From an uncultured Dehalococcoidia bacterium (GTDB lineage: Bacteria > Chloroflexota > Dehalococcoidia > Lucifugimonadales > UBA1123), in NCBI GenBank assembly GCA_964640295.1, contig CAZXFX010000002.1, positions 5,758 through 69,757 on the forward strand: a stretch of 64,000 nt of DNA, in the 5' to 3' direction. The notes under the pieces are model-generated. The model was not told the DNA's origin and did not search any database. It saw nothing but the letters and a program-made list of their open reading frames with translations. The position numbers were made by a program, and so were the translations under genes. Below, one piece after another: positions 1 to 64,000 of the stretch (its first letter is position 1; each line of letters starts with the position of its first letter).

Positions 1-351
1 GTATGCCCGCTATGCGGCCAAGCGATTATCCACGCGGATAATTGTACTTTGTCGAGGCCATTCATGTACAGTCCGGATTTGGCATTGAGCCTGTATCAGT
101 TTGGTTGGAGGATTGGATCACCCCCATCTGGTGAATAGTGAATGGAGAATTTGGAATATCCCGGATTTTCTTCAGCGCCTTTAGATTATTTGGAAATAGC
201 GTTAGACTCAGCGCATTGAGACGGGCCTGCTCGGGGCGGTTCTGCGAGAATGATATGGTTTCTGGCTGGAATCGAATGGGCCAGGATATAATCGGCGCCG
301 AGGCCGCCGATAGATGGCAGGCTTTGGCGACAATGAGACGTACAGGGCGCG

Positions 352-1272
352 GTGATGTCACGTTCCGGAATGGAAAGTCTGAGCAGAACGCATACAAGCG
401 GAGGCGTATCCGCAGGCGTCAGCATTGACGAAGCGTATGATATGTGCGCCCGACTCGCCAAGTCGCACTACGAGAATTTTACTGTCGCCTCTCTATTTCT
501 GCCGTCCGACAGGCGCAGGCACTTCTACGCAATCTACGCTTTTTGCAGGTTCGTTGACGATCTTGGAGACGAGTTCGAGGGAGACAGGCTGGCAGCGCTT
601 GACTATTGGCAGGAGGAGATGGAGTCTTGCTACGGCGGAACTCCGACACACCCGTATATGATGGCGCTCCGCAGCACAATCAGATCGTTCGACATACCGA
701 AGGAGCCTTTCCTGCGACTGATAGAGGCAAACAGGATGGATCAGAGCGTAACTCGGCATCCTACGTTCGCAGACCTGGAGCGCTATTGCAGACACTCCGC
801 CAATCCGGTCGGACATCTGGTACTGTACGTATCCGGCTACCGAGACGAGGAGCGGCAACGCCTGTCTGACTACACCTGCACCGCCCTTCAACTTGCCAAT
901 TTCTGGCAGGATATATCGCGCGATTTCGAGAAGGGGCGGATATATATTCCGGTGGAGGATATGGACACTTTTGGGTATTCGGAACGGGAACTGGCTCGGC
1001 GCGAAGTGACGAACGGCTATCGGAGACTGGTGAAGTTCCAGGTAGAACGGACTCGAAGCCTTTTCCACAAGGGACTGCCGCTCGTTGATATGGTGGATGA
1101 CGATCTGAAGCTGGACATAGCGCTGTTCAGTATGGGCGGCATGAAGATACTGGACAAAATAGAAGGACAGCGCTACGACGTTTTGAGCAAGCGCCCCACG
1201 GTTGGGAAAGGCGGCAAGACTCTTCTTCTGCTCAGGGCGCTGCTGAAGTTGAAGTTGCTGGGCAGAATGTGA
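352..1272 (+). CDS. hpnC: squalene/phytoene synthase family protein, HpnC-like (hydroxysqualene synthase)
   Basis: 306-aa ORF with SHYENFTVASLFLP and the Asp-rich YAFCRFVDDLGDE motif typical of HpnC-type enzymes. It is the first of two tandem paralogs followed by an FAD amine-oxidase gene. The start (GTG 352 or ATG 355) is unresolved. Confidence 0.75.
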   Translation: MMSRSGMESLSRTHTSGGVSAGVSIDEAYDMCARLAKSHYENFTVASLFLPSDRRRHFYAIYAFCRFVDDLGDEFEGDRLAALDYWQEEMESCYGGTPTHPYMMALRSTIRSFDIPKEPFLRLIEANRMDQSVTRHPTFADLERYCRHSANPVGHLVLYVSGYRDEERQRLSDYTCTALQLANFWQDISRDFEKGRIYIPVEDMDTFGYSERELARREVTNGYRRLVKFQVERTRSLFHKGLPLVDMVDDDLKLDIALFSMGGMKILDKIEGQRYDVLSKRPTVGKGGKTLLLLRALLKLKLLGRM

Positions 1273-1281
1273 GGCGGAGAC

Positions 1282-2160
1282 ATGACGAATGGCCTCGATT
1301 ATGCCTATGAGCGTTGCAGGCGCATAGCCAAGGCGGAGGCGAAGAACTTTTACTACGCATTTCGGACTCTCCCGCGCGCCAGGCGGAGAGCCATATACGC
1401 AGTCTATGCGTTTTGCCGTTACTGCGATGATGTCGCGGATGACGACCTGCCGCGCGAAGAGAAGAGAAGGCTGTTTGAACAGATTCGCCATCGCCTTTCA
1501 GATTCCAGTCGCGCTTATGAGGACCCTGTCTTCATGGCGCTGGAAGGTTCTATATCCGACTTCGCGATTCCCCGAATCTACTTCGAGGATGTGGTTCGGG
1601 GGGTGGAGACGGACCTGGACGCCTCCAGTTTCGACACGTTCGATGATTTGCGAGATTACTGCTACCTGGTCGCTTCGGTAGTTGGCCTCATTTGCATTGA
1701 GATTTTCGGATATGACGATCCATCGGCTGTCGAGTACGCTGTTGACCTGGGAATTGCGATGCAGCTTACGAACATCTTGCGCGACGTGAGAGAGGACGCG
1801 GAGAGGGGCCGCATCTACATACCGCTGGAGGACATTCGTCGGTTTGGTTACTCGACGACCGAGTTGATGGATGGGCGAAACAATGAGAGTTTTCGCGCTC
1901 TCATGGATTTTCAGGCGGCGCGCGCCAGACGGTATTTCGACTCCGGCGCGCGTCTCATGCCATTGCTGCGCCGAGAGTCGAGAGCGTGCGCCGCCACCCT
2001 GCATCAGACATACAGTAGAATACTAAATCGCATCGAGGAGTCCGGCTACGATGTCTTTGGCAGGCGAATCGGATTGAGCGCCGGCGAGAAGTTGCTTTTG
2101 GCAGCCAAGTTGTGGGCGACAAGCATGACGCCCGGTCTCGTAATCCGGCGTAATCGGTAA
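1282..2160 (+). CDS. hpnD: squalene/phytoene synthase family protein, HpnD-like (presqualene diphosphate synthase)
   Basis: 292-aa ORF with AKNFYYAFRTLP, YAFCRYCDDVADD and NILRDVREDAERGRIYIP, the two Asp-rich regions of CrtB/HpnD-type enzymes. GGAG-like RBS lies upstream, 9 nt after the hpnC stop. Confidence 0.75.
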   Translation: MTNGLDYAYERCRRIAKAEAKNFYYAFRTLPRARRRAIYAVYAFCRYCDDVADDDLPREEKRRLFEQIRHRLSDSSRAYEDPVFMALEGSISDFAIPRIYFEDVVRGVETDLDASSFDTFDDLRDYCYLVASVVGLICIEIFGYDDPSAVEYAVDLGIAMQLTNILRDVREDAERGRIYIPLEDIRRFGYSTTELMDGRNNESFRALMDFQAARARRYFDSGARLMPLLRRESRACAATLHQTYSRILNRIEESGYDVFGRRIGLSAGEKLLLAAKLWATSMTPGLVIRRNR

Positions 2161-2173
2161 GGAGACCTCTCCG

Positions 2174-3619
2174 GTGTCGAATGGATCGAGAGAGACGAGA
2201 GTCGCGACGCTGGGAGGAGGACTATCGGGCCTTTCGGCGGCGCGCTCGCTCATCGAGATGGGATATAGCGTAACGCTGGTCGAGAAACGCCCGTTTCTCG
2301 GGGGAAGGGCGTTTTCGTTCTATTCTAAAGAGAATGAAACGGAAGTGGACAACGGTCAGCATGTCTATATGGGCTGCTGCATCTACTATATTGATTTTCT
2401 TCGCGCCATTGGCGCATACGACGCCGCGTATCTCCAGGACTCGCTGAAAGCGGAAGTCATCCTCGATGGAAGAAAAGGAACGCTTTCCAGCGCGCCCGCG
2501 CTCGGTCCGTTTCACATGTTCCCGTCATTCCTGAGCTATCCACATCTTGGCGCTGTGGACAAGATACTGGCGGCGTATGGAATGTTGAGAGCGAGATTCG
2601 TCAACAGGCGAAAGAGCATCGCGTCGCTGGACTCCCAGACCTTCTACGATTGGCTGAAAAGCAATCATCAGACCGAAAAGACGATTGAAAACCTTTGGAA
2701 CCTCATAATACTTCCCACATTGAACGACGACGCGCGCCACGTCAACGCGGACATGGCTCTGATGGTGATCCAGGAGGGTTTGCTGAAGCGACCGGAGAGC
2801 GCGGCGATTGGGTATGCGCGAACGGGGCTTGGAACCATCGCGGACGTTCACGCGCGCCGCTTCATCGAAGAGAGCGGCGGTTCTATAATCGCCAGCAAGA
2901 CGGTTCGCTCGCTCATCTTCGATGGCGAAAATGTCGCTGGCGTCCGTCTTGCTGACGGATCGGCGCTGGAAGCGGACGCTTACGTATGCGCGCTTCCCTA
3001 CGACGCTCTTCTCCGCATACTACCTTCCGAAATAGCCTCCGCCCCATTCTTTGCGCCAATCGAGAATATCTCCGCCGCGCCGATTATAACCGCGCATCTC
3101 TGGTACGACCGAAAGGTGATGGATGAGGCGTTCCTCGCTTTTCTGGACAGCCCAATCCAGTGGATATTCAACCACACGCATATACAGGGAGAGGATGACG
3201 GCGCGGGTCAGCGCCTATGCGTTTCGCTGAGCGGCGCGTGGGAGTTCGTAGATCGCTCGAAGAACGACCTGAGGAGGCTGTTTGAAGACGAGATGACGCG
3301 GCTATTCCCTTTGGCGCGCGTCGCCACGCTGGAAAAATCGCTCATAATAAAGCATCCCAAAGCCACGTTCAGGCCTGAGACGGGCGCGGCGACGCGCAGA
3401 CTGTCTCAGGCGACTCCGATCTCAAATCTCTTTCTGGCGGGAGACTGGACGGACACTGGCTGGCCATCCACAATGGAGGGAGCGGTTCGGAGTGGAGTAT
3501 ACGCCGCGCTGGCGGTGTCTGAGAGATTCCCCTCTTTCGGGTTTCGTGGCGTTCTTGACACGTATGGGTATTCAAATCTTCATAAACCATCGCGTACTGA
3601 GAATACCGGGTTTCGTTGA
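2174..3619 (+). CDS. hpnE: FAD-dependent amine oxidase family, HpnE-like hydroxysqualene dehydroxylase
   Basis: 481-aa ORF with an N-terminal dinucleotide-binding GGGLSGLSAA...VTLVEKRPFLGGR motif and C-terminal LFLAGDWT. AAGGAG RBS precedes the GTG start. It lies directly after hpnC-hpnD. Confidence 0.7.
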   Translation: MSNGSRETRVATLGGGLSGLSAARSLIEMGYSVTLVEKRPFLGGRAFSFYSKENETEVDNGQHVYMGCCIYYIDFLRAIGAYDAAYLQDSLKAEVILDGRKGTLSSAPALGPFHMFPSFLSYPHLGAVDKILAAYGMLRARFVNRRKSIASLDSQTFYDWLKSNHQTEKTIENLWNLIILPTLNDDARHVNADMALMVIQEGLLKRPESAAIGYARTGLGTIADVHARRFIEESGGSIIASKTVRSLIFDGENVAGVRLADGSALEADAYVCALPYDALLRILPSEIASAPFFAPIENISAAPIITAHLWYDRKVMDEAFLAFLDSPIQWIFNHTHIQGEDDGAGQRLCVSLSGAWEFVDRSKNDLRRLFEDEMTRLFPLARVATLEKSLIIKHPKATFRPETGAATRRLSQATPISNLFLAGDWTDTGWPSTMEGAVRSGVYAALAVSERFPSFGFRGVLDTYGYSNLHKPSRTENTGFR

Positions 3620-3688
3620 CCCTGTCTCTGGCGTATTGCTAGACTCACCCTGAGAAAATAGAGATTCGCAGGAGGCTCACCGGGCGGA

Positions 3689-4849
3689 GTGGCGTTCAAA
3701 TTGGCGGCGGCCGCTTTAACGTGTTTAGCAATAGTCTTCGGCTCCTCCCATGTTGAGGCGCAAGTTGATTATCGCGTCGTCGAAGGCGTGGTGGTTAGCG
3801 GAACCGCCGGCGGCGCGGATATGTTCGGTCATGTCGTTACTCTGCATCGCGTCAAGTCCGCCGGATTCGAGGACCTCACCACTCTTACCGACGACTCGGG
3901 CGCGTTCAGGTTCGAGAATATAGAGTATGAACCATCCACCGGCTACGGCGTGTCGGTGCGCTATCAAGAGGCGATCTACGGCGTTGATTTGGATATGTCC
4001 GCAGGTTCGCCTCTTCCTGTCACCTTAACCGTCTATGAAGCCACCCACGACGATACGATCATATCTACCGGCGCGGCCTCGCTTCTGCTGGCGGCTGCGG
4101 ACGGTTCAGACCAGACAGTCGCGGCGCTGGAGATACTAACCCTGGTCAATGACTCGGACAAAGCATACGTACCAGGGTCGGGCGTAATGGAGTTGCTCAG
4201 GTTTGGCCTTCCCGCGGGAGCGACGGATCTTTCGCTGGATACGAGGCTGATTGGAGCGGATTTCATACAGGTGGACAGAGGCTTCGCGCTTCTGGCGAGC
4301 GTTCCGCCGGGCGAGCACGAGATCATGTTCTCTTACAGATTTCCGTACGGAAGCGATACGGTATCTCTTGACAAGTCGTACCGTTATGGCGCCGAGTCTC
4401 TTCGCATTCTGGCGCCTGAGGAAGAGCTTACTATTCTGGCGGAGGGTCTAGGCGAGCCTGAGGCGGTTACCATAGGCGAGCGGAAGTACCGCGTTCTGAC
4501 CGCCGATGGTTTGAATAGAGGGGATTCGATTTCTCTGGTTTTGGATGAACTGCCGACGCGCGGCCCCGCCGATATGGTTGGAAACAGCCTGTCCGGCGTC
4601 AGGTTTCAGTACGCCGCTCCGATAGCATTGAGCCTGCTGATGGTTTCTCTGCTTGTGTATGGAGCGATTTGGAAGGGAGCGAGCAGGCGCGCGCCGGCTT
4701 CCAGAATTGGGGTTTCCAATGAGCGCGCCATCATATTCAGGATGATAGCCGATCTGACTGACACCTACGAATCCGGGGACATATCCGACGAAGAATACCG
4801 CGAAAGACTCATGGTTCTGAACGCCAGGCTAACGGCGCTGGGCAAATAG
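3689..4849 (+). CDS. secreted, membrane-anchored protein (CarboxypepD_reg-like N-terminal domain, C-terminal TM helix, SHOCT-like tail)
   Basis: Signal-peptide-like N-terminus (AAALTCLAIVFGSSHVEAQ). A beta-sandwich-like segment (TDDSGAFRFENIEY) follows. A hydrophobic helix (APIALSLLMVSLLVYGAIW) is followed by SGDISDEEYRERLMVLNARL. Confidence 0.55.
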   Translation: MAFKLAAAALTCLAIVFGSSHVEAQVDYRVVEGVVVSGTAGGADMFGHVVTLHRVKSAGFEDLTTLTDDSGAFRFENIEYEPSTGYGVSVRYQEAIYGVDLDMSAGSPLPVTLTVYEATHDDTIISTGAASLLLAAADGSDQTVAALEILTLVNDSDKAYVPGSGVMELLRFGLPAGATDLSLDTRLIGADFIQVDRGFALLASVPPGEHEIMFSYRFPYGSDTVSLDKSYRYGAESLRILAPEEELTILAEGLGEPEAVTIGERKYRVLTADGLNRGDSISLVLDELPTRGPADMVGNSLSGVRFQYAAPIALSLLMVSLLVYGAIWKGASRRAPASRIGVSNERAIIFRMIADLTDTYESGDISDEEYRERLMVLNARLTALGK

Positions 4850-4888
4850 GGACAGCGGCGGCGCGAGCCTGTCTTGGCAGCGCAATAA

Positions 4889-4923
4889 AGAGGGGGACGG
4901 CCACCTTAGGCCGTCCCCCCTCT
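4889..4923. terminator. GC-rich hairpin between convergent genes (possible bidirectional terminator)
   Basis: AGAGGGGGACGGCC - loop - GGCCGTCCCCCCTCT near-perfect inverted repeat lying between the stop at 4849 (+) and the stop at 4959 (-). Confidence 0.55.
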
Positions 4924-4958
4924 ACTAGTTTCGCTTATATTCCGGCGCGGGCGTCTGA

Positions 4959-6998
4959 CTAGTCAGAGAACGCCGCCGCTACGGTTGCCGATGTCTTGCT
5001 GCTGAGATCGAAGCCTCCGATAGGGATGCTTCTGCCATTGCCGCCATTGTAGCCAGAGTTCTGGCTGCCGCCGGACAGTATCGAATTGATACGATTGAAC
5101 ATTGACGAAGCGCTGTCAATCGTAACCTGATTTATCTCTCCGCGCATGGTGGCGTGATTCTTCAGAAGAAGAGCGGCGGGCTTGTACGAATCGAACTCGC
5201 CGCCATTTATGTTGTTCTCCTTGAAGAACGTCTTCAGTCGCTCAACGATTCGGGGGTTGTTGTTGTCCGAAATAGCGCGCAGGGTGACAGGCTCTCTTAG
5301 CTGCGGCGCATAGGCCTGATTGACCAGCCTGAGATAGAATCCCGGATCGAGGAGGTCTTCCACGTCCGCGTCTCTCACCCTTGTTACTTCAATCCAGTTG
5401 ACCGGCGCACGGTCGGACGCGACCATGACGTCATTGAGCCTGTCTATCTGAGAGCGGCTCTCTTCAGGCACATCCATGAGGACGCCGAGGCTGGAGTAGC
5501 TATCTCCGAGGAGCGATATGAACGTGGGGAGGTTTTCGGGTCCGCCGACAGGTATCACGACCCATCTCGGATCGAGTTTGGGCGCCCCTTCCCCGGAGCA
5601 TATCTCACCGAGGACCTGTAGGTATATCAGGTCGGACGGCGAATTCACGAGGAGGCAGTGCGGCGCGAGGAACAGAGTCTGGACGAGCTGGAAGCCGAGC
5701 GCCATCTGGAGCGGGAAGACCGTGTCATGGCTATTCTCCAAGACATCCTGTCGGACGGTCGTTCCGAGATTGTCCATGTCCTCCACGGTTCTAACGCTGT
5801 TCAGATTGTTCAGGTCAATCATGAACGGGGAGTGGGTGGTATATGCGACTTGGTGCTTGGGAGCGAGCCGCTGGTTGATGAACCTCTGGAAGTCGTACTG
5901 CGCAAGAGCGTGCAGGCTGAGCGCGGGCTCATCCAGCAGGAATATCATGTCGCGGTCTTGTTCTTCCTGTATCTTCTCTATCATCGAGAAATAGACCAGG
6001 AAGCTGAAGAACCACACGAAGCCCTTCGAGCGTTCGTCGAATGGCACAGACACGCGGTGGCGGTCGTTCCAGACACGCACGTGCAGTATGGTGCCGCTGT
6101 TCAACGGCGGCGGGTCGTTGGGGTTGGCTCGTCCGAGATCGAACTGGACCCTCAACTGCTTGTTCTGCTTCCAGAACTCGAATATCTCATCGCTTATGCC
6201 AATTGACGCCGATTCCAATTCCGCCTTCAGGTATTCGAAGTTGGTTTCGTGTTCCAGATCGTCCAGATCGCTCCCGACCATGGAGAGCAACGCCATGAAA
6301 GTCCGGTCGGCATCGTCTATCTCGCTAGGGTTGGACATACGCTTCTTGATGTCTTCGATGGAGATCCGGCCGCGCATCGTGCTGTAGTTGTCGAAATACA
6401 CGAACACAGGGAGATAGCTCTCCAGATGATCCAGCACTATCTGCTGCCGAAGGTCTGTTTCCGGAAGACGGTTCAAGAGAGAGTCCACCGCGTCGTTGGC
6501 GGTCTCTATTGACTGGAGTCGGTCTCGTAGGTCATGCCAGGTTCCTACGGCGGATACATACTGGTGAATCTCCTGGGGCAGGCCGGCAGACTCAATGAGG
6601 TGCTTCACGACCACGCTTTCGTCCATGTCAAACTGCCAGGCGCGCTGGTTCTTGTAATTCTTGGACGCTATCACGCGGCGGGAGCGCAGCACTCCTTCCC
6701 CGTACTTGCTTTCAATCTCATTTACTTCTTCGTCGCTGAGTTCAAACTCCGCGCTCACTACTACGTCAGGCTGTTTTTCGTGGCGTCTCCTGTAGCGCAC
6801 ATAGCCCTTCCTGGGGTAGTCGCTCAGATTGAATTTCCCGCTGGCGCTGTCCACGGGGTTCAGGCGCCTCAGGGCTTGGAGATACGCTGTCTTGCCGGAC
6901 TCATTCTTGCCCACCATGCAAGTAACGTTTTCGAAATCCACCCATCCTGAATCGTCAATGCTTCGGTAGTTCGTCACTCTGGATCTAATCAGCTTCAT
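4959..6998 (-). CDS. ABC-type/AAA_15-like ATPase with C-terminal Toprim-like region (OLD-family or fused PARIS-like architecture)
   Basis: Walker A is GKNESGKT. Other motifs are RSKGFVWFFSF (signature-like), Walker B/D-loop FLLDEPALSLH and H-loop TTHSP. The C-terminal LLVNSPSD...VIPVGGPENL...VLMDVPE resembles a Toprim layout. ATG 6998 is preferred over ORF-track 7094 because AGGAGGA lies just upstream. Confidence 0.65.
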   Translation of the reverse strand: MKLIRSRVTNYRSIDDSGWVDFENVTCMVGKNESGKTAYLQALRRLNPVDSASGKFNLSDYPRKGYVRYRRRHEKQPDVVVSAEFELSDEEVNEIESKYGEGVLRSRRVIASKNYKNQRAWQFDMDESVVVKHLIESAGLPQEIHQYVSAVGTWHDLRDRLQSIETANDAVDSLLNRLPETDLRQQIVLDHLESYLPVFVYFDNYSTMRGRISIEDIKKRMSNPSEIDDADRTFMALLSMVGSDLDDLEHETNFEYLKAELESASIGISDEIFEFWKQNKQLRVQFDLGRANPNDPPPLNSGTILHVRVWNDRHRVSVPFDERSKGFVWFFSFLVYFSMIEKIQEEQDRDMIFLLDEPALSLHALAQYDFQRFINQRLAPKHQVAYTTHSPFMIDLNNLNSVRTVEDMDNLGTTVRQDVLENSHDTVFPLQMALGFQLVQTLFLAPHCLLVNSPSDLIYLQVLGEICSGEGAPKLDPRWVVIPVGGPENLPTFISLLGDSYSSLGVLMDVPEESRSQIDRLNDVMVASDRAPVNWIEVTRVRDADVEDLLDPGFYLRLVNQAYAPQLREPVTLRAISDNNNPRIVERLKTFFKENNINGGEFDSYKPAALLLKNHATMRGEINQVTIDSASSMFNRINSILSGGSQNSGYNGGNGRSIPIGGFDLSSKTSATVAAAFSD

Positions 6999-7297
6999 TT
7001 TTCCTCCTAGACAAAACTTCTGCGCGTCTCCGATATCCAATAATCCGTGTAATGAATTAGCGCGGCGCTTTTCTTCAGGGATTCTTCCTAACAAGGTTTT
7101 AATTCCTTCAGGCGGCGCCCCTGTCCACTGTCATTACAGGCTATCACCTACGCGCTGTTCTTCCGCAAGGAGTTTGTGCGCCTTGTTTTAGACTTGTATG
7201 AAAATTCGCCAACTCCTTTGGCGGCTGGCGGAGAGAAAATTCTCAGGCCAGACGACAGAGTTGGCGAATTGGCATCCACGCCTATTTTGTCAAAACG

Positions 7298-8146
7298 TTA
7301 AATCTGGCTGTAGCCTGATCCTTTCCTGTCCACGCCGGTTCCGCGCGCCTCGTCTATCCATCCGAACTCCTTTAATACCTCCTGGCTGTAGGTAACCCGG
7401 CCCGTTACCCTATCCAGTGGTTCGGTTGCAAGAAGCAGAGCGGATTTGGCCATGAGATCGGGATGCTCGCCGCGCGGGTCGTCTATTCCGGAGACCAGAT
7501 TGTGGAACACGGTTCCGGGCGTTGGGACGACTTGAGACGGCGAAACACAGGTGACAGAGATGCCGTACCTGTACACTTCTTGGGCCAGTCCCTGCGTGAA
7601 TCGCTCCAGCGCGGCCTTTTCCGCGCCGTAGCACGTTCCGCCGGAGTTGGCGGGCGCGTCAGGGTAAGGGCCTCTGCCTGGCCCAATGGCCGCTCCGGAA
7701 GATATATTGACGATGCTTCCGCCGCCCGCTTCGATCATGTCTTGCAGAGCCAGTTGGCTCAGTATGAAGGGAGCGTGGAAGTTTACGGCCCAAGACCGCA
7801 TCCAGCGGCGCAGCGGGTAGTCCTCGACGGGAATGAAATAGGTGAGCGCGGCGTTGTTCACCAGCGCGTCAACGCTCCCATAAGCGTCGTGGGCCTCCTG
7901 AAAGAGGCGCTCGCAGTCCTCCGGAAGTGAAATGTTCACCGCGGACGCTGTCGCTTCTCCGCCCGCCTCGCGTATATCCGAAACCGTCTTTTCAAGAGAC
8001 CCTTCCAGCGGATGGTCGCCCTCTCTGAGGGTGCGCGCGGCGGCAACGACTTTGCCGCCTTCTTCCGCAAACAGACGCGCTATCCCCGCTCCGATTCCCC
8101 TGCTCGCTCCAGTTACTATACAAACCTTTCCGTCCAGCTTGCCCAT
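7298..8146 (-). CDS. short-chain dehydrogenase/reductase (SDR) family oxidoreductase
   Basis: TGASRGIG cofactor motif and YGAEKAAL (YxxxK) catalytic motif. ATG 8146 (MGKLDGKV) with an AGGAG RBS is preferred over the 59-codon upstream extension. Confidence 0.85.
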   Translation of the reverse strand: MGKLDGKVCIVTGASRGIGAGIARLFAEEGGKVVAAARTLREGDHPLEGSLEKTVSDIREAGGEATASAVNISLPEDCERLFQEAHDAYGSVDALVNNAALTYFIPVEDYPLRRWMRSWAVNFHAPFILSQLALQDMIEAGGGSIVNISSGAAIGPGRGPYPDAPANSGGTCYGAEKAALERFTQGLAQEVYRYGISVTCVSPSQVVPTPGTVFHNLVSGIDDPRGEHPDLMAKSALLLATEPLDRVTGRVTYSQEVLKEFGWIDEARGTGVDRKGSGYSQI

Positions 8147-8280
8147 AAATAGCTCCTTCAGGCTATGTATCGTATCGTCGCTCATATTATATACACATAG
8201 GCTAACTCGCTTGGTAGGGTTGTCCACTCTGAGACGATGGAGTACATTTTCGATATATTCACATTGGAGGAGGTGAGTGA

Positions 8281-9198
8281 ATGTCTGAAAGGCAAACGCC
8301 GAGCAAAGTGGAAGTAATGTCATATTTGAGAGAGCGTCGAAACTGGGGCAGATGGGGCGAAAAAGGCTCTGCCGGCGCGATCAACCTCATAGACGCCGCA
8401 AAGCGGATCGAGGCGGTCGGCTTGGTGAAGAATGGGCGAACCGTCTCTCTGAGCAGGCCGTTTCCGGTAGAGCCGAGGGTGGAGAATCCGAGGCCGGCTC
8501 AACACTTCATGTCGGTCATGGACAGACCGCACGGCGGAGGCGCCGCGATGGACTACTATGGAGTCTATTACCATGGCACAGCGACGACCCACATAGACGC
8601 TCTCTGCCATGTTTGGGATTCGGGCGGAATGTGGGACGGCAAATCGCCGGACGAAATCCTGACTTTTTCGGGTGGAACATACGGCACGGTTGACGCCTGG
8701 AGCGACGGCATACTCACACGGGGCGTTTTGCTGGACGTTCCGCGTCACAGAGGGGTTTCATACGTTACGGTTGACGCTCCCGTACATGGATGGGAGCTGG
8801 AGGACATCGCTACCGCGCAAGGCGTGGAAATAAGGGCAGGCGACGCTGTCATGGTATATAGCGGTCGAGAGGCGTATGCCGCGGAGCGAGGCGGAAACTG
8901 GGGCGGGGGCGATTCGAGGCCGGGACTTCATGCGTCTTGTCTTAAATTTGTTCGAGACAATGACATCTCGATTCTTGGGTGGGACATGATGGACGCTTCT
9001 CCCAACGAATACGATATTCCGTGGACGGTTCACGGGGTGATATTCGCCTATGGAGTCGCGCTCTTGGACAACTCCCTGCTGGAGCCGCTGGCGGATGCCT
9101 GCGCTGAAGAGGGCCGTCACGAGTTCATGCTGACGATCAATCCTCTCAACGTAATCGGCGGAACCGGGTCTCCGGTCAACCCGATAGCTGTCTTCTAG
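8281..9198 (+). CDS. cyclase family protein (kynurenine formamidase-like fold)
   Basis: 305-aa ORF with YYHGTATTHIDALCH, which resembles the HxGTHxDxPxH metal-binding motif of the putative cyclase family. Confidence 0.7.
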   Translation: MSERQTPSKVEVMSYLRERRNWGRWGEKGSAGAINLIDAAKRIEAVGLVKNGRTVSLSRPFPVEPRVENPRPAQHFMSVMDRPHGGGAAMDYYGVYYHGTATTHIDALCHVWDSGGMWDGKSPDEILTFSGGTYGTVDAWSDGILTRGVLLDVPRHRGVSYVTVDAPVHGWELEDIATAQGVEIRAGDAVMVYSGREAYAAERGGNWGGGDSRPGLHASCLKFVRDNDISILGWDMMDASPNEYDIPWTVHGVIFAYGVALLDNSLLEPLADACAEEGRHEFMLTINPLNVIGGTGSPVNPIAVF

Positions 9199-9250
9199 TA
9201 CTAAGTAGTATCTGGGGATTTAGATTCAACGTGATTATTTGAAGCACGAG

Positions 9251-9285
9251 CCCCGCGCCGACGAATATCAACCGTCGGCGCGGGG
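9251..9285 (+). terminator. Rho-independent terminator candidate
   Basis: Perfect 13-bp stem CCCCGCGCCGACG / CGTCGGCGCGGGG with a 9-nt loop, followed by a T-rich tract (TGTCTTTGTTT). It lies downstream of the cyclase gene. Confidence 0.6.
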
Positions 9286-9375
9286 ATGTCTTTGTTTGCG
9301 AACGCCTATCTTCTCAGACTCGCTTCGGTCGCCCATCCAACATCCAACAATCGGCGCGCTCACCTTCTAAACCGG

Positions 9376-10632
9376 CTAAACCAGGTTTTGGCGGTCAACC
9401 CTGTCGCCGGCGAGGAAGACATCCACTACCCGCCTGAGGTCGGACAGATCGTTGAGCGGATTGCCGCTGACGACCAGCGCGTCGGCCTGCTTGCCGGGTT
9501 CGAGAGAGCCGACCAGCGAGTCCATCCAGCAAGAGCGGGCGGCGTCTCGGGTGGCGGACACGATGGCTTCCATGTTGGACATACCGGCCATGGCGTGCGC
9601 CTCTATCTCGGTCTGGAAGTCGCCCATCTGGTAGTATCCCCAGGCCGAGTCGGATCCGGCGGACATCACCACGCCGGCGTCGCGCATACGAGCGAAATGG
9701 TCCATCCTGACTTCGGACACGGCGCGCGCGGCGTCCAGTTCAGCGCGCAGTTCGGCGTCGAGGTCGTCAACGCTTTCAAGTTCGCGCACACGGGCGACGG
9801 AAGCGCCGATTGTGGGATTCACGAAGACGCCGCTTTCGGCGATTCGCTCGGCTATGTCCGGGCGGTAGGCGTCGGAGCCGTCCGCGTCTTTGTGCACGCC
9901 GTGGATGATGGTGTCTATGCCGGCGTCCAGAACGTTCACCATTCCTTGCGAGGAGGCGCAATGGGCGGCGGCGTGTCTGCCAAATTTGTGGGCTTCCTCG
10001 CATATAGCCGTCAGTTCGTCAACATCGAAGGACGGTCTGAACGGATAGCTGGTGCGCGTGCTGCCGCCGGTTGCGGTTATTTTGATGAAGTCGGCCTCCT
10101 CTTTGATGAGTTGTCTGACGGCGGCGCGACATTCATCCACGCCCGTAGCCTGTATGCCGAAGTAGCTGAGGTGGCCACCGATGATGGCCACAGGCCGTCC
10201 GGCCAGAACCAGGCGAGGGGAAGGCAGAATGCCTATTTCCACCGCTTGGCGAAGAGCGAAAGTCGTGCGGTTCTTGGCGCCGCAGTCGCGGACTGTGGTT
10301 ACGCCCGAGAAGAGATGCCTTCGGGCGTTCTGAGCGGCCTGGACGGTTAGAACTTCGTCCGGCAGGGTGACCAGTTCATCCCCCGCCCTTCCGTCGCCGA
10401 TGCCGATGAGATGAACGTGCGAATCCACAAGGCCGGGCAATATGGTGGCGTCGCCGTAGTCGAGTTCATTGACTGGCGCCCCTTCCGGCGCTTGAACAGT
10501 CTCAGATGTTCCTATCTGGCGAATGGTATCACCTTCGAGGAGGATGGCGGCCTGTTCGGCGACAGGACCTCCGTTGCCGTCAATGAGTCTGGCGGCCTTG
10601 AGTATAGTGAATTGAGCGTTGGATTCTGGCAT
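9376..10632 (-). CDS. amidohydrolase family metal-dependent hydrolase (paralog 1)
   Basis: 418-aa ORF with LPGLVDSHVHL (HxH metal motif), ITATGGSTRTSYP and SAGSDS. It is clearly paralogous to ORF 11730-13028. Confidence 0.8.
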   Translation of the reverse strand: MPESNAQFTILKAARLIDGNGGPVAEQAAILLEGDTIRQIGTSETVQAPEGAPVNELDYGDATILPGLVDSHVHLIGIGDGRAGDELVTLPDEVLTVQAAQNARRHLFSGVTTVRDCGAKNRTTFALRQAVEIGILPSPRLVLAGRPVAIIGGHLSYFGIQATGVDECRAAVRQLIKEEADFIKITATGGSTRTSYPFRPSFDVDELTAICEEAHKFGRHAAAHCASSQGMVNVLDAGIDTIIHGVHKDADGSDAYRPDIAERIAESGVFVNPTIGASVARVRELESVDDLDAELRAELDAARAVSEVRMDHFARMRDAGVVMSAGSDSAWGYYQMGDFQTEIEAHAMAGMSNMEAIVSATRDAARSCWMDSLVGSLEPGKQADALVVSGNPLNDLSDLRRVVDVFLAGDRVDRQNLV

Positions 10633-10714
10633 GAGTGTTTCTCCTTATAGCTTGGCGTCGAATACGTCCAGGCCGGTCAAGCGTTTAGACGCCTCTCCAT
10701 CGCATACTCTTCTC

Positions 10715-11053
10715 CTAGTCCGCTACGATGTACTTGTCGGACCATGCCCTATCCTTCAATAGTTTTTCCCTAGCCATTTCAAGATGAATAGTCACGATCT
10801 GCCTGTCAATTTCAATTCTACGTTCATATAACGCGCCGATTACCAATCGCTCAACTTCCTTAGACATGGACTCTGGATCTGTACCTGGATTCTGACCAGC
10901 CACGCTAAAGTGCAGTTGTGAGATCAGCTCAGGCGCAATAAACTCGTCGCCGCTCTCTAACGCTTCCAAGTAGAAATCCAGGTATATTTTGGTAGCCTCC
11001 TCCATCCTTCCCATAAGCATGAGATCCACCGGATCGGGTTTTCTGCTTTTCAC
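10715..11053 (-). CDS. hypothetical small helical protein, partner of the upstream PD-(D/E)XK-like gene
   Basis: 112-aa ORF. Its GTG start lies 1 nt after the stop of ORF 11055-11711, and it sits in the same low-G+C patch. No motif recognised. Confidence 0.45.
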   Translation of the reverse strand: MKSRKPDPVDLMLMGRMEEATKIYLDFYLEALESGDEFIAPELISQLHFSVAGQNPGTDPESMSKEVERLVIGALYERRIEIDRQIVTIHLEMAREKLLKDRAWSDKYIVAD

Positions 11054-11054
11054 G

Positions 11055-11711
11055 TCACACTTCCTCCAGTATCAGACTTGTAAGCTTCACATCAGTAGAT
11101 TCAGCAACTTCAATCATCATCAAAACTGCGTAGTACTTTCTCCTGGGGCTAAGTAGCTTTGTGGCAGCCAATATCTTGAGAAGCTTAATCATGTCATCAC
11201 GCAGTTGAGGCTGTACATTTTTATTCTGACTCGTTGATTTTACCTCGACAAGAGCCGACCGGCCATTATTGCTGTCATGAAACACCATATCAGGCGATAT
11301 TCGCTGTGGACGAATAATTAAGTCCCATTGATATTGATCCTCACAGAACCAGCCGGCCAGCGCCTCCGCAGACCCTGCCATGGCCGAAGTGTTCAGCAAA
11401 GGATATCGACCGGGATAGTAGAGACTACCAAGCCGAATCTGGCCGCGACCGGCCACGGCGCGGCGTTGAAAGAATAGAACCACATCGTTCCAGGGTTCTT
11501 CTGTTACAAACTCTGTGTACTTATCAACATACCACTGGAATCCTGGATTTGCCGTTAGGTCGGCGCTCCATTGCCATCTTTTCGGCGCCTGGAACCATGA
11601 TGGCACATAATGCCTTTTGAGCATAGCAACTGTATGAGTGTCCCTGGTCAACCCAATTTCACGGGGAGTCACAGGATGACGATATTCGGTTACTGACACA
11701 TCTATGATCAA
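11055..11711 (-). CDS. PD-(D/E)XK restriction-endonuclease-fold protein (hypothetical)
   Basis: 218-aa ORF containing ISPDMVFHDSNNGRSALVEVKST, a textbook PD...(D/E)xK arrangement. TTG start has GAGGT 7 nt upstream and lies 18 nt after the stop of amidohydrolase paralog 2. G+C is visibly lower than the flanks. Confidence 0.55.
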   Translation of the reverse strand: MIIDVSVTEYRHPVTPREIGLTRDTHTVAMLKRHYVPSWFQAPKRWQWSADLTANPGFQWYVDKYTEFVTEEPWNDVVLFFQRRAVAGRGQIRLGSLYYPGRYPLLNTSAMAGSAEALAGWFCEDQYQWDLIIRPQRISPDMVFHDSNNGRSALVEVKSTSQNKNVQPQLRDDMIKLLKILAATKLLSPRRKYYAVLMMIEVAESTDVKLTSLILEEV

Positions 11712-11729
11712 TCAGGTTACCTCGTAAAA

Positions 11730-13028
11730 TCATATCACCGCTGGCGTCTGGCGGACGGCAGCCTGAGATTCGTCGGAGTTGCGTTCCAGTTTCTGTCCCG
11801 CGAAGAATACGTCCTCGACGTTCCAGAGCGCGTTGATGTCGGCGGCGGGATTTCCTCTTACGACCAGGACGTCCGCTTCCTTCCCGGGTTCGAGGGTTCC
11901 GACTCTGTCGTCCATGTTCAGCGCCTCCGCCGCCCAACTCGTCACCGACAGGACGCCCTGCAACGGGGTATAGCCGGCGTGAACCAGCAACTCGGTCTCA
12001 TAGACGGTGTTGCCCAGTTTATAGTTGCCCCAGGACGAGTCTGAACCCGTGATTACCTTGAGCCCCATCTCGATCATGCGGCGCGAGTGTTCCATGCGAA
12101 TGTCCATTCCGACGCGGGTATCGTCGAACTGCGCTTGCTCCTGAGGGGTCAAGCCTTCGTCGTCGCGCTTGTGAGCCAGAACCCAGGCGGTGGATCTTCC
12201 CACATGCAGCGTGGGATTAACATACGCTCCCTGCTCCCCGATTCGTTCCGCTATGTCTTCGCGGAAGTTCTGAGTTCCGTCCGGATCCCGGTAATTGCAG
12301 TGAATGATCATGTCCACGCCCGCGTCGAGGGAATTGGCTATTCCCTCGGAACACATCGAGTGGGTGGCGGTCAGTTTGCCGAACTTGCGCGCTTCACTGG
12401 TCACCGCATTGAGTTCGTCCAGATTGAACGATGGCAGAGACGGGTATGAAGTCCTCGTGCTGCCGCCCGTGGCGGTTATCTTGATGTAGTCCGCCCCCTC
12501 TTTGATAAGCTGCCTCGTGAGCGCGCGCGTCTGGTTGGGGCCGGTGACCTCGCCGCCGAAGTAACCCATGTGTCCGCCAATTATGGAGACGGGGCGACCG
12601 CACAGCGTCATGCGAGGACCGATAGTGAGACCGGCGTTGATGGAATCGCGCAGCCTGAACATGGTCACGTTCTTGGGGCCGTTCTCCCGAATGGTGGTTA
12701 CGCCGGAGTAGAGGCTGGCGCGCGCGTTTCTGGCGGCCTGGACGGTGAGGATTTCGTCGGGCAGCAGCGCGAGGTCGTCGCCCATTCGCCCATCTCCGAA
12801 GCCGTTGTGGTGGGTATGGCAGTCCACCATGCCGGGCATGACCGCGCAGCCTGGGTAGTCGCTGGCGTCCACAGAGGCGCCCTCAGGCGCGCGAACGTCT
12901 TGCTGGGGGCCGGCGGCGGCGATTTTGTTTCCATCCAGCAGGATGGCGCCCCGTTCGATTGGCGGACCTCCCTTGGAGTCTATGAGCCAGTCGGCTGTAA
13001 TCAGTTTGAATTGGGCGTTGGCAGGCAT
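11730..13028 (-). CDS. amidohydrolase family metal-dependent hydrolase (paralog 2)
   Basis: 432-aa ORF with MPGMVDCHTH, ITATGGSTRTSYP and TGSDSS. It aligns by eye along its whole length with ORF 9376-10632. Confidence 0.8.
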   Translation of the reverse strand: MPANAQFKLITADWLIDSKGGPPIERGAILLDGNKIAAAGPQQDVRAPEGASVDASDYPGCAVMPGMVDCHTHHNGFGDGRMGDDLALLPDEILTVQAARNARASLYSGVTTIRENGPKNVTMFRLRDSINAGLTIGPRMTLCGRPVSIIGGHMGYFGGEVTGPNQTRALTRQLIKEGADYIKITATGGSTRTSYPSLPSFNLDELNAVTSEARKFGKLTATHSMCSEGIANSLDAGVDMIIHCNYRDPDGTQNFREDIAERIGEQGAYVNPTLHVGRSTAWVLAHKRDDEGLTPQEQAQFDDTRVGMDIRMEHSRRMIEMGLKVITGSDSSWGNYKLGNTVYETELLVHAGYTPLQGVLSVTSWAAEALNMDDRVGTLEPGKEADVLVVRGNPAADINALWNVEDVFFAGQKLERNSDESQAAVRQTPAVI

Positions 13029-13126
13029 GATTCTCTCCGCTTGACCATATATCTGGGTGTCTGTTGAGTATATCGCGTTTCGACAGAGGTTTCAGCATTG
13101 CCTCGGAAACATGGAGGTTCTTGTGT

Positions 13127-13156
13127 TTGACCGACTGACAGGGGCGGCAATATAAT
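13127..13156 (+). promoter_or_regulatory. sigma-70-like promoter candidate for rsfS (would give a leaderless or near-leaderless mRNA)
   Basis: TTGACC (13127-13132), an 18-nt spacer, then TATAAT (13151-13156). The rsfS ATG is at 13164, only 7 nt after the -10 box. Confidence 0.35.
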
Positions 13157-13163
13157 AGGCGGC

Positions 13164-13526
13164 ATGACTGAACAGGCGATTATAGAATCCAGGAACTGGG
13201 CGGAGATGGCTTTCGACGCCGCGGACGATATGCAGGCCTCCAATATCGTGCTGCTGGACGTTCAGGAGGCGTGCGACTTCGCGGACTACTTCGTGATACT
13301 CACGGCGGAGTCGAGCCGTCAGTTGCGCGCGCTGGTGGAAGACATCGAAGAGCGAATGTCGGATATTGGCGCAAGTTTGCATCATGTCGAAGGAGCGAGA
13401 GACAGCGGCTGGATACTGATGGACTATGGAGGCGTCATAGTCCATCTGATGGGGCCGGAAGAGCGCGACTACTACGGTCTTGAAACGGTTTGGCCGCAGG
13501 CGCGCAGGATTCGGATCATTCCGTAA
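13164..13526 (+). CDS. rsfS: ribosome silencing factor RsfS (iojap family)
   Basis: 120-aa ORF. NIVLLDVQEACDFADYFVILTAESSRQLRALVEDIEE and GWILMDYGGVIVHLM are typical RsfS blocks. Confidence 0.85.
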   Translation: MTEQAIIESRNWAEMAFDAADDMQASNIVLLDVQEACDFADYFVILTAESSRQLRALVEDIEERMSDIGASLHHVEGARDSGWILMDYGGVIVHLMGPEERDYYGLETVWPQARRIRIIP

Positions 13527-13977
13527 TCCAAGGGTCGGTGGATCTGTCGTAGCTTAGCAGTTCGCTATCCGCGAAGAAGAGGGCGAGTTCCCTGACCGCG
13601 GATTCTGGAGAGTCCGAGCCGTGAACGAGGTTGCGGCCAATATCCACGCCGAAATCGCCCCTTATGGAGCCGGGAGGCGAATCCACCGGGTTGGTGGAGC
13701 CCATTGTCTTTCTGACTATCGCCGCGGCGTTGTCGCCCTCGAAAGCCATGGCGACGATTGGGCCGGACGTAATGAAGCCGACCAGCCCGTCGAAGAACGG
13801 CTTGCCGACGTGTTCGCCGTAGTGCCTGTTGGCGAGTTCGTCGCTCACCTGCATGAGTTTCATGCCGACTATCTTCAGTCCCGTCCGCTCCAGGCGGGCG
13901 ATTATCTCTCCGCACAGCCCTCGCTGTACGGCATCCGGTTTCAGAAGTACCAGTGTCTTTTCCAATTGAGTCCTCAT
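13516..13977 (-). CDS. ndk: nucleoside-diphosphate kinase
   Basis: 153-aa ORF with EKTLVLLKPDAVQRGL, GPIVAMAFEG and the NLVHGSDS active-site His motif. Confidence 0.95.
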   Translation of the reverse strand: MRTQLEKTLVLLKPDAVQRGLCGEIIARLERTGLKIVGMKLMQVSDELANRHYGEHVGKPFFDGLVGFITSGPIVAMAFEGDNAAAIVRKTMGSTNPVDSPPGSIRGDFGVDIGRNLVHGSDSPESAVRELALFFADSELLSYDRSTDPWITE

Positions 13978-14008
13978 AATTCTTGGCTTGGTAGAGTATA
14001 GAAAGCGG

Positions 14009-14707
14009 TTATCGTGGGCTTGGCCAGCGTCTGTTCGCCGCGCTTACCTGCGAACTGCGCAGATAGACGGGACTGGCGAGAGCGGGGTCTGACACGCAGC
14101 CGGATTGCAGTTTGGCGTATCCCAGATGGGCTAAGGAAGAAGGGTGTCGAGTTGGCGGCTGCGCGCTAGACAGCCTTGCCGAGTCGCCGAGTCGCCGGCG
14201 AATATCGGGTTCCAGGTCGGGGATCGCTTCTCCGCAGTAGAATGTATCCGGAGAGAGATCGTCGAGAAAAGATTCCAAGTCCCGCAGAGCGATGTCGGCG
14301 TTATCATCCTCTGGATTCAGCGAGCCGACGTATAGCCTGGTTCGACCGGCGCTCATCGCGGCGCAAACTCTTTGCGTCAGGTTTTGGTAGGGATGGAGTT
14401 CCAATTCGAGAGTTCCTACGGTTACGAGCGGTATGGAAGATGTGTGGGCGATTGCCTTGGCAGCGCTCATGCCGACCCTGAGCGCGCTGAATCCGCCCGG
14501 CCCGGACGCGACGAATACGGCTGTGAGGTCGGCTATGCCGGCGTCGGCGTGGTCCAGCGCGCGGTTGATCGCGGGGACCAGTTCTACGGAGTGATTTCTC
14601 TCAGAGCGCCATGCGATTTCGACCAGCGAATGTCCCTTGCGCGAAAGCCCGACGGAGGCGTAGCGCGTGGATGTGTCTATCTGTAATTCCAGCGAGTCGC
14701 TATTCAT
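14009..14707 (-). CDS. tsaB: tRNA threonylcarbamoyladenosine (t6A) biosynthesis protein TsaB
   Basis: 232-aa ORF with LQIDTSTRYASVGL and VASGPGGFSALRVG blocks. It overlaps the tsaE stop by 8 nt. Confidence 0.8.
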   Translation of the reverse strand: MNSDSLELQIDTSTRYASVGLSRKGHSLVEIAWRSERNHSVELVPAINRALDHADAGIADLTAVFVASGPGGFSALRVGMSAAKAIAHTSSIPLVTVGTLELELHPYQNLTQRVCAAMSAGRTRLYVGSLNPEDDNADIALRDLESFLDDLSPDTFYCGEAIPDLEPDIRRRLGDSARLSSAQPPTRHPSSLAHLGYAKLQSGCVSDPALASPVYLRSSQVSAANRRWPSPR

Positions 14708-15185
14708 CTTTCTGTGTCCGCTCTTTCAGTTCGATCAGCGCGGAGAAGAGTCGCTCGCGTCCATCGTAGTCGGCGTCGAGCGTGAGCGTTCGCGCGCTGT
14801 CTGAGATCGTTTCGATTGAAATGTCCACGTGGTCAACCGGGAAGTAGCCTTGCGCCTTGTCCGCCCACTCTATCACGCAAACGCCATCCCCAAATAGGTA
14901 GTCTTCCAGCCCAAGGCCGTCTATCTCCTCGAACGAGTCCAGGCGATAGAGGTCCATGTGGTAAACCGGAATGCGCGCCTCGTATTCGTTCACCAGCACG
15001 AAAGTGGGGCTGCGCGCGTACTCCTCGGACCCCAGCCCCCATAGTATCCCTTGCGTTAGAGTCGTCTTGCCCGCGCCCAGCCCGCCGGTCAGGAGGAGTA
15101 TATCCCCCGGGCGCGCATTCGCCCCGATGGCGCGTCCCAACTCGCGGGTCGCCTCTACCGAGTCGCTCTGAAAGCTGACTTTCAT
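14700..15185 (-). CDS. tsaE: tRNA t6A biosynthesis ATPase TsaE
   Basis: 161-aa ORF with P-loop GGLGAGKTTLTQG, SPTFVLVNEY and HMDLYRL motifs characteristic of YjeE/TsaE. Confidence 0.85.
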   Translation of the reverse strand: MKVSFQSDSVEATRELGRAIGANARPGDILLLTGGLGAGKTTLTQGILWGLGSEEYARSPTFVLVNEYEARIPVYHMDLYRLDSFEEIDGLGLEDYLFGDGVCVIEWADKAQGYFPVDHVDISIETISDSARTLTLDADYDGRERLFSALIELKERTQKDE

Positions 15186-15373
15186 AATTCAGTCGGTCTC
15201 CAAGTCGCAAATTCATGTTCGAGCAGTCGGGCGGGTAGCGAAACATTCGCCGACCCTTTTGTATTATATTGACCATAACCAATCTACAACAAGGCTGGTA
15301 TTCTCAGTACGCGCTGATTTATGAAAGCTCGAATACCCATACGCGCTAAGAACACCACAAGGCGAGGTCCCTC

Positions 15374-16108
15374 TTGAAGGCTCTGATAGTATCCGATGTG
15401 CATAGCAATCTCGAAGCGTTCACGTCCGTAATCTCAGACGCCGAGCGACACGCCGGTTTCGACGAAATCTGGTCTCTGGGCGATTTGGTTGGCTACGGCC
15501 CGGATCCCAACGCGGCGATAGACCTGCTGAGAGAGTATCCCCATAAGGCGATAGCCGGCAATCACGATCTCGCCTCGGCGGGCAAGCTGAGCCTCGAAGC
15601 ATTCAATCCATACGCCGCCGCCGCCAACAGATGGACGGCGGGCGCTCTGGACGCGGAAAGGCGAAGCTATCTGGCGGACCAGCCCCTTACGCTGGAGATC
15701 GAAGAGTTTACGCTGGCTCACGGCAGCCCGCGGGATCCGATATGGGAATATGTCATATCGGTCCGCGCGGCGGTGGCGAGTTTCAATCATTTCGACACTT
15801 ACTGGTGTTTGGTGGGGCATTCGCACGTGCCGTTCATCTGTCGCCCTGGCGCGAGCCGCGGGGCTGTCTTTATGAGTCCGCCGCTCGGAGGCGCATACGA
15901 CCTGGGAGAGGAGAGGCTCATCATCAACCCGGGAAGCGTGGGGCAGCCGCGAGACGGCGATCCGAGCGCGTCTTACGCGATCTATGATTCGGATGAAGAG
16001 ACCGTCAGCCATCGCCGCGTCCTGTACGACATCGAGGCGACGCAGGACAAGATGCGGTCGCACGGTCTGCCCGATTTCCTGATAGACCGCCTTGCGGAGG
16101 GCCGCTGA
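15374..16108 (+). CDS. metallophosphoesterase family protein
   Basis: 244-aa ORF with the SDVHSN, GDLVGYG, GNHD and GHSH motifs of calcineurin-like phosphoesterases. TTG start. Confidence 0.8.
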   Translation: MKALIVSDVHSNLEAFTSVISDAERHAGFDEIWSLGDLVGYGPDPNAAIDLLREYPHKAIAGNHDLASAGKLSLEAFNPYAAAANRWTAGALDAERRSYLADQPLTLEIEEFTLAHGSPRDPIWEYVISVRAAVASFNHFDTYWCLVGHSHVPFICRPGASRGAVFMSPPLGGAYDLGEERLIINPGSVGQPRDGDPSASYAIYDSDEETVSHRRVLYDIEATQDKMRSHGLPDFLIDRLAEGR

Positions 16109-16129
16109 CGCCATAGCGCGAGCGTCCAT

Positions 16130-16714
16130 CTATCGTTTCATTTGCCACCACTCGTTCCATCTGCCGAGCGACAGCTCAGCGATGACGATGTCGCATGGCC
16201 TACCAGCCACGTCTTTGGCGTGATTCGGAAGCGTCGCCACGTGAACGAAGCCGAGCGCTTCCATGGTTTCTACTGCGTGGCTGCGTGGCGCGTCCACCAT
16301 TTCGGCTGTCAGTTTCTCCAAATCCATTTCATGGGCAATGACGGCAAGTTCGCGTATGAGGGCGGACGCTATTCCGTGCTGTCGGTACGCGGGGTCCACG
16401 ACTACCCTCACCTCGCCCATGTGTTTGCGCGCGCCGGCTCTTTGCCTGTGAAGCGTGCCGTCGGCTATGACCTGCCCCTTTTCATTGATAGCGAGCAGGG
16501 GAAGCGCTCTGTCGTAATCCAGCTCGCTTATCCACCTCGATATGACGCGCGGCGACGTCACATTTTCCTTGAGGTAGAACCTGTCCTCTTCCGACACTCT
16601 CAGAAAGAAATCCAGAAGCGCCTCTTCGTGTTCGGGTTTGAGTGGAGTGACAGTCAGGGATTCCCCGCCAATGTCCAGGGCCTTGGGGTACGCAGTCATC
16701 TCATATACAGGCAT
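16130..16714 (-). CDS. GNAT family N-acetyltransferase
   Basis: 194-aa ORF. VVVDPAYRQHGIASALIREL matches the acetyl-CoA-binding motif A region (Q/RxxGxA). Confidence 0.7.
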   Translation of the reverse strand: MPVYEMTAYPKALDIGGESLTVTPLKPEHEEALLDFFLRVSEEDRFYLKENVTSPRVISRWISELDYDRALPLLAINEKGQVIADGTLHRQRAGARKHMGEVRVVVDPAYRQHGIASALIRELAVIAHEMDLEKLTAEMVDAPRSHAVETMEALGFVHVATLPNHAKDVAGRPCDIVIAELSLGRWNEWWQMKR

Positions 16715-16842
16715 AGCGCTTTCTCCAAAGTTAGTTCTATGGGATTAGTTTACAGACTGGCGCGCTCTGTGTCAGCGCAAGAAATACGGTGATGGCGAGA
16801 ACGGCGGCGGCAAGATCATATCGTCGCAAGATTTCAATCGCG

Positions 16843-17859
16843 CTACGCCTTGTAACAGGCGGCCATGTGTCCGGCTTCCTTGTCCTCGAGCGCGGGGTGG
16901 TCGTTGTCGCGGCAGAAGTCGTCGGCTATGGGACAGCGGTCGTAGAAGCGGCAGCGCGCCGGAGGGTCAACCGGGACAGAGACGCCGCCTTTGATTCGCG
17001 CCGGCGGTCGGACGTAAGTGGGATCGGGAACCGGAACCGCAGACAGCAACGCCTTGGTATAGGGATGTTTCGGGTTTTGCAAAACATCCTCAGTTTCGCC
17101 CATCTCCACGATCTTTCCCAAGTACATGACCGCCACCCGGTCGCACATATATCGGGCGACTGCCAGATCGTGCGTAATATACAGGTAGCTGATTCCCAGG
17201 CGCGCCGCCAAATCTTGCATGAGACGCATTATCCCGGTTCTGATGGAAACGTCGAGCATGGAGGTCGGCTCGTCCGCCACTACGAATTTGGGTTCGATGA
17301 CCAATGCTCTCGCAATTGCTACACGCTGCCGCTGGCCGCCCGAAAGCTCGTGCGGGTATCTGAAGAGAAATGAGCGCGGCGGCGTGAGACCCGCCATTTC
17401 GAGCATCTGGGACACCCGTTCAAGCTCGTCGCCAATTTTCTGAGTCTTCAGCGGCTCCGCGATAGTGTCGAAGACAGCGCGGCGCGGATTCATGGACTCG
17501 TATGGGTCTTGGAATATCATCTGCGCCCGTCTGCGAAATGCCTTGAGCGAAGCGCCCTTCAACGTAGCGATGTCGGTCGGATCGATCTCGCCATCATCGA
17601 AGATGACGCGGCCACTCGTCGGATAGTGAAGTCGCGCCAACAATTTGCCCGTTGTCGTCTTTCCGCAGCCTGACTCGCCCACCAGCCCGAAACTTTCGCC
17701 TCTGGCAATTTCGAACCGCGCGTCGTCAACCGCGTGAATGAATCTGCGGCTTCGCTCGAACCACCTGCCGGAGGATACAGGAAAGAGCTTAGTCAGCCCC
17801 TCCACTCTGAGCAGTGGACTGTTGTCGGACCTGCGCGGCTTCTGCGATTCTTCGGACAT
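16843..17859 (-). CDS. peptide ABC transporter ATP-binding protein (OppF/DppF type)
   Basis: Walker A GESGCGKTT, signature LSGGQRQR, Walker B VVADEPTSMLD and a C-terminal oligopeptide-type extension with Cys residues. Confidence 0.9.
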   Translation of the reverse strand: MSEESQKPRRSDNSPLLRVEGLTKLFPVSSGRWFERSRRFIHAVDDARFEIARGESFGLVGESGCGKTTTGKLLARLHYPTSGRVIFDDGEIDPTDIATLKGASLKAFRRRAQMIFQDPYESMNPRRAVFDTIAEPLKTQKIGDELERVSQMLEMAGLTPPRSFLFRYPHELSGGQRQRVAIARALVIEPKFVVADEPTSMLDVSIRTGIMRLMQDLAARLGISYLYITHDLAVARYMCDRVAVMYLGKIVEMGETEDVLQNPKHPYTKALLSAVPVPDPTYVRPPARIKGGVSVPVDPPARCRFYDRCPIADDFCRDNDHPALEDKEAGHMAACYKA

Positions 17860-17878
17860 GGTTCAGCGTCTCTTGTGT

Positions 17879-18865
17879 TCAATCTGGTGGATTCCAGCAG
17901 GCGGCCCAGCGTTCGCCTCGCTGAACTATTGGGGGTTCCTGAACGAGGCATTCTTCAGTGGCGTAGTCGCAGCGCGGATGAAAGCGGCATCCAGCCGGTG
18001 GATCGAGCAGGTTGGGAGGCTCTCCTCTCAGCGAAGTCAACGCTCGCTTTTTGCCCGTTACGCTTGGAAACGCGGACATTAGCGCGCGTGTGTAAGGATG
18101 AATCGGATCCTGGAACAGCCCCTCAGTATCCCCAAACTCTACTATCTTGCCGGCGTACATGACCCCTACTACGTCGCTGACCTCGGCGATTACCGCCATA
18201 TCGTGCGATATGTAGATCATGCCCATATCCAGCTCGCGCTGAACTTTCTTCATTTCTCTCAGAATGTGATCTTGAACGATGACGTCCAGCGCGGTAGTAG
18301 GCTCGTCAGCGATTATCAGGTCTGGCTCGCACGCCAGCGCCATAGCGATGATCGCCCTCTGCTTCATCCCGCCGCTGTACTCATGCGGATACCGCCGAAT
18401 GAAGACGCGGTCCAGACTTACTAGGTCGTACAGTTGGCGTACCCTCTCTATGGACTCGGCAGGAGCGCTCTCGACATGATATTCCAGGGCTTCGATTATC
18501 TGGTCTCCTACCCTGTGCACTGGGTTCAGCGAGTTCATAGCCGCCTGAAACACCATCGAGATACGCGCCCACCGGTAATCCAGCATTCGCTCTTCAGACA
18601 GCGGCGCGATGTCCACCCCGTCTATGAGTATCTCGCCGCCAATAATGCGCGCGTTCTCTGGCAGCAGCTTCAGCAGCGTTATCGCTATGGACGACTTGCC
18701 GCATCCAGATTCCCCCACCAGTCCGAGCGCCTGTCCTCGGCGCACCGAGAACGATACGCGGTCCACTGCGCTCACCTCTCCGCCGCGCGTTGTGTAGCGC
18801 ATCGAAAGGTCTCGAACCTCGAGAATCGGACGCTTTGACGACGTGCTTGTGGCGTCATACATCAT
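17879..18865 (-). CDS. peptide ABC transporter ATP-binding protein (OppD/DppD type)
   Basis: GESGCGKSS, YSGGMKQR and IIADEPTTALD motifs. ATG 18865 (MMYDATS) forms an ATGA overlap with the upstream permease stop, so it is preferred over ORF-track start 18931. Confidence 0.9.
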   Translation of the reverse strand: MMYDATSTSSKRPILEVRDLSMRYTTRGGEVSAVDRVSFSVRRGQALGLVGESGCGKSSIAITLLKLLPENARIIGGEILIDGVDIAPLSEERMLDYRWARISMVFQAAMNSLNPVHRVGDQIIEALEYHVESAPAESIERVRQLYDLVSLDRVFIRRYPHEYSGGMKQRAIIAMALACEPDLIIADEPTTALDVIVQDHILREMKKVQRELDMGMIYISHDMAVIAEVSDVVGVMYAGKIVEFGDTEGLFQDPIHPYTRALMSAFPSVTGKKRALTSLRGEPPNLLDPPAGCRFHPRCDYATEECLVQEPPIVQRGERWAACWNPPD

Positions 18866-19827
18866 AGTCGCCTCAGCCGGGGATTTATGACCTCGTCCAA
18901 GGAACGGCCCACCAGATAGAAGGATGAACACAAAAGCGTTATAGAAAGACTAGCGGGGAAGATGAGCCACCAGTACTCGGTTACCTGAAGAAGGTATCCG
19001 GCTGACTCGGTGGTGTGGATCATCAGTCCCCAACTCATGCGAATGTTGAGAAGTCCCAGAAAACTGAGAATCGCCTCTGAGAAGATGGCCCCTGTTACAG
19101 TGAACATCATGTACAGAAACGAGAGCGGCAATAGATTTGGAACTATGTGAACGAAGATGATGTGAAACGGACCGCCGCCGGCTATTCGAGCCGCCTCGAT
19201 GTATGGCTTGACTACTATCGAGAGAGCCTGAGACTTGAGCACGACCCCCGTCCCGCCGAATCCGGACAGAACCCCGATTATGAGCGCAAGCTCGAAATGT
19301 TCGACGCCGATGAGCGCGCTCAGGACTATCAGCACGCTTATGCCCGGCATCATAATCATGATGTCCGCGAGCCGCATCAGCAGCATATCCACGACGCCCC
19401 CAAAGTAGGCTGAAATCGCGCCGACAGCGGTTCCAATCGTAACGGTGACGACTGCCGCCAGCAGGCCAAGCAGAAATTCCGACCTCGCGCTGTACATGAG
19501 CTGGCTCAGTACGTCTCTGCCCAGCGGGTCTGTGCCGAGAGGGTGGCTCAGGCTCGGCGGCGCCGGCTGCCGCGTCTCGTCGAATGAGTAGCCCACCACT
19601 GGATCGTAGATGCGGGGGTCCCACACGAAGTTCATTAGGATGGGATGCGCCATAGCCAGCAGCGCGTAGAAGACTATCAGCGCCAGCCCGATAACCCCAA
19701 TTCGCGCGCCCAGAAACAGCGACCAGTTCCGCTTAAAATCCCGCGTCGCAAGCCCAAGCCGAGCTTTCCAGATAGAATCAGGGGCCTGGAGTTCGGGATA
19801 TGGGGTAGGGGATTCGGAATTTAGCAT
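18862..19827 (-). CDS. peptide ABC transporter permease (OppC/DppC type)
   Basis: 321-aa polytopic membrane ORF with a binding-protein-dependent transport signature region (EAARIAGGGPFHIIFVHIVPN). Confidence 0.88.
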   Translation of the reverse strand: MLNSESPTPYPELQAPDSIWKARLGLATRDFKRNWSLFLGARIGVIGLALIVFYALLAMAHPILMNFVWDPRIYDPVVGYSFDETRQPAPPSLSHPLGTDPLGRDVLSQLMYSARSEFLLGLLAAVVTVTIGTAVGAISAYFGGVVDMLLMRLADIMIMMPGISVLIVLSALIGVEHFELALIIGVLSGFGGTGVVLKSQALSIVVKPYIEAARIAGGGPFHIIFVHIVPNLLPLSFLYMMFTVTGAIFSEAILSFLGLLNIRMSWGLMIHTTESAGYLLQVTEYWWLIFPASLSITLLCSSFYLVGRSLDEVINPRLRRL

Positions 19828-20621
19828 GGATCAGGCTTCTTGGGATCGAAAGGCTGATTACATGATCGAATAATGGGGATGAACGGCGCTGCAAAATCCC
19901 AGCGTTTTTCCCAACAGGTGTTGTCAACAGTGCTTTTAGAGTAGTTCTTTAGAATGCGCTTCCAGTCCTCTTCGGACTTGAAAATAGGACTATCGCAAGC
20001 CATATCTCGGGCGTTCAGGAAACCAAGATAAACCAAAACTACGGGTACGCCGAGCGATGCGATTTTCCATGACCATGCGAACCTGTTGGATAGCTGGTAG
20101 TGTCCGCATAGGGATAGATTCCAATTGCCGTTGGTTTTTTGTTGAAGATTGTCGTTTGCTTCAGATATGGCTTTGCCGATGCGTTGAAAGTTTTTCGGAT
20201 TCTTGCTGCTGTAATTGTTCGGTTCGGTCAACTCGGTTTCGTGAGCCTTTGCCTCTATGAGGATAAGCCCACGCTCTCCCTTGATAGCGCATGTGCTGGC
20301 AATATCCCAGTTCGGCGTATTTCCTCCATGGCATAGCCACCATTCCCGAAGCTGATTCCGGATTTCGGGGTACACAAGGCAGTTCGCTTTGTCTAGCCGC
20401 GCTTCGTTCGCCGGTGTCTTGTCCCATGAGCCGTCTTCTTTCTGACATGGTTTGCCATACGGTATCCAATTGTCACCGGGGGACACTGTTACGTAGTTGG
20501 GAAGGCCGACCAACTTAGTAAGCCGTCTAGCGACTTCTTCACGCTCCCCGTCCATGAAGAGAATGCAGCGAGGCCGACTTCCACGACGTTCTTTCTTTGG
20601 GAGTTGTTTTAGCCAACTCAT
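19821..20621 (-). CDS. PD-(D/E)XK-like hypothetical protein nested inside the peptide ABC operon
   Basis: 266-aa ORF with WDIASTCAIKGERGLILIEAKAH (a D...ExK arrangement). It is a low-G+C patch between the two permease genes. Its last codons overlap the oppC-type ATG by 7 nt. Confidence 0.5.
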   Translation of the reverse strand: MSWLKQLPKKERRGSRPRCILFMDGEREEVARRLTKLVGLPNYVTVSPGDNWIPYGKPCQKEDGSWDKTPANEARLDKANCLVYPEIRNQLREWWLCHGGNTPNWDIASTCAIKGERGLILIEAKAHETELTEPNNYSSKNPKNFQRIGKAISEANDNLQQKTNGNWNLSLCGHYQLSNRFAWSWKIASLGVPVVLVYLGFLNARDMACDSPIFKSEEDWKRILKNYSKSTVDNTCWEKRWDFAAPFIPIIRSCNQPFDPKKPDPC

Positions 20622-20675
20622 GTTCTCACCCCCAATCCTGTCTGTCCTGAAATTCCGTAAATCACAGTTCAGACA

Positions 20676-21824
20676 TCAATACCGTATCCTCGGATCCAGA
20701 TACACGTACAGAACATCCGCGACCAGATGCGCTACCAGCACGAATATCCCCACGAAGACGAACGCGCCTACGGCGAGAGGCAGGTCTTCGGAGACCGCCG
20801 CCGAAACCAGTGTCTGCCCCATGCCGGGCCACGAGAAGATAGACTCGATTATCACGCCGCCGTCAATCGCGAAGGCCAGGCTGAACACGAAGCTCGTCAC
20901 CACGGGGAGCAGCGCGTTTCGCGCCACGTGCGCGTCTCGCACCCGCTTCTCTGGCAGACCTTTGGCGCGCGCCGCTATTACGAAATCTTCGCGCATCGTC
21001 TCCAGCATACTGTTTCGAGTCAACAGCATCGTCCCCGCGAAGCTGATCAGCGCGAGCGTGAGGACGGGCAGGATCATGTGCGACACGATGTCCCACGCCA
21101 GATAGCCGATTCCGCTTGCCAGCCAAGCGCCCGCTCCGACCAGCAGAGAAATGGCGACACTCCCCCACTGAATATATGAAGCGCCCGGAACGCGCTTTCT
21201 GGATGTGAACAGAAACGCCGCGAACGCAACCGCCGACACCGCTATCGCGGTCAGTATCATGCGGTTGAACACAGCGTTCGCGTCCGTCGGCGCGTCCCGC
21301 CACACTACCGGGTCCAGGAACTTGCCTATCGGGAACCAGCCCGCCTTGAACGCGAACAGCCAGATCATCATCAGCCCGAACCAGGGCGTGAACACCGTGT
21401 ACAGCGTCACGCCCCCTATCGTTGAGGTATATTCCGCCCAACTGCCCCTGCGCCACGCGATTATCTTCCCCAGCCCGAAGCCCAGATAGAACGATACCAC
21501 AGTGGCGGTCAGGAACAGCATGAGCGTGCGCGGAAGACGTTCGGCTATGACGTCCGCCACGCTTCTGGGATAGTGCGTGAACGATACCCCCAGATTTCCG
21601 GTCAGCGTGTTTCTGACATGGGTGAGATACCGCTTCCAGAGCGGCTCGTTGACTCCGAACATATCGCGAAGCCGCTCCCTAGTCTCCGGCGGCAGATCCG
21701 GGTCCAAAGCGTACACGTTGCTGAGGTCGCCCGGCTGCGCGTTCACCACGAAGAACACGATGGACAAGAACGCGAACAGAGTCAGAAGAATCTGCGCGCT
21801 CCTCTTCAGGATGTATATGATCAT
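20676..21824 (-). CDS. peptide ABC transporter permease (OppB/DppB type)
   Basis: 382-aa polytopic membrane ORF with MIIYILKRSAQILLTLF at the N-terminus and REDFVIAARAKGLPEKRV (EAA-loop region). Confidence 0.88.
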   Translation of the reverse strand: MIIYILKRSAQILLTLFAFLSIVFFVVNAQPGDLSNVYALDPDLPPETRERLRDMFGVNEPLWKRYLTHVRNTLTGNLGVSFTHYPRSVADVIAERLPRTLMLFLTATVVSFYLGFGLGKIIAWRRGSWAEYTSTIGGVTLYTVFTPWFGLMMIWLFAFKAGWFPIGKFLDPVVWRDAPTDANAVFNRMILTAIAVSAVAFAAFLFTSRKRVPGASYIQWGSVAISLLVGAGAWLASGIGYLAWDIVSHMILPVLTLALISFAGTMLLTRNSMLETMREDFVIAARAKGLPEKRVRDAHVARNALLPVVTSFVFSLAFAIDGGVIIESIFSWPGMGQTLVSAAVSEDLPLAVGAFVFVGIFVLVAHLVADVLYVYLDPRIRY

Positions 21825-21831
21825 CTTACGG

Positions 21832-23964
21832 CTACTTGATCACCGCTATCGTCTGCATTCCGTTCGCGTTTACTATGCCCCCCAGAACGGACGTGTACGG
21901 ATAGTCCACCCTGGACGGCCTGTAAGCGTCCAGCTTTGGAGTTGTGAACAGCGGAACGTATGGCAAGTCTTCGGCCAGGTACTCCTGTATCCTGAAGACC
22001 TTCTCTCTCGCCGACTCTACGCTCGTTTCGGACAGCAGGCTGAAGGCGAGGTCGTCGAACTCGGGGTTCGCGTATCCGCCCCAGTTGTAACCGCCCTCTT
22101 CATTTTCAGGCGCGTGGCGGGAGTGGAAGAAGTTCTCGACATAATCCGGGAACAGCGAAAGGCTCCAGCCCAGCATCCACATATCCAGGTCTTCCTGCAC
22201 CGTGTCGCTGAACAGGTTGTCTATGATCACATTGAATCCGACCAGGTTGGCGCGCGCCGGTATGCCTACATCGTTCAGCCATCGCTCTATCCAGATGGCG
22301 AACGTAGCCCTGAGCGGGTCGTAGCCCGCGCTGGGCGACATGAGTCGCAGTTCCGGTAGTTCTTCGCCGTCTGGCCCTTTCAATCCCTTGCCCTGAGATG
22401 CTACGAAATTTCCGTCCTCGCTCATTTCCGGCTCTTGCTCGAAAGTGAAGCCCGCGCTCTTGAGCAACTCCACCGCCCGCTCTATCCGCTCGGTTCTGGC
22501 CATTCCTCTGCCAAACTGCGGAACATCCTCGTTGTGCCAGAAGGCGTTGCCTTCCGGAACTGTGGAGTACATCGGAATCGCGGCGTCCTGGAGAATCGTC
22601 TGAGAGACGAACTCCTTGTCTATAAGCGTAGCCACCGCCTGGCGAAACTCTTTGTGGCTCATCGGAGCTTTTCGAGTGTTGAACCCCAGATAGAGCATGC
22701 CGTTGTCGGTGTTGGAGAGTATCGTAAGGTCTTCCGAGGCCGTGACGCGGTCCTGGAACCCCTTTTCCATTCCAATCGGATTGAACAGGTAGTCAATATC
22801 GCCGTTGGCGAGGGCGAGTATCGCCGCGTCCTGGTTGCCATAGATGCTGAACAGCGCGGTGTCCATGTGCGGGCCAACTTCGTATTCGAGCGTCTTTTCC
22901 CCTTCTGCTTCGCCATAGAACGTGGATGTGTATCCAAGCCTGTCGCTCGTCTCTGAGTACGCTCCGTTCTCGTACTGCGTGACTACTGCGCCCTTGCGCG
23001 AATAGTTCGGATCTGCGTCCTTTTCATAGAATGCGCCCGGTTCCCACTTCTTGAATGTGAAACCGCCCATAGTCGGTTCTCCGTCCGGAACATGAGCGAA
23101 CAGAGCCTCTATCCGCTGTTCCACGTCCCCCGCGAGCTTGGCTTGCTCGACGATGGGCGCCCAGTAATGTTCCGGCATAATCGGCATGAATCCGAGTCCG
23201 AACTGCCAGACGCTCAGCCCGGGCGCCTGGGGGTTGCCTTCATCGTCTGTCGCTTTGAAGAAAGCCTTCAGCCGGTAGTCCCCGAGTGCCTCCACACGCT
23301 CGACGAAAGCGCCGTCCACAGAGCTGGCCCACCCCGAACCTAGCTGCATATCCAGGACTGTATTCACAGTAAAGACAAAGTCGGCGGCGGTCACCGCTTC
23401 GCCGTCGCTCCATTCGATGCCCTCTTTCATGGGGACCTCAGCCGTCCAGTACTCGGAGCCAGCTACCGTCTCTCTTGTCAACTCAGTTGGGAAGTCTGAG
23501 GCTATGCTTGGAATCCAATCGAAACGCTGGTCTGAGTAACCGTAGAGCGCTCCAGTGTTCCCTGTAAGGACGTACCCAGTCCATGCAGAACCGCCAGGGC
23601 CGCCCATGAAGTTCCAGTAATTACGGGTAATCGGCTCTTCGAACAGTCCCATCTGATAGATCGAGGGACCGGACATTGGCTTGACAGCGCCCGGTTCAGG
23701 TTCCTTCACTACCTCAACGATCTTCTCGACTTCGACAATTTTCTCCACCTCGACGGGCACCATCACTTCCCTGATGACCTCCACCTCTTTTTCGACGACC
23801 TTCTCCACCTCGATAGGCACTTCCTTGATGATCTCGACAGGTTCGTTCGAGCAGGCAATAGCTGAAGCTGCTATCATCGCAATGAAAGGCGCAGTCATCC
23901 ATCTGAAGCTTTTGAGTGTTCTCATTCTGAGGCCAGTCCTTTCAAAAGGTCTCTCTTCTGTCAA
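21832..23964 (-). CDS. ABC transporter substrate-binding lipoprotein (family 5, peptide/nickel type)
   Basis: 710-aa ORF with a lipobox-like AASAIACS followed by a Glu/Val/Lys-rich linker, then a family-5 SBP-like body. An alternative start at ATG 23925 (MRTLKSF) is possible. Confidence 0.8.
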   Translation of the reverse strand: MTEERPFERTGLRMRTLKSFRWMTAPFIAMIAASAIACSNEPVEIIKEVPIEVEKVVEKEVEVIREVMVPVEVEKIVEVEKIVEVVKEPEPGAVKPMSGPSIYQMGLFEEPITRNYWNFMGGPGGSAWTGYVLTGNTGALYGYSDQRFDWIPSIASDFPTELTRETVAGSEYWTAEVPMKEGIEWSDGEAVTAADFVFTVNTVLDMQLGSGWASSVDGAFVERVEALGDYRLKAFFKATDDEGNPQAPGLSVWQFGLGFMPIMPEHYWAPIVEQAKLAGDVEQRIEALFAHVPDGEPTMGGFTFKKWEPGAFYEKDADPNYSRKGAVVTQYENGAYSETSDRLGYTSTFYGEAEGEKTLEYEVGPHMDTALFSIYGNQDAAILALANGDIDYLFNPIGMEKGFQDRVTASEDLTILSNTDNGMLYLGFNTRKAPMSHKEFRQAVATLIDKEFVSQTILQDAAIPMYSTVPEGNAFWHNEDVPQFGRGMARTERIERAVELLKSAGFTFEQEPEMSEDGNFVASQGKGLKGPDGEELPELRLMSPSAGYDPLRATFAIWIERWLNDVGIPARANLVGFNVIIDNLFSDTVQEDLDMWMLGWSLSLFPDYVENFFHSRHAPENEEGGYNWGGYANPEFDDLAFSLLSETSVESAREKVFRIQEYLAEDLPYVPLFTTPKLDAYRPSRVDYPYTSVLGGIVNANGMQTIAVIK

Positions 23965-23994
23965 GGCGCGATTGACTAACTTGTTGCGTGTGGC

Positions 23995-24729
23995 TCAGTC
24001 ACTTCCGCTGGGCGCGAGAGCCTGAAATCGAGTCTCCGCCGCGCGCCCGCCCTTCTTTCGCGGGGGAAGTTCTCTGATCTTAGCAGCCAACTCAGCCACT
24101 CTAGCCGAATCTGAGAGCGAGACCACAATCGCGTCAACGCCGGCGTCTCTCAGAGACGCCAGGCCCGCGGTCGTGACCACAGATGGGCATTCCAAAATAA
24201 GGACGCCGCCAACTGAAGCTCCCACACGCCCGATTTCTACCAGATCCTTGTAAGCTATTTCGGAAAGGTTAGCCTGCGGTCGGATTAGCGAACCACTTGC
24301 CCCCAATCCTCTCAGCGCGAGAGCTGTCTCCCTGTCTGGGGCTTCCTCCAGCTCTACAATCGTGGCGGTATCCGCCTGGCTGGCTATCGCGGCGGGCGCG
24401 GTTTCGATATCTATGATGAAGAAATCGCAGCCATTGTCCGCGAGACTCTCCACGTCATCATTGGTTATGCGCCCGGGTCCGACGCCCCAGACCACATCTT
24501 CTTTCCGTTCGCATTCTGTAATAGAATCCGCGTCGTTCGCGTCCAGTATGACCGCGCTAACGGCGTCGCCCTCGATGGAGTCGAGAAATTCCGATAATCT
24601 GGACGCAGGCGCCTCGCCAATGAGCGCCATACTTGGAGACGATTCGACTCTGGAAGCCAACGCTCCAAATCCGAGCGGTTGCTGGGCCTGCTGTCCGAGT
24701 TTCCTAATCAGTTCGATCAGTTTGCTCAT
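23995..24729 (-). CDS. hypothetical protein (no family recognised)
   Basis: 244-aa ORF with coding-like composition, immediately upstream and co-oriented with the ABC operon. No motif recognised. Confidence 0.45.
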   Translation of the reverse strand: MSKLIELIRKLGQQAQQPLGFGALASRVESSPSMALIGEAPASRLSEFLDSIEGDAVSAVILDANDADSITECERKEDVVWGVGPGRITNDDVESLADNGCDFFIIDIETAPAAIASQADTATIVELEEAPDRETALALRGLGASGSLIRPQANLSEIAYKDLVEIGRVGASVGGVLILECPSVVTTAGLASLRDAGVDAIVVSLSDSARVAELAAKIRELPPRKKGGRAAETRFQALAPSGSD

Positions 24730-24895
24730 GTCTATGTAGCGTCCTCCGCTTTGCAGGATAAAGTGTTTACTGAGCGCGATTCTAATTGTTAATCCCCAAT
24801 CTCTTCAAGAGCGCCGGACTTTCGCGCCGCAGATCGGGCATTCTTGACTACGCTTTCGGGCGTATGCTAGTTTTTTCTCATGTTCACAGTCTCAA

Positions 24896-25135
24896 AGGCT
24901 GAGAGTGGGAGTAGTAGGAAGAGGTCTGCCTCAGAGAGTCGGGGACGGTGAGATCCCGATGCGAAAGATCATTCTGAACTCGCCCATGAGCCTTCGTCCT
25001 GAGCCGATGCAGGGGTAGGGGCGGACGGAGTGCGCCGTTATCGCATAATGAGCGTCCGCGTTTAGTGGAAACTAGGGTGGTACCGCGGGTAGATATTTCG
25101 GCCCGTCCCTTGATTGGGGCGGGTTTTCTCGTTTG
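24896..25135 (+). promoter_or_regulatory. T-box leader riboswitch (tRNA-Leu-responsive) with terminator, upstream of leuS
   Basis: AGAGAGTCGGGGACGGTGAGA matches Stem I elements. Candidate specifier CUC (Leu) lies at 24979-24981 in a GAACUCG context. The conserved T-box AGGGUGGUACCGCG is at 25074-25087. A terminator stem GCCCGTCCC/GGGGCGGGT is followed by TTTTCTCGTTT (25101-25135). The 5' boundary is approximate. Confidence 0.8.
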
Positions 25136-25183
25136 AGACGAGACAATTCGCGCTCCGCCGCCAATATGGAGGAACCGTTAGCC

Positions 25184-27652
25184 ATGTCAACCACAGAGCA
25201 GTCTCGCACCGCATACGGGCACAGGGAAATGCAGTCCAAGTGGCAGGATCGCTGGGGAAGGGACGGCATCTACAAGGTGCTCGACGACGATCCAAAACCT
25301 AAGTGGTACGAGCTTCATATGTATCCCTACCCGTCGGGAGACCTGCACATCGGGCACTGGTATGCGATGTCTGGCGCCGATGTCCGCGCCCGATTCATGC
25401 GGATGAAAGGCTACAACGTTCTGCATCCGATGGGGTTCGACGCGTTTGGACTAAACGCCGAAAACGCCGCCATCAACAACGACGTGCACCCCTATCAGTG
25501 GACTATGTCGAACATCGAGAATATGCGTCGCCAGCTCAGATCCATGGGGCCGATGTATGACTGGGACCGCGAGGTCGTCACCTGTACTCCCGACTACTAT
25601 AAGTGGAATCAGTGGTTCTTCCTGCTGCTGTACAAGAACGGATTGGCTTATAGATCGGACGCGCCGGTCAATTGGTGCGTTTCCTGCCAGACGGTGCTCG
25701 CCAACGAGCAGGTGATAGACGGCGAGTGCGAACGATGCGACAGCATGGTCGAACAGAGGAACATGGAGCAGTGGTTCTTCAGGATTACCGAGTACGCTGA
25801 AGAATTGCTGGATAACTCCAAGATGGAGTGGCCGGAGCGCATCAACTCGATGCAGACCAACTGGATTGGACGCTCCGAGGGAGTGGAGATAGAATTCGAC
25901 ATCTCCGAGTATGGGCTGGAACAGGAATCAGTCCGCACGTTCACCACTCGCATAGATACGGTCTATGGGGTGACTTTCATAGCTATCGCCCCCGAGCACC
26001 CTCTGGTTATGCGGCTAACCACAGATGAACGCCGCTCCGAGGTTGAGGAATATATCCGGCAGACGCGGCTCCAAACCGAGATCGAGCGCCTGTCCACTGA
26101 AAAGGAGAAGACGGGCGCGCTCACGGGGGCATACGCCACCAACAAGCTGAATGGAGAGCGAGTCCCGATTCTGGTAGCGGACTATGTTCTGCTGAGCTAT
26201 GGCACCGGCGTCGTCATGGGCGTTCCCGCGCATGACGAACGGGACTTCATCTTCGCCAAGAAGTATGACTTGCCGATCAGGGTCGTCGTGGCGCCGCCCG
26301 ATTGGGACGGTTCCGATCTACAAGAGGCGTACATCCCCGAAGGAACTCAGGTCAACTCCGCGCAGTTCGACGGACTGCCCAGCTCCGAAGGCAAGGAGCG
26401 TATTGCCGACTACATCGAAGAGAATGGGTGGGGGCAGCGCGAGGTAAACTATCGTATGCGCGATTGGCTTATCAGCCGCCAGCGCTATTGGGGCACTCCC
26501 ATACCGGTAGTATATTGCGAACGATGCGGAGAGGTACCGGTGCCCGAATCCGACCTGCCTGTGCTGCTGCCTGAAGACGCGGAGTTCCTGCCCACCGGAG
26601 ACTCGCCGCTGGCTCTGAATGAGGGATTCGTAAACGTGTCTTGCCCCGATTGTGGCGTAACCGCCAAGCGCGAGACCGACACTATGGACACGTTTGTGGA
26701 CTCATCCTGGTATTTTCTGCGCTACGCCAGCCCCAATTTCGAGGACGGCCCGTTCGACCCGGATGTGCTGAACCTCTGGAATCCGGTTGATCAGTACACG
26801 GGAGGCGTCGAGCACGCCGTGATGCACCTGCTTTACTCTCGCTTCTTCGTCAAGGCGCTGCGCGATCTGGGTATGTTGAACTTCGACGAGCCTTTCCTGC
26901 GCCTGCTGAATCAAGGGACGATACTCCATAACGGCCAGAAGATGAGCAAGTCGCGCGGGAACGTGATAGCGCCGGATGACTATGTGAGTGAACTGGGCGC
27001 TGACGTAGTGCGCGCGTATCTGATGTTCATGGGGCCGTGGGAGCGAGGCGGCGACTGGAGCGATGGCGGCATCAACGGTGTAGCCCGCTGGACGAACCGC
27101 GTATGGGACATCTGCAACCGCGACTCGCGCCTTCTGGACGATCTGCCCACTGAGACCGACTCTGTCGCAAACCTGCGTCGGGACCTGCACAAGACTATCC
27201 GTAGAGTTGGGGAAGACATAGAAAGCTTTAAGTTCAATACGGCCATAGCCGCGATGATGGAATTCTCGAACTCGCTCAACCAGGCGTGGGAGCGAAAAGA
27301 TGTTGATTCCGAGGTCTGGAACGAATCGCTAAAGTCCCTGGCCCTTATGCTGTCGCCCATAGCTCCGTTCCTGGCGGAAGAGATATGGGAGCGACTCGGC
27401 CATTCGTACAGCGTTCATCAGCAGAACTGGCCGGACTGGGATCCTGAACTGGCCGCCGACGAGATGATTACGCTGGTCGTTCAGGTAAACGGAAGGCTGC
27501 GCGACCGGATGGAAGTTCCCGCCGACATATCGGAAGAGGACGCGCGCGGAAGGGCGCTGGAGTCTGAGCGCGTCAAGGCGCATACCGAGGGTAAGACGGT
27601 GCGCCGCGTGATCTATGTTCCGGGTCGGCTGGTGAACGTAGTGGCGAGTTGA
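25184..27652 (+). CDS. leuS: leucine--tRNA ligase
   Basis: HIGH-type PSGDLHIGH and a KMSKS motif are present, with class Ia LeuS blocks throughout. ATG 25184 with a GGAGGA RBS is preferred because ORF-track start 25133 lies inside the T-box terminator. Confidence 0.95.
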   Translation: MSTTEQSRTAYGHREMQSKWQDRWGRDGIYKVLDDDPKPKWYELHMYPYPSGDLHIGHWYAMSGADVRARFMRMKGYNVLHPMGFDAFGLNAENAAINNDVHPYQWTMSNIENMRRQLRSMGPMYDWDREVVTCTPDYYKWNQWFFLLLYKNGLAYRSDAPVNWCVSCQTVLANEQVIDGECERCDSMVEQRNMEQWFFRITEYAEELLDNSKMEWPERINSMQTNWIGRSEGVEIEFDISEYGLEQESVRTFTTRIDTVYGVTFIAIAPEHPLVMRLTTDERRSEVEEYIRQTRLQTEIERLSTEKEKTGALTGAYATNKLNGERVPILVADYVLLSYGTGVVMGVPAHDERDFIFAKKYDLPIRVVVAPPDWDGSDLQEAYIPEGTQVNSAQFDGLPSSEGKERIADYIEENGWGQREVNYRMRDWLISRQRYWGTPIPVVYCERCGEVPVPESDLPVLLPEDAEFLPTGDSPLALNEGFVNVSCPDCGVTAKRETDTMDTFVDSSWYFLRYASPNFEDGPFDPDVLNLWNPVDQYTGGVEHAVMHLLYSRFFVKALRDLGMLNFDEPFLRLLNQGTILHNGQKMSKSRGNVIAPDDYVSELGADVVRAYLMFMGPWERGGDWSDGGINGVARWTNRVWDICNRDSRLLDDLPTETDSVANLRRDLHKTIRRVGEDIESFKFNTAIAAMMEFSNSLNQAWERKDVDSEVWNESLKSLALMLSPIAPFLAEEIWERLGHSYSVHQQNWPDWDPELAADEMITLVVQVNGRLRDRMEVPADISEEDARGRALESERVKAHTEGKTVRRVIYVPGRLVNVVAS

Positions 27653-28485
27653 GCTTGGCTGTCTCTAAGAGCGCCTTCGCGAAGTCGCTAATTACTCTCG
27701 CCTCTACGCTGTCGGACTACGTAAGCACAGATTCTGGTGAGTGGGTCATCAAGGGGTTTATAGATACCCGTAAGGATATCTATACAATTTCGTCAGATAC
27801 GAAAGTCGTGTCCAAGATATTGGAAATCCACTTATTTCCAAAGATACTCGCATTCGCTGAGGAGAATCGATTCGAAGTCGTCTTGGCAGACCACCAAAAC
27901 TACTACCCTGATCTGTCATTCGTCTCTAAGATAGACCGAGATGTTAAGTTTGCGGTAGATTTCAAGACAACTTATCGAAATACTAGGAGACCATGGTTGT
28001 GTAACGGTTTCACATTGGGCTCACATGGCAAATATTTTACAGACCGTACCAGCTCTAAGAACATCCAGTTTCCTTATGGATCATACTCGGGACACTTCTG
28101 TTTGGGAATAATCTATGATCGCTTGGAATCCGGCAAAATTGACGAGACTAGATCGTGGCAACTCTCGGAGTTGAACTCTATTGCTTCCGTTATTTCCAAC
28201 TTTCAGTTCTTTGTAGCTGAGAAATGGAGAATCGCAAGCGATAAGAGAGGCTCTGGGAACACGGCGAACATCGGCAGTATTCAGAGAATTGAGGACATCG
28301 CTTCAGGAAATGGTATGTTCGCCAAGCTCGGAGAAGATTGGTTTGACGACTATTGGATGAATTACGGCAAGATTACTATCAGGACTCAGCATGGCGAGAC
28401 CAAGAGAATCACCTCACTGGAAGAGTTTGTCGCCTACCGCGGGGGCGACACGTCTTTGATAATGCCCAGAAATAACTCAGCATGA
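27649..28485 (+). CDS. type II restriction endonuclease, EcoRV family
   Basis: 278-aa ORF alignable by eye to EcoRV (recalled). Matching blocks are SSDTKVVSKILE, QNYYPDLSF plus FAVDFKTTY (the PD...DxK catalytic motif), the GSGNTANIGSI recognition loop, and DYWMNY. TTG start overlaps the leuS TGA (TTGA). Low G+C. Confidence 0.85.
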   Translation: MSLAVSKSAFAKSLITLASTLSDYVSTDSGEWVIKGFIDTRKDIYTISSDTKVVSKILEIHLFPKILAFAEENRFEVVLADHQNYYPDLSFVSKIDRDVKFAVDFKTTYRNTRRPWLCNGFTLGSHGKYFTDRTSSKNIQFPYGSYSGHFCLGIIYDRLESGKIDETRSWQLSELNSIASVISNFQFFVAEKWRIASDKRGSGNTANIGSIQRIEDIASGNGMFAKLGEDWFDDYWMNYGKITIRTQHGETKRITSLEEFVAYRGGDTSLIMPRNNSA

Positions 28486-29417
28486 AGCGCCGCCGCACAG
28501 TCGTACCGCCCATTAAGTGTCAAGGCATCAAAACGAAACTCGTGCCTTGGATCAGGACATTGGTTCCATCGGATTTTGATGGAACATGGGTCGAGCCGTT
28601 TCTGGGTTCGGGTGTAGTGGTTTTCAACATTCTTCCCAAGCGCGCCTTGCTTGCCGATTCCAACCCTCACCTCATCAACTTCTACCGGGCTATTTCTCTC
28701 GGCGCGATTACCCCCGCGTCCACTCGCCGCCATCTTGAGAATGAGGGAGCGGAGCTTCTTCGCTCTGACGGCGAACATTATTACACTGTCAGAGAGCGAT
28801 TTAACCGGATGCATGACCCGCTGGACTTCCTGTTCTTGAATCGAGCTTGCTTCAATGGTCTGATTCGATTCAACCGCAGGGGAGAGTTCAATGTTCCGTT
28901 TTGCAAGAAGCCGAGCAGGTTTTCTAAAGCATACATAACTAAGATATGCAATCAAGTAAAGACAGTCTCGGACATCCTCACAGCGCGCGACTTTATGTTT
29001 GCCGCTCAGGACTTGTCAGAAACTATCAGCATGGCGCAATCAAAGGATCTAATATACTGCGACCCACCCTATATGGGACGCCATACTGATTACTTCAACG
29101 ACTGGGGGGAACGAAACGAGGTCGAACTAGCAGGAATGCTTTCATCCGCACCTTGCCGTTTCATTCTCTCAACTTGGCATAGCAACAGACACCGTAAGAA
29201 TGTATATATAGACCAACTTTGGTCAGAATATCGAGTTCTAACGCATGAGCACTTCTACCACGTTGGCGCTAAAGAAGACAATCGCAATCCAATGCTAGAA
29301 GCCATTGTGATGAATTACGAAGTTGAAGGAGCTATCCAACCTCCGAATGAGACGGTTGTCCAAGCCCGCCTGCTGGAACAGCCCGCGGGGTATTCTTCCA
29401 GTCGCATCAGGTGGTAG
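28482..29417 (+). CDS. DNA N6-adenine methyltransferase, Dam/M.EcoRV family
   Basis: 311-aa ORF with VPPIKCQGIKTKLVPWI, EPFLGSGVVVFN (SAM-binding FxGxG), FLNRACFNGLIRFN and CDPPYMGR (DPPY catalytic motif). ATGA overlap with the endonuclease stop. Confidence 0.88.
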   Translation: MKRRRTVVPPIKCQGIKTKLVPWIRTLVPSDFDGTWVEPFLGSGVVVFNILPKRALLADSNPHLINFYRAISLGAITPASTRRHLENEGAELLRSDGEHYYTVRERFNRMHDPLDFLFLNRACFNGLIRFNRRGEFNVPFCKKPSRFSKAYITKICNQVKTVSDILTARDFMFAAQDLSETISMAQSKDLIYCDPPYMGRHTDYFNDWGERNEVELAGMLSSAPCRFILSTWHSNRHRKNVYIDQLWSEYRVLTHEHFYHVGAKEDNRNPMLEAIVMNYEVEGAIQPPNETVVQARLLEQPAGYSSSRIRW

Positions 29418-29473
29418 CAGTCCGCCCTGCGCGACTACCCTGAAACTGCACTGCGTCATATTCAGAGTGTCTC

Positions 29474-30016
29474 CTACTCAAATATCTCATTCACTTTCAC
29501 GCTGAACCCGGCCAGGGCCGTTGAGGCCAGCGTGTCTCCTACCACATAAGCGCCGGCTATCTCCAAAACTCCGTCCTTCAGAAGCATGACCGACACGATC
29601 CTGTTCACTGGATCAACTATCCAGTACTCTCTTACCCCGTATTTGGCGTACAGTTCCCTTTTATCCTTCCAGTCGCGCTTAGACGACGACGGCGATAGGA
29701 TTTCCACCACCAGATCTGGCGCTCCCTGAACGTTGGCGGCTGTCCTGATGTGCTCTCGCTCTTTAGATATGAACATGAGATCGGGCTGAACCACTTCGGT
29801 GTCCGAGAACACTATGTCGAACGGAGCGTGAAATACCCAGCCCAGTTCTCGCGTATTCACATACGGATATATCAGCGACACTAGTTTCACGCTTGCCATC
29901 TGATGTTCTTCATTCGGTGAAGCAACCAACATCAACTCTCCATTCAAAAGTTCGTAGCGTTCGCCCTCGGGCGTGTTCAGATAGTCCTCATAGGTATGCT
30001 TGGCTTTCGTAACCAT
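29474..30016 (-). CDS. Uma2 family (DUF820) putative endonuclease
   Basis: 180-aa ORF with YEDYLNTPEGERYELLNGEL, VVQPDLMFIS, GAPDLVVEILSPSS and EYWIVDP, the canonical Uma2 blocks. Confidence 0.85.
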   Translation of the reverse strand: MVTKAKHTYEDYLNTPEGERYELLNGELMLVASPNEEHQMASVKLVSLIYPYVNTRELGWVFHAPFDIVFSDTEVVQPDLMFISKEREHIRTAANVQGAPDLVVEILSPSSSKRDWKDKRELYAKYGVREYWIVDPVNRIVSVMLLKDGVLEIAGAYVVGDTLASTALAGFSVKVNEIFE

Positions 30017-30169
30017 GCCTTCCCTCCCAGTAAGCTGTTCAGATTATATCAAGACGAGTCATAACCTGTCCGACATCGCCGCGATTGTCCAACTTCCGGC
30101 ATCTTTACTCGCCAACGACCCGCGCCTATAATTCAATGTAAAGACGCTCACCTCGGAGGAAGATAGAAT

Positions 30170-31357
30170 ATGGCTCATAGATCGGCAAACGTAGTTGTAA
30201 TTGGCGGCGGAGTGAACGGGACCAGCGTCGCCATGCACCTGTCGCGCATGGGCGCGGGCAAGGTGATATTGGTCGAAAAAGGCCATCTCGCCGGCGGCGC
30301 GAGCGGACGGTCAGGCGCGATGGTGCGCGAACACTACCTGCATCCTACGCTGGTCAAGATGGCGATGGAGGCGAGCGACATATTCCATAACTTCGCAGAC
30401 GCCGTAGGCGGAGACGCCCGCTTCATACAGACAGGCAGAATACTGTTCTTTGGAGAGCGAGACGCGGACGCCGCGCGAGCGAATGTGGAAATGAACCGCG
30501 AACTGGGCGTGAACATCCGCGTTCTAACTCCGTCTGAAATCGCCGAGATAACGCCGCAGGCGTCTCTGGACGGAGTGTCTCTTGGGGTGTATGAACCCGA
30601 CTCCGGCTACGCCGATCCCATGGCCACCACATACGCATACGCAGAACAGGCGCGTGTCCGCGGCGCTCGAATAATCACCGAATGCGCGGTCAGCGAGATA
30701 AAGATCAAGGGCGGACGTGTCGTCGGTGTCCAGACAGAAGACGGCTTGATAGAAACCGACACGGTTGTAGCCGCCGTCGGTCCGTGGGTCAACAAACTCG
30801 CCGCGCCAATTGGCGAGTTCCTGCCGGTTACTCCCATCCGCGTGCAGATGACGCATCTGCGCCGTCCGCCCACGCTCGAATCGCTGAACGTGAACGTCAT
30901 TGACTACACCACAGGCGCTTACTTCCGCGTGGACGCCGGTCACAATACGCTGGTCGGAGGCGAAGACTGGGACGATCTGAGCGAGGTGGTCAACCCCGAC
31001 TCGTTCGGACTGAACGCGGATCACGACACGGTTACCCGCTTCTGGGACAGAGCGAAACTGCGCTTCCCTGATTTCGCAGCCGCCACTCAGAGGGGCGGTT
31101 ACGGCTCTCTTTACGACATGACCCCGGACGGCAATCCAATTCTGGACAAGTCTGGAAACATAGAAGGACTCTACTGGGCGACAGGGTTTAGCGGACACGG
31201 ATTCAAGCTGTCTCCGGTAGTCGGCAGGATGGTCGCGGAGTTGGTGATGAGCGGCGACAGCGCAAATCACCCCGTACACGAATTTCGGGCAAGCCGCTTC
31301 GAGGAAGGCGACCTTCTGGACGCCGAATACCCTTACGAAGGCCGCAGACACCAATGA
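30170..31357 (+). CDS. FAD-dependent oxidoreductase (DAO / sarcosine oxidase beta-like family)
   Basis: 395-aa ORF with VVVIGGGVNGTSVAMHL dinucleotide-binding motif and GFSGHGFKLSPVVG near the C-terminus. Confidence 0.8.
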   Translation: MAHRSANVVVIGGGVNGTSVAMHLSRMGAGKVILVEKGHLAGGASGRSGAMVREHYLHPTLVKMAMEASDIFHNFADAVGGDARFIQTGRILFFGERDADAARANVEMNRELGVNIRVLTPSEIAEITPQASLDGVSLGVYEPDSGYADPMATTYAYAEQARVRGARIITECAVSEIKIKGGRVVGVQTEDGLIETDTVVAAVGPWVNKLAAPIGEFLPVTPIRVQMTHLRRPPTLESLNVNVIDYTTGAYFRVDAGHNTLVGGEDWDDLSEVVNPDSFGLNADHDTVTRFWDRAKLRFPDFAAATQRGGYGSLYDMTPDGNPILDKSGNIEGLYWATGFSGHGFKLSPVVGRMVAELVMSGDSANHPVHEFRASRFEEGDLLDAEYPYEGRRHQ

Positions 31358-31740
31358 CGACCCGGAAATGGACATTCTATTATGACGCCGACTGTGGAAT
31401 GTGTTCCGCAGTCGTTCGCTGGCTGAAACGATTCGACTGGCGTGGGCATATCGCGTGGGCAGCAATACAATCACTCGAACAAGCTCCGCCTGGGATCCGC
31501 TTCGCCGACTTGGAAAAAGCCGCCTACCTGGTCTGCGCGCCCGGCGACAATCACGAAGGCTTCTTTGCGTTTCGCAGGCTTCTGCTCAAGCTGCCCCTTC
31601 TGTCGCCCCTCGGAGCACTCATGTGGCTGCCCGGCGCCAGATTGATTGGAGTTCCCACATACCGATTGATAGCGCGCAACAGGTACAGGATATCCGGATG
31701 CCGCGTTCCCGGCATGGCCGCGCGTTCCAAATCGCGCTAA
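31354..31740 (+). CDS. thiol-disulfide oxidoreductase DCC family protein (DUF393)
   Basis: 128-aa ORF with FYYDADCGMCSAVVRWLKRFD (the DxxCxxC motif of the family). ATGA overlap with the upstream oxidoreductase stop. Confidence 0.75.
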   Translation: MTTRKWTFYYDADCGMCSAVVRWLKRFDWRGHIAWAAIQSLEQAPPGIRFADLEKAAYLVCAPGDNHEGFFAFRRLLLKLPLLSPLGALMWLPGARLIGVPTYRLIARNRYRISGCRVPGMAARSKSR

Positions 31741-31909
31741 ACCTACCTCCCACGCTTATCAGCCTATACTCTGCGGAAGCCCCGTCTTAGCGGGCGTTCG
31801 GATCAGTTTAGTCCACCAATACTTACAAACGAGAACTAAACGCTGACCACCAAATAATGTATAATGTCGCCGTTTTGCGAAATACATTCTAAGGGACGTC
31901 TATTCCACC

Positions 31910-33148
31910 ATGCAGGAAACTCAAATTTCTCCCGAAATCAGGCGAGGGCGCAACCAGCTTGCGGTCACCGTCGTACTGGGGCACACCGTAAAGCACATCT
32001 ACAACTCCGGCCTCAACTCCGTCATCATGGCCGCCATAAAGGACGACATGGGGCTGACCGGCGCGCAGTTTGGGCTGCTCTCCACGTCTCAGCGCATCAC
32101 CAGCGGCACTACGACGATGGTCGCCGGCTACTTAGGCGACCGATTCGCCAACCGCTCCGGCCTCATGCTTCTCATCTCGCTCGGTATGATGGGCATCTCT
32201 TTCTACCTGCTCGGCAGCGCCCCCAACTACTGGCTGCTCATGGCGGTGATGCTGCTGGTCGGAATCGGCCCGTCTCTGTATCACTCCCCCGCCATAGCGT
32301 CTCTCTCACGCAAGTTCCCGGACAGGCGCGGATTCGCTATATCGCTGCACGGAACGGGGGGCAGCGTGGGAGAGGTTGTCGGGCCCGTGCTGGTCGGCGG
32401 ACTGATTAGCGGCACGTATCTCGTCGCGTTCGAGTGGCGCGACGTGCTTCACATCAGCGTAGCGCCCGCCCTGTTCTTCGCAGTACTCATCTATCTGATG
32501 ATGCGCAACATACCCACCGCGGCGACCGACATCGAGTCGCTGAGCGAATACTTCAACTCGCTTTCGACTCTGGTCCGCCGCCGCGCGATGCTCTCCCTCG
32601 TCGCGGTCACCGCTCTCAGAAGCACGGGGCAGTCCGCCGTCATGGCGTTCCTGCCCGTCTATCTGAACGAGGAACTGGGCTACGAATTCGTCGTGATCGG
32701 CCTCTTCATGTCCGGCGCGCAGGTAACAGGCATAGTCGTGCAGCCCATCATGGGCTACTTGTCAGACAAGTTCGGACGAAAGGTCGTCCTCGTGCCATGC
32801 ACAGCCGCCATGGGAATCCTGATAGCCGCGCTGAAGTTCGCGGAGCCGGGCGCGATACTGATACTGACCGTGCTGGCAATGGGCGCGTTTCTCTACTCGC
32901 TGCACACCATATACATAGCGAGCGCGATGGACGTGGCGGAAGGGCAAGCGCAGTCAACTGTCGTGTCGCTGATATATGGCGCAAGCTTCCTGGGAGCGTT
33001 TTCCCCCTGGATCGCAGGAGTGATTGTTGACCGCACCGAGATATCCAACGCATTTATATACGGCGGAGTAATGGTGATTGCAGGAGCTATCCTGCTGGCG
33101 ATAACCAAACTGCCGAAGACCGTGAATCAAGAAAATGCGAGGAACTGA
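31910..33148 (+). CDS. MFS transporter
   Basis: 412-aa ORF with about 12 hydrophobic segments and GYLGDRFANR and LSDKFGRKV loop motifs typical of the major facilitator superfamily. Confidence 0.85.
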   Translation: MQETQISPEIRRGRNQLAVTVVLGHTVKHIYNSGLNSVIMAAIKDDMGLTGAQFGLLSTSQRITSGTTTMVAGYLGDRFANRSGLMLLISLGMMGISFYLLGSAPNYWLLMAVMLLVGIGPSLYHSPAIASLSRKFPDRRGFAISLHGTGGSVGEVVGPVLVGGLISGTYLVAFEWRDVLHISVAPALFFAVLIYLMMRNIPTAATDIESLSEYFNSLSTLVRRRAMLSLVAVTALRSTGQSAVMAFLPVYLNEELGYEFVVIGLFMSGAQVTGIVVQPIMGYLSDKFGRKVVLVPCTAAMGILIAALKFAEPGAILILTVLAMGAFLYSLHTIYIASAMDVAEGQAQSTVVSLIYGASFLGAFSPWIAGVIVDRTEISNAFIYGGVMVIAGAILLAITKLPKTVNQENARN

Positions 33149-33208
33149 CAACTAAATACTCACCTGCCGAATGGATACATGGCCAACACACTCCTCTAAC
33201 CATTAGAT

Positions 33209-35692
33209 ATGACGTCAGTGAGCAAGATACTCAATAGGTTGAGTTGGCTGGTCACCATACGACCGTACATCACGCTCATCGTTCTTCTCATGATTACGGT
33301 TGCTCTGGGCGCGGGGGCCGCGTTGCGCGCTCCGCCAACGGAAGGGGCCAGCGTGGCGTTCCTACCACCGGGGCACCCTATCGCAAACGCGACACAGGAA
33401 ATAGAAGATTTCTTTGGGAATTCGGGCGACGTCAGCATCGTAACCCTTATATTTCGCGGGGATGCGCTCACACCCGACGGCCTCTCCCAGATGAACGCCC
33501 TGATCACCCGGATCGTTACTGATCCGGGCGTGAGCGCGCTTCTCGCGCCCGGCGACCCCATCGTTGCGCCCTCGCATCTGGTCAATGCCGCGCTCCAAGT
33601 GGACAACTTCGAGTCGCTCACGCAGGCGGAAATCAACTCCATCCAAAACGTCCCGCAGATCGGGGAAGCCCTCTCCGCAATGACCGGAACCGACGCTGAC
33701 GGCGCTCCGGTCGCCATCGCCAACATTCACTTGAGCGATACCAACGACGAGAGAGTTAAGAACGCCGAACGCAGGATTAGCGAACTGGCGGCCGGAGACG
33801 AGGGCACGCTGCGTGTAAGCAGCCTGTCGCCGGCGGTCGTCGAAGACGAATACAGAGAGGCTACTGAGTCGGGGATGGCGCCGCTAATAGGGCTCGCGCT
33901 TGTCCTGATTGCCGCGCTATTGCTGCTCTTCACTCGCGCCCTCTCAGATATGCTTCTAGCCTTGGCGGGGCTTGTCTTATCACTCGTCTGGATTATAGGG
34001 GCGGAAGGCTGGCTGGGACCGAATGGGCTTGGCCTGATAGGACCTCCGAGTTCACTCACTGCGATGGCGCCCGTCATCGTCATCAGCCTCACAGTGGACT
34101 ATGCCATACAGGCAGTCTCACACTATCGCGAGCGTAGGCTTGACGGCGAGCCGGTCATGGAGGCGATACGCAATGGACTCAGCAACGTCACAATCCCGCT
34201 AACATTGGCTGCGGTCACGACTATTGTGAGCTTTCTGGCAACCCTGTTCTCACCCATAGGAGTAATCGGAGACTTCGGAATTGTCGCTGGACTGGGAGTG
34301 GGAATGAGCCTGACAGTGATGCTGACGCTGATACCCGCCAGTCGGACTATCATAGACAGGCGACGCGAGTCGCGCGGCGTTTTGGCCGCCCCTCGCCCCA
34401 TCTCCAACGCATTGCCCGGCATCGCGCCGATGGCGGAGTTGCTGGGAAGAGCGGTTACGCGGTGGCCGGTTCCCTTCCTCGCGGTCATTATCGCGGCGAC
34501 CATAGCGCTCGGATTCGCCGCCACTGGACTGAAGTCCGAATTCAGCATACGCGACATCCTGCCCAGGGGCGGAAGTGTGTTGGAAGATATGAATACCCTG
34601 GAAAGCGCCGTAGGAGGCTCGACGGAGGTCGCCACCATACTATTGAAAGCAGAAGTCACTGAGAGCCGAACGCTCCTGAATCTGCATGACCTCACAGCCG
34701 CCTTCGATGACGAACTGCGCCGGCCACAGGCGGCGGCCGGACCTATAGAGGGGTCGTATCGAGACCTTGTTTACGACTGGACTAACGAATCAGGGGAACC
34801 CGGCGACAAATATGACCCAAAGCTGGCGGCACTCTTCCGAGCGGCCTCTCCTGGAGTGGAACTCGACCCGGATCTGATGCAGGAGTTGATGGATGAACTC
34901 ATAGCGCGAGAACCTGAACTGGCGCACTCTCTGATGAACGATCCGCAAGGCGTTGACGCAATGCTGCTCCAATTCCCGATTTACCTGGACGACCCCGCGC
35001 GCGTCAGGATGATACAAGAGGAAATCGAAGCGCTCTGGCGGGGAGACGACAGCGCCATTACAGCCATATCGGACAGCATTGTCTCGGTCGCGGTCACGGA
35101 TCAGATTACAGACCGGCAGACGGAGGCGATCAGCGCTACCATCGCCGCGGCGTTGGGCATTCTGTCCATCTTTTTCTGGCTGGCGCTGCGCCAGCCAGCG
35201 CTGGGGCTCATAGCCGTGGGGCCAATCGTATTGGCGCTCATCAGCGTACTGGGCACGATGGCGCTTCTGAACATTCCCTACACGCTGATCACCTCGATAA
35301 TCACGGCGCTGTCAATCGGCATAGGGGTGGACTACACAATTCACGTGATTCACCGCTATCGAGAAGAATTCGCGCGTCGGCGCAATCCGGAGCAAGCGGC
35401 GATTCAGACCCTGGCGACGACGGGTTCGGCCTTGCTGGGGTCCGCTCTGACGACGGCGCTGGGATTCGGCGCGCTGATAGCCTCTCCGCTGCTCGCGTCC
35501 CAGCATTTTGGTCTCACGGCGACGATAACCATCGTTTACTCTCTGGCGGTCTCAATCTTTGTGGCGCTTCCCGCGATGGTGGTGTGGGGGGCGTATCAGA
35601 ACATGAGGCTGCGTTCCATGGTGGAGCGTATGTGGAACGAACTGGACACAGCCGCGGAAGACATACATAGGCGCGGCGAACAGGGGCGCTAA
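33209..35692 (+). CDS. MMPL/RND superfamily membrane transporter
   Basis: 827-aa ORF with two hydrophobic bundles, each preceded by a large soluble loop. LSIGIGVDYTIHVIHRYREE is typical of the MMPL/SSD-type transporter family. Confidence 0.8.
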   Translation: MTSVSKILNRLSWLVTIRPYITLIVLLMITVALGAGAALRAPPTEGASVAFLPPGHPIANATQEIEDFFGNSGDVSIVTLIFRGDALTPDGLSQMNALITRIVTDPGVSALLAPGDPIVAPSHLVNAALQVDNFESLTQAEINSIQNVPQIGEALSAMTGTDADGAPVAIANIHLSDTNDERVKNAERRISELAAGDEGTLRVSSLSPAVVEDEYREATESGMAPLIGLALVLIAALLLLFTRALSDMLLALAGLVLSLVWIIGAEGWLGPNGLGLIGPPSSLTAMAPVIVISLTVDYAIQAVSHYRERRLDGEPVMEAIRNGLSNVTIPLTLAAVTTIVSFLATLFSPIGVIGDFGIVAGLGVGMSLTVMLTLIPASRTIIDRRRESRGVLAAPRPISNALPGIAPMAELLGRAVTRWPVPFLAVIIAATIALGFAATGLKSEFSIRDILPRGGSVLEDMNTLESAVGGSTEVATILLKAEVTESRTLLNLHDLTAAFDDELRRPQAAAGPIEGSYRDLVYDWTNESGEPGDKYDPKLAALFRAASPGVELDPDLMQELMDELIAREPELAHSLMNDPQGVDAMLLQFPIYLDDPARVRMIQEEIEALWRGDDSAITAISDSIVSVAVTDQITDRQTEAISATIAAALGILSIFFWLALRQPALGLIAVGPIVLALISVLGTMALLNIPYTLITSIITALSIGIGVDYTIHVIHRYREEFARRRNPEQAAIQTLATTGSALLGSALTTALGFGALIASPLLASQHFGLTATITIVYSLAVSIFVALPAMVVWGAYQNMRLRSMVERMWNELDTAAEDIHRRGEQGR

Positions 35693-35696
35693 CGCA

Positions 35697-37724
35697 TCAT
35701 ATACGTATCTCGCGTCTCTGCTCGGATACGCGGAACTTGAGCTTCTTGCTCGGCTTCATGGACGGCAGAGGACTGAACTTGAGCTTGTAGTTCGCGGGCG
35801 ACACTTCCAGTTCGAAGTAATGCGCGACCATCAGCGTGTTGACGGCCAGTTGCAATTCCATCCACTGGAAACCGAGACACCGGTGCGTGCCCAGCCCATA
35901 CGGAGCGAATCCGATGCTGTGATGCTCATTGCGCGGCGGCAGATAGCGGTCAATGTCAAACGAAAATGGGTCCGGGAACACATCTTTCATGTAATGCGAA
36001 GCTGTCTGCGCGATATAGACCCGAGTCCCTATGGGTATTTCATAGCCGGCGACCACGCACGAATTCATGACGTCTCTCATTGACATTGGGACGATTGGGT
36101 ACATTCTCAGGCATTCCATGAGGAAGCGATGGGTAACGTCTATCGCGGGCAGAGTGAAATCTTCACTGTCCGGATCCCCGTTCTCGAACAGGGCGTCGGC
36201 TTCCCGCTGGATTTGGGCGTAAAGTTCAGGCCGCGACGCCATTGCATACAGCGCGAAACTGAAAGCGTCGCCCAGGTACACACTTGCGATCAGAGCCGCG
36301 GAAAGAGCGAATCGAAGATTCGACTCAGGCACTAGCTGTGGGTCGTTCGCGTGCAGGCTCAGTATGTCATCCGCAAGGTCGCGGGGCGCTCCAGTACGCT
36401 GCGCCTGCGTATGAACGCCCTGAACCCTTTCCAGCAAAGTGTCCACCGCTTTCGCGCGACGCTTCATACCCGGGGTGTTCAGCATGAATTTGGGCATGGC
36501 TTTTACGATGTGAGTTGTGAGCGCTCGTTCCTTGTACGTCATCAGGTCGTCTATGATGTCCTGTGAATCAACGCTGACGGAGAGTTGCGATATCTGCGCG
36601 TTAATCATTCGTCGGCACACGTTCGTTGCTGAGAATACGTCCCCAACCATCCAGTCCGACATATACTTCCGCGCTTGATAATAAACCTGGTCCAACTGCC
36701 CTTCCAGTCTCCCGCGTGAATACGACGATGACATGGCCCTGCGAAGCCGAAAGTGGTCGGCGCCATCCAGTGAAGGCAATACGCCGGACGCGCCGTACAC
36801 CTTCTCGAAATCGCTGAAGTAGTCCTTGGCTCTCAGGTGCATGCGTCCATTCCGCTGTACCCAGCGATTGGTCTCTAACCCGCCCAGGAACGTCATGGGC
36901 TTTTGGAACGGAAGCCGAATCTCGAACACTGGGCCATACTGTTCCGTCAGGTCCGCAAAGAGCGCGGGAACATTGCCGCCGCGAATATGGGGACTGAGCG
37001 CCAGCTTAGGCAAGGAAACGGCAGGAATCTTCTTGGACAGCGCGGAACGCTTGAGCAGCGGACCGGCAAAGTTATGGGATACCGCGGCGGCTATGGAACG
37101 TCCAATCAAGTCCATCCTGCAAATTAGCTCGATGCGCTCCTCCGCCACTTCGTCGAGGTGAAATATGAATCGAAAGACATCGCACGTATTGATCAGGCAG
37201 ATAATGATGATGTCTCTTGGCGCGGGAATCTCGTCGTCGAAGATTTCCATGGCGATACGCGCCTTGACGAACTGGGCTCTCGTGCCTTCTACCGACGCCT
37301 CGAACATCACCGTCTGTCCCATGGCGCGGGACAGCGTCCAGAAATCGCCGTCATGATATTCCAGTATATTCAGAGCAACCAGGCGGTTCAGGCTCAAATC
37401 AATGATCGCCTCCGCGTGGGGGACGAGCCGCTCGATCCAGTACTGGGTATTATGCTGGTCCGGTTTGAGCGCAATTTCCTTCAAGATGGGATCGAGCGCG
37501 GGGTCGCCCGTCTCTGTGTCGTCCAGCAGATACAGCGATTCCACGTCGGTATCTATGCGGGACATCAGCGAAAGCTCTGCGAGTACCGCTCCGATGAGAG
37601 CGCAGTTCAAGTTCCAGCCCGGCACCTGGTAAAAGTAGCCGCTCTCCTCGCACAGAAGCATCAGGATGAATTCTTCGGGCAAACTCAGCGGGCCAGCGGC
37701 CACACTCTCTGCGCCAACAGTCAT
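35697..37724 (-). CDS. cytochrome P450 with N-terminal GPP34 (GOLPH3/VPS74-like) domain fusion
   Basis: 675-aa ORF. The C-terminal part carries the heme-binding FAPYGLGTHRCLG (FxxGxxxCxG) motif and P450 core blocks. The N-terminal ~200 aa (LSLPEEFILMLLCEESGYF...ALIGAVLAELSLMSRI) resembles the GPP34 family. Confidence 0.75.
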   Translation of the reverse strand: MTVGAESVAAGPLSLPEEFILMLLCEESGYFYQVPGWNLNCALIGAVLAELSLMSRIDTDVESLYLLDDTETGDPALDPILKEIALKPDQHNTQYWIERLVPHAEAIIDLSLNRLVALNILEYHDGDFWTLSRAMGQTVMFEASVEGTRAQFVKARIAMEIFDDEIPAPRDIIIICLINTCDVFRFIFHLDEVAEERIELICRMDLIGRSIAAAVSHNFAGPLLKRSALSKKIPAVSLPKLALSPHIRGGNVPALFADLTEQYGPVFEIRLPFQKPMTFLGGLETNRWVQRNGRMHLRAKDYFSDFEKVYGASGVLPSLDGADHFRLRRAMSSSYSRGRLEGQLDQVYYQARKYMSDWMVGDVFSATNVCRRMINAQISQLSVSVDSQDIIDDLMTYKERALTTHIVKAMPKFMLNTPGMKRRAKAVDTLLERVQGVHTQAQRTGAPRDLADDILSLHANDPQLVPESNLRFALSAALIASVYLGDAFSFALYAMASRPELYAQIQREADALFENGDPDSEDFTLPAIDVTHRFLMECLRMYPIVPMSMRDVMNSCVVAGYEIPIGTRVYIAQTASHYMKDVFPDPFSFDIDRYLPPRNEHHSIGFAPYGLGTHRCLGFQWMELQLAVNTLMVAHYFELEVSPANYKLKFSPLPSMKPSKKLKFRVSEQRREIRI

Positions 37725-37775
37725 CGGACCCGGCCTCCACTCACTTGAAACCCATTCAGCAATTCCTGAAGCGAA

Positions 37776-38951
37776 CTACGCCTCGATCAGGACTACGTCC
37801 CTCTGCATTTGCGTCGTCACCTGCGGGCCGTCCTCGGACATGAACACGTCTATCTCAGAGCGCACGCCAAACTCCGGTATGTAGATGCCCGGCTCTATCG
37901 TGACCGCGATGCCCGGAATCAGCTTCCGCGTGTCATGCGTCTCCCACGAATCCAGGTTGACCGCGTTGGAGTGCACCTCGCGCCCGAGGCTGTGTCCGAG
38001 CCGGTGATTGAAGTAGTCGCCATAGCCCGCTTCCTCGATATAGTCTCGCGCTACCTTGTCGAGTTGCCAGCCTTCGAGGATTCGCCCTTCGGCGAAAGCG
38101 CTTTCCATTTCGGCCAGCGCCGCGTCCCGCGACCCTAGCACGATGTCGAACACCTCGCGCTGCTTATCAGGAACCGAGTCGCCCACATACGCCGTCCACG
38201 TTATATCGCCGAACATGGCGTCTTCGTCCGGCAGCCGCGTCCACAGGTCTATCAGAACCCAGTCGCCGCGCTTTATCCGAGCCGAGTTCTCCGGCGTAGG
38301 GTCGAAGTGCGGGTCCGAGGCGTGCTCATTCACCGCGACCGCGGGTCCGTCCGTAACGATCATGCCTTCTTCAAGGAAGCGATTGCGGATGAACTGCTTG
38401 ACGTCGAACTCGGTAACGCCGGAGTCAATGCTGTCCCCAATATACCGGAACGCCTCCAGTACGATGACGCTGAGCTTTTCCGCCGCGTACAGATGGGACT
38501 CGAACTGCTCTTGGTTCCAGCGCTGAGTCGCGTACTGAAGCAGGTCTGCGGACGGGACCACATCCGCTCCGAGGCTCTTTACCAGTTCGAGCGTTCCGCC
38601 GTCCACGTTCGACACCCTCGGCAGCGCGCACTCCGGCGTGTATTCCATCGCGACACGGCCGGACACGCCCAAGTCGTCTCGCAGCTTGGCGGTCATGTCG
38701 CGCCGGTTGATGAACAGCGTCGTATCCAAATCCAGATGCTCGAATCGGCTCTGGTCAACGAAACTGAGCAGCAGGCGCGGGTCGCCGGTCGCGGGTATCC
38801 ACAGCCAGACGGGCCTGGTCACATGTCCTACCCTGCCGACCGTATCGGCGAATATCGGGTTCAGCCCCCGGTAGTCATAGAGCAGCCATCCGTTCACGTC
38901 ACGCTCACTCATATACTCTTGCGCCTGCGCTATAACCTCTTGCATAGACAC
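37776..38951 (-). CDS. M24 family metallopeptidase (Xaa-Pro aminopeptidase-like)
   Basis: 391-aa ORF with VLIDLW...DITWT, HRLGHSLGREVH and TIEPGIY metal-ligand blocks of the pita-bread fold. Confidence 0.85.
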   Translation of the reverse strand: MSMQEVIAQAQEYMSERDVNGWLLYDYRGLNPIFADTVGRVGHVTRPVWLWIPATGDPRLLLSFVDQSRFEHLDLDTTLFINRRDMTAKLRDDLGVSGRVAMEYTPECALPRVSNVDGGTLELVKSLGADVVPSADLLQYATQRWNQEQFESHLYAAEKLSVIVLEAFRYIGDSIDSGVTEFDVKQFIRNRFLEEGMIVTDGPAVAVNEHASDPHFDPTPENSARIKRGDWVLIDLWTRLPDEDAMFGDITWTAYVGDSVPDKQREVFDIVLGSRDAALAEMESAFAEGRILEGWQLDKVARDYIEEAGYGDYFNHRLGHSLGREVHSNAVNLDSWETHDTRKLIPGIAVTIEPGIYIPEFGVRSEIDVFMSEDGPQVTTQMQRDVVLIEA

Positions 38952-39034
38952 GCCAACACTTCCTCCAAGAATTCAGTCCCGCTTTCTGCGGTTCCAATGT
39001 AACAGTGACAGTATAGCAATTCGTTCAGTCGGGT

Positions 39035-39904
39035 TTAGAAGTCGTCCGGCGGTTCCATGTCGCGTTCTTCGAATTGATACCAGAAGGCGGCGTCTTCGTT
39101 TTGCGCCGAGGCGAACTGGGCGGCGTCTTCGAATACGAGGCTTTGGGCGCTGGGCGCGATTCTGACGGCGGCCACGATGGCGTATGCGTCTTTTCCTGTG
39201 GCGCGTCTCAGCATCATGGCGTGTTCGGCGACTCGCTGGACGTCTCTGCGGTCGGCGGTGAAGGACGCTTCGGCGGTGACATAGAAGGCAGGTCTCGAAC
39301 CTCTCATCTCCGTTACTTCCACCATTACGTCGGCCACTCTGAAAGTGTCCCAAGACGTGTCGCCGAGTTGTAGGGCTTCCACCGCCTCGTAATTTAAGCC
39401 GAGCAGTTCGCTTCGTTCGTCCTCTTTGAGGCGGTTCAGGCTTATTACTCGATTGTAGCCACGCAGCCGGGCGAATATCCGCGCCATAGCGAACGCATTC
39501 TTTCTGGCGTGGTCAGGGGCGCATTTGCTGAGAAATCTAATCAGGTCACGATGTTGCCACCTAGACATTTCCAGCATCTCTTTTAGGTCCCTCCGCATTT
39601 CGTTCTGACCTTCCAGCAGGTTGTTTTGCGTTTGGATAACCTTAGCGAGTTGATTTTCAGCGCGGTCTTGCCGCTGGATAACTTCGGCGAGTTGGCTTTC
39701 AGCGCGGTCTTGTCGTTGTAGCATCCGCTTCTGGATCTGTATGACCTCGGCGAGTTGGCCTGGCATGGCCAGCAGTTCATCGGTCAGAATCAGCCGGCGC
39801 GCTTCGGCGAGCAGTTCCGGGTCCTCGTGGAGGGCGCGGAACAGGACGCGCGGGTTCTGGCGTATCACTCTTATGACGTCTGCGTCTGTTTGTATAGTTG
39901 ACAT
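39035..39904 (-). CDS. hypothetical coiled-coil protein with in-frame 14-aa tandem repeats
   Basis: ATG 39904 (MSTIQTD) is preferred over the TTG at 39940. The central repeats are QLAEVIQIQKRM.../QLAEVIQRQDRAENQLAKVIQTQ. The C-terminal globular part has ADVMVEV...YVTAEASF. Family not recognised. Confidence 0.5.
   Translation of the reverse strand: MSTIQTDADVIRVIRQNPRVLFRALHEDPELLAEARRLILTDELLAMPGQLAEVIQIQKRMLQRQDRAESQLAEVIQRQDRAENQLAKVIQTQNNLLEGQNEMRRDLKEMLEMSRWQHRDLIRFLSKCAPDHARKNAFAMARIFARLRGYNRVISLNRLKEDERSELLGLNYEAVEALQLGDTSWDTFRVADVMVEVTEMRGSRPAFYVTAEASFTADRRDVQRVAEHAMMLRRATGKDAYAIVAAVRIAPSAQSLVFEDAAQFASAQNEDAAFWYQFEERDMEPPDDF
39632..39760 (-). repeat. 42-nt in-frame tandem repeat (two good copies plus a degenerate third) inside ORF 39035-39904
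   Basis: Copies at 39632-39673 and 39674-39715 match at about 35 of 42 positions by eye. A degenerate unit follows to about 39760. Confidence 0.7.
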
Positions 39905-40003
39905 GGGTTCATTGTTCCATACTTGTCGGCGCGGTCGCAATTTGAGGTGCGGCTTGAGCGCGCCGATGGATTGTCTCTGATATATGCCGATTTATGTTTT
40001 TCT

Positions 40004-40089
40004 GGTGGTCTGCTGGCGCTGTTTTCAGGTGGGTACAGGTGGTCTGCTGGTGAGGTTTTCAGGTGGCGCTGACCTGTAAATCACCTGAA
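40004..40089 (+). repeat. intergenic direct repeats plus inverted half-site upstream of the four-gene operon
   Basis: 29-nt direct repeats GGTGGTCTGCTGG-NNNN-GTTTTCAGGTGG lie at 40004-40032 and 40038-40066 (25/29 identical). An inverted copy of the TTCAGGTG core (TCACCTGAA) lies at 40081-40089. Confidence 0.7.
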
Positions 40090-40384
40090 TTAGCTACGAT
40101 TTGGCGGATAAAATATTTTTGGATGTCCGTGAATGCCTTCGTTGATATATTCGGGTTTATGGATATTAGGATGATTGTTCTGCATGAGGGGTAGTATAGC
40201 ATGGGGATACTAAGGGGTGGTAGCCGAATTTGGGGGGATGCGGGTATGGGGTTATGCGTTGCGGAGGGTTGACAGCGCGTCCTGTATCTCTTTACCCTTG
40301 CGCTCGATGATGTCGAGCAGATCCTGGACGGTGCGGGTGTCAGTGAGGTGCTTCATAAATATTTTAACCATTTAGGAAATGTGA

Positions 40385-41260
40385 ATGTCAGACGATGTAG
40401 AGCAGAAGCAAGTTTGTTACCGCGTTCTCAGCCTGGGGGCTGGAGTTCAAAGTTCTGTATTGGCACTCCTGTTGTCTGAGGAGGACCCTGAACTAGCTAA
40501 ACAAGGCTACAACAAACCGGACATCGCCATCTTCGCGGACACTGGATGGGAGCCTGAGTATGTTTATCGACACTTGGAGTGGCTTGAGGATCAGCTAACC
40601 TTTCCATTGGTTAAAGTTTCTAGCGGCAATATCAAGAAGAATGTGAAGAAAGGTCTCACTCCTTCGGGCCACGAATTCATTGACATTCCCTTTTACCTAG
40701 TGAACGAGAACGGGAAAAAGGGGATGCTGTGGCGACAATGCACAAACCACTACAAGATACGTCCCATTCTCAAGGAAGTCCGGGAATTGGCCGGAGGACA
40801 GCGTGGACGCCCATTTCCGAAGAACCAATACGTCGAAATGTGGCTTGGCATCTCGATGGACGAGGTAACTCGTATGAAACCTAGCCGCGAACCGTGGGTT
40901 GAACATCGCTGGCCTTTGGTAGATATTGGAATGTCTCGTCAGGACTGCATAGATTGGTTTGTTGTAAATCACCCCGGTAGGCGCTTGCCCCGCTCGGCGT
41001 GCGTGATTTGCCCATATCGTTCCGATAAGCACTGGATAGAGCTAAAGCAAAAGGAACCAGACAGCTTTGATGAAGCCGTGAGGTTTGATCGCTGGCTCAG
41101 AAACAGTAGGAAGAATCCTGTTAGAAGAGTAGTAAACGGGCGTCCATATCTCCATGCTTCCCGGCGGCCTCTCAGCAGTGTGATTGCGGAGCGCGAGGCT
41201 GTTGGCATAGACGTAGTGAATCACTTCAATAACGAATGCGAGGGACACTGCGGTGTCTGA
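40385..41260 (+). CDS. phosphoadenosine phosphosulfate (PAPS) reductase family PP-loop protein
   Basis: 291-aa ORF. LSLGAGVQSSVLALLL is a CysH-type PP-loop variant, with FADTGWEPEYVY, QCTNHYKIRPI, WLGISMDEVTR and CVICPYRS following. The C-terminal ECEGHCG is reminiscent of the CysH ECGLH tail. AGGAAA RBS. Lower G+C than the flanks. Confidence 0.75.
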   Translation: MSDDVEQKQVCYRVLSLGAGVQSSVLALLLSEEDPELAKQGYNKPDIAIFADTGWEPEYVYRHLEWLEDQLTFPLVKVSSGNIKKNVKKGLTPSGHEFIDIPFYLVNENGKKGMLWRQCTNHYKIRPILKEVRELAGGQRGRPFPKNQYVEMWLGISMDEVTRMKPSREPWVEHRWPLVDIGMSRQDCIDWFVVNHPGRRLPRSACVICPYRSDKHWIELKQKEPDSFDEAVRFDRWLRNSRKNPVRRVVNGRPYLHASRRPLSSVIAEREAVGIDVVNHFNNECEGHCGV

Positions 41261-42500
41261 TATGGACACGGATTCGGTAGCCCCGGACTATGCGCTCCAC
41301 CCATATCAGAGGGGAGTGCTTTCAGGAATCATGCAAGCGCTGTCTTCTCCGGAAGCTAGAGCAGTGGCTCACCTCCCCACTGGTGCAGGAAAGACTAGGA
41401 TAGCGTCTCATGTTGCCTGTCACATGCTTAACCGAAAGGACGACGATAAGGCACTTGTCATTTGGCTGGCGTCCGGCGGCGAACTCTGCGAACAAGCCGC
41501 TGGCGAAATCGCTCGGGCATGGTCGCACCTCGGGTGGCGGAAGGTAAACATTTATCGTAATTGGGGCGGGAGCACACTCAATCTGCGCCAGCTATCAGCT
41601 GGGTTCTTGGTATCCAGCCTGGCAAAATTACGTTCAGCCGCTTCCAGAGACAATACCCTGTTGGCCAATATAGCCAGCCACGCAGCAGCAATCATATATG
41701 ACGAGGCTCATCAGGCGGTCGCGCAGACTTACTCCTTTATGACCGAGCAGCTTTGCAGCAGAAGGCCGCCGTTGCTAGGACTTACGGCTACCCCTGGGCG
41801 TACTGCGGGGTTCTCGGCCAAAGATTATCAATTAGCAGAGATGTTTGCTCACACCAAAGTCTCCATAGACCCGATGGGACACGATAACCCGGTTACTTAT
41901 CTGATCCAAAATCGTTATCTGGCCGATCCTCGCTTCATACAATTCAATTTTGAATCTGACAGTGACGTAGTGAACGACACTAATGGGGAGGATTACAGCG
42001 GTGCGGTTCTTAATGCGCTTGGAAAAGACATCATGCGAAACCGAAAGATCATTGAACTCGCTCAGAGGGCTGCGACACGCCACCCGCGGACAATAGTGTT
42101 TTGTCCGTCGGTTGAAAGCGCTGAATTCTGTGGGTCAGCGTTGCGTGCGAATGGTGTCTTGGCGTTTACCCTTACGGCTGGAACAAGTTCTGACGAGCGC
42201 AGTGAAATCATTGCATTATTCAAGAGCAACAGTCGAGATAACATGGTGATGTTCAACTACGGGGTCCTGACCGCTGGCTTCGATGCGCCACGTACACGAT
42301 GCGCGATCATCGGGCGTCCCACAAAGTCTCTCGTGCTCTACTCACAAATGGTGGGGAGGGCAATGCGAGGGCCACGGTCTGGCGGGAACGCCAGGTCGGA
42401 GATATTCACGGTCGTTGACATGGACCTACCCGGGTTCGGTTCAGTGGCAGACGCGTTCACCAACTGGGAGGAATTATGGTCGAACAATCCACAGAGCTAG
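41253..42500 (+). CDS. superfamily 2 DEAH-box helicase (type III restriction Res-like core)
   Basis: 415-aa ORF with motif I PTGAGKT, motif II YDEAHQA, motif III LTATPGR, motif V VLTAGFDAPR and motif VI QMVGRAMRG. GTG 41253 overlaps the upstream stop. An alternative ATG at 41262 lies 1 nt after it. Confidence 0.85.
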   Translation: MSDMDTDSVAPDYALHPYQRGVLSGIMQALSSPEARAVAHLPTGAGKTRIASHVACHMLNRKDDDKALVIWLASGGELCEQAAGEIARAWSHLGWRKVNIYRNWGGSTLNLRQLSAGFLVSSLAKLRSAASRDNTLLANIASHAAAIIYDEAHQAVAQTYSFMTEQLCSRRPPLLGLTATPGRTAGFSAKDYQLAEMFAHTKVSIDPMGHDNPVTYLIQNRYLADPRFIQFNFESDSDVVNDTNGEDYSGAVLNALGKDIMRNRKIIELAQRAATRHPRTIVFCPSVESAEFCGSALRANGVLAFTLTAGTSSDERSEIIALFKSNSRDNMVMFNYGVLTAGFDAPRTRCAIIGRPTKSLVLYSQMVGRAMRGPRSGGNARSEIFTVVDMDLPGFGSVADAFTNWEELWSNNPQS

Positions 42501-44353
42501 ATCATTTGAAAGATGCGGATAGAAGCCTTTTCCCCGGCAGCTTCACCATTCGCGCTCTTCGTGATAGCAGGTATCACAATACGGCATACGCTATTTCCGA
42601 ACTTATCGACAATTCTATCGAGGCTAATGCACCGAGAATTGAAGTCTTGTGTATGGAATCAGCTCAGACTGTAAGGAGGCAGAGTCGAAATCGGGTGTCG
42701 GGGATTGCGGTCCTAGATGATGGTGAGGGCATGGACGTGGAGACGCTGCTGGAAGCTCTCAAATTCGGTGGCGGAACACGACACAGTTCCATACGTGGCA
42801 TAGGCAAATATGGCATGGGCCTTCCGACAGCGTCGCTATCACAATGCAAGCGGGTTGACGTGTGGACTTGGCAAGATGGACTGGACTCGATGTGGCATTC
42901 GTACATAGACACAGAAGAGATTGAAGAAGGGAATCATATGGTTCCCTTGCCGGATCGGGCGACTCCGATACCAAAGGAATGGCTGAGTGCTGGTAATCCC
43001 GATATTTTCAATAACGCTACCGGAACTCTGGTAGTGTGGCGCAACTTGGATAAGATCCAATGGAAAACCGCCAATGCGATTATCCAGAACACATCTCGTG
43101 AAGTGGGTCGAATACACCGCCACTACATTGACGCCGGGATTCATAGCATCACCGCAAAATCCTTTCTTGATAGGCAACCAGGTCTATTCTCAAATGAGAC
43201 CCCCTTTGTGGCCAACGACCCACTGTACTTAATGGCTCCAACGTCGATTCCTGAAAGTCCTTGGGATGATGAACCAATGTTTGAGCAATGGGGGCCGATT
43301 GTCCGATACCCGCACATTTCTGAGGGTAAAGAGGAAGTCGTAGAAGTCAAATACTCCATTGTTAAACCGGATGCGCTTAAAACAGAATTGGTGACGCAGA
43401 ATCCTGGAGACACTCCCCGTGGCAAGCACGCCAGCCGTAATATAGGCGTTTCAGTCGTTAGGGAGGATAGAGAAATAATTCTGGAAAATGCTTTCCGCAG
43501 AGAGGGTGGTAGTGCTGAGAATCCACAGAATCGCTGGTGGGGATGCGAAGTGAGCTTTCGGCGTGGCAGCGATGAAATCTTTGGACTCGATCATAACAAG
43601 CAGATGGTCGCGAACTTCACTCAAGCAGCCAAAACTCTTGCTGGAGATGATCGTCCTAATCAGGAAATTCTTGATGAATTGGCTCTTGACGACGATATTA
43701 TTTACAAAATCGTTGGTGATATACGAGATCAGACCAGAGCCATGATGCGACACATCCGACAGATGTTTGCTCAGAAACGAAGGACGCCAAAGACTGACGA
43801 TGAAAGGCCAACACCCGAAAATACTGCCACCGAGACTGCCACTAAAGCAGACCAGGAGGCCGTCAAAGCAGGAAGAGAAGAAGCTACAAACACAGATATA
43901 GAGCGCGAGGAAAAGGATCCGGCTGAAAGAATCAGTGGCCTCAGAAGTCAGTTTGAGGAATTGGGTCAATCTAGGGAAGAAGCCGAAAGCCTTGCAAAGT
44001 CAATAGTTGAGAAGGGGTTGGGTTATCAATTTAACTCGACCCAACTCGACGCTTACATGATTTTTAATGTGCGTTCCGACCAAGGAGTGCTGCACATAAA
44101 TCTCAACACAGACCATGCAATGTATGACCTACTCAGACATGTCGAAGATGGCCTCGATGAAAATATCGATGAAAATGATCCTGCATTCCAAGCCACTGTT
44201 GCTATTAGATTGCTCCTATCATCATGGGCGCGTATGGAGGATCAGATGACCAATAGAGAGGATAGGGCGAACATCCAATACATAGCGACGCTTTGGGGCA
44301 GGCAGGCAGAAAAAATGCTGAGTCAACTGCGAGAGCGCGAAGAGTGGGGGTAG
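42476..44353 (+). CDS. GHKL (HATPase_c_3, MORC-like) ATPase with charged coiled-coil C-terminal region
   Basis: 625-aa ORF with N-box ELIDNSIEA, G1 box LDDGEGMD and G2 box GKYGMGLP. An acidic/basic helical segment spans roughly aa 440-500. GGGAGG RBS. Overlaps the helicase 3' end by 25 nt. Confidence 0.8.
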   Translation: MVEQSTELDHLKDADRSLFPGSFTIRALRDSRYHNTAYAISELIDNSIEANAPRIEVLCMESAQTVRRQSRNRVSGIAVLDDGEGMDVETLLEALKFGGGTRHSSIRGIGKYGMGLPTASLSQCKRVDVWTWQDGLDSMWHSYIDTEEIEEGNHMVPLPDRATPIPKEWLSAGNPDIFNNATGTLVVWRNLDKIQWKTANAIIQNTSREVGRIHRHYIDAGIHSITAKSFLDRQPGLFSNETPFVANDPLYLMAPTSIPESPWDDEPMFEQWGPIVRYPHISEGKEEVVEVKYSIVKPDALKTELVTQNPGDTPRGKHASRNIGVSVVREDREIILENAFRREGGSAENPQNRWWGCEVSFRRGSDEIFGLDHNKQMVANFTQAAKTLAGDDRPNQEILDELALDDDIIYKIVGDIRDQTRAMMRHIRQMFAQKRRTPKTDDERPTPENTATETATKADQEAVKAGREEATNTDIEREEKDPAERISGLRSQFEELGQSREEAESLAKSIVEKGLGYQFNSTQLDAYMIFNVRSDQGVLHINLNTDHAMYDLLRHVEDGLDENIDENDPAFQATVAIRLLLSSWARMEDQMTNREDRANIQYIATLWGRQAEKMLSQLREREEWG

Positions 44354-45192
44354 AAACCCTACTCGGAGAATCGCTCAGAAGAATATGCGCAAATGCTGAG
44401 TACATCGTCTTAGCGGCTCCATACATCAAGGCGGATGCACTATCACGTGTGGTTGATGAAGTGAGCGAAGACGCCTCGCTGACCTGCATAACTCGCTGGC
44501 AAGTAGAAGACATCGCAACCGGGGTTTCGGACTTGGAATGCTACTCCATCATCAGGGAGGTTGAGGGAGAGTTCAGACTCCATCCGCATCTCCATGCCAA
44601 ATACTTTAGGGCAGATGAGCACATCCTGATAGGTTCCGCGAATGTAACGAACTCCGCCTTGGGCTGGGCAGCCGAACCGAATCTTGAGATACTCTGTTCA
44701 CCTGGACCAGACTTTGATGCGGATTCTTTTGAGGCGACGCTAATTGAAGGTTCTCGTGAGATTGGGGACAAGGAATTTTCCCGTTGGCAATCCATTCAAG
44801 CTACGGTTACTCAAGGCGACGAACATGAATTCTCCGCACACAGTTGGTCCCATCTCAACGCATGGCGACCAACGACTCGCGACCCTGCGCACCTACTCTT
44901 GGCCTATCGGGGGTTACATGGGGAAATCGCTTCACCTGACGAACTGGACGCTGTGAAGCGAGACATGGACATTCTTCGGTTACCTCAAGGATTGACATGG
45001 GAGGCTGTTGAGAATCGGATAGCGATAGCCTTCCTGTCCGCTCCTTTTGTACAGTCCGTTTTAACGTTGAGGGATTCCGAAAATACCATCTCACATAGGG
45101 TACTTTCTGAAAAATATGATCTCAGCGTAACAGACGCGCGCAGAGGAGCCGAGACGGTCCATAACTGGTTTGCGTTCTTTCTGTCAGATTGA
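44344..45192 (+). CDS. phospholipase D (HKD) superfamily nuclease-like protein
   Basis: Single HKD-type motif HLHAKYFRADEHILIGSANVTNSAL. GTG 44344 overlaps the upstream TAG (44351-44353) and is preferred over ORF-track ATG 44293, which lies inside the GHKL gene. The C-terminal half is unrecognised. Confidence 0.75.
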   Translation: MGVETLLGESLRRICANAEYIVLAAPYIKADALSRVVDEVSEDASLTCITRWQVEDIATGVSDLECYSIIREVEGEFRLHPHLHAKYFRADEHILIGSANVTNSALGWAAEPNLEILCSPGPDFDADSFEATLIEGSREIGDKEFSRWQSIQATVTQGDEHEFSAHSWSHLNAWRPTTRDPAHLLLAYRGLHGEIASPDELDAVKRDMDILRLPQGLTWEAVENRIAIAFLSAPFVQSVLTLRDSENTISHRVLSEKYDLSVTDARRGAETVHNWFAFFLSD

Positions 45193-45269
45193 ACTGACAG
45201 CGTGAGGCTCTACCTTCACACTCCCATCCTGCACGCCGGATACAGTATCGTGAACGACGACGCCTAGGT

Positions 45270-45746
45270 TTATGGGCGCTGGTCGTCGGCTCCGGGCGGG
45301 GGTTCGTCGAAGGGTTCGTTTCGCGCTTGGGCGTCCTGCCACCTGTTGTACCAGTCGCGCCACTGGGCGCGCTCGGCGGCGCGACCCTCGGCTTCGCCTT
45401 GCGCTATGCCTTCTGCACGGGCTTTCTGGTGGCGCTTTTCGAGCCAGTCGTTTACGGCGTCTCTGGTTCCCATCATGGCGTCCCATACCTCCATCAAGAT
45501 GATTGTGCTTATTACCGCTTTCGCGCCATCACGTTCGAGTTGGCTTAGGCTTATGGCTACGATGTCCAGGATATTGCCCTCGCCCATAGCTGTCCAGAAC
45601 GAGTCCGACCGTTCTGTGAGCGCCAGGTAGAATCGGCGCGCCACGAGCGCGAACGTCTGCAATACGAACAGCGCGGCGTAGAAGGGCCGCGCTTCTCTGC
45701 GGACGGTCAGGGCGGATTCTCTTCGGCTTTCCGAGTAGTTGTTCAT
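45270..45746 (-). CDS. hypothetical protein
   Basis: 158-aa ORF with one hydrophobic segment (FYAALFVLQTFALVA) and a Glu/Arg/Ala-rich tail (ARAEGIAQGEAEGRAAERAQW). No family recognised, and several shadow ORFs overlap it. Confidence 0.4.
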   Translation of the reverse strand: MNNYSESRRESALTVRREARPFYAALFVLQTFALVARRFYLALTERSDSFWTAMGEGNILDIVAISLSQLERDGAKAVISTIILMEVWDAMMGTRDAVNDWLEKRHQKARAEGIAQGEAEGRAAERAQWRDWYNRWQDAQARNEPFDEPPPGADDQRP

Positions 45747-45812
45747 AAAATGTATTTTACTTTCTGTCTGGGCGCAAGGGGATGAATATATATGAAAGCG
45801 TTTGGCCGCAGC

Positions 45813-47414
45813 CTAAATCTCTATCGCCTCATCTGTGTGCAGAATGCGGAGCGCGGTTGTGATGGCGTCCGCGGCGAGCCGCTTTTGGTCGGGGGACTCG
45901 ATTCCGGAGGTGAGGCGCGCGATGATCTGGGCGGCGGTATGCTGTCCGTTTATGCAGGAAACGAGCGCTGTCACTAACTGGCTTACGGGCGCTCCTTCCG
46001 GTCTGTCGGGGGTAACTAGCAGGACGCTCCACTGAAATTGGTCGTCCGCGAACGCGATTCCGCGCTCCAGTCGGACGCCGTCGGCCAATCTGGGGACGGC
46101 TTGGAGTATGCGAGCGCTGTCGAAGCGGTCGGATCTGCGCGCTCTTTCGGACTCGATTTCGCGCATGGCTTGCGTGAGGTCCGCCGGCAGGCGTCCCCTG
46201 TCGAGGACGGCGCGCTCGTAGCCGCGCGGGGCTTGTCCGGCGACGGCGCGTATGAAGGAGCGGCGGGATTCGAGGTCGTCGTCTCCGATGATGCGGCGCG
46301 CTTCCCAGAAGTAGGATTCGACTGTTCGGTTGCTGGAGTAGAAGAGACGGGCGAGTTCGCGGAAGTGTCCGTATTCTTTGCGGTATAGCCGCTGGTAGAG
46401 GCGGGCGGCGGACTGGCGCATGGTGGGGTCGGCGGTGACGGCGCGAATGTAGGCGGCGGCCATGAGAGCGGACATCATGGCGAGGTGGACGCCGGAGGAG
46501 AAGAGCGGGTCTATGAAGCAGGCGGCGTCGCCGACGAGTATCCAGCCGTCGCCTATCATGCGGGCGGACGTGTATGACCAGTCTTTCACGACGCGAGGCG
46601 GAGCGATGAGTCGCGCGTCGGCGATCATGCGGGCGGTGCGGGCTGCGGAGTGGAGTTGCTCCATGTAGTAGTCGTGTACGCCGCGCTCGGTTATGCCGCG
46701 CTGTCCGCGCTCGGAGTCCACGACTGCGCCGACGCTGGCTTTGCCGCCTGCGAGTGGGATGTTCCATGTCCAGCCACGCTGGTAGGACTCGATGAAGATG
46801 TTGGCGGAGTCGGGCTCGGGCAGGCGGCTCGCGCCATCGAAGTAGGCGTAGAGAGCCATGTTGCGGAAGTGGGGGTCCCACTGTCGGAGGTTCAGCGCTC
46901 TGCCGAGTATGGCGGCCTGCCCGCTGGCGTCAATTACCCAGTCGGCGCGCATGGAGCGGGCGGAGCCGTCGGGGGCGCGATATTCGACGCCGGCTACGCG
47001 GTCGGCTTCGAGCATGGGGCGGGTGACGGCGGATTCTTCGCGGACATCCACGCCGAGGGAGCGGGCGTTGTCGAGGAGTATCTTGTCGAACGTGGGGCGC
47101 CACACCTGGTAGGCGTGGGGGTAGGAACGGTTGGTTTCTGCGAAGCGCCAGGTCCAGGGTTCGGGGTCGGCGCCCCAGAGCATGGTCGCGCCGTATTTCT
47201 TGGGGAAGCGGGCGGCTTCTATCTGGTGCAGGACGCCGAGTTGCCGCAGGATGGGCATGGAGGCGGGCAGCAGCGACTCGCCGACGTGGTCGCGCGGGAA
47301 GCGTTCGCGCTCGAGCAGGGTTACGCGAGAGCCGTGTCGAGCGAGGAGAGCGGCGGCGGTAGAGCCGCCTGGCCCGCCTCCGATGATGATGATGTCGGTG
47401 TGTTCTGGGGTCAT
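45813..47414 (-). CDS. FAD-dependent oxidoreductase, flavin-dependent halogenase-like, with C-terminal extension
   Basis: 533-aa ORF with IIIGGGPGGSTAAALL (GxGxxG), HVGESLLP and GWTWNIPL (the WxWxIP motif typical of flavin-dependent halogenases). A C-terminal extension of about 110 aa has a winged-helix/PqqD-like pattern. Confidence 0.7.
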   Translation of the reverse strand: MTPEHTDIIIIGGGPGGSTAAALLARHGSRVTLLERERFPRDHVGESLLPASMPILRQLGVLHQIEAARFPKKYGATMLWGADPEPWTWRFAETNRSYPHAYQVWRPTFDKILLDNARSLGVDVREESAVTRPMLEADRVAGVEYRAPDGSARSMRADWVIDASGQAAILGRALNLRQWDPHFRNMALYAYFDGASRLPEPDSANIFIESYQRGWTWNIPLAGGKASVGAVVDSERGQRGITERGVHDYYMEQLHSAARTARMIADARLIAPPRVVKDWSYTSARMIGDGWILVGDAACFIDPLFSSGVHLAMMSALMAAAYIRAVTADPTMRQSAARLYQRLYRKEYGHFRELARLFYSSNRTVESYFWEARRIIGDDDLESRRSFIRAVAGQAPRGYERAVLDRGRLPADLTQAMREIESERARRSDRFDSARILQAVPRLADGVRLERGIAFADDQFQWSVLLVTPDRPEGAPVSQLVTALVSCINGQHTAAQIIARLTSGIESPDQKRLAADAITTALRILHTDEAIEI

Positions 47415-47669
47415 TTGTGAAATCTCGAACTATATTGGCAGATGTCTGTAATAGTATTGCAGTGAATTTCAATTCAACTGAAAGGGGGATGACAGGCTGG
47501 CTGGATAGAACGACATCATTCTACCAATTCGGCGCGTGAGAGGAATTACAAAGGGATTGGAAATGGTTGGGTCATAGATATTGACGATGACGTTTATGTT
47601 GCGTCAACCGGAAGTAGGGTGGTATCTAACCCGTGTCGTCTATGAATGCAGGTGTCAGGATAGATTTGT

Positions 47670-48368
47670 ATGAGTGGAACACGCGCCAAATTCACGCCTA
47701 GTCACGCAGCCATTTCATGCCTGGTGACGTTGCTTCTTGTAATAGCTGATTACGCGTGTGTTCTGCCCCAAATGGAAGACGGAGAAGTAGAATTGTGTGA
47801 ACATAGAGGCTGGCCCGGCCCTGAAGATGACTGGTCGCAATACGAGATTCAAAGCGCGCCATTCGTTAAAGCGGATAATTCTCTCCTTAAACCTCCCGTG
47901 GTGCAAATGCTGGTTGAGAACGGAGAAATCGAGACATTTACTGATGGTAAACTATTCACCGCTCATTGGGTCAATAAATATACTCGGTTGGAGCTAGACC
48001 AAACCCTACCGGTTCCGTGGCCAGATCCAACTAGTGGCAGGTTTCCCTGCCATGTTCGGATGCTTACAGACAAACTTCCTTGGTCTGTAACTATCGTTGG
48101 TCTCTCCAGCGCGGATGTTGATGTGGTTACAGGCGAGCCATTAACTGATGGGATTCGATATGAATGTGGGCGTTTCGGCCACAGGCCTTGTGTGCATCTT
48201 AACGATGAGGGATTCGTTGAAATCCATCCGATACCGCAACCGCTTCTGGACCTTCCTTACTTAGTGGTATTTGCCATGTGGATGATTCATCCATACGAGA
48301 GGACTGGACAACCTGAAGATCCCCCGAGTATGTTTGCCACCTGGCTGTTTCGTTTCTCGGAGGAGTGA
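47670..48368 (+). CDS. hypothetical protein (orphan; N-terminal hydrophobic segment)
   Basis: 232-aa ORF in a lower-G+C patch with N-terminal ISCLVTLLLVIADYACVL. No motif recognised. Confidence 0.4.
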   Translation: MSGTRAKFTPSHAAISCLVTLLLVIADYACVLPQMEDGEVELCEHRGWPGPEDDWSQYEIQSAPFVKADNSLLKPPVVQMLVENGEIETFTDGKLFTAHWVNKYTRLELDQTLPVPWPDPTSGRFPCHVRMLTDKLPWSVTIVGLSSADVDVVTGEPLTDGIRYECGRFGHRPCVHLNDEGFVEIHPIPQPLLDLPYLVVFAMWMIHPYERTGQPEDPPSMFATWLFRFSEE

Positions 48369-48376
48369 ACGCGCCG

Positions 48377-49333
48377 CTACGCCGCGTCCACGACGCAGCG
48401 GAAACCGAGGTTGCCGGTGGAGCTATCCGGCGTGTTGGAACTGCGCGCGGCGACTCGGTAGCGGTTGCAGTATGAGTCGTGGCACAGGTATGAGCCTCCC
48501 TTGATGACGCGGCTCACGCCTGTGGGCGGCCCGTCCGGGTCTTGCCTGGGGCCGGCGACATGATAGCTGGGGCTGAACCAGTCGGACTGCCACTCCCACA
48601 CGTTGCCGCTCATGTTGTAGAGTCCGAATCCGTTGGGGTCGAATGACTTGGCGGGCGCTACGCCCGCGTAGCCGTCCTCTTCCGTGTTGGAGGTGGGAAA
48701 GTCGCCCTGCCAGATGTTGCACATGTGGCGTCCGTCGGGGGTAAGGTCGTCGCCCCAGGCGTAGCGCTTGGCGTAGAGTCCGCCGCGCGCCGCCATCTCC
48801 CACTCCGCTTCGGTGGGCAGACGCTTGCCCGCCCACTGGCAGTAGGCTTGGGCGTCGTTCCACGAAACGTGAGTGACCGGGTGATCCATGCGTCTGCCGA
48901 TAGCGGAGCCGGGGCCCTCCGGTCTGCGCCAGCTAGCGCCGTCTATTCTCCACCACCACTGCGCGTTGGCGACCGCCCGGGTAACGCGGCGGGCGAGACG
49001 GGGATGGACGAACAGGTGGAAGACGAATGACCAGCCGAATCGCTCCGCCTCCGTCTTGTAGCGTGTCGCGCGAACGAACCTGCCAAACTGCGCGTTGGTG
49101 ACCGCCGTCTCGTCCATGTAGAAGGGCGAGACGTGGACTTCCCTGGCGGGGCCTTCGCCGTCTGCGGGAAAGCCGATTGGGTCGTCGGTTCCCATCAGGA
49201 AACTGCCGCCCGGTATGTAGGCCATGTCCTTAGGAGCGCGGCGCGGCGCGGCGGTTCTGGCAACGGCGACCGGCGCAGTCGCCGGACGACGTTCGCGTTC
49301 ATTGACTGACGGGGCGCAGCAGGTGTCTGTCAT
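48377..49333 (-). CDS. formylglycine-generating enzyme family protein (SUMF1/EgtB-type fold)
   Basis: YIPGGSFLMGTDD, WNDAQAYCQWAGKRLPTEAEWE, GNVWEWQSDW and RVIKGGSYLCHDSYCNRYRVAARS are canonical FGE blocks. ATG 49333 with an AGGAAAG RBS is preferred over 49372. Confidence 0.85.
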   Translation of the reverse strand: MTDTCCAPSVNERERRPATAPVAVARTAAPRRAPKDMAYIPGGSFLMGTDDPIGFPADGEGPAREVHVSPFYMDETAVTNAQFGRFVRATRYKTEAERFGWSFVFHLFVHPRLARRVTRAVANAQWWWRIDGASWRRPEGPGSAIGRRMDHPVTHVSWNDAQAYCQWAGKRLPTEAEWEMAARGGLYAKRYAWGDDLTPDGRHMCNIWQGDFPTSNTEEDGYAGVAPAKSFDPNGFGLYNMSGNVWEWQSDWFSPSYHVAGPRQDPDGPPTGVSRVIKGGSYLCHDSYCNRYRVAARSSNTPDSSTGNLGFRCVVDAA

Positions 49334-49477
49334 CGTGTCTTTCCTATTTGATGGCTGTATGATTGGTAGCATAGGGTTCGCGGCGTGTCAATCGTTTCGG
49401 GATGAGACGGCTTCACAGTACGCAGCGGTCTATGAAGATTTGTATGACCATGCGCTTGAGGACGCCCAGCAATCATC

Positions 49478-50446
49478 TTGCCGTTGACTCGCCTGACCCC
49501 ACGCCCATATCATTTCAGCGTGAACGAGCGGACAGACACCGGCATATTACTCACCATGCGAGCGCTGCTCAGGTCCGCGCGCCCTAGACAGTGGACGAAG
49601 AACCTCGCCGTCTTCTTGCCGCTGTTCTTCAGCGTCAACGAAGCGTGGACCCTCGACGACAGCCAGACAGCGCTCCAGTTCGCCGCCCGCGCCATCGCCG
49701 CCGCCATCGTTTTCTGCCTTGTCAGTTCGGCCATCTACATTCTGAACGACCTTGCCGACAGAGAGCGAGACAGCGCTCACCCCACCAAGCGAAAGAGGCC
49801 CATCGCATCCGGCGCCCTTTCACCCCGACTCGCCGCGCTCTCGGCAATCCTTTTAGCTTTCGTGGGGCTATCGTCCGCATTCGCGCTCGACCTATACCTC
49901 GGCGCCGTCATACTCACATATCTGGCCATACAGGCGCTCTATTCAAGCCATCTCAAGAACGTCGCGCTTCTCGACGTATTCTCAGTCGCCTCCGGATTCG
50001 TGCTGCGAGCGCTCGCGGGCGCGGTCGTCATAGGAGTGCCAGTCTCGCCGTGGCTCTACATCTGCGCGGGACTCGGATCGCTCTTCATCGCGCTCGCCAA
50101 GAGAAGAAGCGAACTTGCCCGAGACGAAGACGCCGCCGTCCATCAGCGCAGCATTCTCAGCGCATACACACTCCCAATGCTAGACCAGATGATAGGCATA
50201 GTCGCCACCGCGTCCGTGGTCAGCTACGCGCTCTATACCTTCACAGCCGACAATCTGCCCGACAACCACGCAATGACGCTAACGCTGCCATTCGCGCTCT
50301 ACGGCGTATTCAGATACATATATCTCATACATACCCGCGACGTCGCCGAAAGCCCGGAAGAGATACTCATAGGCGACCGCCCCATGATAATCGCCGTACT
50401 GCTCTGGCTCGCCACCGGCGCCGCGATACTGCTGCTGTACAGGTAG
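49478..50446 (+). CDS. UbiA-family prenyl/phosphoribosyl transferase (decaprenyl-phosphate phosphoribosyltransferase-like)
   Basis: RPRQWTKNLAVFLPLFFS and NDLADRERD (NDxxDxxxD) motifs with multiple TM segments. The true start may be ATG 49556 (MRALLRS). Confidence 0.75.
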   Translation: MPLTRLTPRPYHFSVNERTDTGILLTMRALLRSARPRQWTKNLAVFLPLFFSVNEAWTLDDSQTALQFAARAIAAAIVFCLVSSAIYILNDLADRERDSAHPTKRKRPIASGALSPRLAALSAILLAFVGLSSAFALDLYLGAVILTYLAIQALYSSHLKNVALLDVFSVASGFVLRALAGAVVIGVPVSPWLYICAGLGSLFIALAKRRSELARDEDAAVHQRSILSAYTLPMLDQMIGIVATASVVSYALYTFTADNLPDNHAMTLTLPFALYGVFRYIYLIHTRDVAESPEEILIGDRPMIIAVLLWLATGAAILLLYR

Positions 50447-50520
50447 CGCGATAGCGGCGCAAGCGCCTCTGTGCTAAACTCCGCTAGCGTCCCATACGCA
50501 AAACAGACAGGAGTTCAACC

Positions 50521-52563
50521 ATGGTACCACCCGGAGACGTGTTTGGAATCATACCAATCTGGCTAGCGGTTTACGCGCTGTCCCTAGGAGTATTCGCATC
50601 AGCCGCCTACATACTCTACCTGCGAGTGTTTCGGCTTGTCCTGCTGGGCAAGAATCCTGAGCGGTTCGACCAGCCTGTTCGCCGTCTTTTCGGCGCGCTC
50701 CCCTACATATTAGGGCAGCGCAAAGTGTTGCAGAGCGTCTCGTTCCGCGACCGCGCCGGACTCGCTCACTTCTTCATCTTCTGGGGATTCCTATCTTTCA
50801 CCGCCAGTTACATACTCTACATATTCGCCGACTCCATCTGGCCTCAATTCTCTGAAACCATACTCACCGACACAGGCGTCCGCGTCTTCACCGCCTATCT
50901 GGATATACTGGCCGTCATATTCTTCTTTGTGCTGATATGGGCGGCGGTCAGGAGATGGGGAATCAGGCCGCGTCGCCTCAGCTTCGACCTCACGCAGAAA
51001 GGCGAGTCCGCGATAATCCTGCTGCTCATCGCCTGCCTCATGCTCTTCACGCTGCTCACCGAGGCGTTCTACGTCGCCGCCGGCGGACATGGGCCCCACG
51101 CAGACGCGCTCATCGGACGTCCGCTCGGCGAAGCCTTCGCCAGCGCCGGAATCGAGGGCGACCTCGCCAACGCGCTCCAGGGCGTATTCTGGTGGCTGCA
51201 CCTCGCCATCATACTCGGATTCTCGCTCTACATACCGCTCTCCAAGCACATGCACATCGTTGCCGCTCCCATCAGTTTCTTCACCCGCAAGCTGGAAGAG
51301 CGCGGAACGCTCGCCACCCCCGATCTGGACGCCGCCTTTGAAAACGAGGAGGCGCTGGGCGCGAGCAAGATACAGGATTTTACGTGGAAGGAACTGCTGG
51401 ACGGCTATTCCTGCGCCGTGTGCGGGCGCTGCTCGGACAACTGCCCCGCAAATATCACAGGCAAGATACTCTCGCCTATGCACATAGTCGAGAACATGAA
51501 GGAGCACGTACTCGAGTTCGGCGACGGCGTATCCAACGGCAACGACGAGCAGGAATCCAAGCCCATGATCGGCAACTGGATATCCGAAGAAGCGCTCTGG
51601 GACTGCGTAACCTGCGGCGCCTGCATACAGGAATGTCCCGTGGGCGTCGAACACATAGACTCCATCGTGGATATGCGCCGCTTCATGGTCATGGAGCAGG
51701 CGTCCATGCCCGACACCGCTATGGAGGCGCTCCTCAGCATGGAGCAGCGCGGCCACCCATGGCGCGGCACCACCTACTCGCGCTCCGACTGGGCTGAAGG
51801 CCTAAATGTACCCACCCTGTCCGAAAAGCCGGACGCCGAGATACTCTTCTGGGTCGGATGCACCGCCGCGCTCGAACAGCGCAGCCAGAGTGTCGCCCGC
51901 GCGATGGCGTCGGTGCTCAAGCGCGCCGGCGTGGATTTCGCCATTCTCGGCGACGAGGAATCTTGCACCGGCGACCCCGCGCGGCGCATGGGCAACGAGT
52001 ATCTCTACCAGATAATGGCGCAGCAGAACATTGAGACGATGAACTCCTACGATGTCAAGAAGGTGGTGACCATCTGCCCGCACTGCTTCAACACCATCAA
52101 GAACGAGTACCCGCATCTGGGCGGCGACTATGAAGTCCTACACTACACCGAGTTCGTCAACGACCTGATAAGCGATGGCAAGATCAAGCCCGTCGCGGAG
52201 ATAAACACGACCATCGCATACCACGACTCCTGCTATCTCGGCAGACACAACGGCATATACGACGCGCCCCGCCAGATAGCCAACTCCATTCCGGGCGTTC
52301 AGCTAGTAGAGATGAGTCGCTGCCGCGAGCGCGGATTCTGCTGCGGAGCGGGCGGCGGACACATGTGGATGGAGGAGTCCAAGGGCCAGCGCATCAACCA
52401 CGCCCGCTCAGAGCAGTTCTTCGACACTAAAGCCGCCACCGTGGGCGTCTCATGCCCGTTCTGCCTCCAGATGTTCGAGGAAGGCATCGGTTCGCTCGGC
52501 CAGGACGGACAGAAGGAAGCCAAGGACCTGCTCGAAGTTCTGGACGAAAGCCTGTCGGGTTAA
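50521..52563 (+). CDS. membrane-anchored (Fe-S)-binding oxidoreductase (HdrD/DsrK/GlpC-like with N-terminal TM domain)
   Basis: 680-aa ORF with about 5-6 N-terminal TM helices. It has two ferredoxin-type motifs (CAVCGRCSDNCP, CVTCGACIQECP) and two Cys-rich CCG-type regions (CPHCFNT, FCCGAGGG...CPFC). Confidence 0.8.
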   Translation: MVPPGDVFGIIPIWLAVYALSLGVFASAAYILYLRVFRLVLLGKNPERFDQPVRRLFGALPYILGQRKVLQSVSFRDRAGLAHFFIFWGFLSFTASYILYIFADSIWPQFSETILTDTGVRVFTAYLDILAVIFFFVLIWAAVRRWGIRPRRLSFDLTQKGESAIILLLIACLMLFTLLTEAFYVAAGGHGPHADALIGRPLGEAFASAGIEGDLANALQGVFWWLHLAIILGFSLYIPLSKHMHIVAAPISFFTRKLEERGTLATPDLDAAFENEEALGASKIQDFTWKELLDGYSCAVCGRCSDNCPANITGKILSPMHIVENMKEHVLEFGDGVSNGNDEQESKPMIGNWISEEALWDCVTCGACIQECPVGVEHIDSIVDMRRFMVMEQASMPDTAMEALLSMEQRGHPWRGTTYSRSDWAEGLNVPTLSEKPDAEILFWVGCTAALEQRSQSVARAMASVLKRAGVDFAILGDEESCTGDPARRMGNEYLYQIMAQQNIETMNSYDVKKVVTICPHCFNTIKNEYPHLGGDYEVLHYTEFVNDLISDGKIKPVAEINTTIAYHDSCYLGRHNGIYDAPRQIANSIPGVQLVEMSRCRERGFCCGAGGGHMWMEESKGQRINHARSEQFFDTKAATVGVSCPFCLQMFEEGIGSLGQDGQKEAKDLLEVLDESLSG

Positions 52564-52585
52564 GATAGAATGAAGGAAACCGCTG

Positions 52586-53152
52586 GTGAGGTGCCAGGAG
52601 GCGAACATGGTTTCCGTGAAGATAAAGAACAAGTTCACATACGAAGACTATAAGAACGCGCCCGAAGACAAGCGCTATGAACTTCTTGGCGGAGAATTGA
52701 TCATAGTTCCATCCCCGAGTATGTTTCATCAGAGCTCCAGCAAGAAGCTTTTGCGGAAACTGCTGATCGTAGAAGATCTGGGCCTAGGCGCAGTCTTCCA
52801 CGCGCCCACCGACGTCGTATTCACTGGCACAGATACAGTTCAGCCGGACCTGATCTTCATCTCCAACGAACGCGCTCACATCATCACCGAAGACAATGTC
52901 CGCGGCGCGCCCGATCTGGTCATCGAAATCCTCTCGCCATCCACAGCCGGCAGGGACAGGCATTTCAAGCGCACACTCTACGAACGCTACGGCGTCAAGG
53001 AATACTGGATGGTTGACCCCGACGCCAAGAACATCACAGTCCTACTGCTGGGCGAAAACGGCTTCCAGCTATTCGGCATATACGGCGAGGGCCAGACACT
53101 CACGTCGCCGGCGCTGCTCGGATTCAGCCTGAACATCGCCGACATATTCTAA
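52586..53152 (+). CDS. Uma2 family (DUF820) putative endonuclease, tandem copy 1
   Basis: 188-aa ORF with YEDYKNAPEDKRYELLGGEL, VQPDLIFIS, GAPDLVIEILSPST and EYWMVDP. Confidence 0.85.
   Translation: MRCQEANMVSVKIKNKFTYEDYKNAPEDKRYELLGGELIIVPSPSMFHQSSSKKLLRKLLIVEDLGLGAVFHAPTDVVFTGTDTVQPDLIFISNERAHIITEDNVRGAPDLVIEILSPSTAGRDRHFKRTLYERYGVKEYWMVDPDAKNITVLLLGENGFQLFGIYGEGQTLTSPALLGFSLNIADIF
52838..53152 (+). repeat. near-identical 3' segment shared by the tandem Uma2 genes (copy A)
   Basis: About 315 nt, roughly nine in ten positions identical by eye to 53400-53714. The central parts of the two genes are much more diverged. Confidence 0.7.
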
Positions 53153-53165
53153 AAAGGAGGCGAGC

Positions 53166-53714
53166 GTGGTTGTCGAGAGAGCGCTAAAGAAGTTCACCTA
53201 CGAAGACTATAAGAACGCGCCCGAAGACAGGCGCTATGAACTTCTTGACGGAGAGTTAGTCGAAATGCCGTCGCCCAAAGAGATTCATCAAAGGCTGGTA
53301 TTGCTTCTGGGGAGTCTATTCCTCAACTTCGTCTCCACTAATGACATGGGCAAAGCGTACATAGCGCCCTTTGACGTGATACTCACAGACACCGATGTAG
53401 TTCAGCCAGATGTGATGTTCATCTCAAACGAACGCGCCCGCATCATCACCGAAGACAACATTCGCGGCGCGCCCGATCTGGTCATTGAAATCCTGTCTTC
53501 GTCCACAGCCGGCAGGGACAGGCATTTCAAGCGCACACTCTACGAACGCCACGGCGTCAAGGAATACTGGATGATTGACCCTGAAGCCAAGAACATCACG
53601 GTCCTACTGCTGGGCGAAAACGGCTTCGAGTTAGTCGCCATATACGGCGAGGGCCAGACACTCACGTCGCCGACGCTGCTCGGATTCAGCCTGAACATGG
53701 ACGACATATTCTAA
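53166..53714 (+). CDS. Uma2 family (DUF820) putative endonuclease, tandem copy 2
   Basis: 182-aa ORF with YEDYKNAPEDRRYELLDGEL, VQPDVMFIS, GAPDLVIEILSSST and EYWMIDP. GGAGG RBS lies 13 nt after the stop of copy 1. Confidence 0.85.
   Translation: MVVERALKKFTYEDYKNAPEDRRYELLDGELVEMPSPKEIHQRLVLLLGSLFLNFVSTNDMGKAYIAPFDVILTDTDVVQPDVMFISNERARIITEDNIRGAPDLVIEILSSSTAGRDRHFKRTLYERHGVKEYWMIDPEAKNITVLLLGENGFELVAIYGEGQTLTSPTLLGFSLNMDDIF
53400..53714 (+). repeat. near-identical 3' segment shared by the tandem Uma2 genes (copy B)
   Basis: Counterpart of 52838-53152 at an offset of 562 nt. Confidence 0.7.
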
Positions 53715-53757
53715 AAGCCCCGCGATACAGAACTCGTCATATAAGACGACCCGTGTT

Positions 53758-54630
53758 TCAGACGATCCCAGCCAGCCATTCTCGCAGATCGTTCGCCCGC
53801 TCTTCTCTTCTGAGCGCTTCCTTCACTGACGCCTTCAGCGCGCCGAGAGGAGTCCCAACGTCTTGGTGCTCGCCTCCAAAGCGGTAGCCGTAAACGCCCG
53901 GCGATTCTATATGCCGCGCGATCGCGTCCGTGAGCTGTATCTCGCCCAGCGCGCCCGACGGAATAGTTTCCAGAGTATCGAATATCTCGGGGCCAAGAAC
54001 ATATCTGCCCACAATCGCCAGATTCGACGGCGCGTCCTCGATGGCGGGCTTCTCCACCATTTCCAAGATACGCGACACGCCGCCCGAAATCGCATCCATG
54101 CCCACTATGCCCTTGCTCGGCAAATCTTCTTCAGAAACCTCTTCCAGCGCCACGACGTATCCGCCCGTCCGCCCATGAATCTCGATCATCTCTCCAATAG
54201 TCGGTCTGTCGGCCCATATCACGTCGTCCGGCAGAAAGACCGCGAAGGCCTCGTCTCCAATCCACTCGCGCGCCATCGAGACCGCGTGTCCCAGTCCCAT
54301 CTGCTCCGTCTGGGGCACCCAACTCACCCTGGCCATGCGCGCTATTTCCCGCATCTGTTCCAGCGTCGCGCTATCATTTCTGGACGCGAGCGCGTCTTCC
54401 AGCGCAGGCTGCGGACTAAAGTAGCGCTCTATCAACTCGCCCTGTCCCTCAGACACTACGAAGATGATCTGATCTATGCCCGCCGAAACGGCTTCTTCGA
54501 CGCAAATGTGAACCGAAGGGCGGTCGAAGACCGGCAGCAAATTCTTTGGGACGGCGCGCGTAGCCGGAAGAAACCTCGTCCCGAAGCCCGCCACTGGAAC
54601 CACCGCTTTGCGAATCGTCAAGTTGACCAC
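53758..54630 (-). CDS. galU: UTP--glucose-1-phosphate uridylyltransferase
   Basis: 290-aa ORF with KAVVPVAGFGTRFLPATRAVPKNLLPV (GxGTRxLPxTK-type motif), VEKP and GRYVLGPEIF blocks. Confidence 0.88.
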   Translation of the reverse strand: MVNLTIRKAVVPVAGFGTRFLPATRAVPKNLLPVFDRPSVHICVEEAVSAGIDQIIFVVSEGQGELIERYFSPQPALEDALASRNDSATLEQMREIARMARVSWVPQTEQMGLGHAVSMAREWIGDEAFAVFLPDDVIWADRPTIGEMIEIHGRTGGYVVALEEVSEEDLPSKGIVGMDAISGGVSRILEMVEKPAIEDAPSNLAIVGRYVLGPEIFDTLETIPSGALGEIQLTDAIARHIESPGVYGYRFGGEHQDVGTPLGALKASVKEALRREERANDLREWLAGIV

Positions 54631-54653
54631 CTCCGCATATCTGGAATATACGC

Positions 54654-55931
54654 CTACGCCACCGCGCGGCCGGTCCTGTAAACGCGACGCAGGTCCGGCA
54701 GCGACAAGCCGAATGCCGACAGGAACGCCAGGAATACTATCGCCGACACATACATGATGGGAGGCGAAGAGAAGGCGTCGGCGATAAATCCGTATCCCAG
54801 GTTGGCGAACGCCATTATCCCGCCTGCGTGCAGTATGTACAGGCTCGAAATCCTGCCCCTCAACCTGTCCGGCGCGAGTGTCTGCACATAAGTGGTGGTC
54901 AGGGCCATGAACGTTGACTGCGCCCCGCCCATGATGACAGACACGGCGATTGCCGTCGCAGCGTTCGGACTGAACGCCAGCATAATGGGGGTAACGCCGC
55001 TAATGACGCCAGTCCACAGCAGCCACTGCCCCTTTCGGCGCTCGCTTCTCACGCCCGCCATTATTATCGTTCCGACCAGCGAACCCGCACCAAATCCCAT
55101 TACCATATATCCCAGGATGGAGCCGTCCACCGCGCCCAATTCATTCCGCGAAAACACGGGGAGCACCGAGTCGAACGACATCACAAGAGCGCAATGGAAC
55201 GCCACCAGCATTATGAAGATGGCGATCATCTTGTCGGTGTAGATGTAGATCAGTCCATCAATCATGCTCCGCATGATGCCCGTCTGCGCCATGGCGTCGC
55301 CCGTGGAGCGCGTTCGCGTTAGCGATATGAAAATAGTTCCCATAACCTGACAGCCCACGCTGAGAGCGAGAACGCCCGAAACGCCAATGAACGGTATCGC
55401 CAACAATGGCGACGCCACCAGCAGGCCAAAGAAGCGCGCTCCGTGTCTCGTAGCCGCGTTTAGCGTGATGGCGTTCAGAAGGTCTTCTCGCGGCACCTGG
55501 TTGGGAATCAGCGACGCCATAGCCGGCTCCTGCATGGACCTCATACTGCCGGAGATGAACGTGAGCGCGGCGAGATGCCACAGCACCAGGACATCCGCGA
55601 ATACCAGCGCTGTAACTATGGCGGTTACGATTCCGTTTGCGATGAATGTAAACCGAGCCACTCGCTGGCGGTCCATTCTATCGGCTATGAGTCCCGCAAT
55701 CGGCGAAATCAGCAGGAACGGCAGCATGGAGGCGAAAGTCACTATCCCCACGTCGCCGGACCTGTCCGACTTCTGGAGGATGAGCCATGAGATGGCGACT
55801 ATGAATGTCCACATCGCCGCCCCTGAGAACATATTGGCGGTCCAGGTGAAGCGATAGTCCCTATGCTTGAGGGCCGCTAGATGAGGCGCGTCCACCAGTT
55901 GCCGAACGTCTCGTAATTTGGTCATTGACAT
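54654..55931 (-). CDS. MFS transporter
   Basis: 425-aa polytopic ORF with GLIADRMDRQRV loop motif and about 12 hydrophobic segments. Confidence 0.8.
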   Translation of the reverse strand: MSMTKLRDVRQLVDAPHLAALKHRDYRFTWTANMFSGAAMWTFIVAISWLILQKSDRSGDVGIVTFASMLPFLLISPIAGLIADRMDRQRVARFTFIANGIVTAIVTALVFADVLVLWHLAALTFISGSMRSMQEPAMASLIPNQVPREDLLNAITLNAATRHGARFFGLLVASPLLAIPFIGVSGVLALSVGCQVMGTIFISLTRTRSTGDAMAQTGIMRSMIDGLIYIYTDKMIAIFIMLVAFHCALVMSFDSVLPVFSRNELGAVDGSILGYMVMGFGAGSLVGTIIMAGVRSERRKGQWLLWTGVISGVTPIMLAFSPNAATAIAVSVIMGGAQSTFMALTTTYVQTLAPDRLRGRISSLYILHAGGIMAFANLGYGFIADAFSSPPIMYVSAIVFLAFLSAFGLSLPDLRRVYRTGRAVA

Positions 55932-56132
55932 TTATGCGCGCCTGCCCTCATGCGAGTTAGAGTGCGATTATAACAGCCGCTTCTTCAATTAGCACGATAT
56001 TTGGACAAGTCAAAAGCGCGGGATGACGGGTTGTCGAGTGAGTGGCCGTCAGTGGCGGGTACGGAGGAAGGGACTTTTGCCCGAAGTGGGCCACCGACTA
56101 AATCGTTACAGGTACACCACTTTCTTTTCGCG

Positions 56133-56161
56133 TTGACCGCGCAACTCGCCATCGCTATCAT
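56133..56161 (+). promoter_or_regulatory. sigma-70-like promoter candidate for tatA
   Basis: TTGACC (56133-56138), a 17-nt spacer, then TATCAT (56156-56161), about 35 nt upstream of the tatA ATG. Confidence 0.35.
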
Positions 56162-56194
56162 ATACTGAAAGGTCGTAGCGCAAGGAGCTTGGCG

Positions 56195-56389
56195 ATGATT
56201 CCTAAGATTGGACCCATGGAGTTGATAATCATCCTGGTGATAGTGATGATTATCTTTGGCGTCGGAAAACTGAGTGACATAGGCGGAGCTTTGGGCAGGT
56301 CAATCAAAGAGTTCCGAAAGTCGTCAATGGACGACACGCAGGAACAGACCGCCAGCGCGAAAGATAGTTCAGGCCAGAAGACGTCCTAA
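56195..56389 (+). CDS. tatA: twin-arginine translocase TatA/TatE family subunit
   Basis: N-terminal TM helix followed by an amphipathic helix ([37 protein letters not shown]). ATG 56195, 7 nt after AGGAG, is preferred over TTG 56189. Confidence 0.88.
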
Positions 56390-56413
56390 CCGCATTCAAC
56401 TCTCGCAAAATCA

Positions 56414-56435
56414 GAGCCGCCTCGCATGAGACGGC
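56414..56435. terminator. hairpin between convergent tatA and tatC
   Basis: AGCCGCCTC-GCAT-GAGACGGCT imperfect stem-loop followed by TTCTATT. Confidence 0.4.
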
Positions 56436-56438
56436 TTT

Positions 56439-57203
56439 CTATTGTCTGCTCTGTTCGGGTTCCAACCTGCTGGCGACATTCCTTCCCCTACCCGCCAACT
56501 TAGCCAGCCAGACGCTGATTTCGTATAAGACGATGATGGGCGCCGCCACCAATGTTTGATTAACAGGGTCGAATGTCGGCGTTATCACCGCTCCAAGTAT
56601 GAACGCGACGACGATGGCGTATCTGCGGTGTCTGCCGAGAAAGCTGGACGAAACTACCCCAATCTTGGCGAGGAAGAAAATCACCACGGGCAACTCGAAG
56701 ATAATTCCCATCCAAAATAACAGCGTGATCATCAAGTTTATATAATTGCTGATGCTTATCATCGGGACCGCAATGTCATTCCCAAAGTTCAATAGGAAAT
56801 CCACCATGGGCGGGAACAGTACGAAATATCCGAATGTCGCTCCCGATACGAAGGCCAACAAGCTCACCGGCATTAGGGAGTACAGGTAGATTCGCTCCTT
56901 CCGATTTAGCCCGGGCGAGACGAACATTGCGATTTGATATAGAACGAACGGCAATGAAACGAATATCCCGAACAGTAGAGAAGCTTTGAAAGCGATGCTG
57001 ATCAGTTCAGCCAGATTGGTGAATACAGGCCCGCCTATGGGCGTCTCCTCGAACTGTTTGGCGGGACCCATCAGCAGCCTTAGTATTTGCTGATGGAACA
57101 CAAAGGCGATGGCTGTGGTCGCCGCGACTGAAATCGCCGCATAGGTCATCCTTCGGCGGAGTTCGAGGAGGTGGGACCTCATTGGAAGCGGCTTATCGTT
57201 CAT
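56439..57203 (-). CDS. tatC: twin-arginine translocase subunit TatC
   Basis: 254-aa ORF with six hydrophobic segments, SHLLELRRR near the N-terminus and FVSPGL and TPTFDPVNQ blocks typical of TatC. Confidence 0.9.
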   Translation of the reverse strand: MNDKPLPMRSHLLELRRRMTYAAISVAATTAIAFVFHQQILRLLMGPAKQFEETPIGGPVFTNLAELISIAFKASLLFGIFVSLPFVLYQIAMFVSPGLNRKERIYLYSLMPVSLLAFVSGATFGYFVLFPPMVDFLLNFGNDIAVPMISISNYINLMITLLFWMGIIFELPVVIFFLAKIGVVSSSFLGRHRRYAIVVAFILGAVITPTFDPVNQTLVAAPIIVLYEISVWLAKLAGRGRNVASRLEPEQSRQ

Positions 57204-57568
57204 GGAATCTTATCGTCCCGAGCGGATTGCGGGGAATCGGAGTCTGACTGAGACCTATTCGAGTCCGGCGAAAATGCCACGGGAGCGTCGTCCTCACGCT
57301 CGTCCTGGATTTCCGCGTCACTCTTCGCGCTCTCGGTCGGCCTTCGACCCTCGTCGCGCGTCATGCTAATAGTCTCGTCGCCGCTCACCACCTTTATGTC
57401 GTCGTCCTCCACCACCACGCGCGGCATCTCGGACGCCAGTCTGCGCCCTTCCCCAAACATCCTCCCCATGAATCGCGCCGCGTCAACCATGCGGTCTGGC
57501 CCCAGAACGATGAAAGCAATCAGCAGAACCGTCAGTATCTCCAGCGGCCCCATTCCCAGTATGCTCAA
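57200..57568 (-). CDS. twin-arginine translocase TatA/TatB family subunit
   Basis: 122-aa ORF with N-terminal GPLEILTVLLIAFIVLGPDRMVDAARFMGR and an acidic tail. Overlaps the tatC start by 4 nt. Confidence 0.8.
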   Translation of the reverse strand: MSILGMGPLEILTVLLIAFIVLGPDRMVDAARFMGRMFGEGRRLASEMPRVVVEDDDIKVVSGDETISMTRDEGRRPTESAKSDAEIQDEREDDAPVAFSPDSNRSQSDSDSPQSARDDKIP

Positions 57569-57571
57569 GTC

Positions 57572-58231
57572 TTACTCTCCAGCATTGCCCTTCAGGCGAC
57601 AATCTTCGCACCTGCCATGGTAAGGGATTTCAGAGAACGACCGCAATTTCAACTTGACGCTCAATGACTCGACCAACTCGACAAGCCGACAGAGCGGCAG
57701 CCCCACTACGTTCAGGTAGCATCCTTCTACCCGCGTCACGGGACTGAATTCATCGTCTTGAACCGCATAAGCGCCCGCCTTATCGAACGGCTCGCGTCTC
57801 GCTATATACATCTCGATATCTTCGTCCGAATAGTTTCTGGCATGAATGCGCGAGATTTCGACGCAGGAACGCAATTCTCCCGAACCGACATCGAGCGCGA
57901 CGATTCCCGTAACTACCAGGTGCGCTCGATTCCGCAACCTCCTCAACATGAATCTCGCTTCCTCATCGGAGTTCGGCTTTCCCAGAATCTCCCTGTCGAG
58001 CGCTACTACGGTGTCCGCGCCGACCAGTATCCCGGAGTCGCCCGCCTGTCTGGCGCCGCCCAGTTTGGCCGCGGCGCAGCGAACGACATAGTCATCCGGA
58101 GACTCGCCCTCATCCGGCCTCGGCTCCTCGCCTCGCGCCCCCTCGATTGACACGGGGTTGAGCAGCGCTCTTATGATCTCCCTCCTCCTCGGCGAGGAAG
58201 ACAGCAGCGTTATCACATCCAAGCCAGTCAC
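57572..58231 (-). CDS. maf: Maf family nucleoside triphosphate pyrophosphatase
   Basis: LSSSPRRREI, GADTVV, GKP and KAGAYAVQ blocks. A C-terminal extension of about 30 aa contains two Cys residues. Confidence 0.85.
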   Translation of the reverse strand: MTGLDVITLLSSSPRRREIIRALLNPVSIEGARGEEPRPDEGESPDDYVVRCAAAKLGGARQAGDSGILVGADTVVALDREILGKPNSDEEARFMLRRLRNRAHLVVTGIVALDVGSGELRSCVEISRIHARNYSDEDIEMYIARREPFDKAGAYAVQDDEFSPVTRVEGCYLNVVGLPLCRLVELVESLSVKLKLRSFSEIPYHGRCEDCRLKGNAGE

Positions 58232-59517
58232 CCCTCGCCCCGCTCAGACCCCAAACGAAGAATCGTCACCGATTCCACGTGATAGGTCTGAGGAAACATA
58301 TCCACAGGCTGAATATAATCAATTTCGTATCCGCCCCGCGCCAAGAGATCCAGGTCACGGGCGAGCGAGGGCGGGTCGCAGGACACATACGCGACTCTGC
58401 GCGGCCTCAGCGCGAGAAGAGACTCGATTGCTTGCGGGTGGCATCCCGACCTCGGCGGATCGAGAATCACCGCTTCCGGCGCCCCATCGAGACCGCAAAT
58501 CTCTACCAGATCCGACAGCGCCTCTTCTGTCTTCAACTGTACGAACTCGACGTTGCTCAATCCCTCGGCGTTCAGTTTGCCGTCCTGAACCGCCGAAGCG
58601 GACTCTTCGATTGCGATTGCGCGCCCCACATGCGGCGACAGCAATATCGCGAACACCCCAACGCCCGCGTATGCGTCAACCAGCGCGTCGCTTTCACTCA
58701 GTTCCAACCCGTTACGAACCAAATGGACTAGATTCTCCGCCTGAGCGGTGTTCACCTGAAAGAAAGACGGAGAAGCGACTCGCAGTTCTCTCCCCATCAT
58801 CCGCTCCATGTAGTGAGCCTGACCCGATGGAACTCCAATGTCCGGATTCTGAAAGGTCGGCTGCGCGAGCAGGTCGCCGGTGTTCGCGCCCACCCTGAGC
58901 GACATATTCGTCGTCTCCGCCGCCTTGTCCTGAAATTCAGTCAGCGCGCCGTTTATCGCCGGGTCCATCAGCATGCAATGCTCTACCCGCACGAACCTGC
59001 GCGTGATTCGATTCGAGAATCCCAGTTGCCCTCCCATACGAACAGTGAACCGAGCGTGATTGCGATAGTAGTACTCTTTCGGAGCCGCCAGCGCAGGCAG
59101 AACTCCCACTCGGGAAAGCGATTCATATCGCGCTATGCGCTCTCTGATCGTGTCGCGCTTGAATCTTAGCTGCGCCGGATACGCTATATGCTGCCACTGG
59201 CAGCCCGAACACGGACCGCAGTACCCGCACCTCGGAGCCACCCTGTCAGCCGACGCCTCTATTACCTTCGACACGATCCCGGAAACAACGTCCTTGCGCC
59301 GCCGCCTATAGCGATAGACGCGCGCGATTACTCGCTCTCCGGGCAGTCCGCCCGCCACATTGATGGACTGACCCTCGAACTCAGCCGTCGCGTCCCCAAG
59401 CTCTCCCAATTCGCCCAGTTCCAGCTCGGCGAACTCCGCCGGCAAATCGGCGGAGCGTGTCTTTTTACGTCTTCTCCTGGTCACTGCTCCCAACCGCCAT
59501 CCTGACTCGGTTCTCAA
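58228..59517 (-). CDS. TRAM-domain class I SAM-dependent RNA (uracil-5)-methyltransferase, RlmD/RumA-like
   Basis: Fe-S Cys cluster CGYCGPCSGCQWQH, SAM-binding DAYAGVGVF, and ILDPPRSG followed by VSCDP. The start codon (TTG 59517 or GTG 59484) is unresolved. Confidence 0.8.
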   Translation of the reverse strand: MRTESGWRLGAVTRRRRKKTRSADLPAEFAELELGELGELGDATAEFEGQSINVAGGLPGERVIARVYRYRRRRKDVVSGIVSKVIEASADRVAPRCGYCGPCSGCQWQHIAYPAQLRFKRDTIRERIARYESLSRVGVLPALAAPKEYYYRNHARFTVRMGGQLGFSNRITRRFVRVEHCMLMDPAINGALTEFQDKAAETTNMSLRVGANTGDLLAQPTFQNPDIGVPSGQAHYMERMMGRELRVASPSFFQVNTAQAENLVHLVRNGLELSESDALVDAYAGVGVFAILLSPHVGRAIAIEESASAVQDGKLNAEGLSNVEFVQLKTEEALSDLVEICGLDGAPEAVILDPPRSGCHPQAIESLLALRPRRVAYVSCDPPSLARDLDLLARGGYEIDYIQPVDMFPQTYHVESVTILRLGSERGEG

Positions 59518-59754
59518 AGATTCCCGATAAATATACGTCCCAATAACAAACTATACCATTGTAGCGCGAATTGACTTCGCATAGCGGGGAGCGCGCAAAG
59601 CAAAGAGATACGCAGCGTCCCGTTCGCCTCCGGCCTGTCAAAGGGCGCTCTAAAATTCAGTCAGCCGCCAGACAATTCAAAATTCGCCACTCGCCACTCG
59701 CTATTCTTCATCATCAAATCTGCTATTATCTGAGTATAGACAAAGGGGGTACAG

Positions 59755-60642
59755 ATGACAGTGACGCGCCGACTTCCCGAATGGTTCAAGGTGCCGATGC
59801 CCGGCGGGCCGAACTATATCAGCCTGCGCGAACGGTTCAGGTCAGAAGAACTTCATACGGTCTGCGAAGAGGCGCGGTGTCCCAACATCGGCGACTGCTG
59901 GGAACGCGGCTCCGCCACTTTCATGATACTAGGCGATATTTGCACCCGCGCCTGCGCCTACTGCGCCGTAACGACAGGACTGCCGCAAGGCCTAGACCTC
60001 CAAGAGCCTATTCGCCTCGCTGAAACTGTCGCGCGACTCGGACTGAAATACGTGGTCATCACCTCCGTGAACAGAGACGACCTCCCAGACGGCGGCGCTT
60101 TCATCTTCGCCCAGTGCGTCAAGCAGATACGAAACCGGACGCCGGACTGTAAAGTGGAGTTGCTGATTCCGGATTTCCAAGGAAACTGGGACGCGCTCGC
60201 CTCCACGATGGAAGCCAGGCCCGACACTCTGAACCACAACATAGAAACCGTGAGGCGAGTCTTCAAGCGCGTCCGCCCAAAAGGGAACTACGATCAGTCC
60301 CTGGAACTCATCAGGCGCGTGAAAGAGTTGACCCCGAACGCGGTGACCAAATCGGGAATGATGGTCGGCCTGGGCGAAACGTGGGACGAGATACTGGATA
60401 CCATGAGAGACTTGAGGTCTGTGGACTGCGACCTTCTTACCATAGGGCAGTATCTCAGACCGTCTCAAAAGCACGCGCCAATCGCCAAGTGGTACACGCC
60501 CGGCGAGTTCGAAGAGTTGAGACTGGAGGGCGAGGCGCTCGGATTTCGCCACGTAGCGTCTGGTCCGCTGGTAAGAAGTTCATACCATGCGGACGAGCAA
60601 CACGAGGCCGCGGCCGGAAGCCTGACGCTCAATCCTGTCTGA
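59755..60642 (+). CDS. lipA: lipoyl synthase
   Basis: CEEARCPNIGDCW auxiliary-cluster motif and CTRACAYCAV radical-SAM CxxxCxxC motif. The C-terminal RSSY motif is present. Confidence 0.95.
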   Translation: MTVTRRLPEWFKVPMPGGPNYISLRERFRSEELHTVCEEARCPNIGDCWERGSATFMILGDICTRACAYCAVTTGLPQGLDLQEPIRLAETVARLGLKYVVITSVNRDDLPDGGAFIFAQCVKQIRNRTPDCKVELLIPDFQGNWDALASTMEARPDTLNHNIETVRRVFKRVRPKGNYDQSLELIRRVKELTPNAVTKSGMMVGLGETWDEILDTMRDLRSVDCDLLTIGQYLRPSQKHAPIAKWYTPGEFEELRLEGEALGFRHVASGPLVRSSYHADEQHEAAAGSLTLNPV

Positions 60643-60658
60643 AAGATTCGCCTCGGCG

Positions 60659-60958
60659 CTAATCGGACGAAGGCAGCTTTCTGGGCTGCTGCACTTCCAT
60701 TGTCTCACCGTTGTATCGCAGGTCGCACTGTCCCGGTTTGGTCACCAAGACTGTGACCGCGCCATCGGGAGACTGGTAGCGTCTTCCGAGGTTGATTGTC
60801 TGAACGTCGTCGTCCGGCGGGCGCCCATTGTCGAACCCGGCTCCCTCTCCCTTCACCTGGAGGTGAACCTCACCATCCGACAATACGCCGTCCCCGCCTT
60901 TGGTTACAATCAACTCGGCTCCCGATGGAGTAACGTACCTAGCGCCCGCCTTAATCAT
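60659..60958 (-). CDS. hypothetical small protein with internal duplication
   Basis: Two related segments (GARYVTPSGAELIVTKGGDG and GRRYQSPDGAVTVLVTKPGQ). ATG 60958 is preferred over ORF-track 61021 because a good promoter-like element would start transcription near 61020. Confidence 0.45.
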   Translation of the reverse strand: MIKAGARYVTPSGAELIVTKGGDGVLSDGEVHLQVKGEGAGFDNGRPPDDDVQTINLGRRYQSPDGAVTVLVTKPGQCDLRYNGETMEVQQPRKLPSSD

Positions 60959-61026
60959 TCCCGCATACCTCTGTACTTCTATATTCCTGTCATTTAATCG
61001 CAAATTAACATTTAAGCGCAAGACAG

Positions 61027-61056
61027 ACTATAAGACGATATATTTGAGCTTGTCAA
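61027..61056 (-). promoter_or_regulatory. sigma-70-like promoter candidate (minus strand)
   Basis: On the minus strand there is TTGACA (61056-61051), an 18-nt spacer, then TATAGT (61032-61027). Confidence 0.4.
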
Positions 61057-61229
61057 TGCGCTCCCTCCGTTCAATCTTCGACACCCGCAGACTTCTATAT
61101 GCCCCGCCTGCGCGTTCCCTGAGAGATCTGAACAGGTCGAGGGCCATGTCCGCGCTCCGGACAGCGTTATTATTCTTATCCACAGTCCGTCTCTGCATAT
61201 CCGCGATAAATGGCCAAATTCCAAAATCA

Positions 61230-61264
61230 AAGGGTCGAAGGCTGTATTTCCGCCTTCGACCCTT
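61230..61264 (-). terminator. Rho-independent terminator candidate for ORF 61295-61720
   Basis: Perfect 13-bp stem AAGGGTCGAAGGC / GCCTTCGACCCTT with a 9-nt loop. On the minus strand it is followed by TGATTTTGGAATTT. Confidence 0.6.
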
Positions 61265-61294
61265 GGGAATTCTCCTCGCTAGAATTCGCCGCGC

Positions 61295-61720
61295 TTATTT
61301 CCAGCCCATGCTGCCGCCCTTTCGCGGTATGAGCGAAACCCTGTGTCCCTGAATGCATTTGTAGCGTTCCTCTCGAATCTCACGGCGCTTGCCGCTCAGA
61401 GAAGACTGCTTCATCTGAGACTGGCAGAACGGGCAGGTTACCTCATACACTACGCGGTTGCGAATCCGCTGAAGCTGGGCGTCAACCAGAGTTTCCTTGA
61501 GGTTTTGCGAATCGCCGATGTACCTGAACACGAATTTCGTAGCCGAACTCATCAGGTTCTTCGCGCTTATTGGCGTAGGCGGAACATATTTGTAGTCCAC
61601 GAAACCGCACTGAATGCACTCAGGCTCGTTATAGGTGATTATCAGGCTCGCCTCACAACGAGGACAGGCCTGGCGTTGACGTGTTTGTACAGCCGAGCTT
61701 GATGCCGGTAAAGTCACCAT
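61295..61720 (-). CDS. hypothetical zinc-ribbon protein
   Basis: 141-aa ORF with CPRC-x15-CIQC and CPFC-x22-CxxxH metal-binding-like pairs. No family recognised. Confidence 0.5.
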   Translation of the reverse strand: MVTLPASSSAVQTRQRQACPRCEASLIITYNEPECIQCGFVDYKYVPPTPISAKNLMSSATKFVFRYIGDSQNLKETLVDAQLQRIRNRVVYEVTCPFCQSQMKQSSLSGKRREIREERYKCIQGHRVSLIPRKGGSMGWK

Positions 61721-62108
61721 ATTGAATAACTCCTCACTGCGCTCCCGAAATTCGACATCGCTCTCGGCTTAGGTCGATATTTCAGCGCGCACTTATACTA
61801 AAGTCTGAATGAGTTCTTGATTGCCGATCCGGAGTGGCCCGAGGTAAAGACTCCGTAGATTCATGCCTGCGCTGACGCCCCACGCGCCTTTGCGGGCAAT
61901 CGCCTGAAGTGTCCGTCAGAGTCTGAGGCCCGGATGACGAGACGACCAAGTCACATTTAATTATAATTTAGCTGTCTCCAAAATTCGCAAGGTAGAAAAT
62001 TGAAGAAAATAGCCAATATTGTAAATTTTTCTCAAAAAGATATTTTCCAAGTACAATACGATTGCGTGACAACCGTATATACGTTTAACCTTATATCGGG
62101 CATATTTA

Positions 62109-62220
62109 TTACGATTATCGTAAGACGCGCTTCAATTATTACGCTTAATATGCAGCGCTTACGCCTTTTAGCTCCACTTGAAGTTCAGCCCCGTTGACCT
62201 ATGCGCTTACGAATGCGTAA
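62109..62220. promoter_or_regulatory. AT-rich region with TTACG/CGTAA palindromes (candidate operator sites) upstream of the CoA-transferase gene
   Basis: TTACG-ATTAT-CGTAA lies at 62109-62123 and TTACG-AATG-CGTAA at 62207-62220. Extra TTACG half-sites are at 62139 and 62159. GCGCTTACG is repeated at 62155 and 62203. Confidence 0.4.
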
Positions 62221-62315
62221 CATACGACTCATAGTTCCGCCAACGGACGAATCGGCGCTCGATTCCACTGTATCTGAAAATACCACCCACACTAAATCAC
62301 ATCGAGGGTATCCAC

Positions 62316-63587
62316 ATGGCAGGACCTCTGGAAGGAATCAAGGTACTCGAATTCACTCAGATAATCGCCGGACCGTTCGGCGGCATGATGCTGGCCGACA
62401 TGGGGGCGGACGTCATCAAGGTAGAGCCCATCGAAGGCGAACCGTGGCGACTCGCGCTCCAGTTCATACCAGGTGAATCCAAGACCTATATGTCTTTGAA
62501 CAGGGGCAAGCGAAGCCTGCCACTGGACCTTTCCAAGCCCGAAGGCGTCAAAATTGTCCATGAGATGATTCCCGAGATAGACGTCGTAATCATCAACGCG
62601 CGTCCGGATGTCCCTGAAAAACTCGGAATAGACTACGAGACGCTCACCGCCATCAACCCCCGCGTCATCTATTGCGACAATACCGCGTTCGGACGCAGCG
62701 GTCCCGACAGCTATCGCCCCGGCTACGACCTGATAATCCAGGCTATGAGCGGACTGATGGCCGCGGAGGGAAAGATCAAAGACGGCGTGCCGCAGCTTAT
62801 AACTTCGACTGCGGTAGCGGATTTCGCCACCGGCATCGCCATCGCCTGGGGCGTGTGCGCCGCCCTTTTTCACAGAGAACGGACGGGGCGCGGCCAAAAG
62901 GTGGAATCCACTCTTCTCGGAACGGCGCTCGGCGTCCAGACGGGCAGTTTCATGGAGATTGACGCTTTCGACGCCGAGCGAAGAACCGAGTTCCTCTCGA
63001 TCCTGAACGCAATGCGCGACTCAGGCGCCTCCTACGAAGAGATGCACCAGCAGTACGTTCAAATCGTATCGCCGTGGCGCGGCGGCAATATATACTATCG
63101 CACCTACAAGGCGAGGGATGGCGCCCTGGCGGTAGCCTGCCTGAGCGACCGCCTGCGAAAGCGCGTCGCCGACACGCTCGGAATAGACGACCCCCGCTTC
63201 AAACCCGGATTCGATCCGTTCGACGAAGAGACGATTGCCCGCTCTGAAGAGCTTGTAATGGAGGCCGAAAAGCTCTTCGTCGAAAAGACGGTGGATGAGT
63301 GGCTTGAGATATTCGACGGCGTCGGAGTGCCCGCCGGTCCCGTGCGCTACATACAGGAACTCCTCGAAGACGAACAAATCCAAGCCAACGGCCTGAGCGT
63401 CGAACTCGAACACACCCTTGCGGGCCGCGTTAAGATGGTAGGCCCCATAATCAATATGAGCGAAACGCCGCTCGAAGCCAGGTCGGCCTCCCCCGCTCTC
63501 GGAGAGCACACAGACGATATTTTGAGGGCGATGGGATACTCAGACGAGCAAATCGCCGATCTCAAAACGGACGGAGTAACCCTGTAA
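62316..63587 (+). CDS. family III CoA-transferase (CaiB/BaiF/Frc type)
   Basis: 423-aa ORF with PLEGIKVLEFTQIIAGPFGGMMLADMGADVIKVE at the N-terminus, SLNRGKRS, and YDLIIQAMSGLM containing the conserved Asp region. Confidence 0.88.
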   Translation: MAGPLEGIKVLEFTQIIAGPFGGMMLADMGADVIKVEPIEGEPWRLALQFIPGESKTYMSLNRGKRSLPLDLSKPEGVKIVHEMIPEIDVVIINARPDVPEKLGIDYETLTAINPRVIYCDNTAFGRSGPDSYRPGYDLIIQAMSGLMAAEGKIKDGVPQLITSTAVADFATGIAIAWGVCAALFHRERTGRGQKVESTLLGTALGVQTGSFMEIDAFDAERRTEFLSILNAMRDSGASYEEMHQQYVQIVSPWRGGNIYYRTYKARDGALAVACLSDRLRKRVADTLGIDDPRFKPGFDPFDEETIARSEELVMEAEKLFVEKTVDEWLEIFDGVGVPAGPVRYIQELLEDEQIQANGLSVELEHTLAGRVKMVGPIINMSETPLEARSASPALGEHTDDILRAMGYSDEQIADLKTDGVTL

Positions 63588-63784
63588 TCATGACTCAGCT
63601 CGCCGATATATCGAGAAAAAGTCCTTTCAATCTGGATGGGAGAAGGTTAAGGCGGGCGTGATCCAACCCAACTACCGAATTGATACAGGCTCGCGGTCGC
63701 TAACCAGTTTGACGCTATTCGTGACGCGATGCTATAAATATAGCGTTCAACGTAAATTCCTATTCATTCTGTGAGGTACTCTTC

Positions 63785-64000
63785 GTGCCAATTAATATAG
63801 TTGTCTGCGCAAAACAGGTTGTTGATCCGGAGACCCCCGCGTCCGCGTTCAGAATAGACCCGGATTCCAAAAGTGTCGTTCCCGCCGCCGGAGTTCCCCC
63901 GGTAGTCAACGGGTTCGACGAAAACGCGGTTGAAGCCGCGCTTCAACTCAAAGAAGCGGTCGGCGCGACCATTACCGTCATTTCGGTCGGAAACAGTTTC
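63785..64000 (+). CDS. etfB: electron transfer flavoprotein beta subunit, 5' partial (runs off the window)
   Basis: Read by hand from GTG 63785: PINIVVCAKQVVDPETPASAFRIDPDSKSVV...NGFDENAVEAALQLKE...ITVISVG, a typical EtfB N-terminus. It is open to the window end and absent from the ORF track because no stop is reached. Confidence 0.75.
   Translation, partial: MPINIVVCAKQVVDPETPASAFRIDPDSKSVVPAAGVPPVVNGFDENAVEAALQLKEAVGATITVISVGNSF

Follow-up and report, generated by a model that had tools for sequence, protein, structure and literature searches.

We propose that two small genes lying between two amidohydrolase genes, in the 64,000-nucleotide stretch of Dehalococcoidia DNA analyzed here (the window), form a selfish module. 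It would consist of a nuclease plus its regulator, of the addiction or abortive-defense type, with expression coming from operon read-through and recombination at conserved gene ends as the means of spread; on balance, we consider this reading somewhat probable. In this scheme, a mobile module present in a single copy would insert directly behind a co-oriented host gene, just past its stop codon, and be transcribed by read-through of the host operon. Its first gene would supply a PD-(D/E)XK endonuclease, which may be toxic, and its second gene, translationally coupled to the first, an acidic helical protein that may bind the nuclease. The most likely role of this partner would be to restrain or regulate the nuclease, possibly by inhibiting it. 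The pair would thus persist as a nuclease-inhibitor module of the addiction or abortive-defense type and could pass among Dehalococcoidia genomes via recombination at highly conserved gene termini. The scheme is built on the insertion and mobility of the pair, the predicted nuclease fold, the obligatory pairing and the purifying selection that our comparisons establish.

All genes concerned lie on the minus strand. The nuclease gene (11055..11711) is an ORF of 218 aa with a TTG start, and its predicted catalytic residues are E116, D141, E156 and K158. The partner gene (10715..11053), encoding 112 aa of a predicted acidic all-helical protein, has a GTG start 1 nt past the nuclease stop. An 18-nt spacer (11712..11729) between the stop of the upstream amidohydrolase and the nuclease start forms the 5' boundary of the insert; its 3' end is CTGA, and it carries a Shine-Dalgarno-like GAGGT that ends 7 nt 5' of the TTG. 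On the other side, 82 nt precede the downstream amidohydrolase. The first part (10685..10714), 3' of a premature TAG, is the in-frame leftover of the partner's former C-terminus, EKSMRWRGV and a stop codon, and the remainder (10633..10684) makes up the insert's 3' boundary region, carrying AAGGAGAAAC, the ribosome-binding site of the downstream amidohydrolase. The flanking host genes, outside the cassette, encode amidohydrolases of 432 aa (11730..13028; Pfam Amidohydro_1, E 8e-34) and 418 aa (9376..10632; Pfam Amidohydro_1, E 4e-44). They are full-length paralogs with 50.6% identity over 419 aa and have ITATGGSTRTSYP in common. The two flanks have a G+C content of 0.611 and 0.617 and the cassette one of 0.476, which lies below that of all 64 non-overlapping 1-kb bins of the window (bin minimum 0.479); GC3 is 0.48 and 0.54 in the cassette genes versus 0.76 and 0.72 in the flanks. 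The first-pass annotation had described these ORFs, both gaps, the position of GAGGT, the paralogy of the amidohydrolases and the lower G+C of the insert, and our measurements agree with it on each.

We found no terminator-like site between the two amidohydrolases on the minus strand and no promoter-like site in the 18 nt that separate the upstream gene from the nuclease start; the only promoter-like matches were weak (9/12) and lay inside the nuclease gene. The cassette contains no mobility gene, the window has no terminal inverted repeats, and there is no integron integrase among the neighboring genes in the window. In the search for an attC-like site at the 3' end of the cassette, only short weak inverted repeats appeared (10500-11900 of the window). 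Elsewhere in the window, an EcoRV-like restriction-modification pair (27649-29417), low in G+C and co-oriented, abuts leuS and overlaps its stop, a parallel that favors reading our cassette as a selfish module. Further defense genes are also present in the window.

Comparison with related genomes supports the view that the gene pair is of foreign origin and was inserted between two paralogs that were already in place. Besides the window, the cassette sits between the amidohydrolase genes at L001, L003, L004, L005, L020 and L030, in all at least 6 distinct genomes, and the flanks of these copies are 76-88% identical across genomes. The first three contexts had suggested a metabolic operon of four genes, an outcome that the first-pass annotation had named as speaking against its proposal of a foreign insert, and the retention of all four genes in at least 6 genomes seemed at first to bear this out. 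It was overturned by alternative sites and empty alleles. At least 8 distinct Dehalococcoidia loci have the same gene pair between atpA and atpG, and at one locus, L031, it follows an ABC-exporter pair. Conversely, at three metagenomic loci (L022, L023 and L024), the amidohydrolase paralogs stand next to each other without the cassette, the very arrangement that the annotation had advised looking for; orthologs of the upstream amidohydrolase border filled and empty sites alike. Because of these alternative sites and empty alleles, the pair is not a component of a metabolic operon, and the original proposal of foreign DNA spliced between paralogs holds, also in view of the decoupled history described below. 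We considered whether the empty sites could be deletion scars and dropped the idea, since the spacers of L022 and L023 showed no trace of cassette remains by blastn or tblastx.

At every site, the cassette is co-oriented with the host operon and the spacers are very short; their motifs, GGAGTnATCTGA at the amidohydrolase sites and GG(G/A)TA(T/C)AATCTGA at the atp sites, are related to that of the window. The uniform orientation, the short spacers, the strong purifying selection on both genes and the retention of the amidohydrolase arrangement across genomes with such similar flanks could all be expected of a vertically inherited operon component serving the host, for example a nuclease that processes the polycistronic transcript or acts in repair. 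However, the cassette occurs in three unrelated host contexts, there are empty alleles, fewer than 12 of 185,579 species representatives carry the cassette, and its G+C stays foreign, with a drop of 10-15 points in 13 of the 13 distinct related loci compared. With the excess of dS in a close genome pair and the direct-repeat footprints (both below) also standing against it, we regard this explanation, already disfavored, as very improbable.

The cassette appears to have a history of its own, as the dS excess and discordant trees suggest. Between L008 and L011, dS is 0.06-0.07 in the flanks and 0.27-0.41 in the cassette (4-6 times the flanks), and the divergent, mosaic zone runs precisely from the atpA stop to the atpG start. 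The flanks of L005 are closest to those of the window and L001 (0.88), whereas its nuclease is closest to that of L003 (0.77); for L020 and L030, flank identity is 0.87 and nuclease identity 0.56. In the tree, the empty allele L022 nests among filled lineages. Most of these trees were built by neighbor-joining and carry no support values, and many of the dS values are saturated. These comparisons support a cassette moving horizontally as an insert in Dehalococcoidia operons, with a history decoupled from that of its flanks. We also considered the identical cassette of L003 and L004 as the mark of a recent sweep and found it unconvincing, because the mismatch-free tract spans only about 1.2 kb within a patchy background of about 1.5% divergence.

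Footprints of insertion were found at some loci. In L031, a perfect 48-nt direct repeat of the 3' end of the ABC gene lies on both sides of the cassette, and in L011 a perfect 28-nt repeat of the 5' end of atpG does the same. A duplicate of the atpG 5' end is found upstream of the nuclease in L033, and in L019 the partner is followed by an atpG start, degraded and of the L008/L011 type (p 0.003). Of 14 distinct loci, 2 have direct repeats, and the other 12 yielded no significant flanking repeat when tested; copies of the atpG start, degraded or duplicated, mark 2 more loci. Two further candidates were rejected. The spacer after the partner resembles a duplicate of the upstream amidohydrolase 3' end (27 nt, 74%) with p 0.06 in the window, and this duplicate is absent from L001, L003 and L005 (p 0.2-0.8); the likeness of the downstream spacers at amidohydrolase sites to fossils of the atpG 5' end (ATGCCAAG...AAGG) was not significant (p 0.08-0.25).

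A homing-type element would account for part of this record. The nuclease, with the partner as cofactor or specificity subunit, would cut cassette-free junctions, and repair from a filled allele would copy the cassette in. The fixed intergenic sites between conserved genes with their filled and empty alleles, the discordance of host and cassette trees, the allele replacement bounded exactly by the flanking genes and the nesting of empty L022 among filled alleles all agree with such a cycle; one frameshifted copy is what it predicts, and the fusion of the partner in relatives fits an enzyme of two parts. However, homing leaves no flanking duplications, and the perfect direct repeats of 28 nt and 48 nt are hard to reconcile with it. 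In addition, an obligatory acidic partner is not something that homing enzymes normally require, almost every copy is intact and evolves under purifying selection, no target sequence common to the three site types was found, and the search for solved structures related in sequence to the nuclease found none. Homing in this form therefore seems unlikely to us. We give similarly limited credence to a bolder idea: a minimal mobile element free of transposase and integrase, in which the nuclease and its helical partner would direct insertion at the termini of highly conserved genes (at a start codon or just past a stop); the element would be carried along by essential operons, atp among them, and leave long gene-end duplications. 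If true, such nuclease-driven operon homing would differ in mechanism from transposition and from the homing of introns or inteins.

For the 218-aa protein, structure prediction supports a nuclease fold, as the first-pass annotation had proposed from a PD...ExK motif. The motif is present and conserved, but the spacing between ISPDMVF and ALVEVKST is 8 residues (HDSNNGRS) and not the 12 originally given. The TTG start is backed by the N-terminal alignment of 38 nuclease homologs. The 38 close homologs (alignment A1) all keep E116, E156 and K158, and D141 reaches at least 90% conservation among them; the 36 distant relatives all keep E116, R134 and D141, and K158 reaches at least 90%. In some distant relatives, the middle acidic position holds E or Q. 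The AlphaFold2 model (pLDDT 91) has an alpha-beta-beta-beta-alpha-beta core at residues 108-217, in the order H108-127, E130-133, E142-146, E151-160, H167-187 and E193-202. The top Foldseek matches in PDB and BFVD are mostly PD-(D/E)XK proteins (Cas4-like ACE1, AdnA, Hjc, XisH, HincII, RecB-family and VRR-NUC), with weak values (E 5e-4 to 1e-1, TM-scores of about 0.2-0.47). Both the core fold of the superfamily and its catalytic signature are present, with E on helix 1, D at the second strand and (D/E)xK on the third. Taken together, the model, the Foldseek matches and the conserved E116/D141/E156/K158 support a predicted PD-(D/E)XK nuclease-fold protein. Its pI is 8.6 and its dN/dS 0.10-0.22.

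The partner always accompanies the nuclease. Its GTG start is backed by the N-terminal alignment of 20 partner homologs, and 17 partner homologs were found. Its AlphaFold2 model (pLDDT 90) consists of five predicted helices, a short N-terminal one and four long ones, in a TPR-like arrangement for which no significant structural match was found. The protein is acidic (pI 4.9, core charge -8.8), and it has no HTH or RHH match and no recognizable DNA-binding domain. In the window, it is cut short by the TAG relative to its relatives, whose ends read ...REKSTRWKGV. The first-pass annotation had asked whether the two genes always occur together: the partner lies 3' of the nuclease in 14 of the 14 distinct loci scanned and also in L033, where, in one lineage seen in two independent samples, the nuclease is frameshifted and the partner intact. 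The stop-to-start gap was 1 nt in the loci inspected, and two loci have duplicate partner copies. In distant relatives, nuclease and partner are fused, and the C-terminal extension is homologous to the partner (hhalign probability 80%, E 1.3e-5); this took a profile-profile comparison, since the fused C-termini scored only weakly against the partner when single sequences were compared (E 0.001-0.008). The fused relatives suggest that nuclease and partner act together, and the fusions and the opposite charges of the two proteins are indirect hints that the partner might neutralize the nuclease by direct binding. Both cassette genes are under purifying selection (dN/dS 0.10-0.28). The tight coupling, the 100% co-occurrence, the acidic and sometimes duplicated partner and the frameshifted nuclease with an intact partner speak for a role in toxin-antitoxin, immunity or defense, whereas the failure to match any known model, the lack of a recognizable DNA-binding domain and of a detected promoter immediately upstream, and the fused relatives speak against a classic type II toxin-antitoxin system. 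To our knowledge, a nuclease fused to its own inhibitor is unusual; fused toxin-antitoxin proteins are known.

The cassette proteins belong to an unannotated protein family. Neither protein has a significant sequence match in Pfam, NCBIfam or PADLOC (0 PADLOC v2 families), and no PHROG match or significant PDB sequence match was found; no solved structure was found to be related in sequence to the nuclease. None of the 45 nuclease homologs found has a Pfam match, and the nuclease itself gives a sub-threshold weak match to RE_TdeIII (E 0.014). Neither protein nor any relative bears a name in the source databases, and we found nothing relevant in the literature on inserts between atpA and atpG. 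About 100 cluster representatives of the family were found among 1.84 billion, in split and fused architectures. The cassette was found in 10 GTDB species representatives with one copy in each genome, and all 10 belong to Dehalococcoidia. A phage origin was considered and dropped, with no relative in IMG/VR contigs and no PHROG match. That absence is neutral with respect to a dedicated anti-phage defense, in which the nuclease would be an effector held by a sensor or regulator partner and freed upon infection. The three contexts of distant relatives that we examined include defense-like or mobile ones (L028, where a PLD protein and an SNF2 helicase precede the relative; L025, near a McrB-like ATPase and a serine recombinase), the fused architecture resembles single-chain autoinhibited effectors, and the window holds other defense genes. 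The close family, however, always lies within housekeeping operons and never in a defense island, and PADLOC recognizes neither protein; we thus find dedicated defense distinctly unlikely.

If our preferred reading as a selfish nuclease-plus-regulator module is right, such a module can sit between the genes for the alpha and gamma subunits of ATP synthase without breaking the operon, and atp is one of the most conserved bacterial operons. The cassette has colonized at least 3 unrelated operon sites in the uncultivated and environmentally important Dehalococcoidia, and filled, empty and decayed natural alleles are available for study. If the nuclease recognizes gene-terminus sequences, it would offer a new source of site-specific enzymes and a new way for operons to gain genes. 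If the pair is an addiction or defense module, it would extend the catalog of such systems, which could then depend entirely on transcription of the host operon.

Four known systems recall the cassette. XisH/XisI of cyanobacteria, controlling factors for excision of the fdxN element, likewise combine a small protein of nuclease fold with a neighbor of about 110 aa; the Foldseek matches of our nuclease include XisH structures (2okf, probability 0.90; 2inb), and a large serine recombinase adjoins one of the fused distant relatives. In contrast, there is no Pfam XisH or XisI match, the fold similarity is weak (query-normalized TM-score 0.26), and the structural matches listed for the all-helical partner include no XisI structure. 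The free-standing homing endonucleases of T-even phages (Seg, Mob) resemble the cassette in being nuclease genes between conserved genes, co-oriented with them, sporadically present with empty alleles, and of a history incongruent with the flanks. The cassette differs in lying in a cellular chromosome, in having two genes of an unrelated family and in the long direct repeats at two copies, which are not the precise, duplication-free insertion of homing. Type II restriction-modification units, selfish addiction units such as the EcoRV-like pair of the window, share a PD-(D/E)XK nuclease with a second gene, low G+C, co-orientation and a position abutting a housekeeping gene. There, the second gene is protective. 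The second gene of the cassette encodes a 112-aa helical protein and not a methyltransferase, and no methyltransferase adjoins the nuclease, whose neighbors are the partner and the amidohydrolases; any protection would therefore act via protein binding and not DNA modification. Finally, type II toxin-antitoxin and nuclease-immunity pairs (the colicin E DNase with Im, toxin-first HigBA) differ from the cassette, which has no homology to known toxin, antitoxin or immunity families, no autoregulating DNA-binding antitoxin, no promoter detected immediately upstream and no secretion or delivery domain, is embedded in essential operons and is fused in distant relatives. The likeness to them lies in two small, adjacent, coupled and always co-occurring genes with the enzyme first, in a second protein that is small, acidic, sometimes duplicated and evolving at least as fast as the enzyme, in a decayed copy that kept its partner, and in a module that is mobile with no mobility gene of its own.

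The nuclease gene of the cassette (218 aa, 11055-11711, TTG start) and its partner gene (112 aa, 10715-11053, GTG start) lie on the minus strand between two amidohydrolase genes of the same strand, one upstream (432 aa, 11730-13028) and one downstream (418 aa, 9376-10632). The two amidohydrolases both match Amidohydro_1 (Pfam) and are 50.6% identical across 419 aa, in agreement with the paralogy proposed by the first-pass annotation, whose two ORFs and their spacing are likewise found in the sequence: The nuclease gene starts 18 nt past the stop codon of the upstream amidohydrolase gene, with GAGGT ending 7 nt 5' of the TTG, and 1 nt separates its stop codon from the start of the partner gene. 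From there, an 82-nt spacer leads to the downstream amidohydrolase gene. One detail has to be corrected, since the distance from ISPDMVF to ALVEVKST is 8 residues and not 12. The lower G+C noted for this region also holds. The cassette has a G+C of 0.476 against 0.61-0.62 in its flanks, lower than in any of the window's 64 non-overlapping 1-kb bins, and GC3 is 0.48 and 0.54 in its genes against 0.72-0.76 in the flanking genes; a G+C dip relative to the locus's own flanks recurred in 13 of the 13 distinct loci compared. The partner gene of the window carries a premature TAG, absent from its relatives (10685-10717, minus strand, for the TAG and the sequence behind it). Its in-frame continuation, EKSMRWRGV followed by a stop, corresponds to the C-terminal ...REKSTRWKGV of its relatives, so the window partner lacks about 10 residues of the basic tail.

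All genomes found to bear the cassette are Dehalococcoidia metagenome-assembled genomes with a single copy each (10 loci among 185,579 GTDB species representatives). Across the related loci compared (numbered with an L), the cassette was found between amidohydrolase paralogs (the window, L001/2/13, L003/4/12, L005/14, L020 and L030), in the atpA-atpG gap of the F-type ATP synthase operon (L006/7/17, L008/9/10/18, L011, L015, L016, L019, L021 and L033) and behind an ABC-exporter gene pair (L031). It has the orientation of the upstream gene at all sites found and, at the first two, usually starts 13-33 nt past the upstream stop codon. Cassette-free amidohydrolase pairs exist as well: In three metagenomic loci (L022, L023 and L024), the paralogs, orthologous and 70-80% identical to those of the window, are directly adjacent, with spacers of 33 or 191 nt in which nothing of the cassette was found. 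When the flanking genes are placed in a tree (neighbour-joining and without support values, as are all our trees), the empty L022 groups among filled lineages. That the cassette serves its host is unlikely, since its contexts are of three unrelated kinds and empty alleles exist.

The history of the cassette is decoupled from that of its flanks. Between L008 and L011, the atp genes are 98-100% identical with a dS of 0.06-0.07, and the insert has a dS of 0.27 (nuclease) and 0.41 (partner), many dS values in our comparisons being saturated. The divergent zone extends from the atpA stop to the atpG start, and its interior is a mosaic with blocks of 99-100% identity beside blocks of 74-85%. The flanks of L005 are nearest those of the window and L001 (0.88), and its nuclease is nearest that of L003 (0.77); L020 and L030 share an identity of 0.87 in their flanks versus 0.56 in their nucleases. 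In the neighbour-joining nuclease tree, the amidohydrolase-site copies fall into two separate clades. In L033 (5001-5658), the nuclease gene has a +1 frameshift (an extra G) 3' of the ExK catalytic motif, which is also present in a second independent sample, L034 (470-991); the partner gene of L033 is intact despite this. Three site types, empty alleles, low G+C and decoupled history bear out the earlier claim of foreign DNA, and it is strongly supported that the cassette is an insert.

Some of the sites carry insertion footprints. A perfect direct repeat of 48 nt (5765-5812 and 7226-7273), consisting of the 3' end of the ABC gene, stop codon included, stands on either side of the cassette in L031 and also encloses a leader of 188 nt and a trailer of 195 nt. 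In L011, a perfect 28-nt bracketing repeat comprises the last 2 nt before atpG and the first 26 nt of atpG; both repeats gave p = 0 in 200 shuffles. In L033, a duplicate of the atpG 5' end is also present 5' of the nuclease gene, and in L019 a degraded atpG start of the L008/L011 type, not that of L019 itself, lies 3' of the partner gene (p 0.003), with the resident atpG about 125 nt beyond it. Since these repeats are long and variable in length, they do not fit a fixed-stagger transposase; we infer that the chromosome may have recombined, by a single crossover or a site-specific exchange, with DNA already bearing the gene end. The main rival to our reading of the cassette, a homing-type role for its nuclease, accounts for the fixed sites, for alleles without the cassette and for the replacement of alleles, but leaves the flanking repeats and the obligatory partner unexplained.

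We found no precedent in the literature searched for a nuclease cassette amid the ATP synthase operon. At these sites, a conserved GG(G/A)TA(T/C)AATCTGA, 12-14 nt before the nuclease start (e.g., L019 5988-6000), stands directly 5' of the ATG; it can be read as a Shine-Dalgarno-like GGGT/AGGT or as a TATAAT -10 box, which by its position would make the transcript nearly leaderless. Some atpA-atpG junctions hold an extra small gene 5' of the nuclease gene (L011 7535-7918, L033 4517-4918, L008 7548-7955), whose product belongs to the PaREP1 family and faintly resembles HEPN proteins (Pfam E 2e-5, slightly above threshold). Aligned with the L011 gene, the L008 region reaches a nucleotide identity of only 45-65%. 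Small selfish genes seem to accumulate at this junction.

The cassette's protein family is undescribed. Neither protein matches a Pfam or NCBIfam model at the curated threshold, or any PADLOC or PHROG entry; the sole profile match of the nuclease is RE_TdeIII (E 0.014), beneath the gathering score. A search of 5.8 billion clustered proteins gave 45 relatives of the nuclease and 17 of the partner, none with a functional name (three are "hypothetical protein" in JGI), and a profile search of 1.84 billion representatives gave only 100 proteins with E < 1e-3. None of the 36 distant relatives sampled has a significant Pfam match, and no solved structure related by sequence was found with profiles. 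The AlphaFold2 model of the nuclease (pLDDT 91, pTM 0.86) has a canonical PD-(D/E)XK core at residues 108-217 plus added N-terminal strands. Foldseek returned no close structural neighbour, its best E-values being about 1e-3 (PDB) and 5e-4 (BFVD); PD-(D/E)XK nucleases nonetheless dominate the lists, including Cas4-like ACE1, the AdnA nuclease domain, Hjc resolvases, XisH, HincII, RecB-family phage exonucleases and VRR-NUC. In the close family, E116, E156 and K158 never vary and D141 hardly does; E116, R134 and D141 are invariant in the distant family. Taken together, the confident model, the Foldseek lists and the conserved residues show a PD-(D/E)XK fold with an intact active site, as first proposed from the motif, and the protein would presumably be enzymatically active.

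AlphaFold2 models the partner with confidence (pLDDT 90) as a TPR-like bundle made up of helices only, for which no significant structural match was found. It is acidic (pI 4.9; charge -8.8 across residues 1-92) with a short basic tail; the nuclease has a pI of 8.6. Partner and nuclease co-occur: The partner gene lies directly 3' of the close-family nuclease gene in 14 of the 14 distinct loci scanned and also in the frameshifted L033, usually with a gap of 1 nt in the loci inspected. Two loci have tandem partner copies, with one nuclease gene followed by two diverged partner genes (L015 6662-7337, L020 6653-7419). Several distant relatives (340-366 aa) are single fused proteins with an N-terminal nuclease domain, whose C-terminal extensions align with the partner in profile-profile comparison (hhalign probability 80%, E 1.3e-5, 64 columns), centred on a shared [G/x]D-x-[FY]-[IL] helix. 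This fusion argues that the two proteins may act together physically, but does not tell an inhibiting partner from a sensing or targeting one. Both genes are under purifying selection, with a dN/dS of 0.10-0.22 (nuclease) and 0.07-0.28 (partner).

The window holds several other features. A T-box leader (24892-25113) precedes leuS (25133-27652). The gene for an EcoRV-family restriction endonuclease (27649-28485; Pfam E 1e-117) begins within leuS, 4 nt before its end, and a D12-class adenine methyltransferase gene (28482-29417) comes after it. This low-G+C restriction-modification pair (about 0.49) is co-oriented with leuS and tightly abuts it, the same posture as that of the cassette. It adjoins a gene for a Uma2-family putative restriction endonuclease (29474-30016, minus strand; Pfam E 1e-34; PADLOC candidate PDC-S03). 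A 711-aa OLD/AriA-like ABC-type ATPase (4959-7094, minus strand; PADLOC AriA 1e-21, Old 2e-18; Pfam AAA_15) is encoded 3.6 kb from the cassette, with no partner gene identified for it. The block at 40385-45192 is low in G+C (0.48-0.53) and consists of four genes in one orientation whose profiles are defence-like (SspD-like PAPS reductase, PbeA-like helicase, MzaB-like HATPase and DrmC-like, PLD-type protein); it is a candidate for a defence island. At 352-3619, genes for two squalene/phytoene synthase paralogs and for an amine-oxidase-type flavoprotein follow one another; they look like an HpnC/HpnD/HpnE-like squalene synthesis set and are unrelated to the cassette.

We propose that the cassette would be a selfish module in which the partner restrains the nuclease, that it may persist as an addiction or abortive-defence type, and that it would be expressed by read-through of the host operon. 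We favour this reading because the partner always accompanies the nuclease, is acidic, occurs in two copies at some loci and was kept after decay of the nuclease; because both genes are conserved though the element is single-copy and has no mobility gene; because no promoter or terminator was found between the cassette and the host genes in the window; and because a textbook selfish nuclease module, the EcoRV-like enzyme with its methyltransferase, has the same posture in the same window. A dedicated defence role is suggested by the gene contexts of distant relatives, a hint limited to three loci. In L025 (4424-8050), the gene for a fused relative (P0163, 349 aa) is 1 kb away from those for a large serine recombinase, a DUF2924 protein and an McrB-like ATPase; a fused relative beside a serine recombinase, a single observation, recalls XisH/XisI with XisF. 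In L028 (575-8309), the gene for the distant relative P0175 (217 aa) is downstream of those for a PLD-like protein and an SNF2-type helicase, and overlaps by 4 nt a 226-aa gene of unassigned family, possibly a longer counterpart of the partner gene.

In layout, the cassette resembles both toxin-antitoxin or nuclease-immunity pairs and free-standing homing endonuclease genes, but it departs from each in some of the features tested for membership. Neither of its proteins is homologous to a known family of toxin-antitoxin, immunity or defence systems. Unlike toxin-antitoxin systems, it has a partner without a DNA-binding antitoxin domain and no promoter detected immediately 5' of it, and unlike restriction-modification systems it has no methyltransferase. 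From homing endonuclease genes, it differs in having two genes and long flanking repeats.
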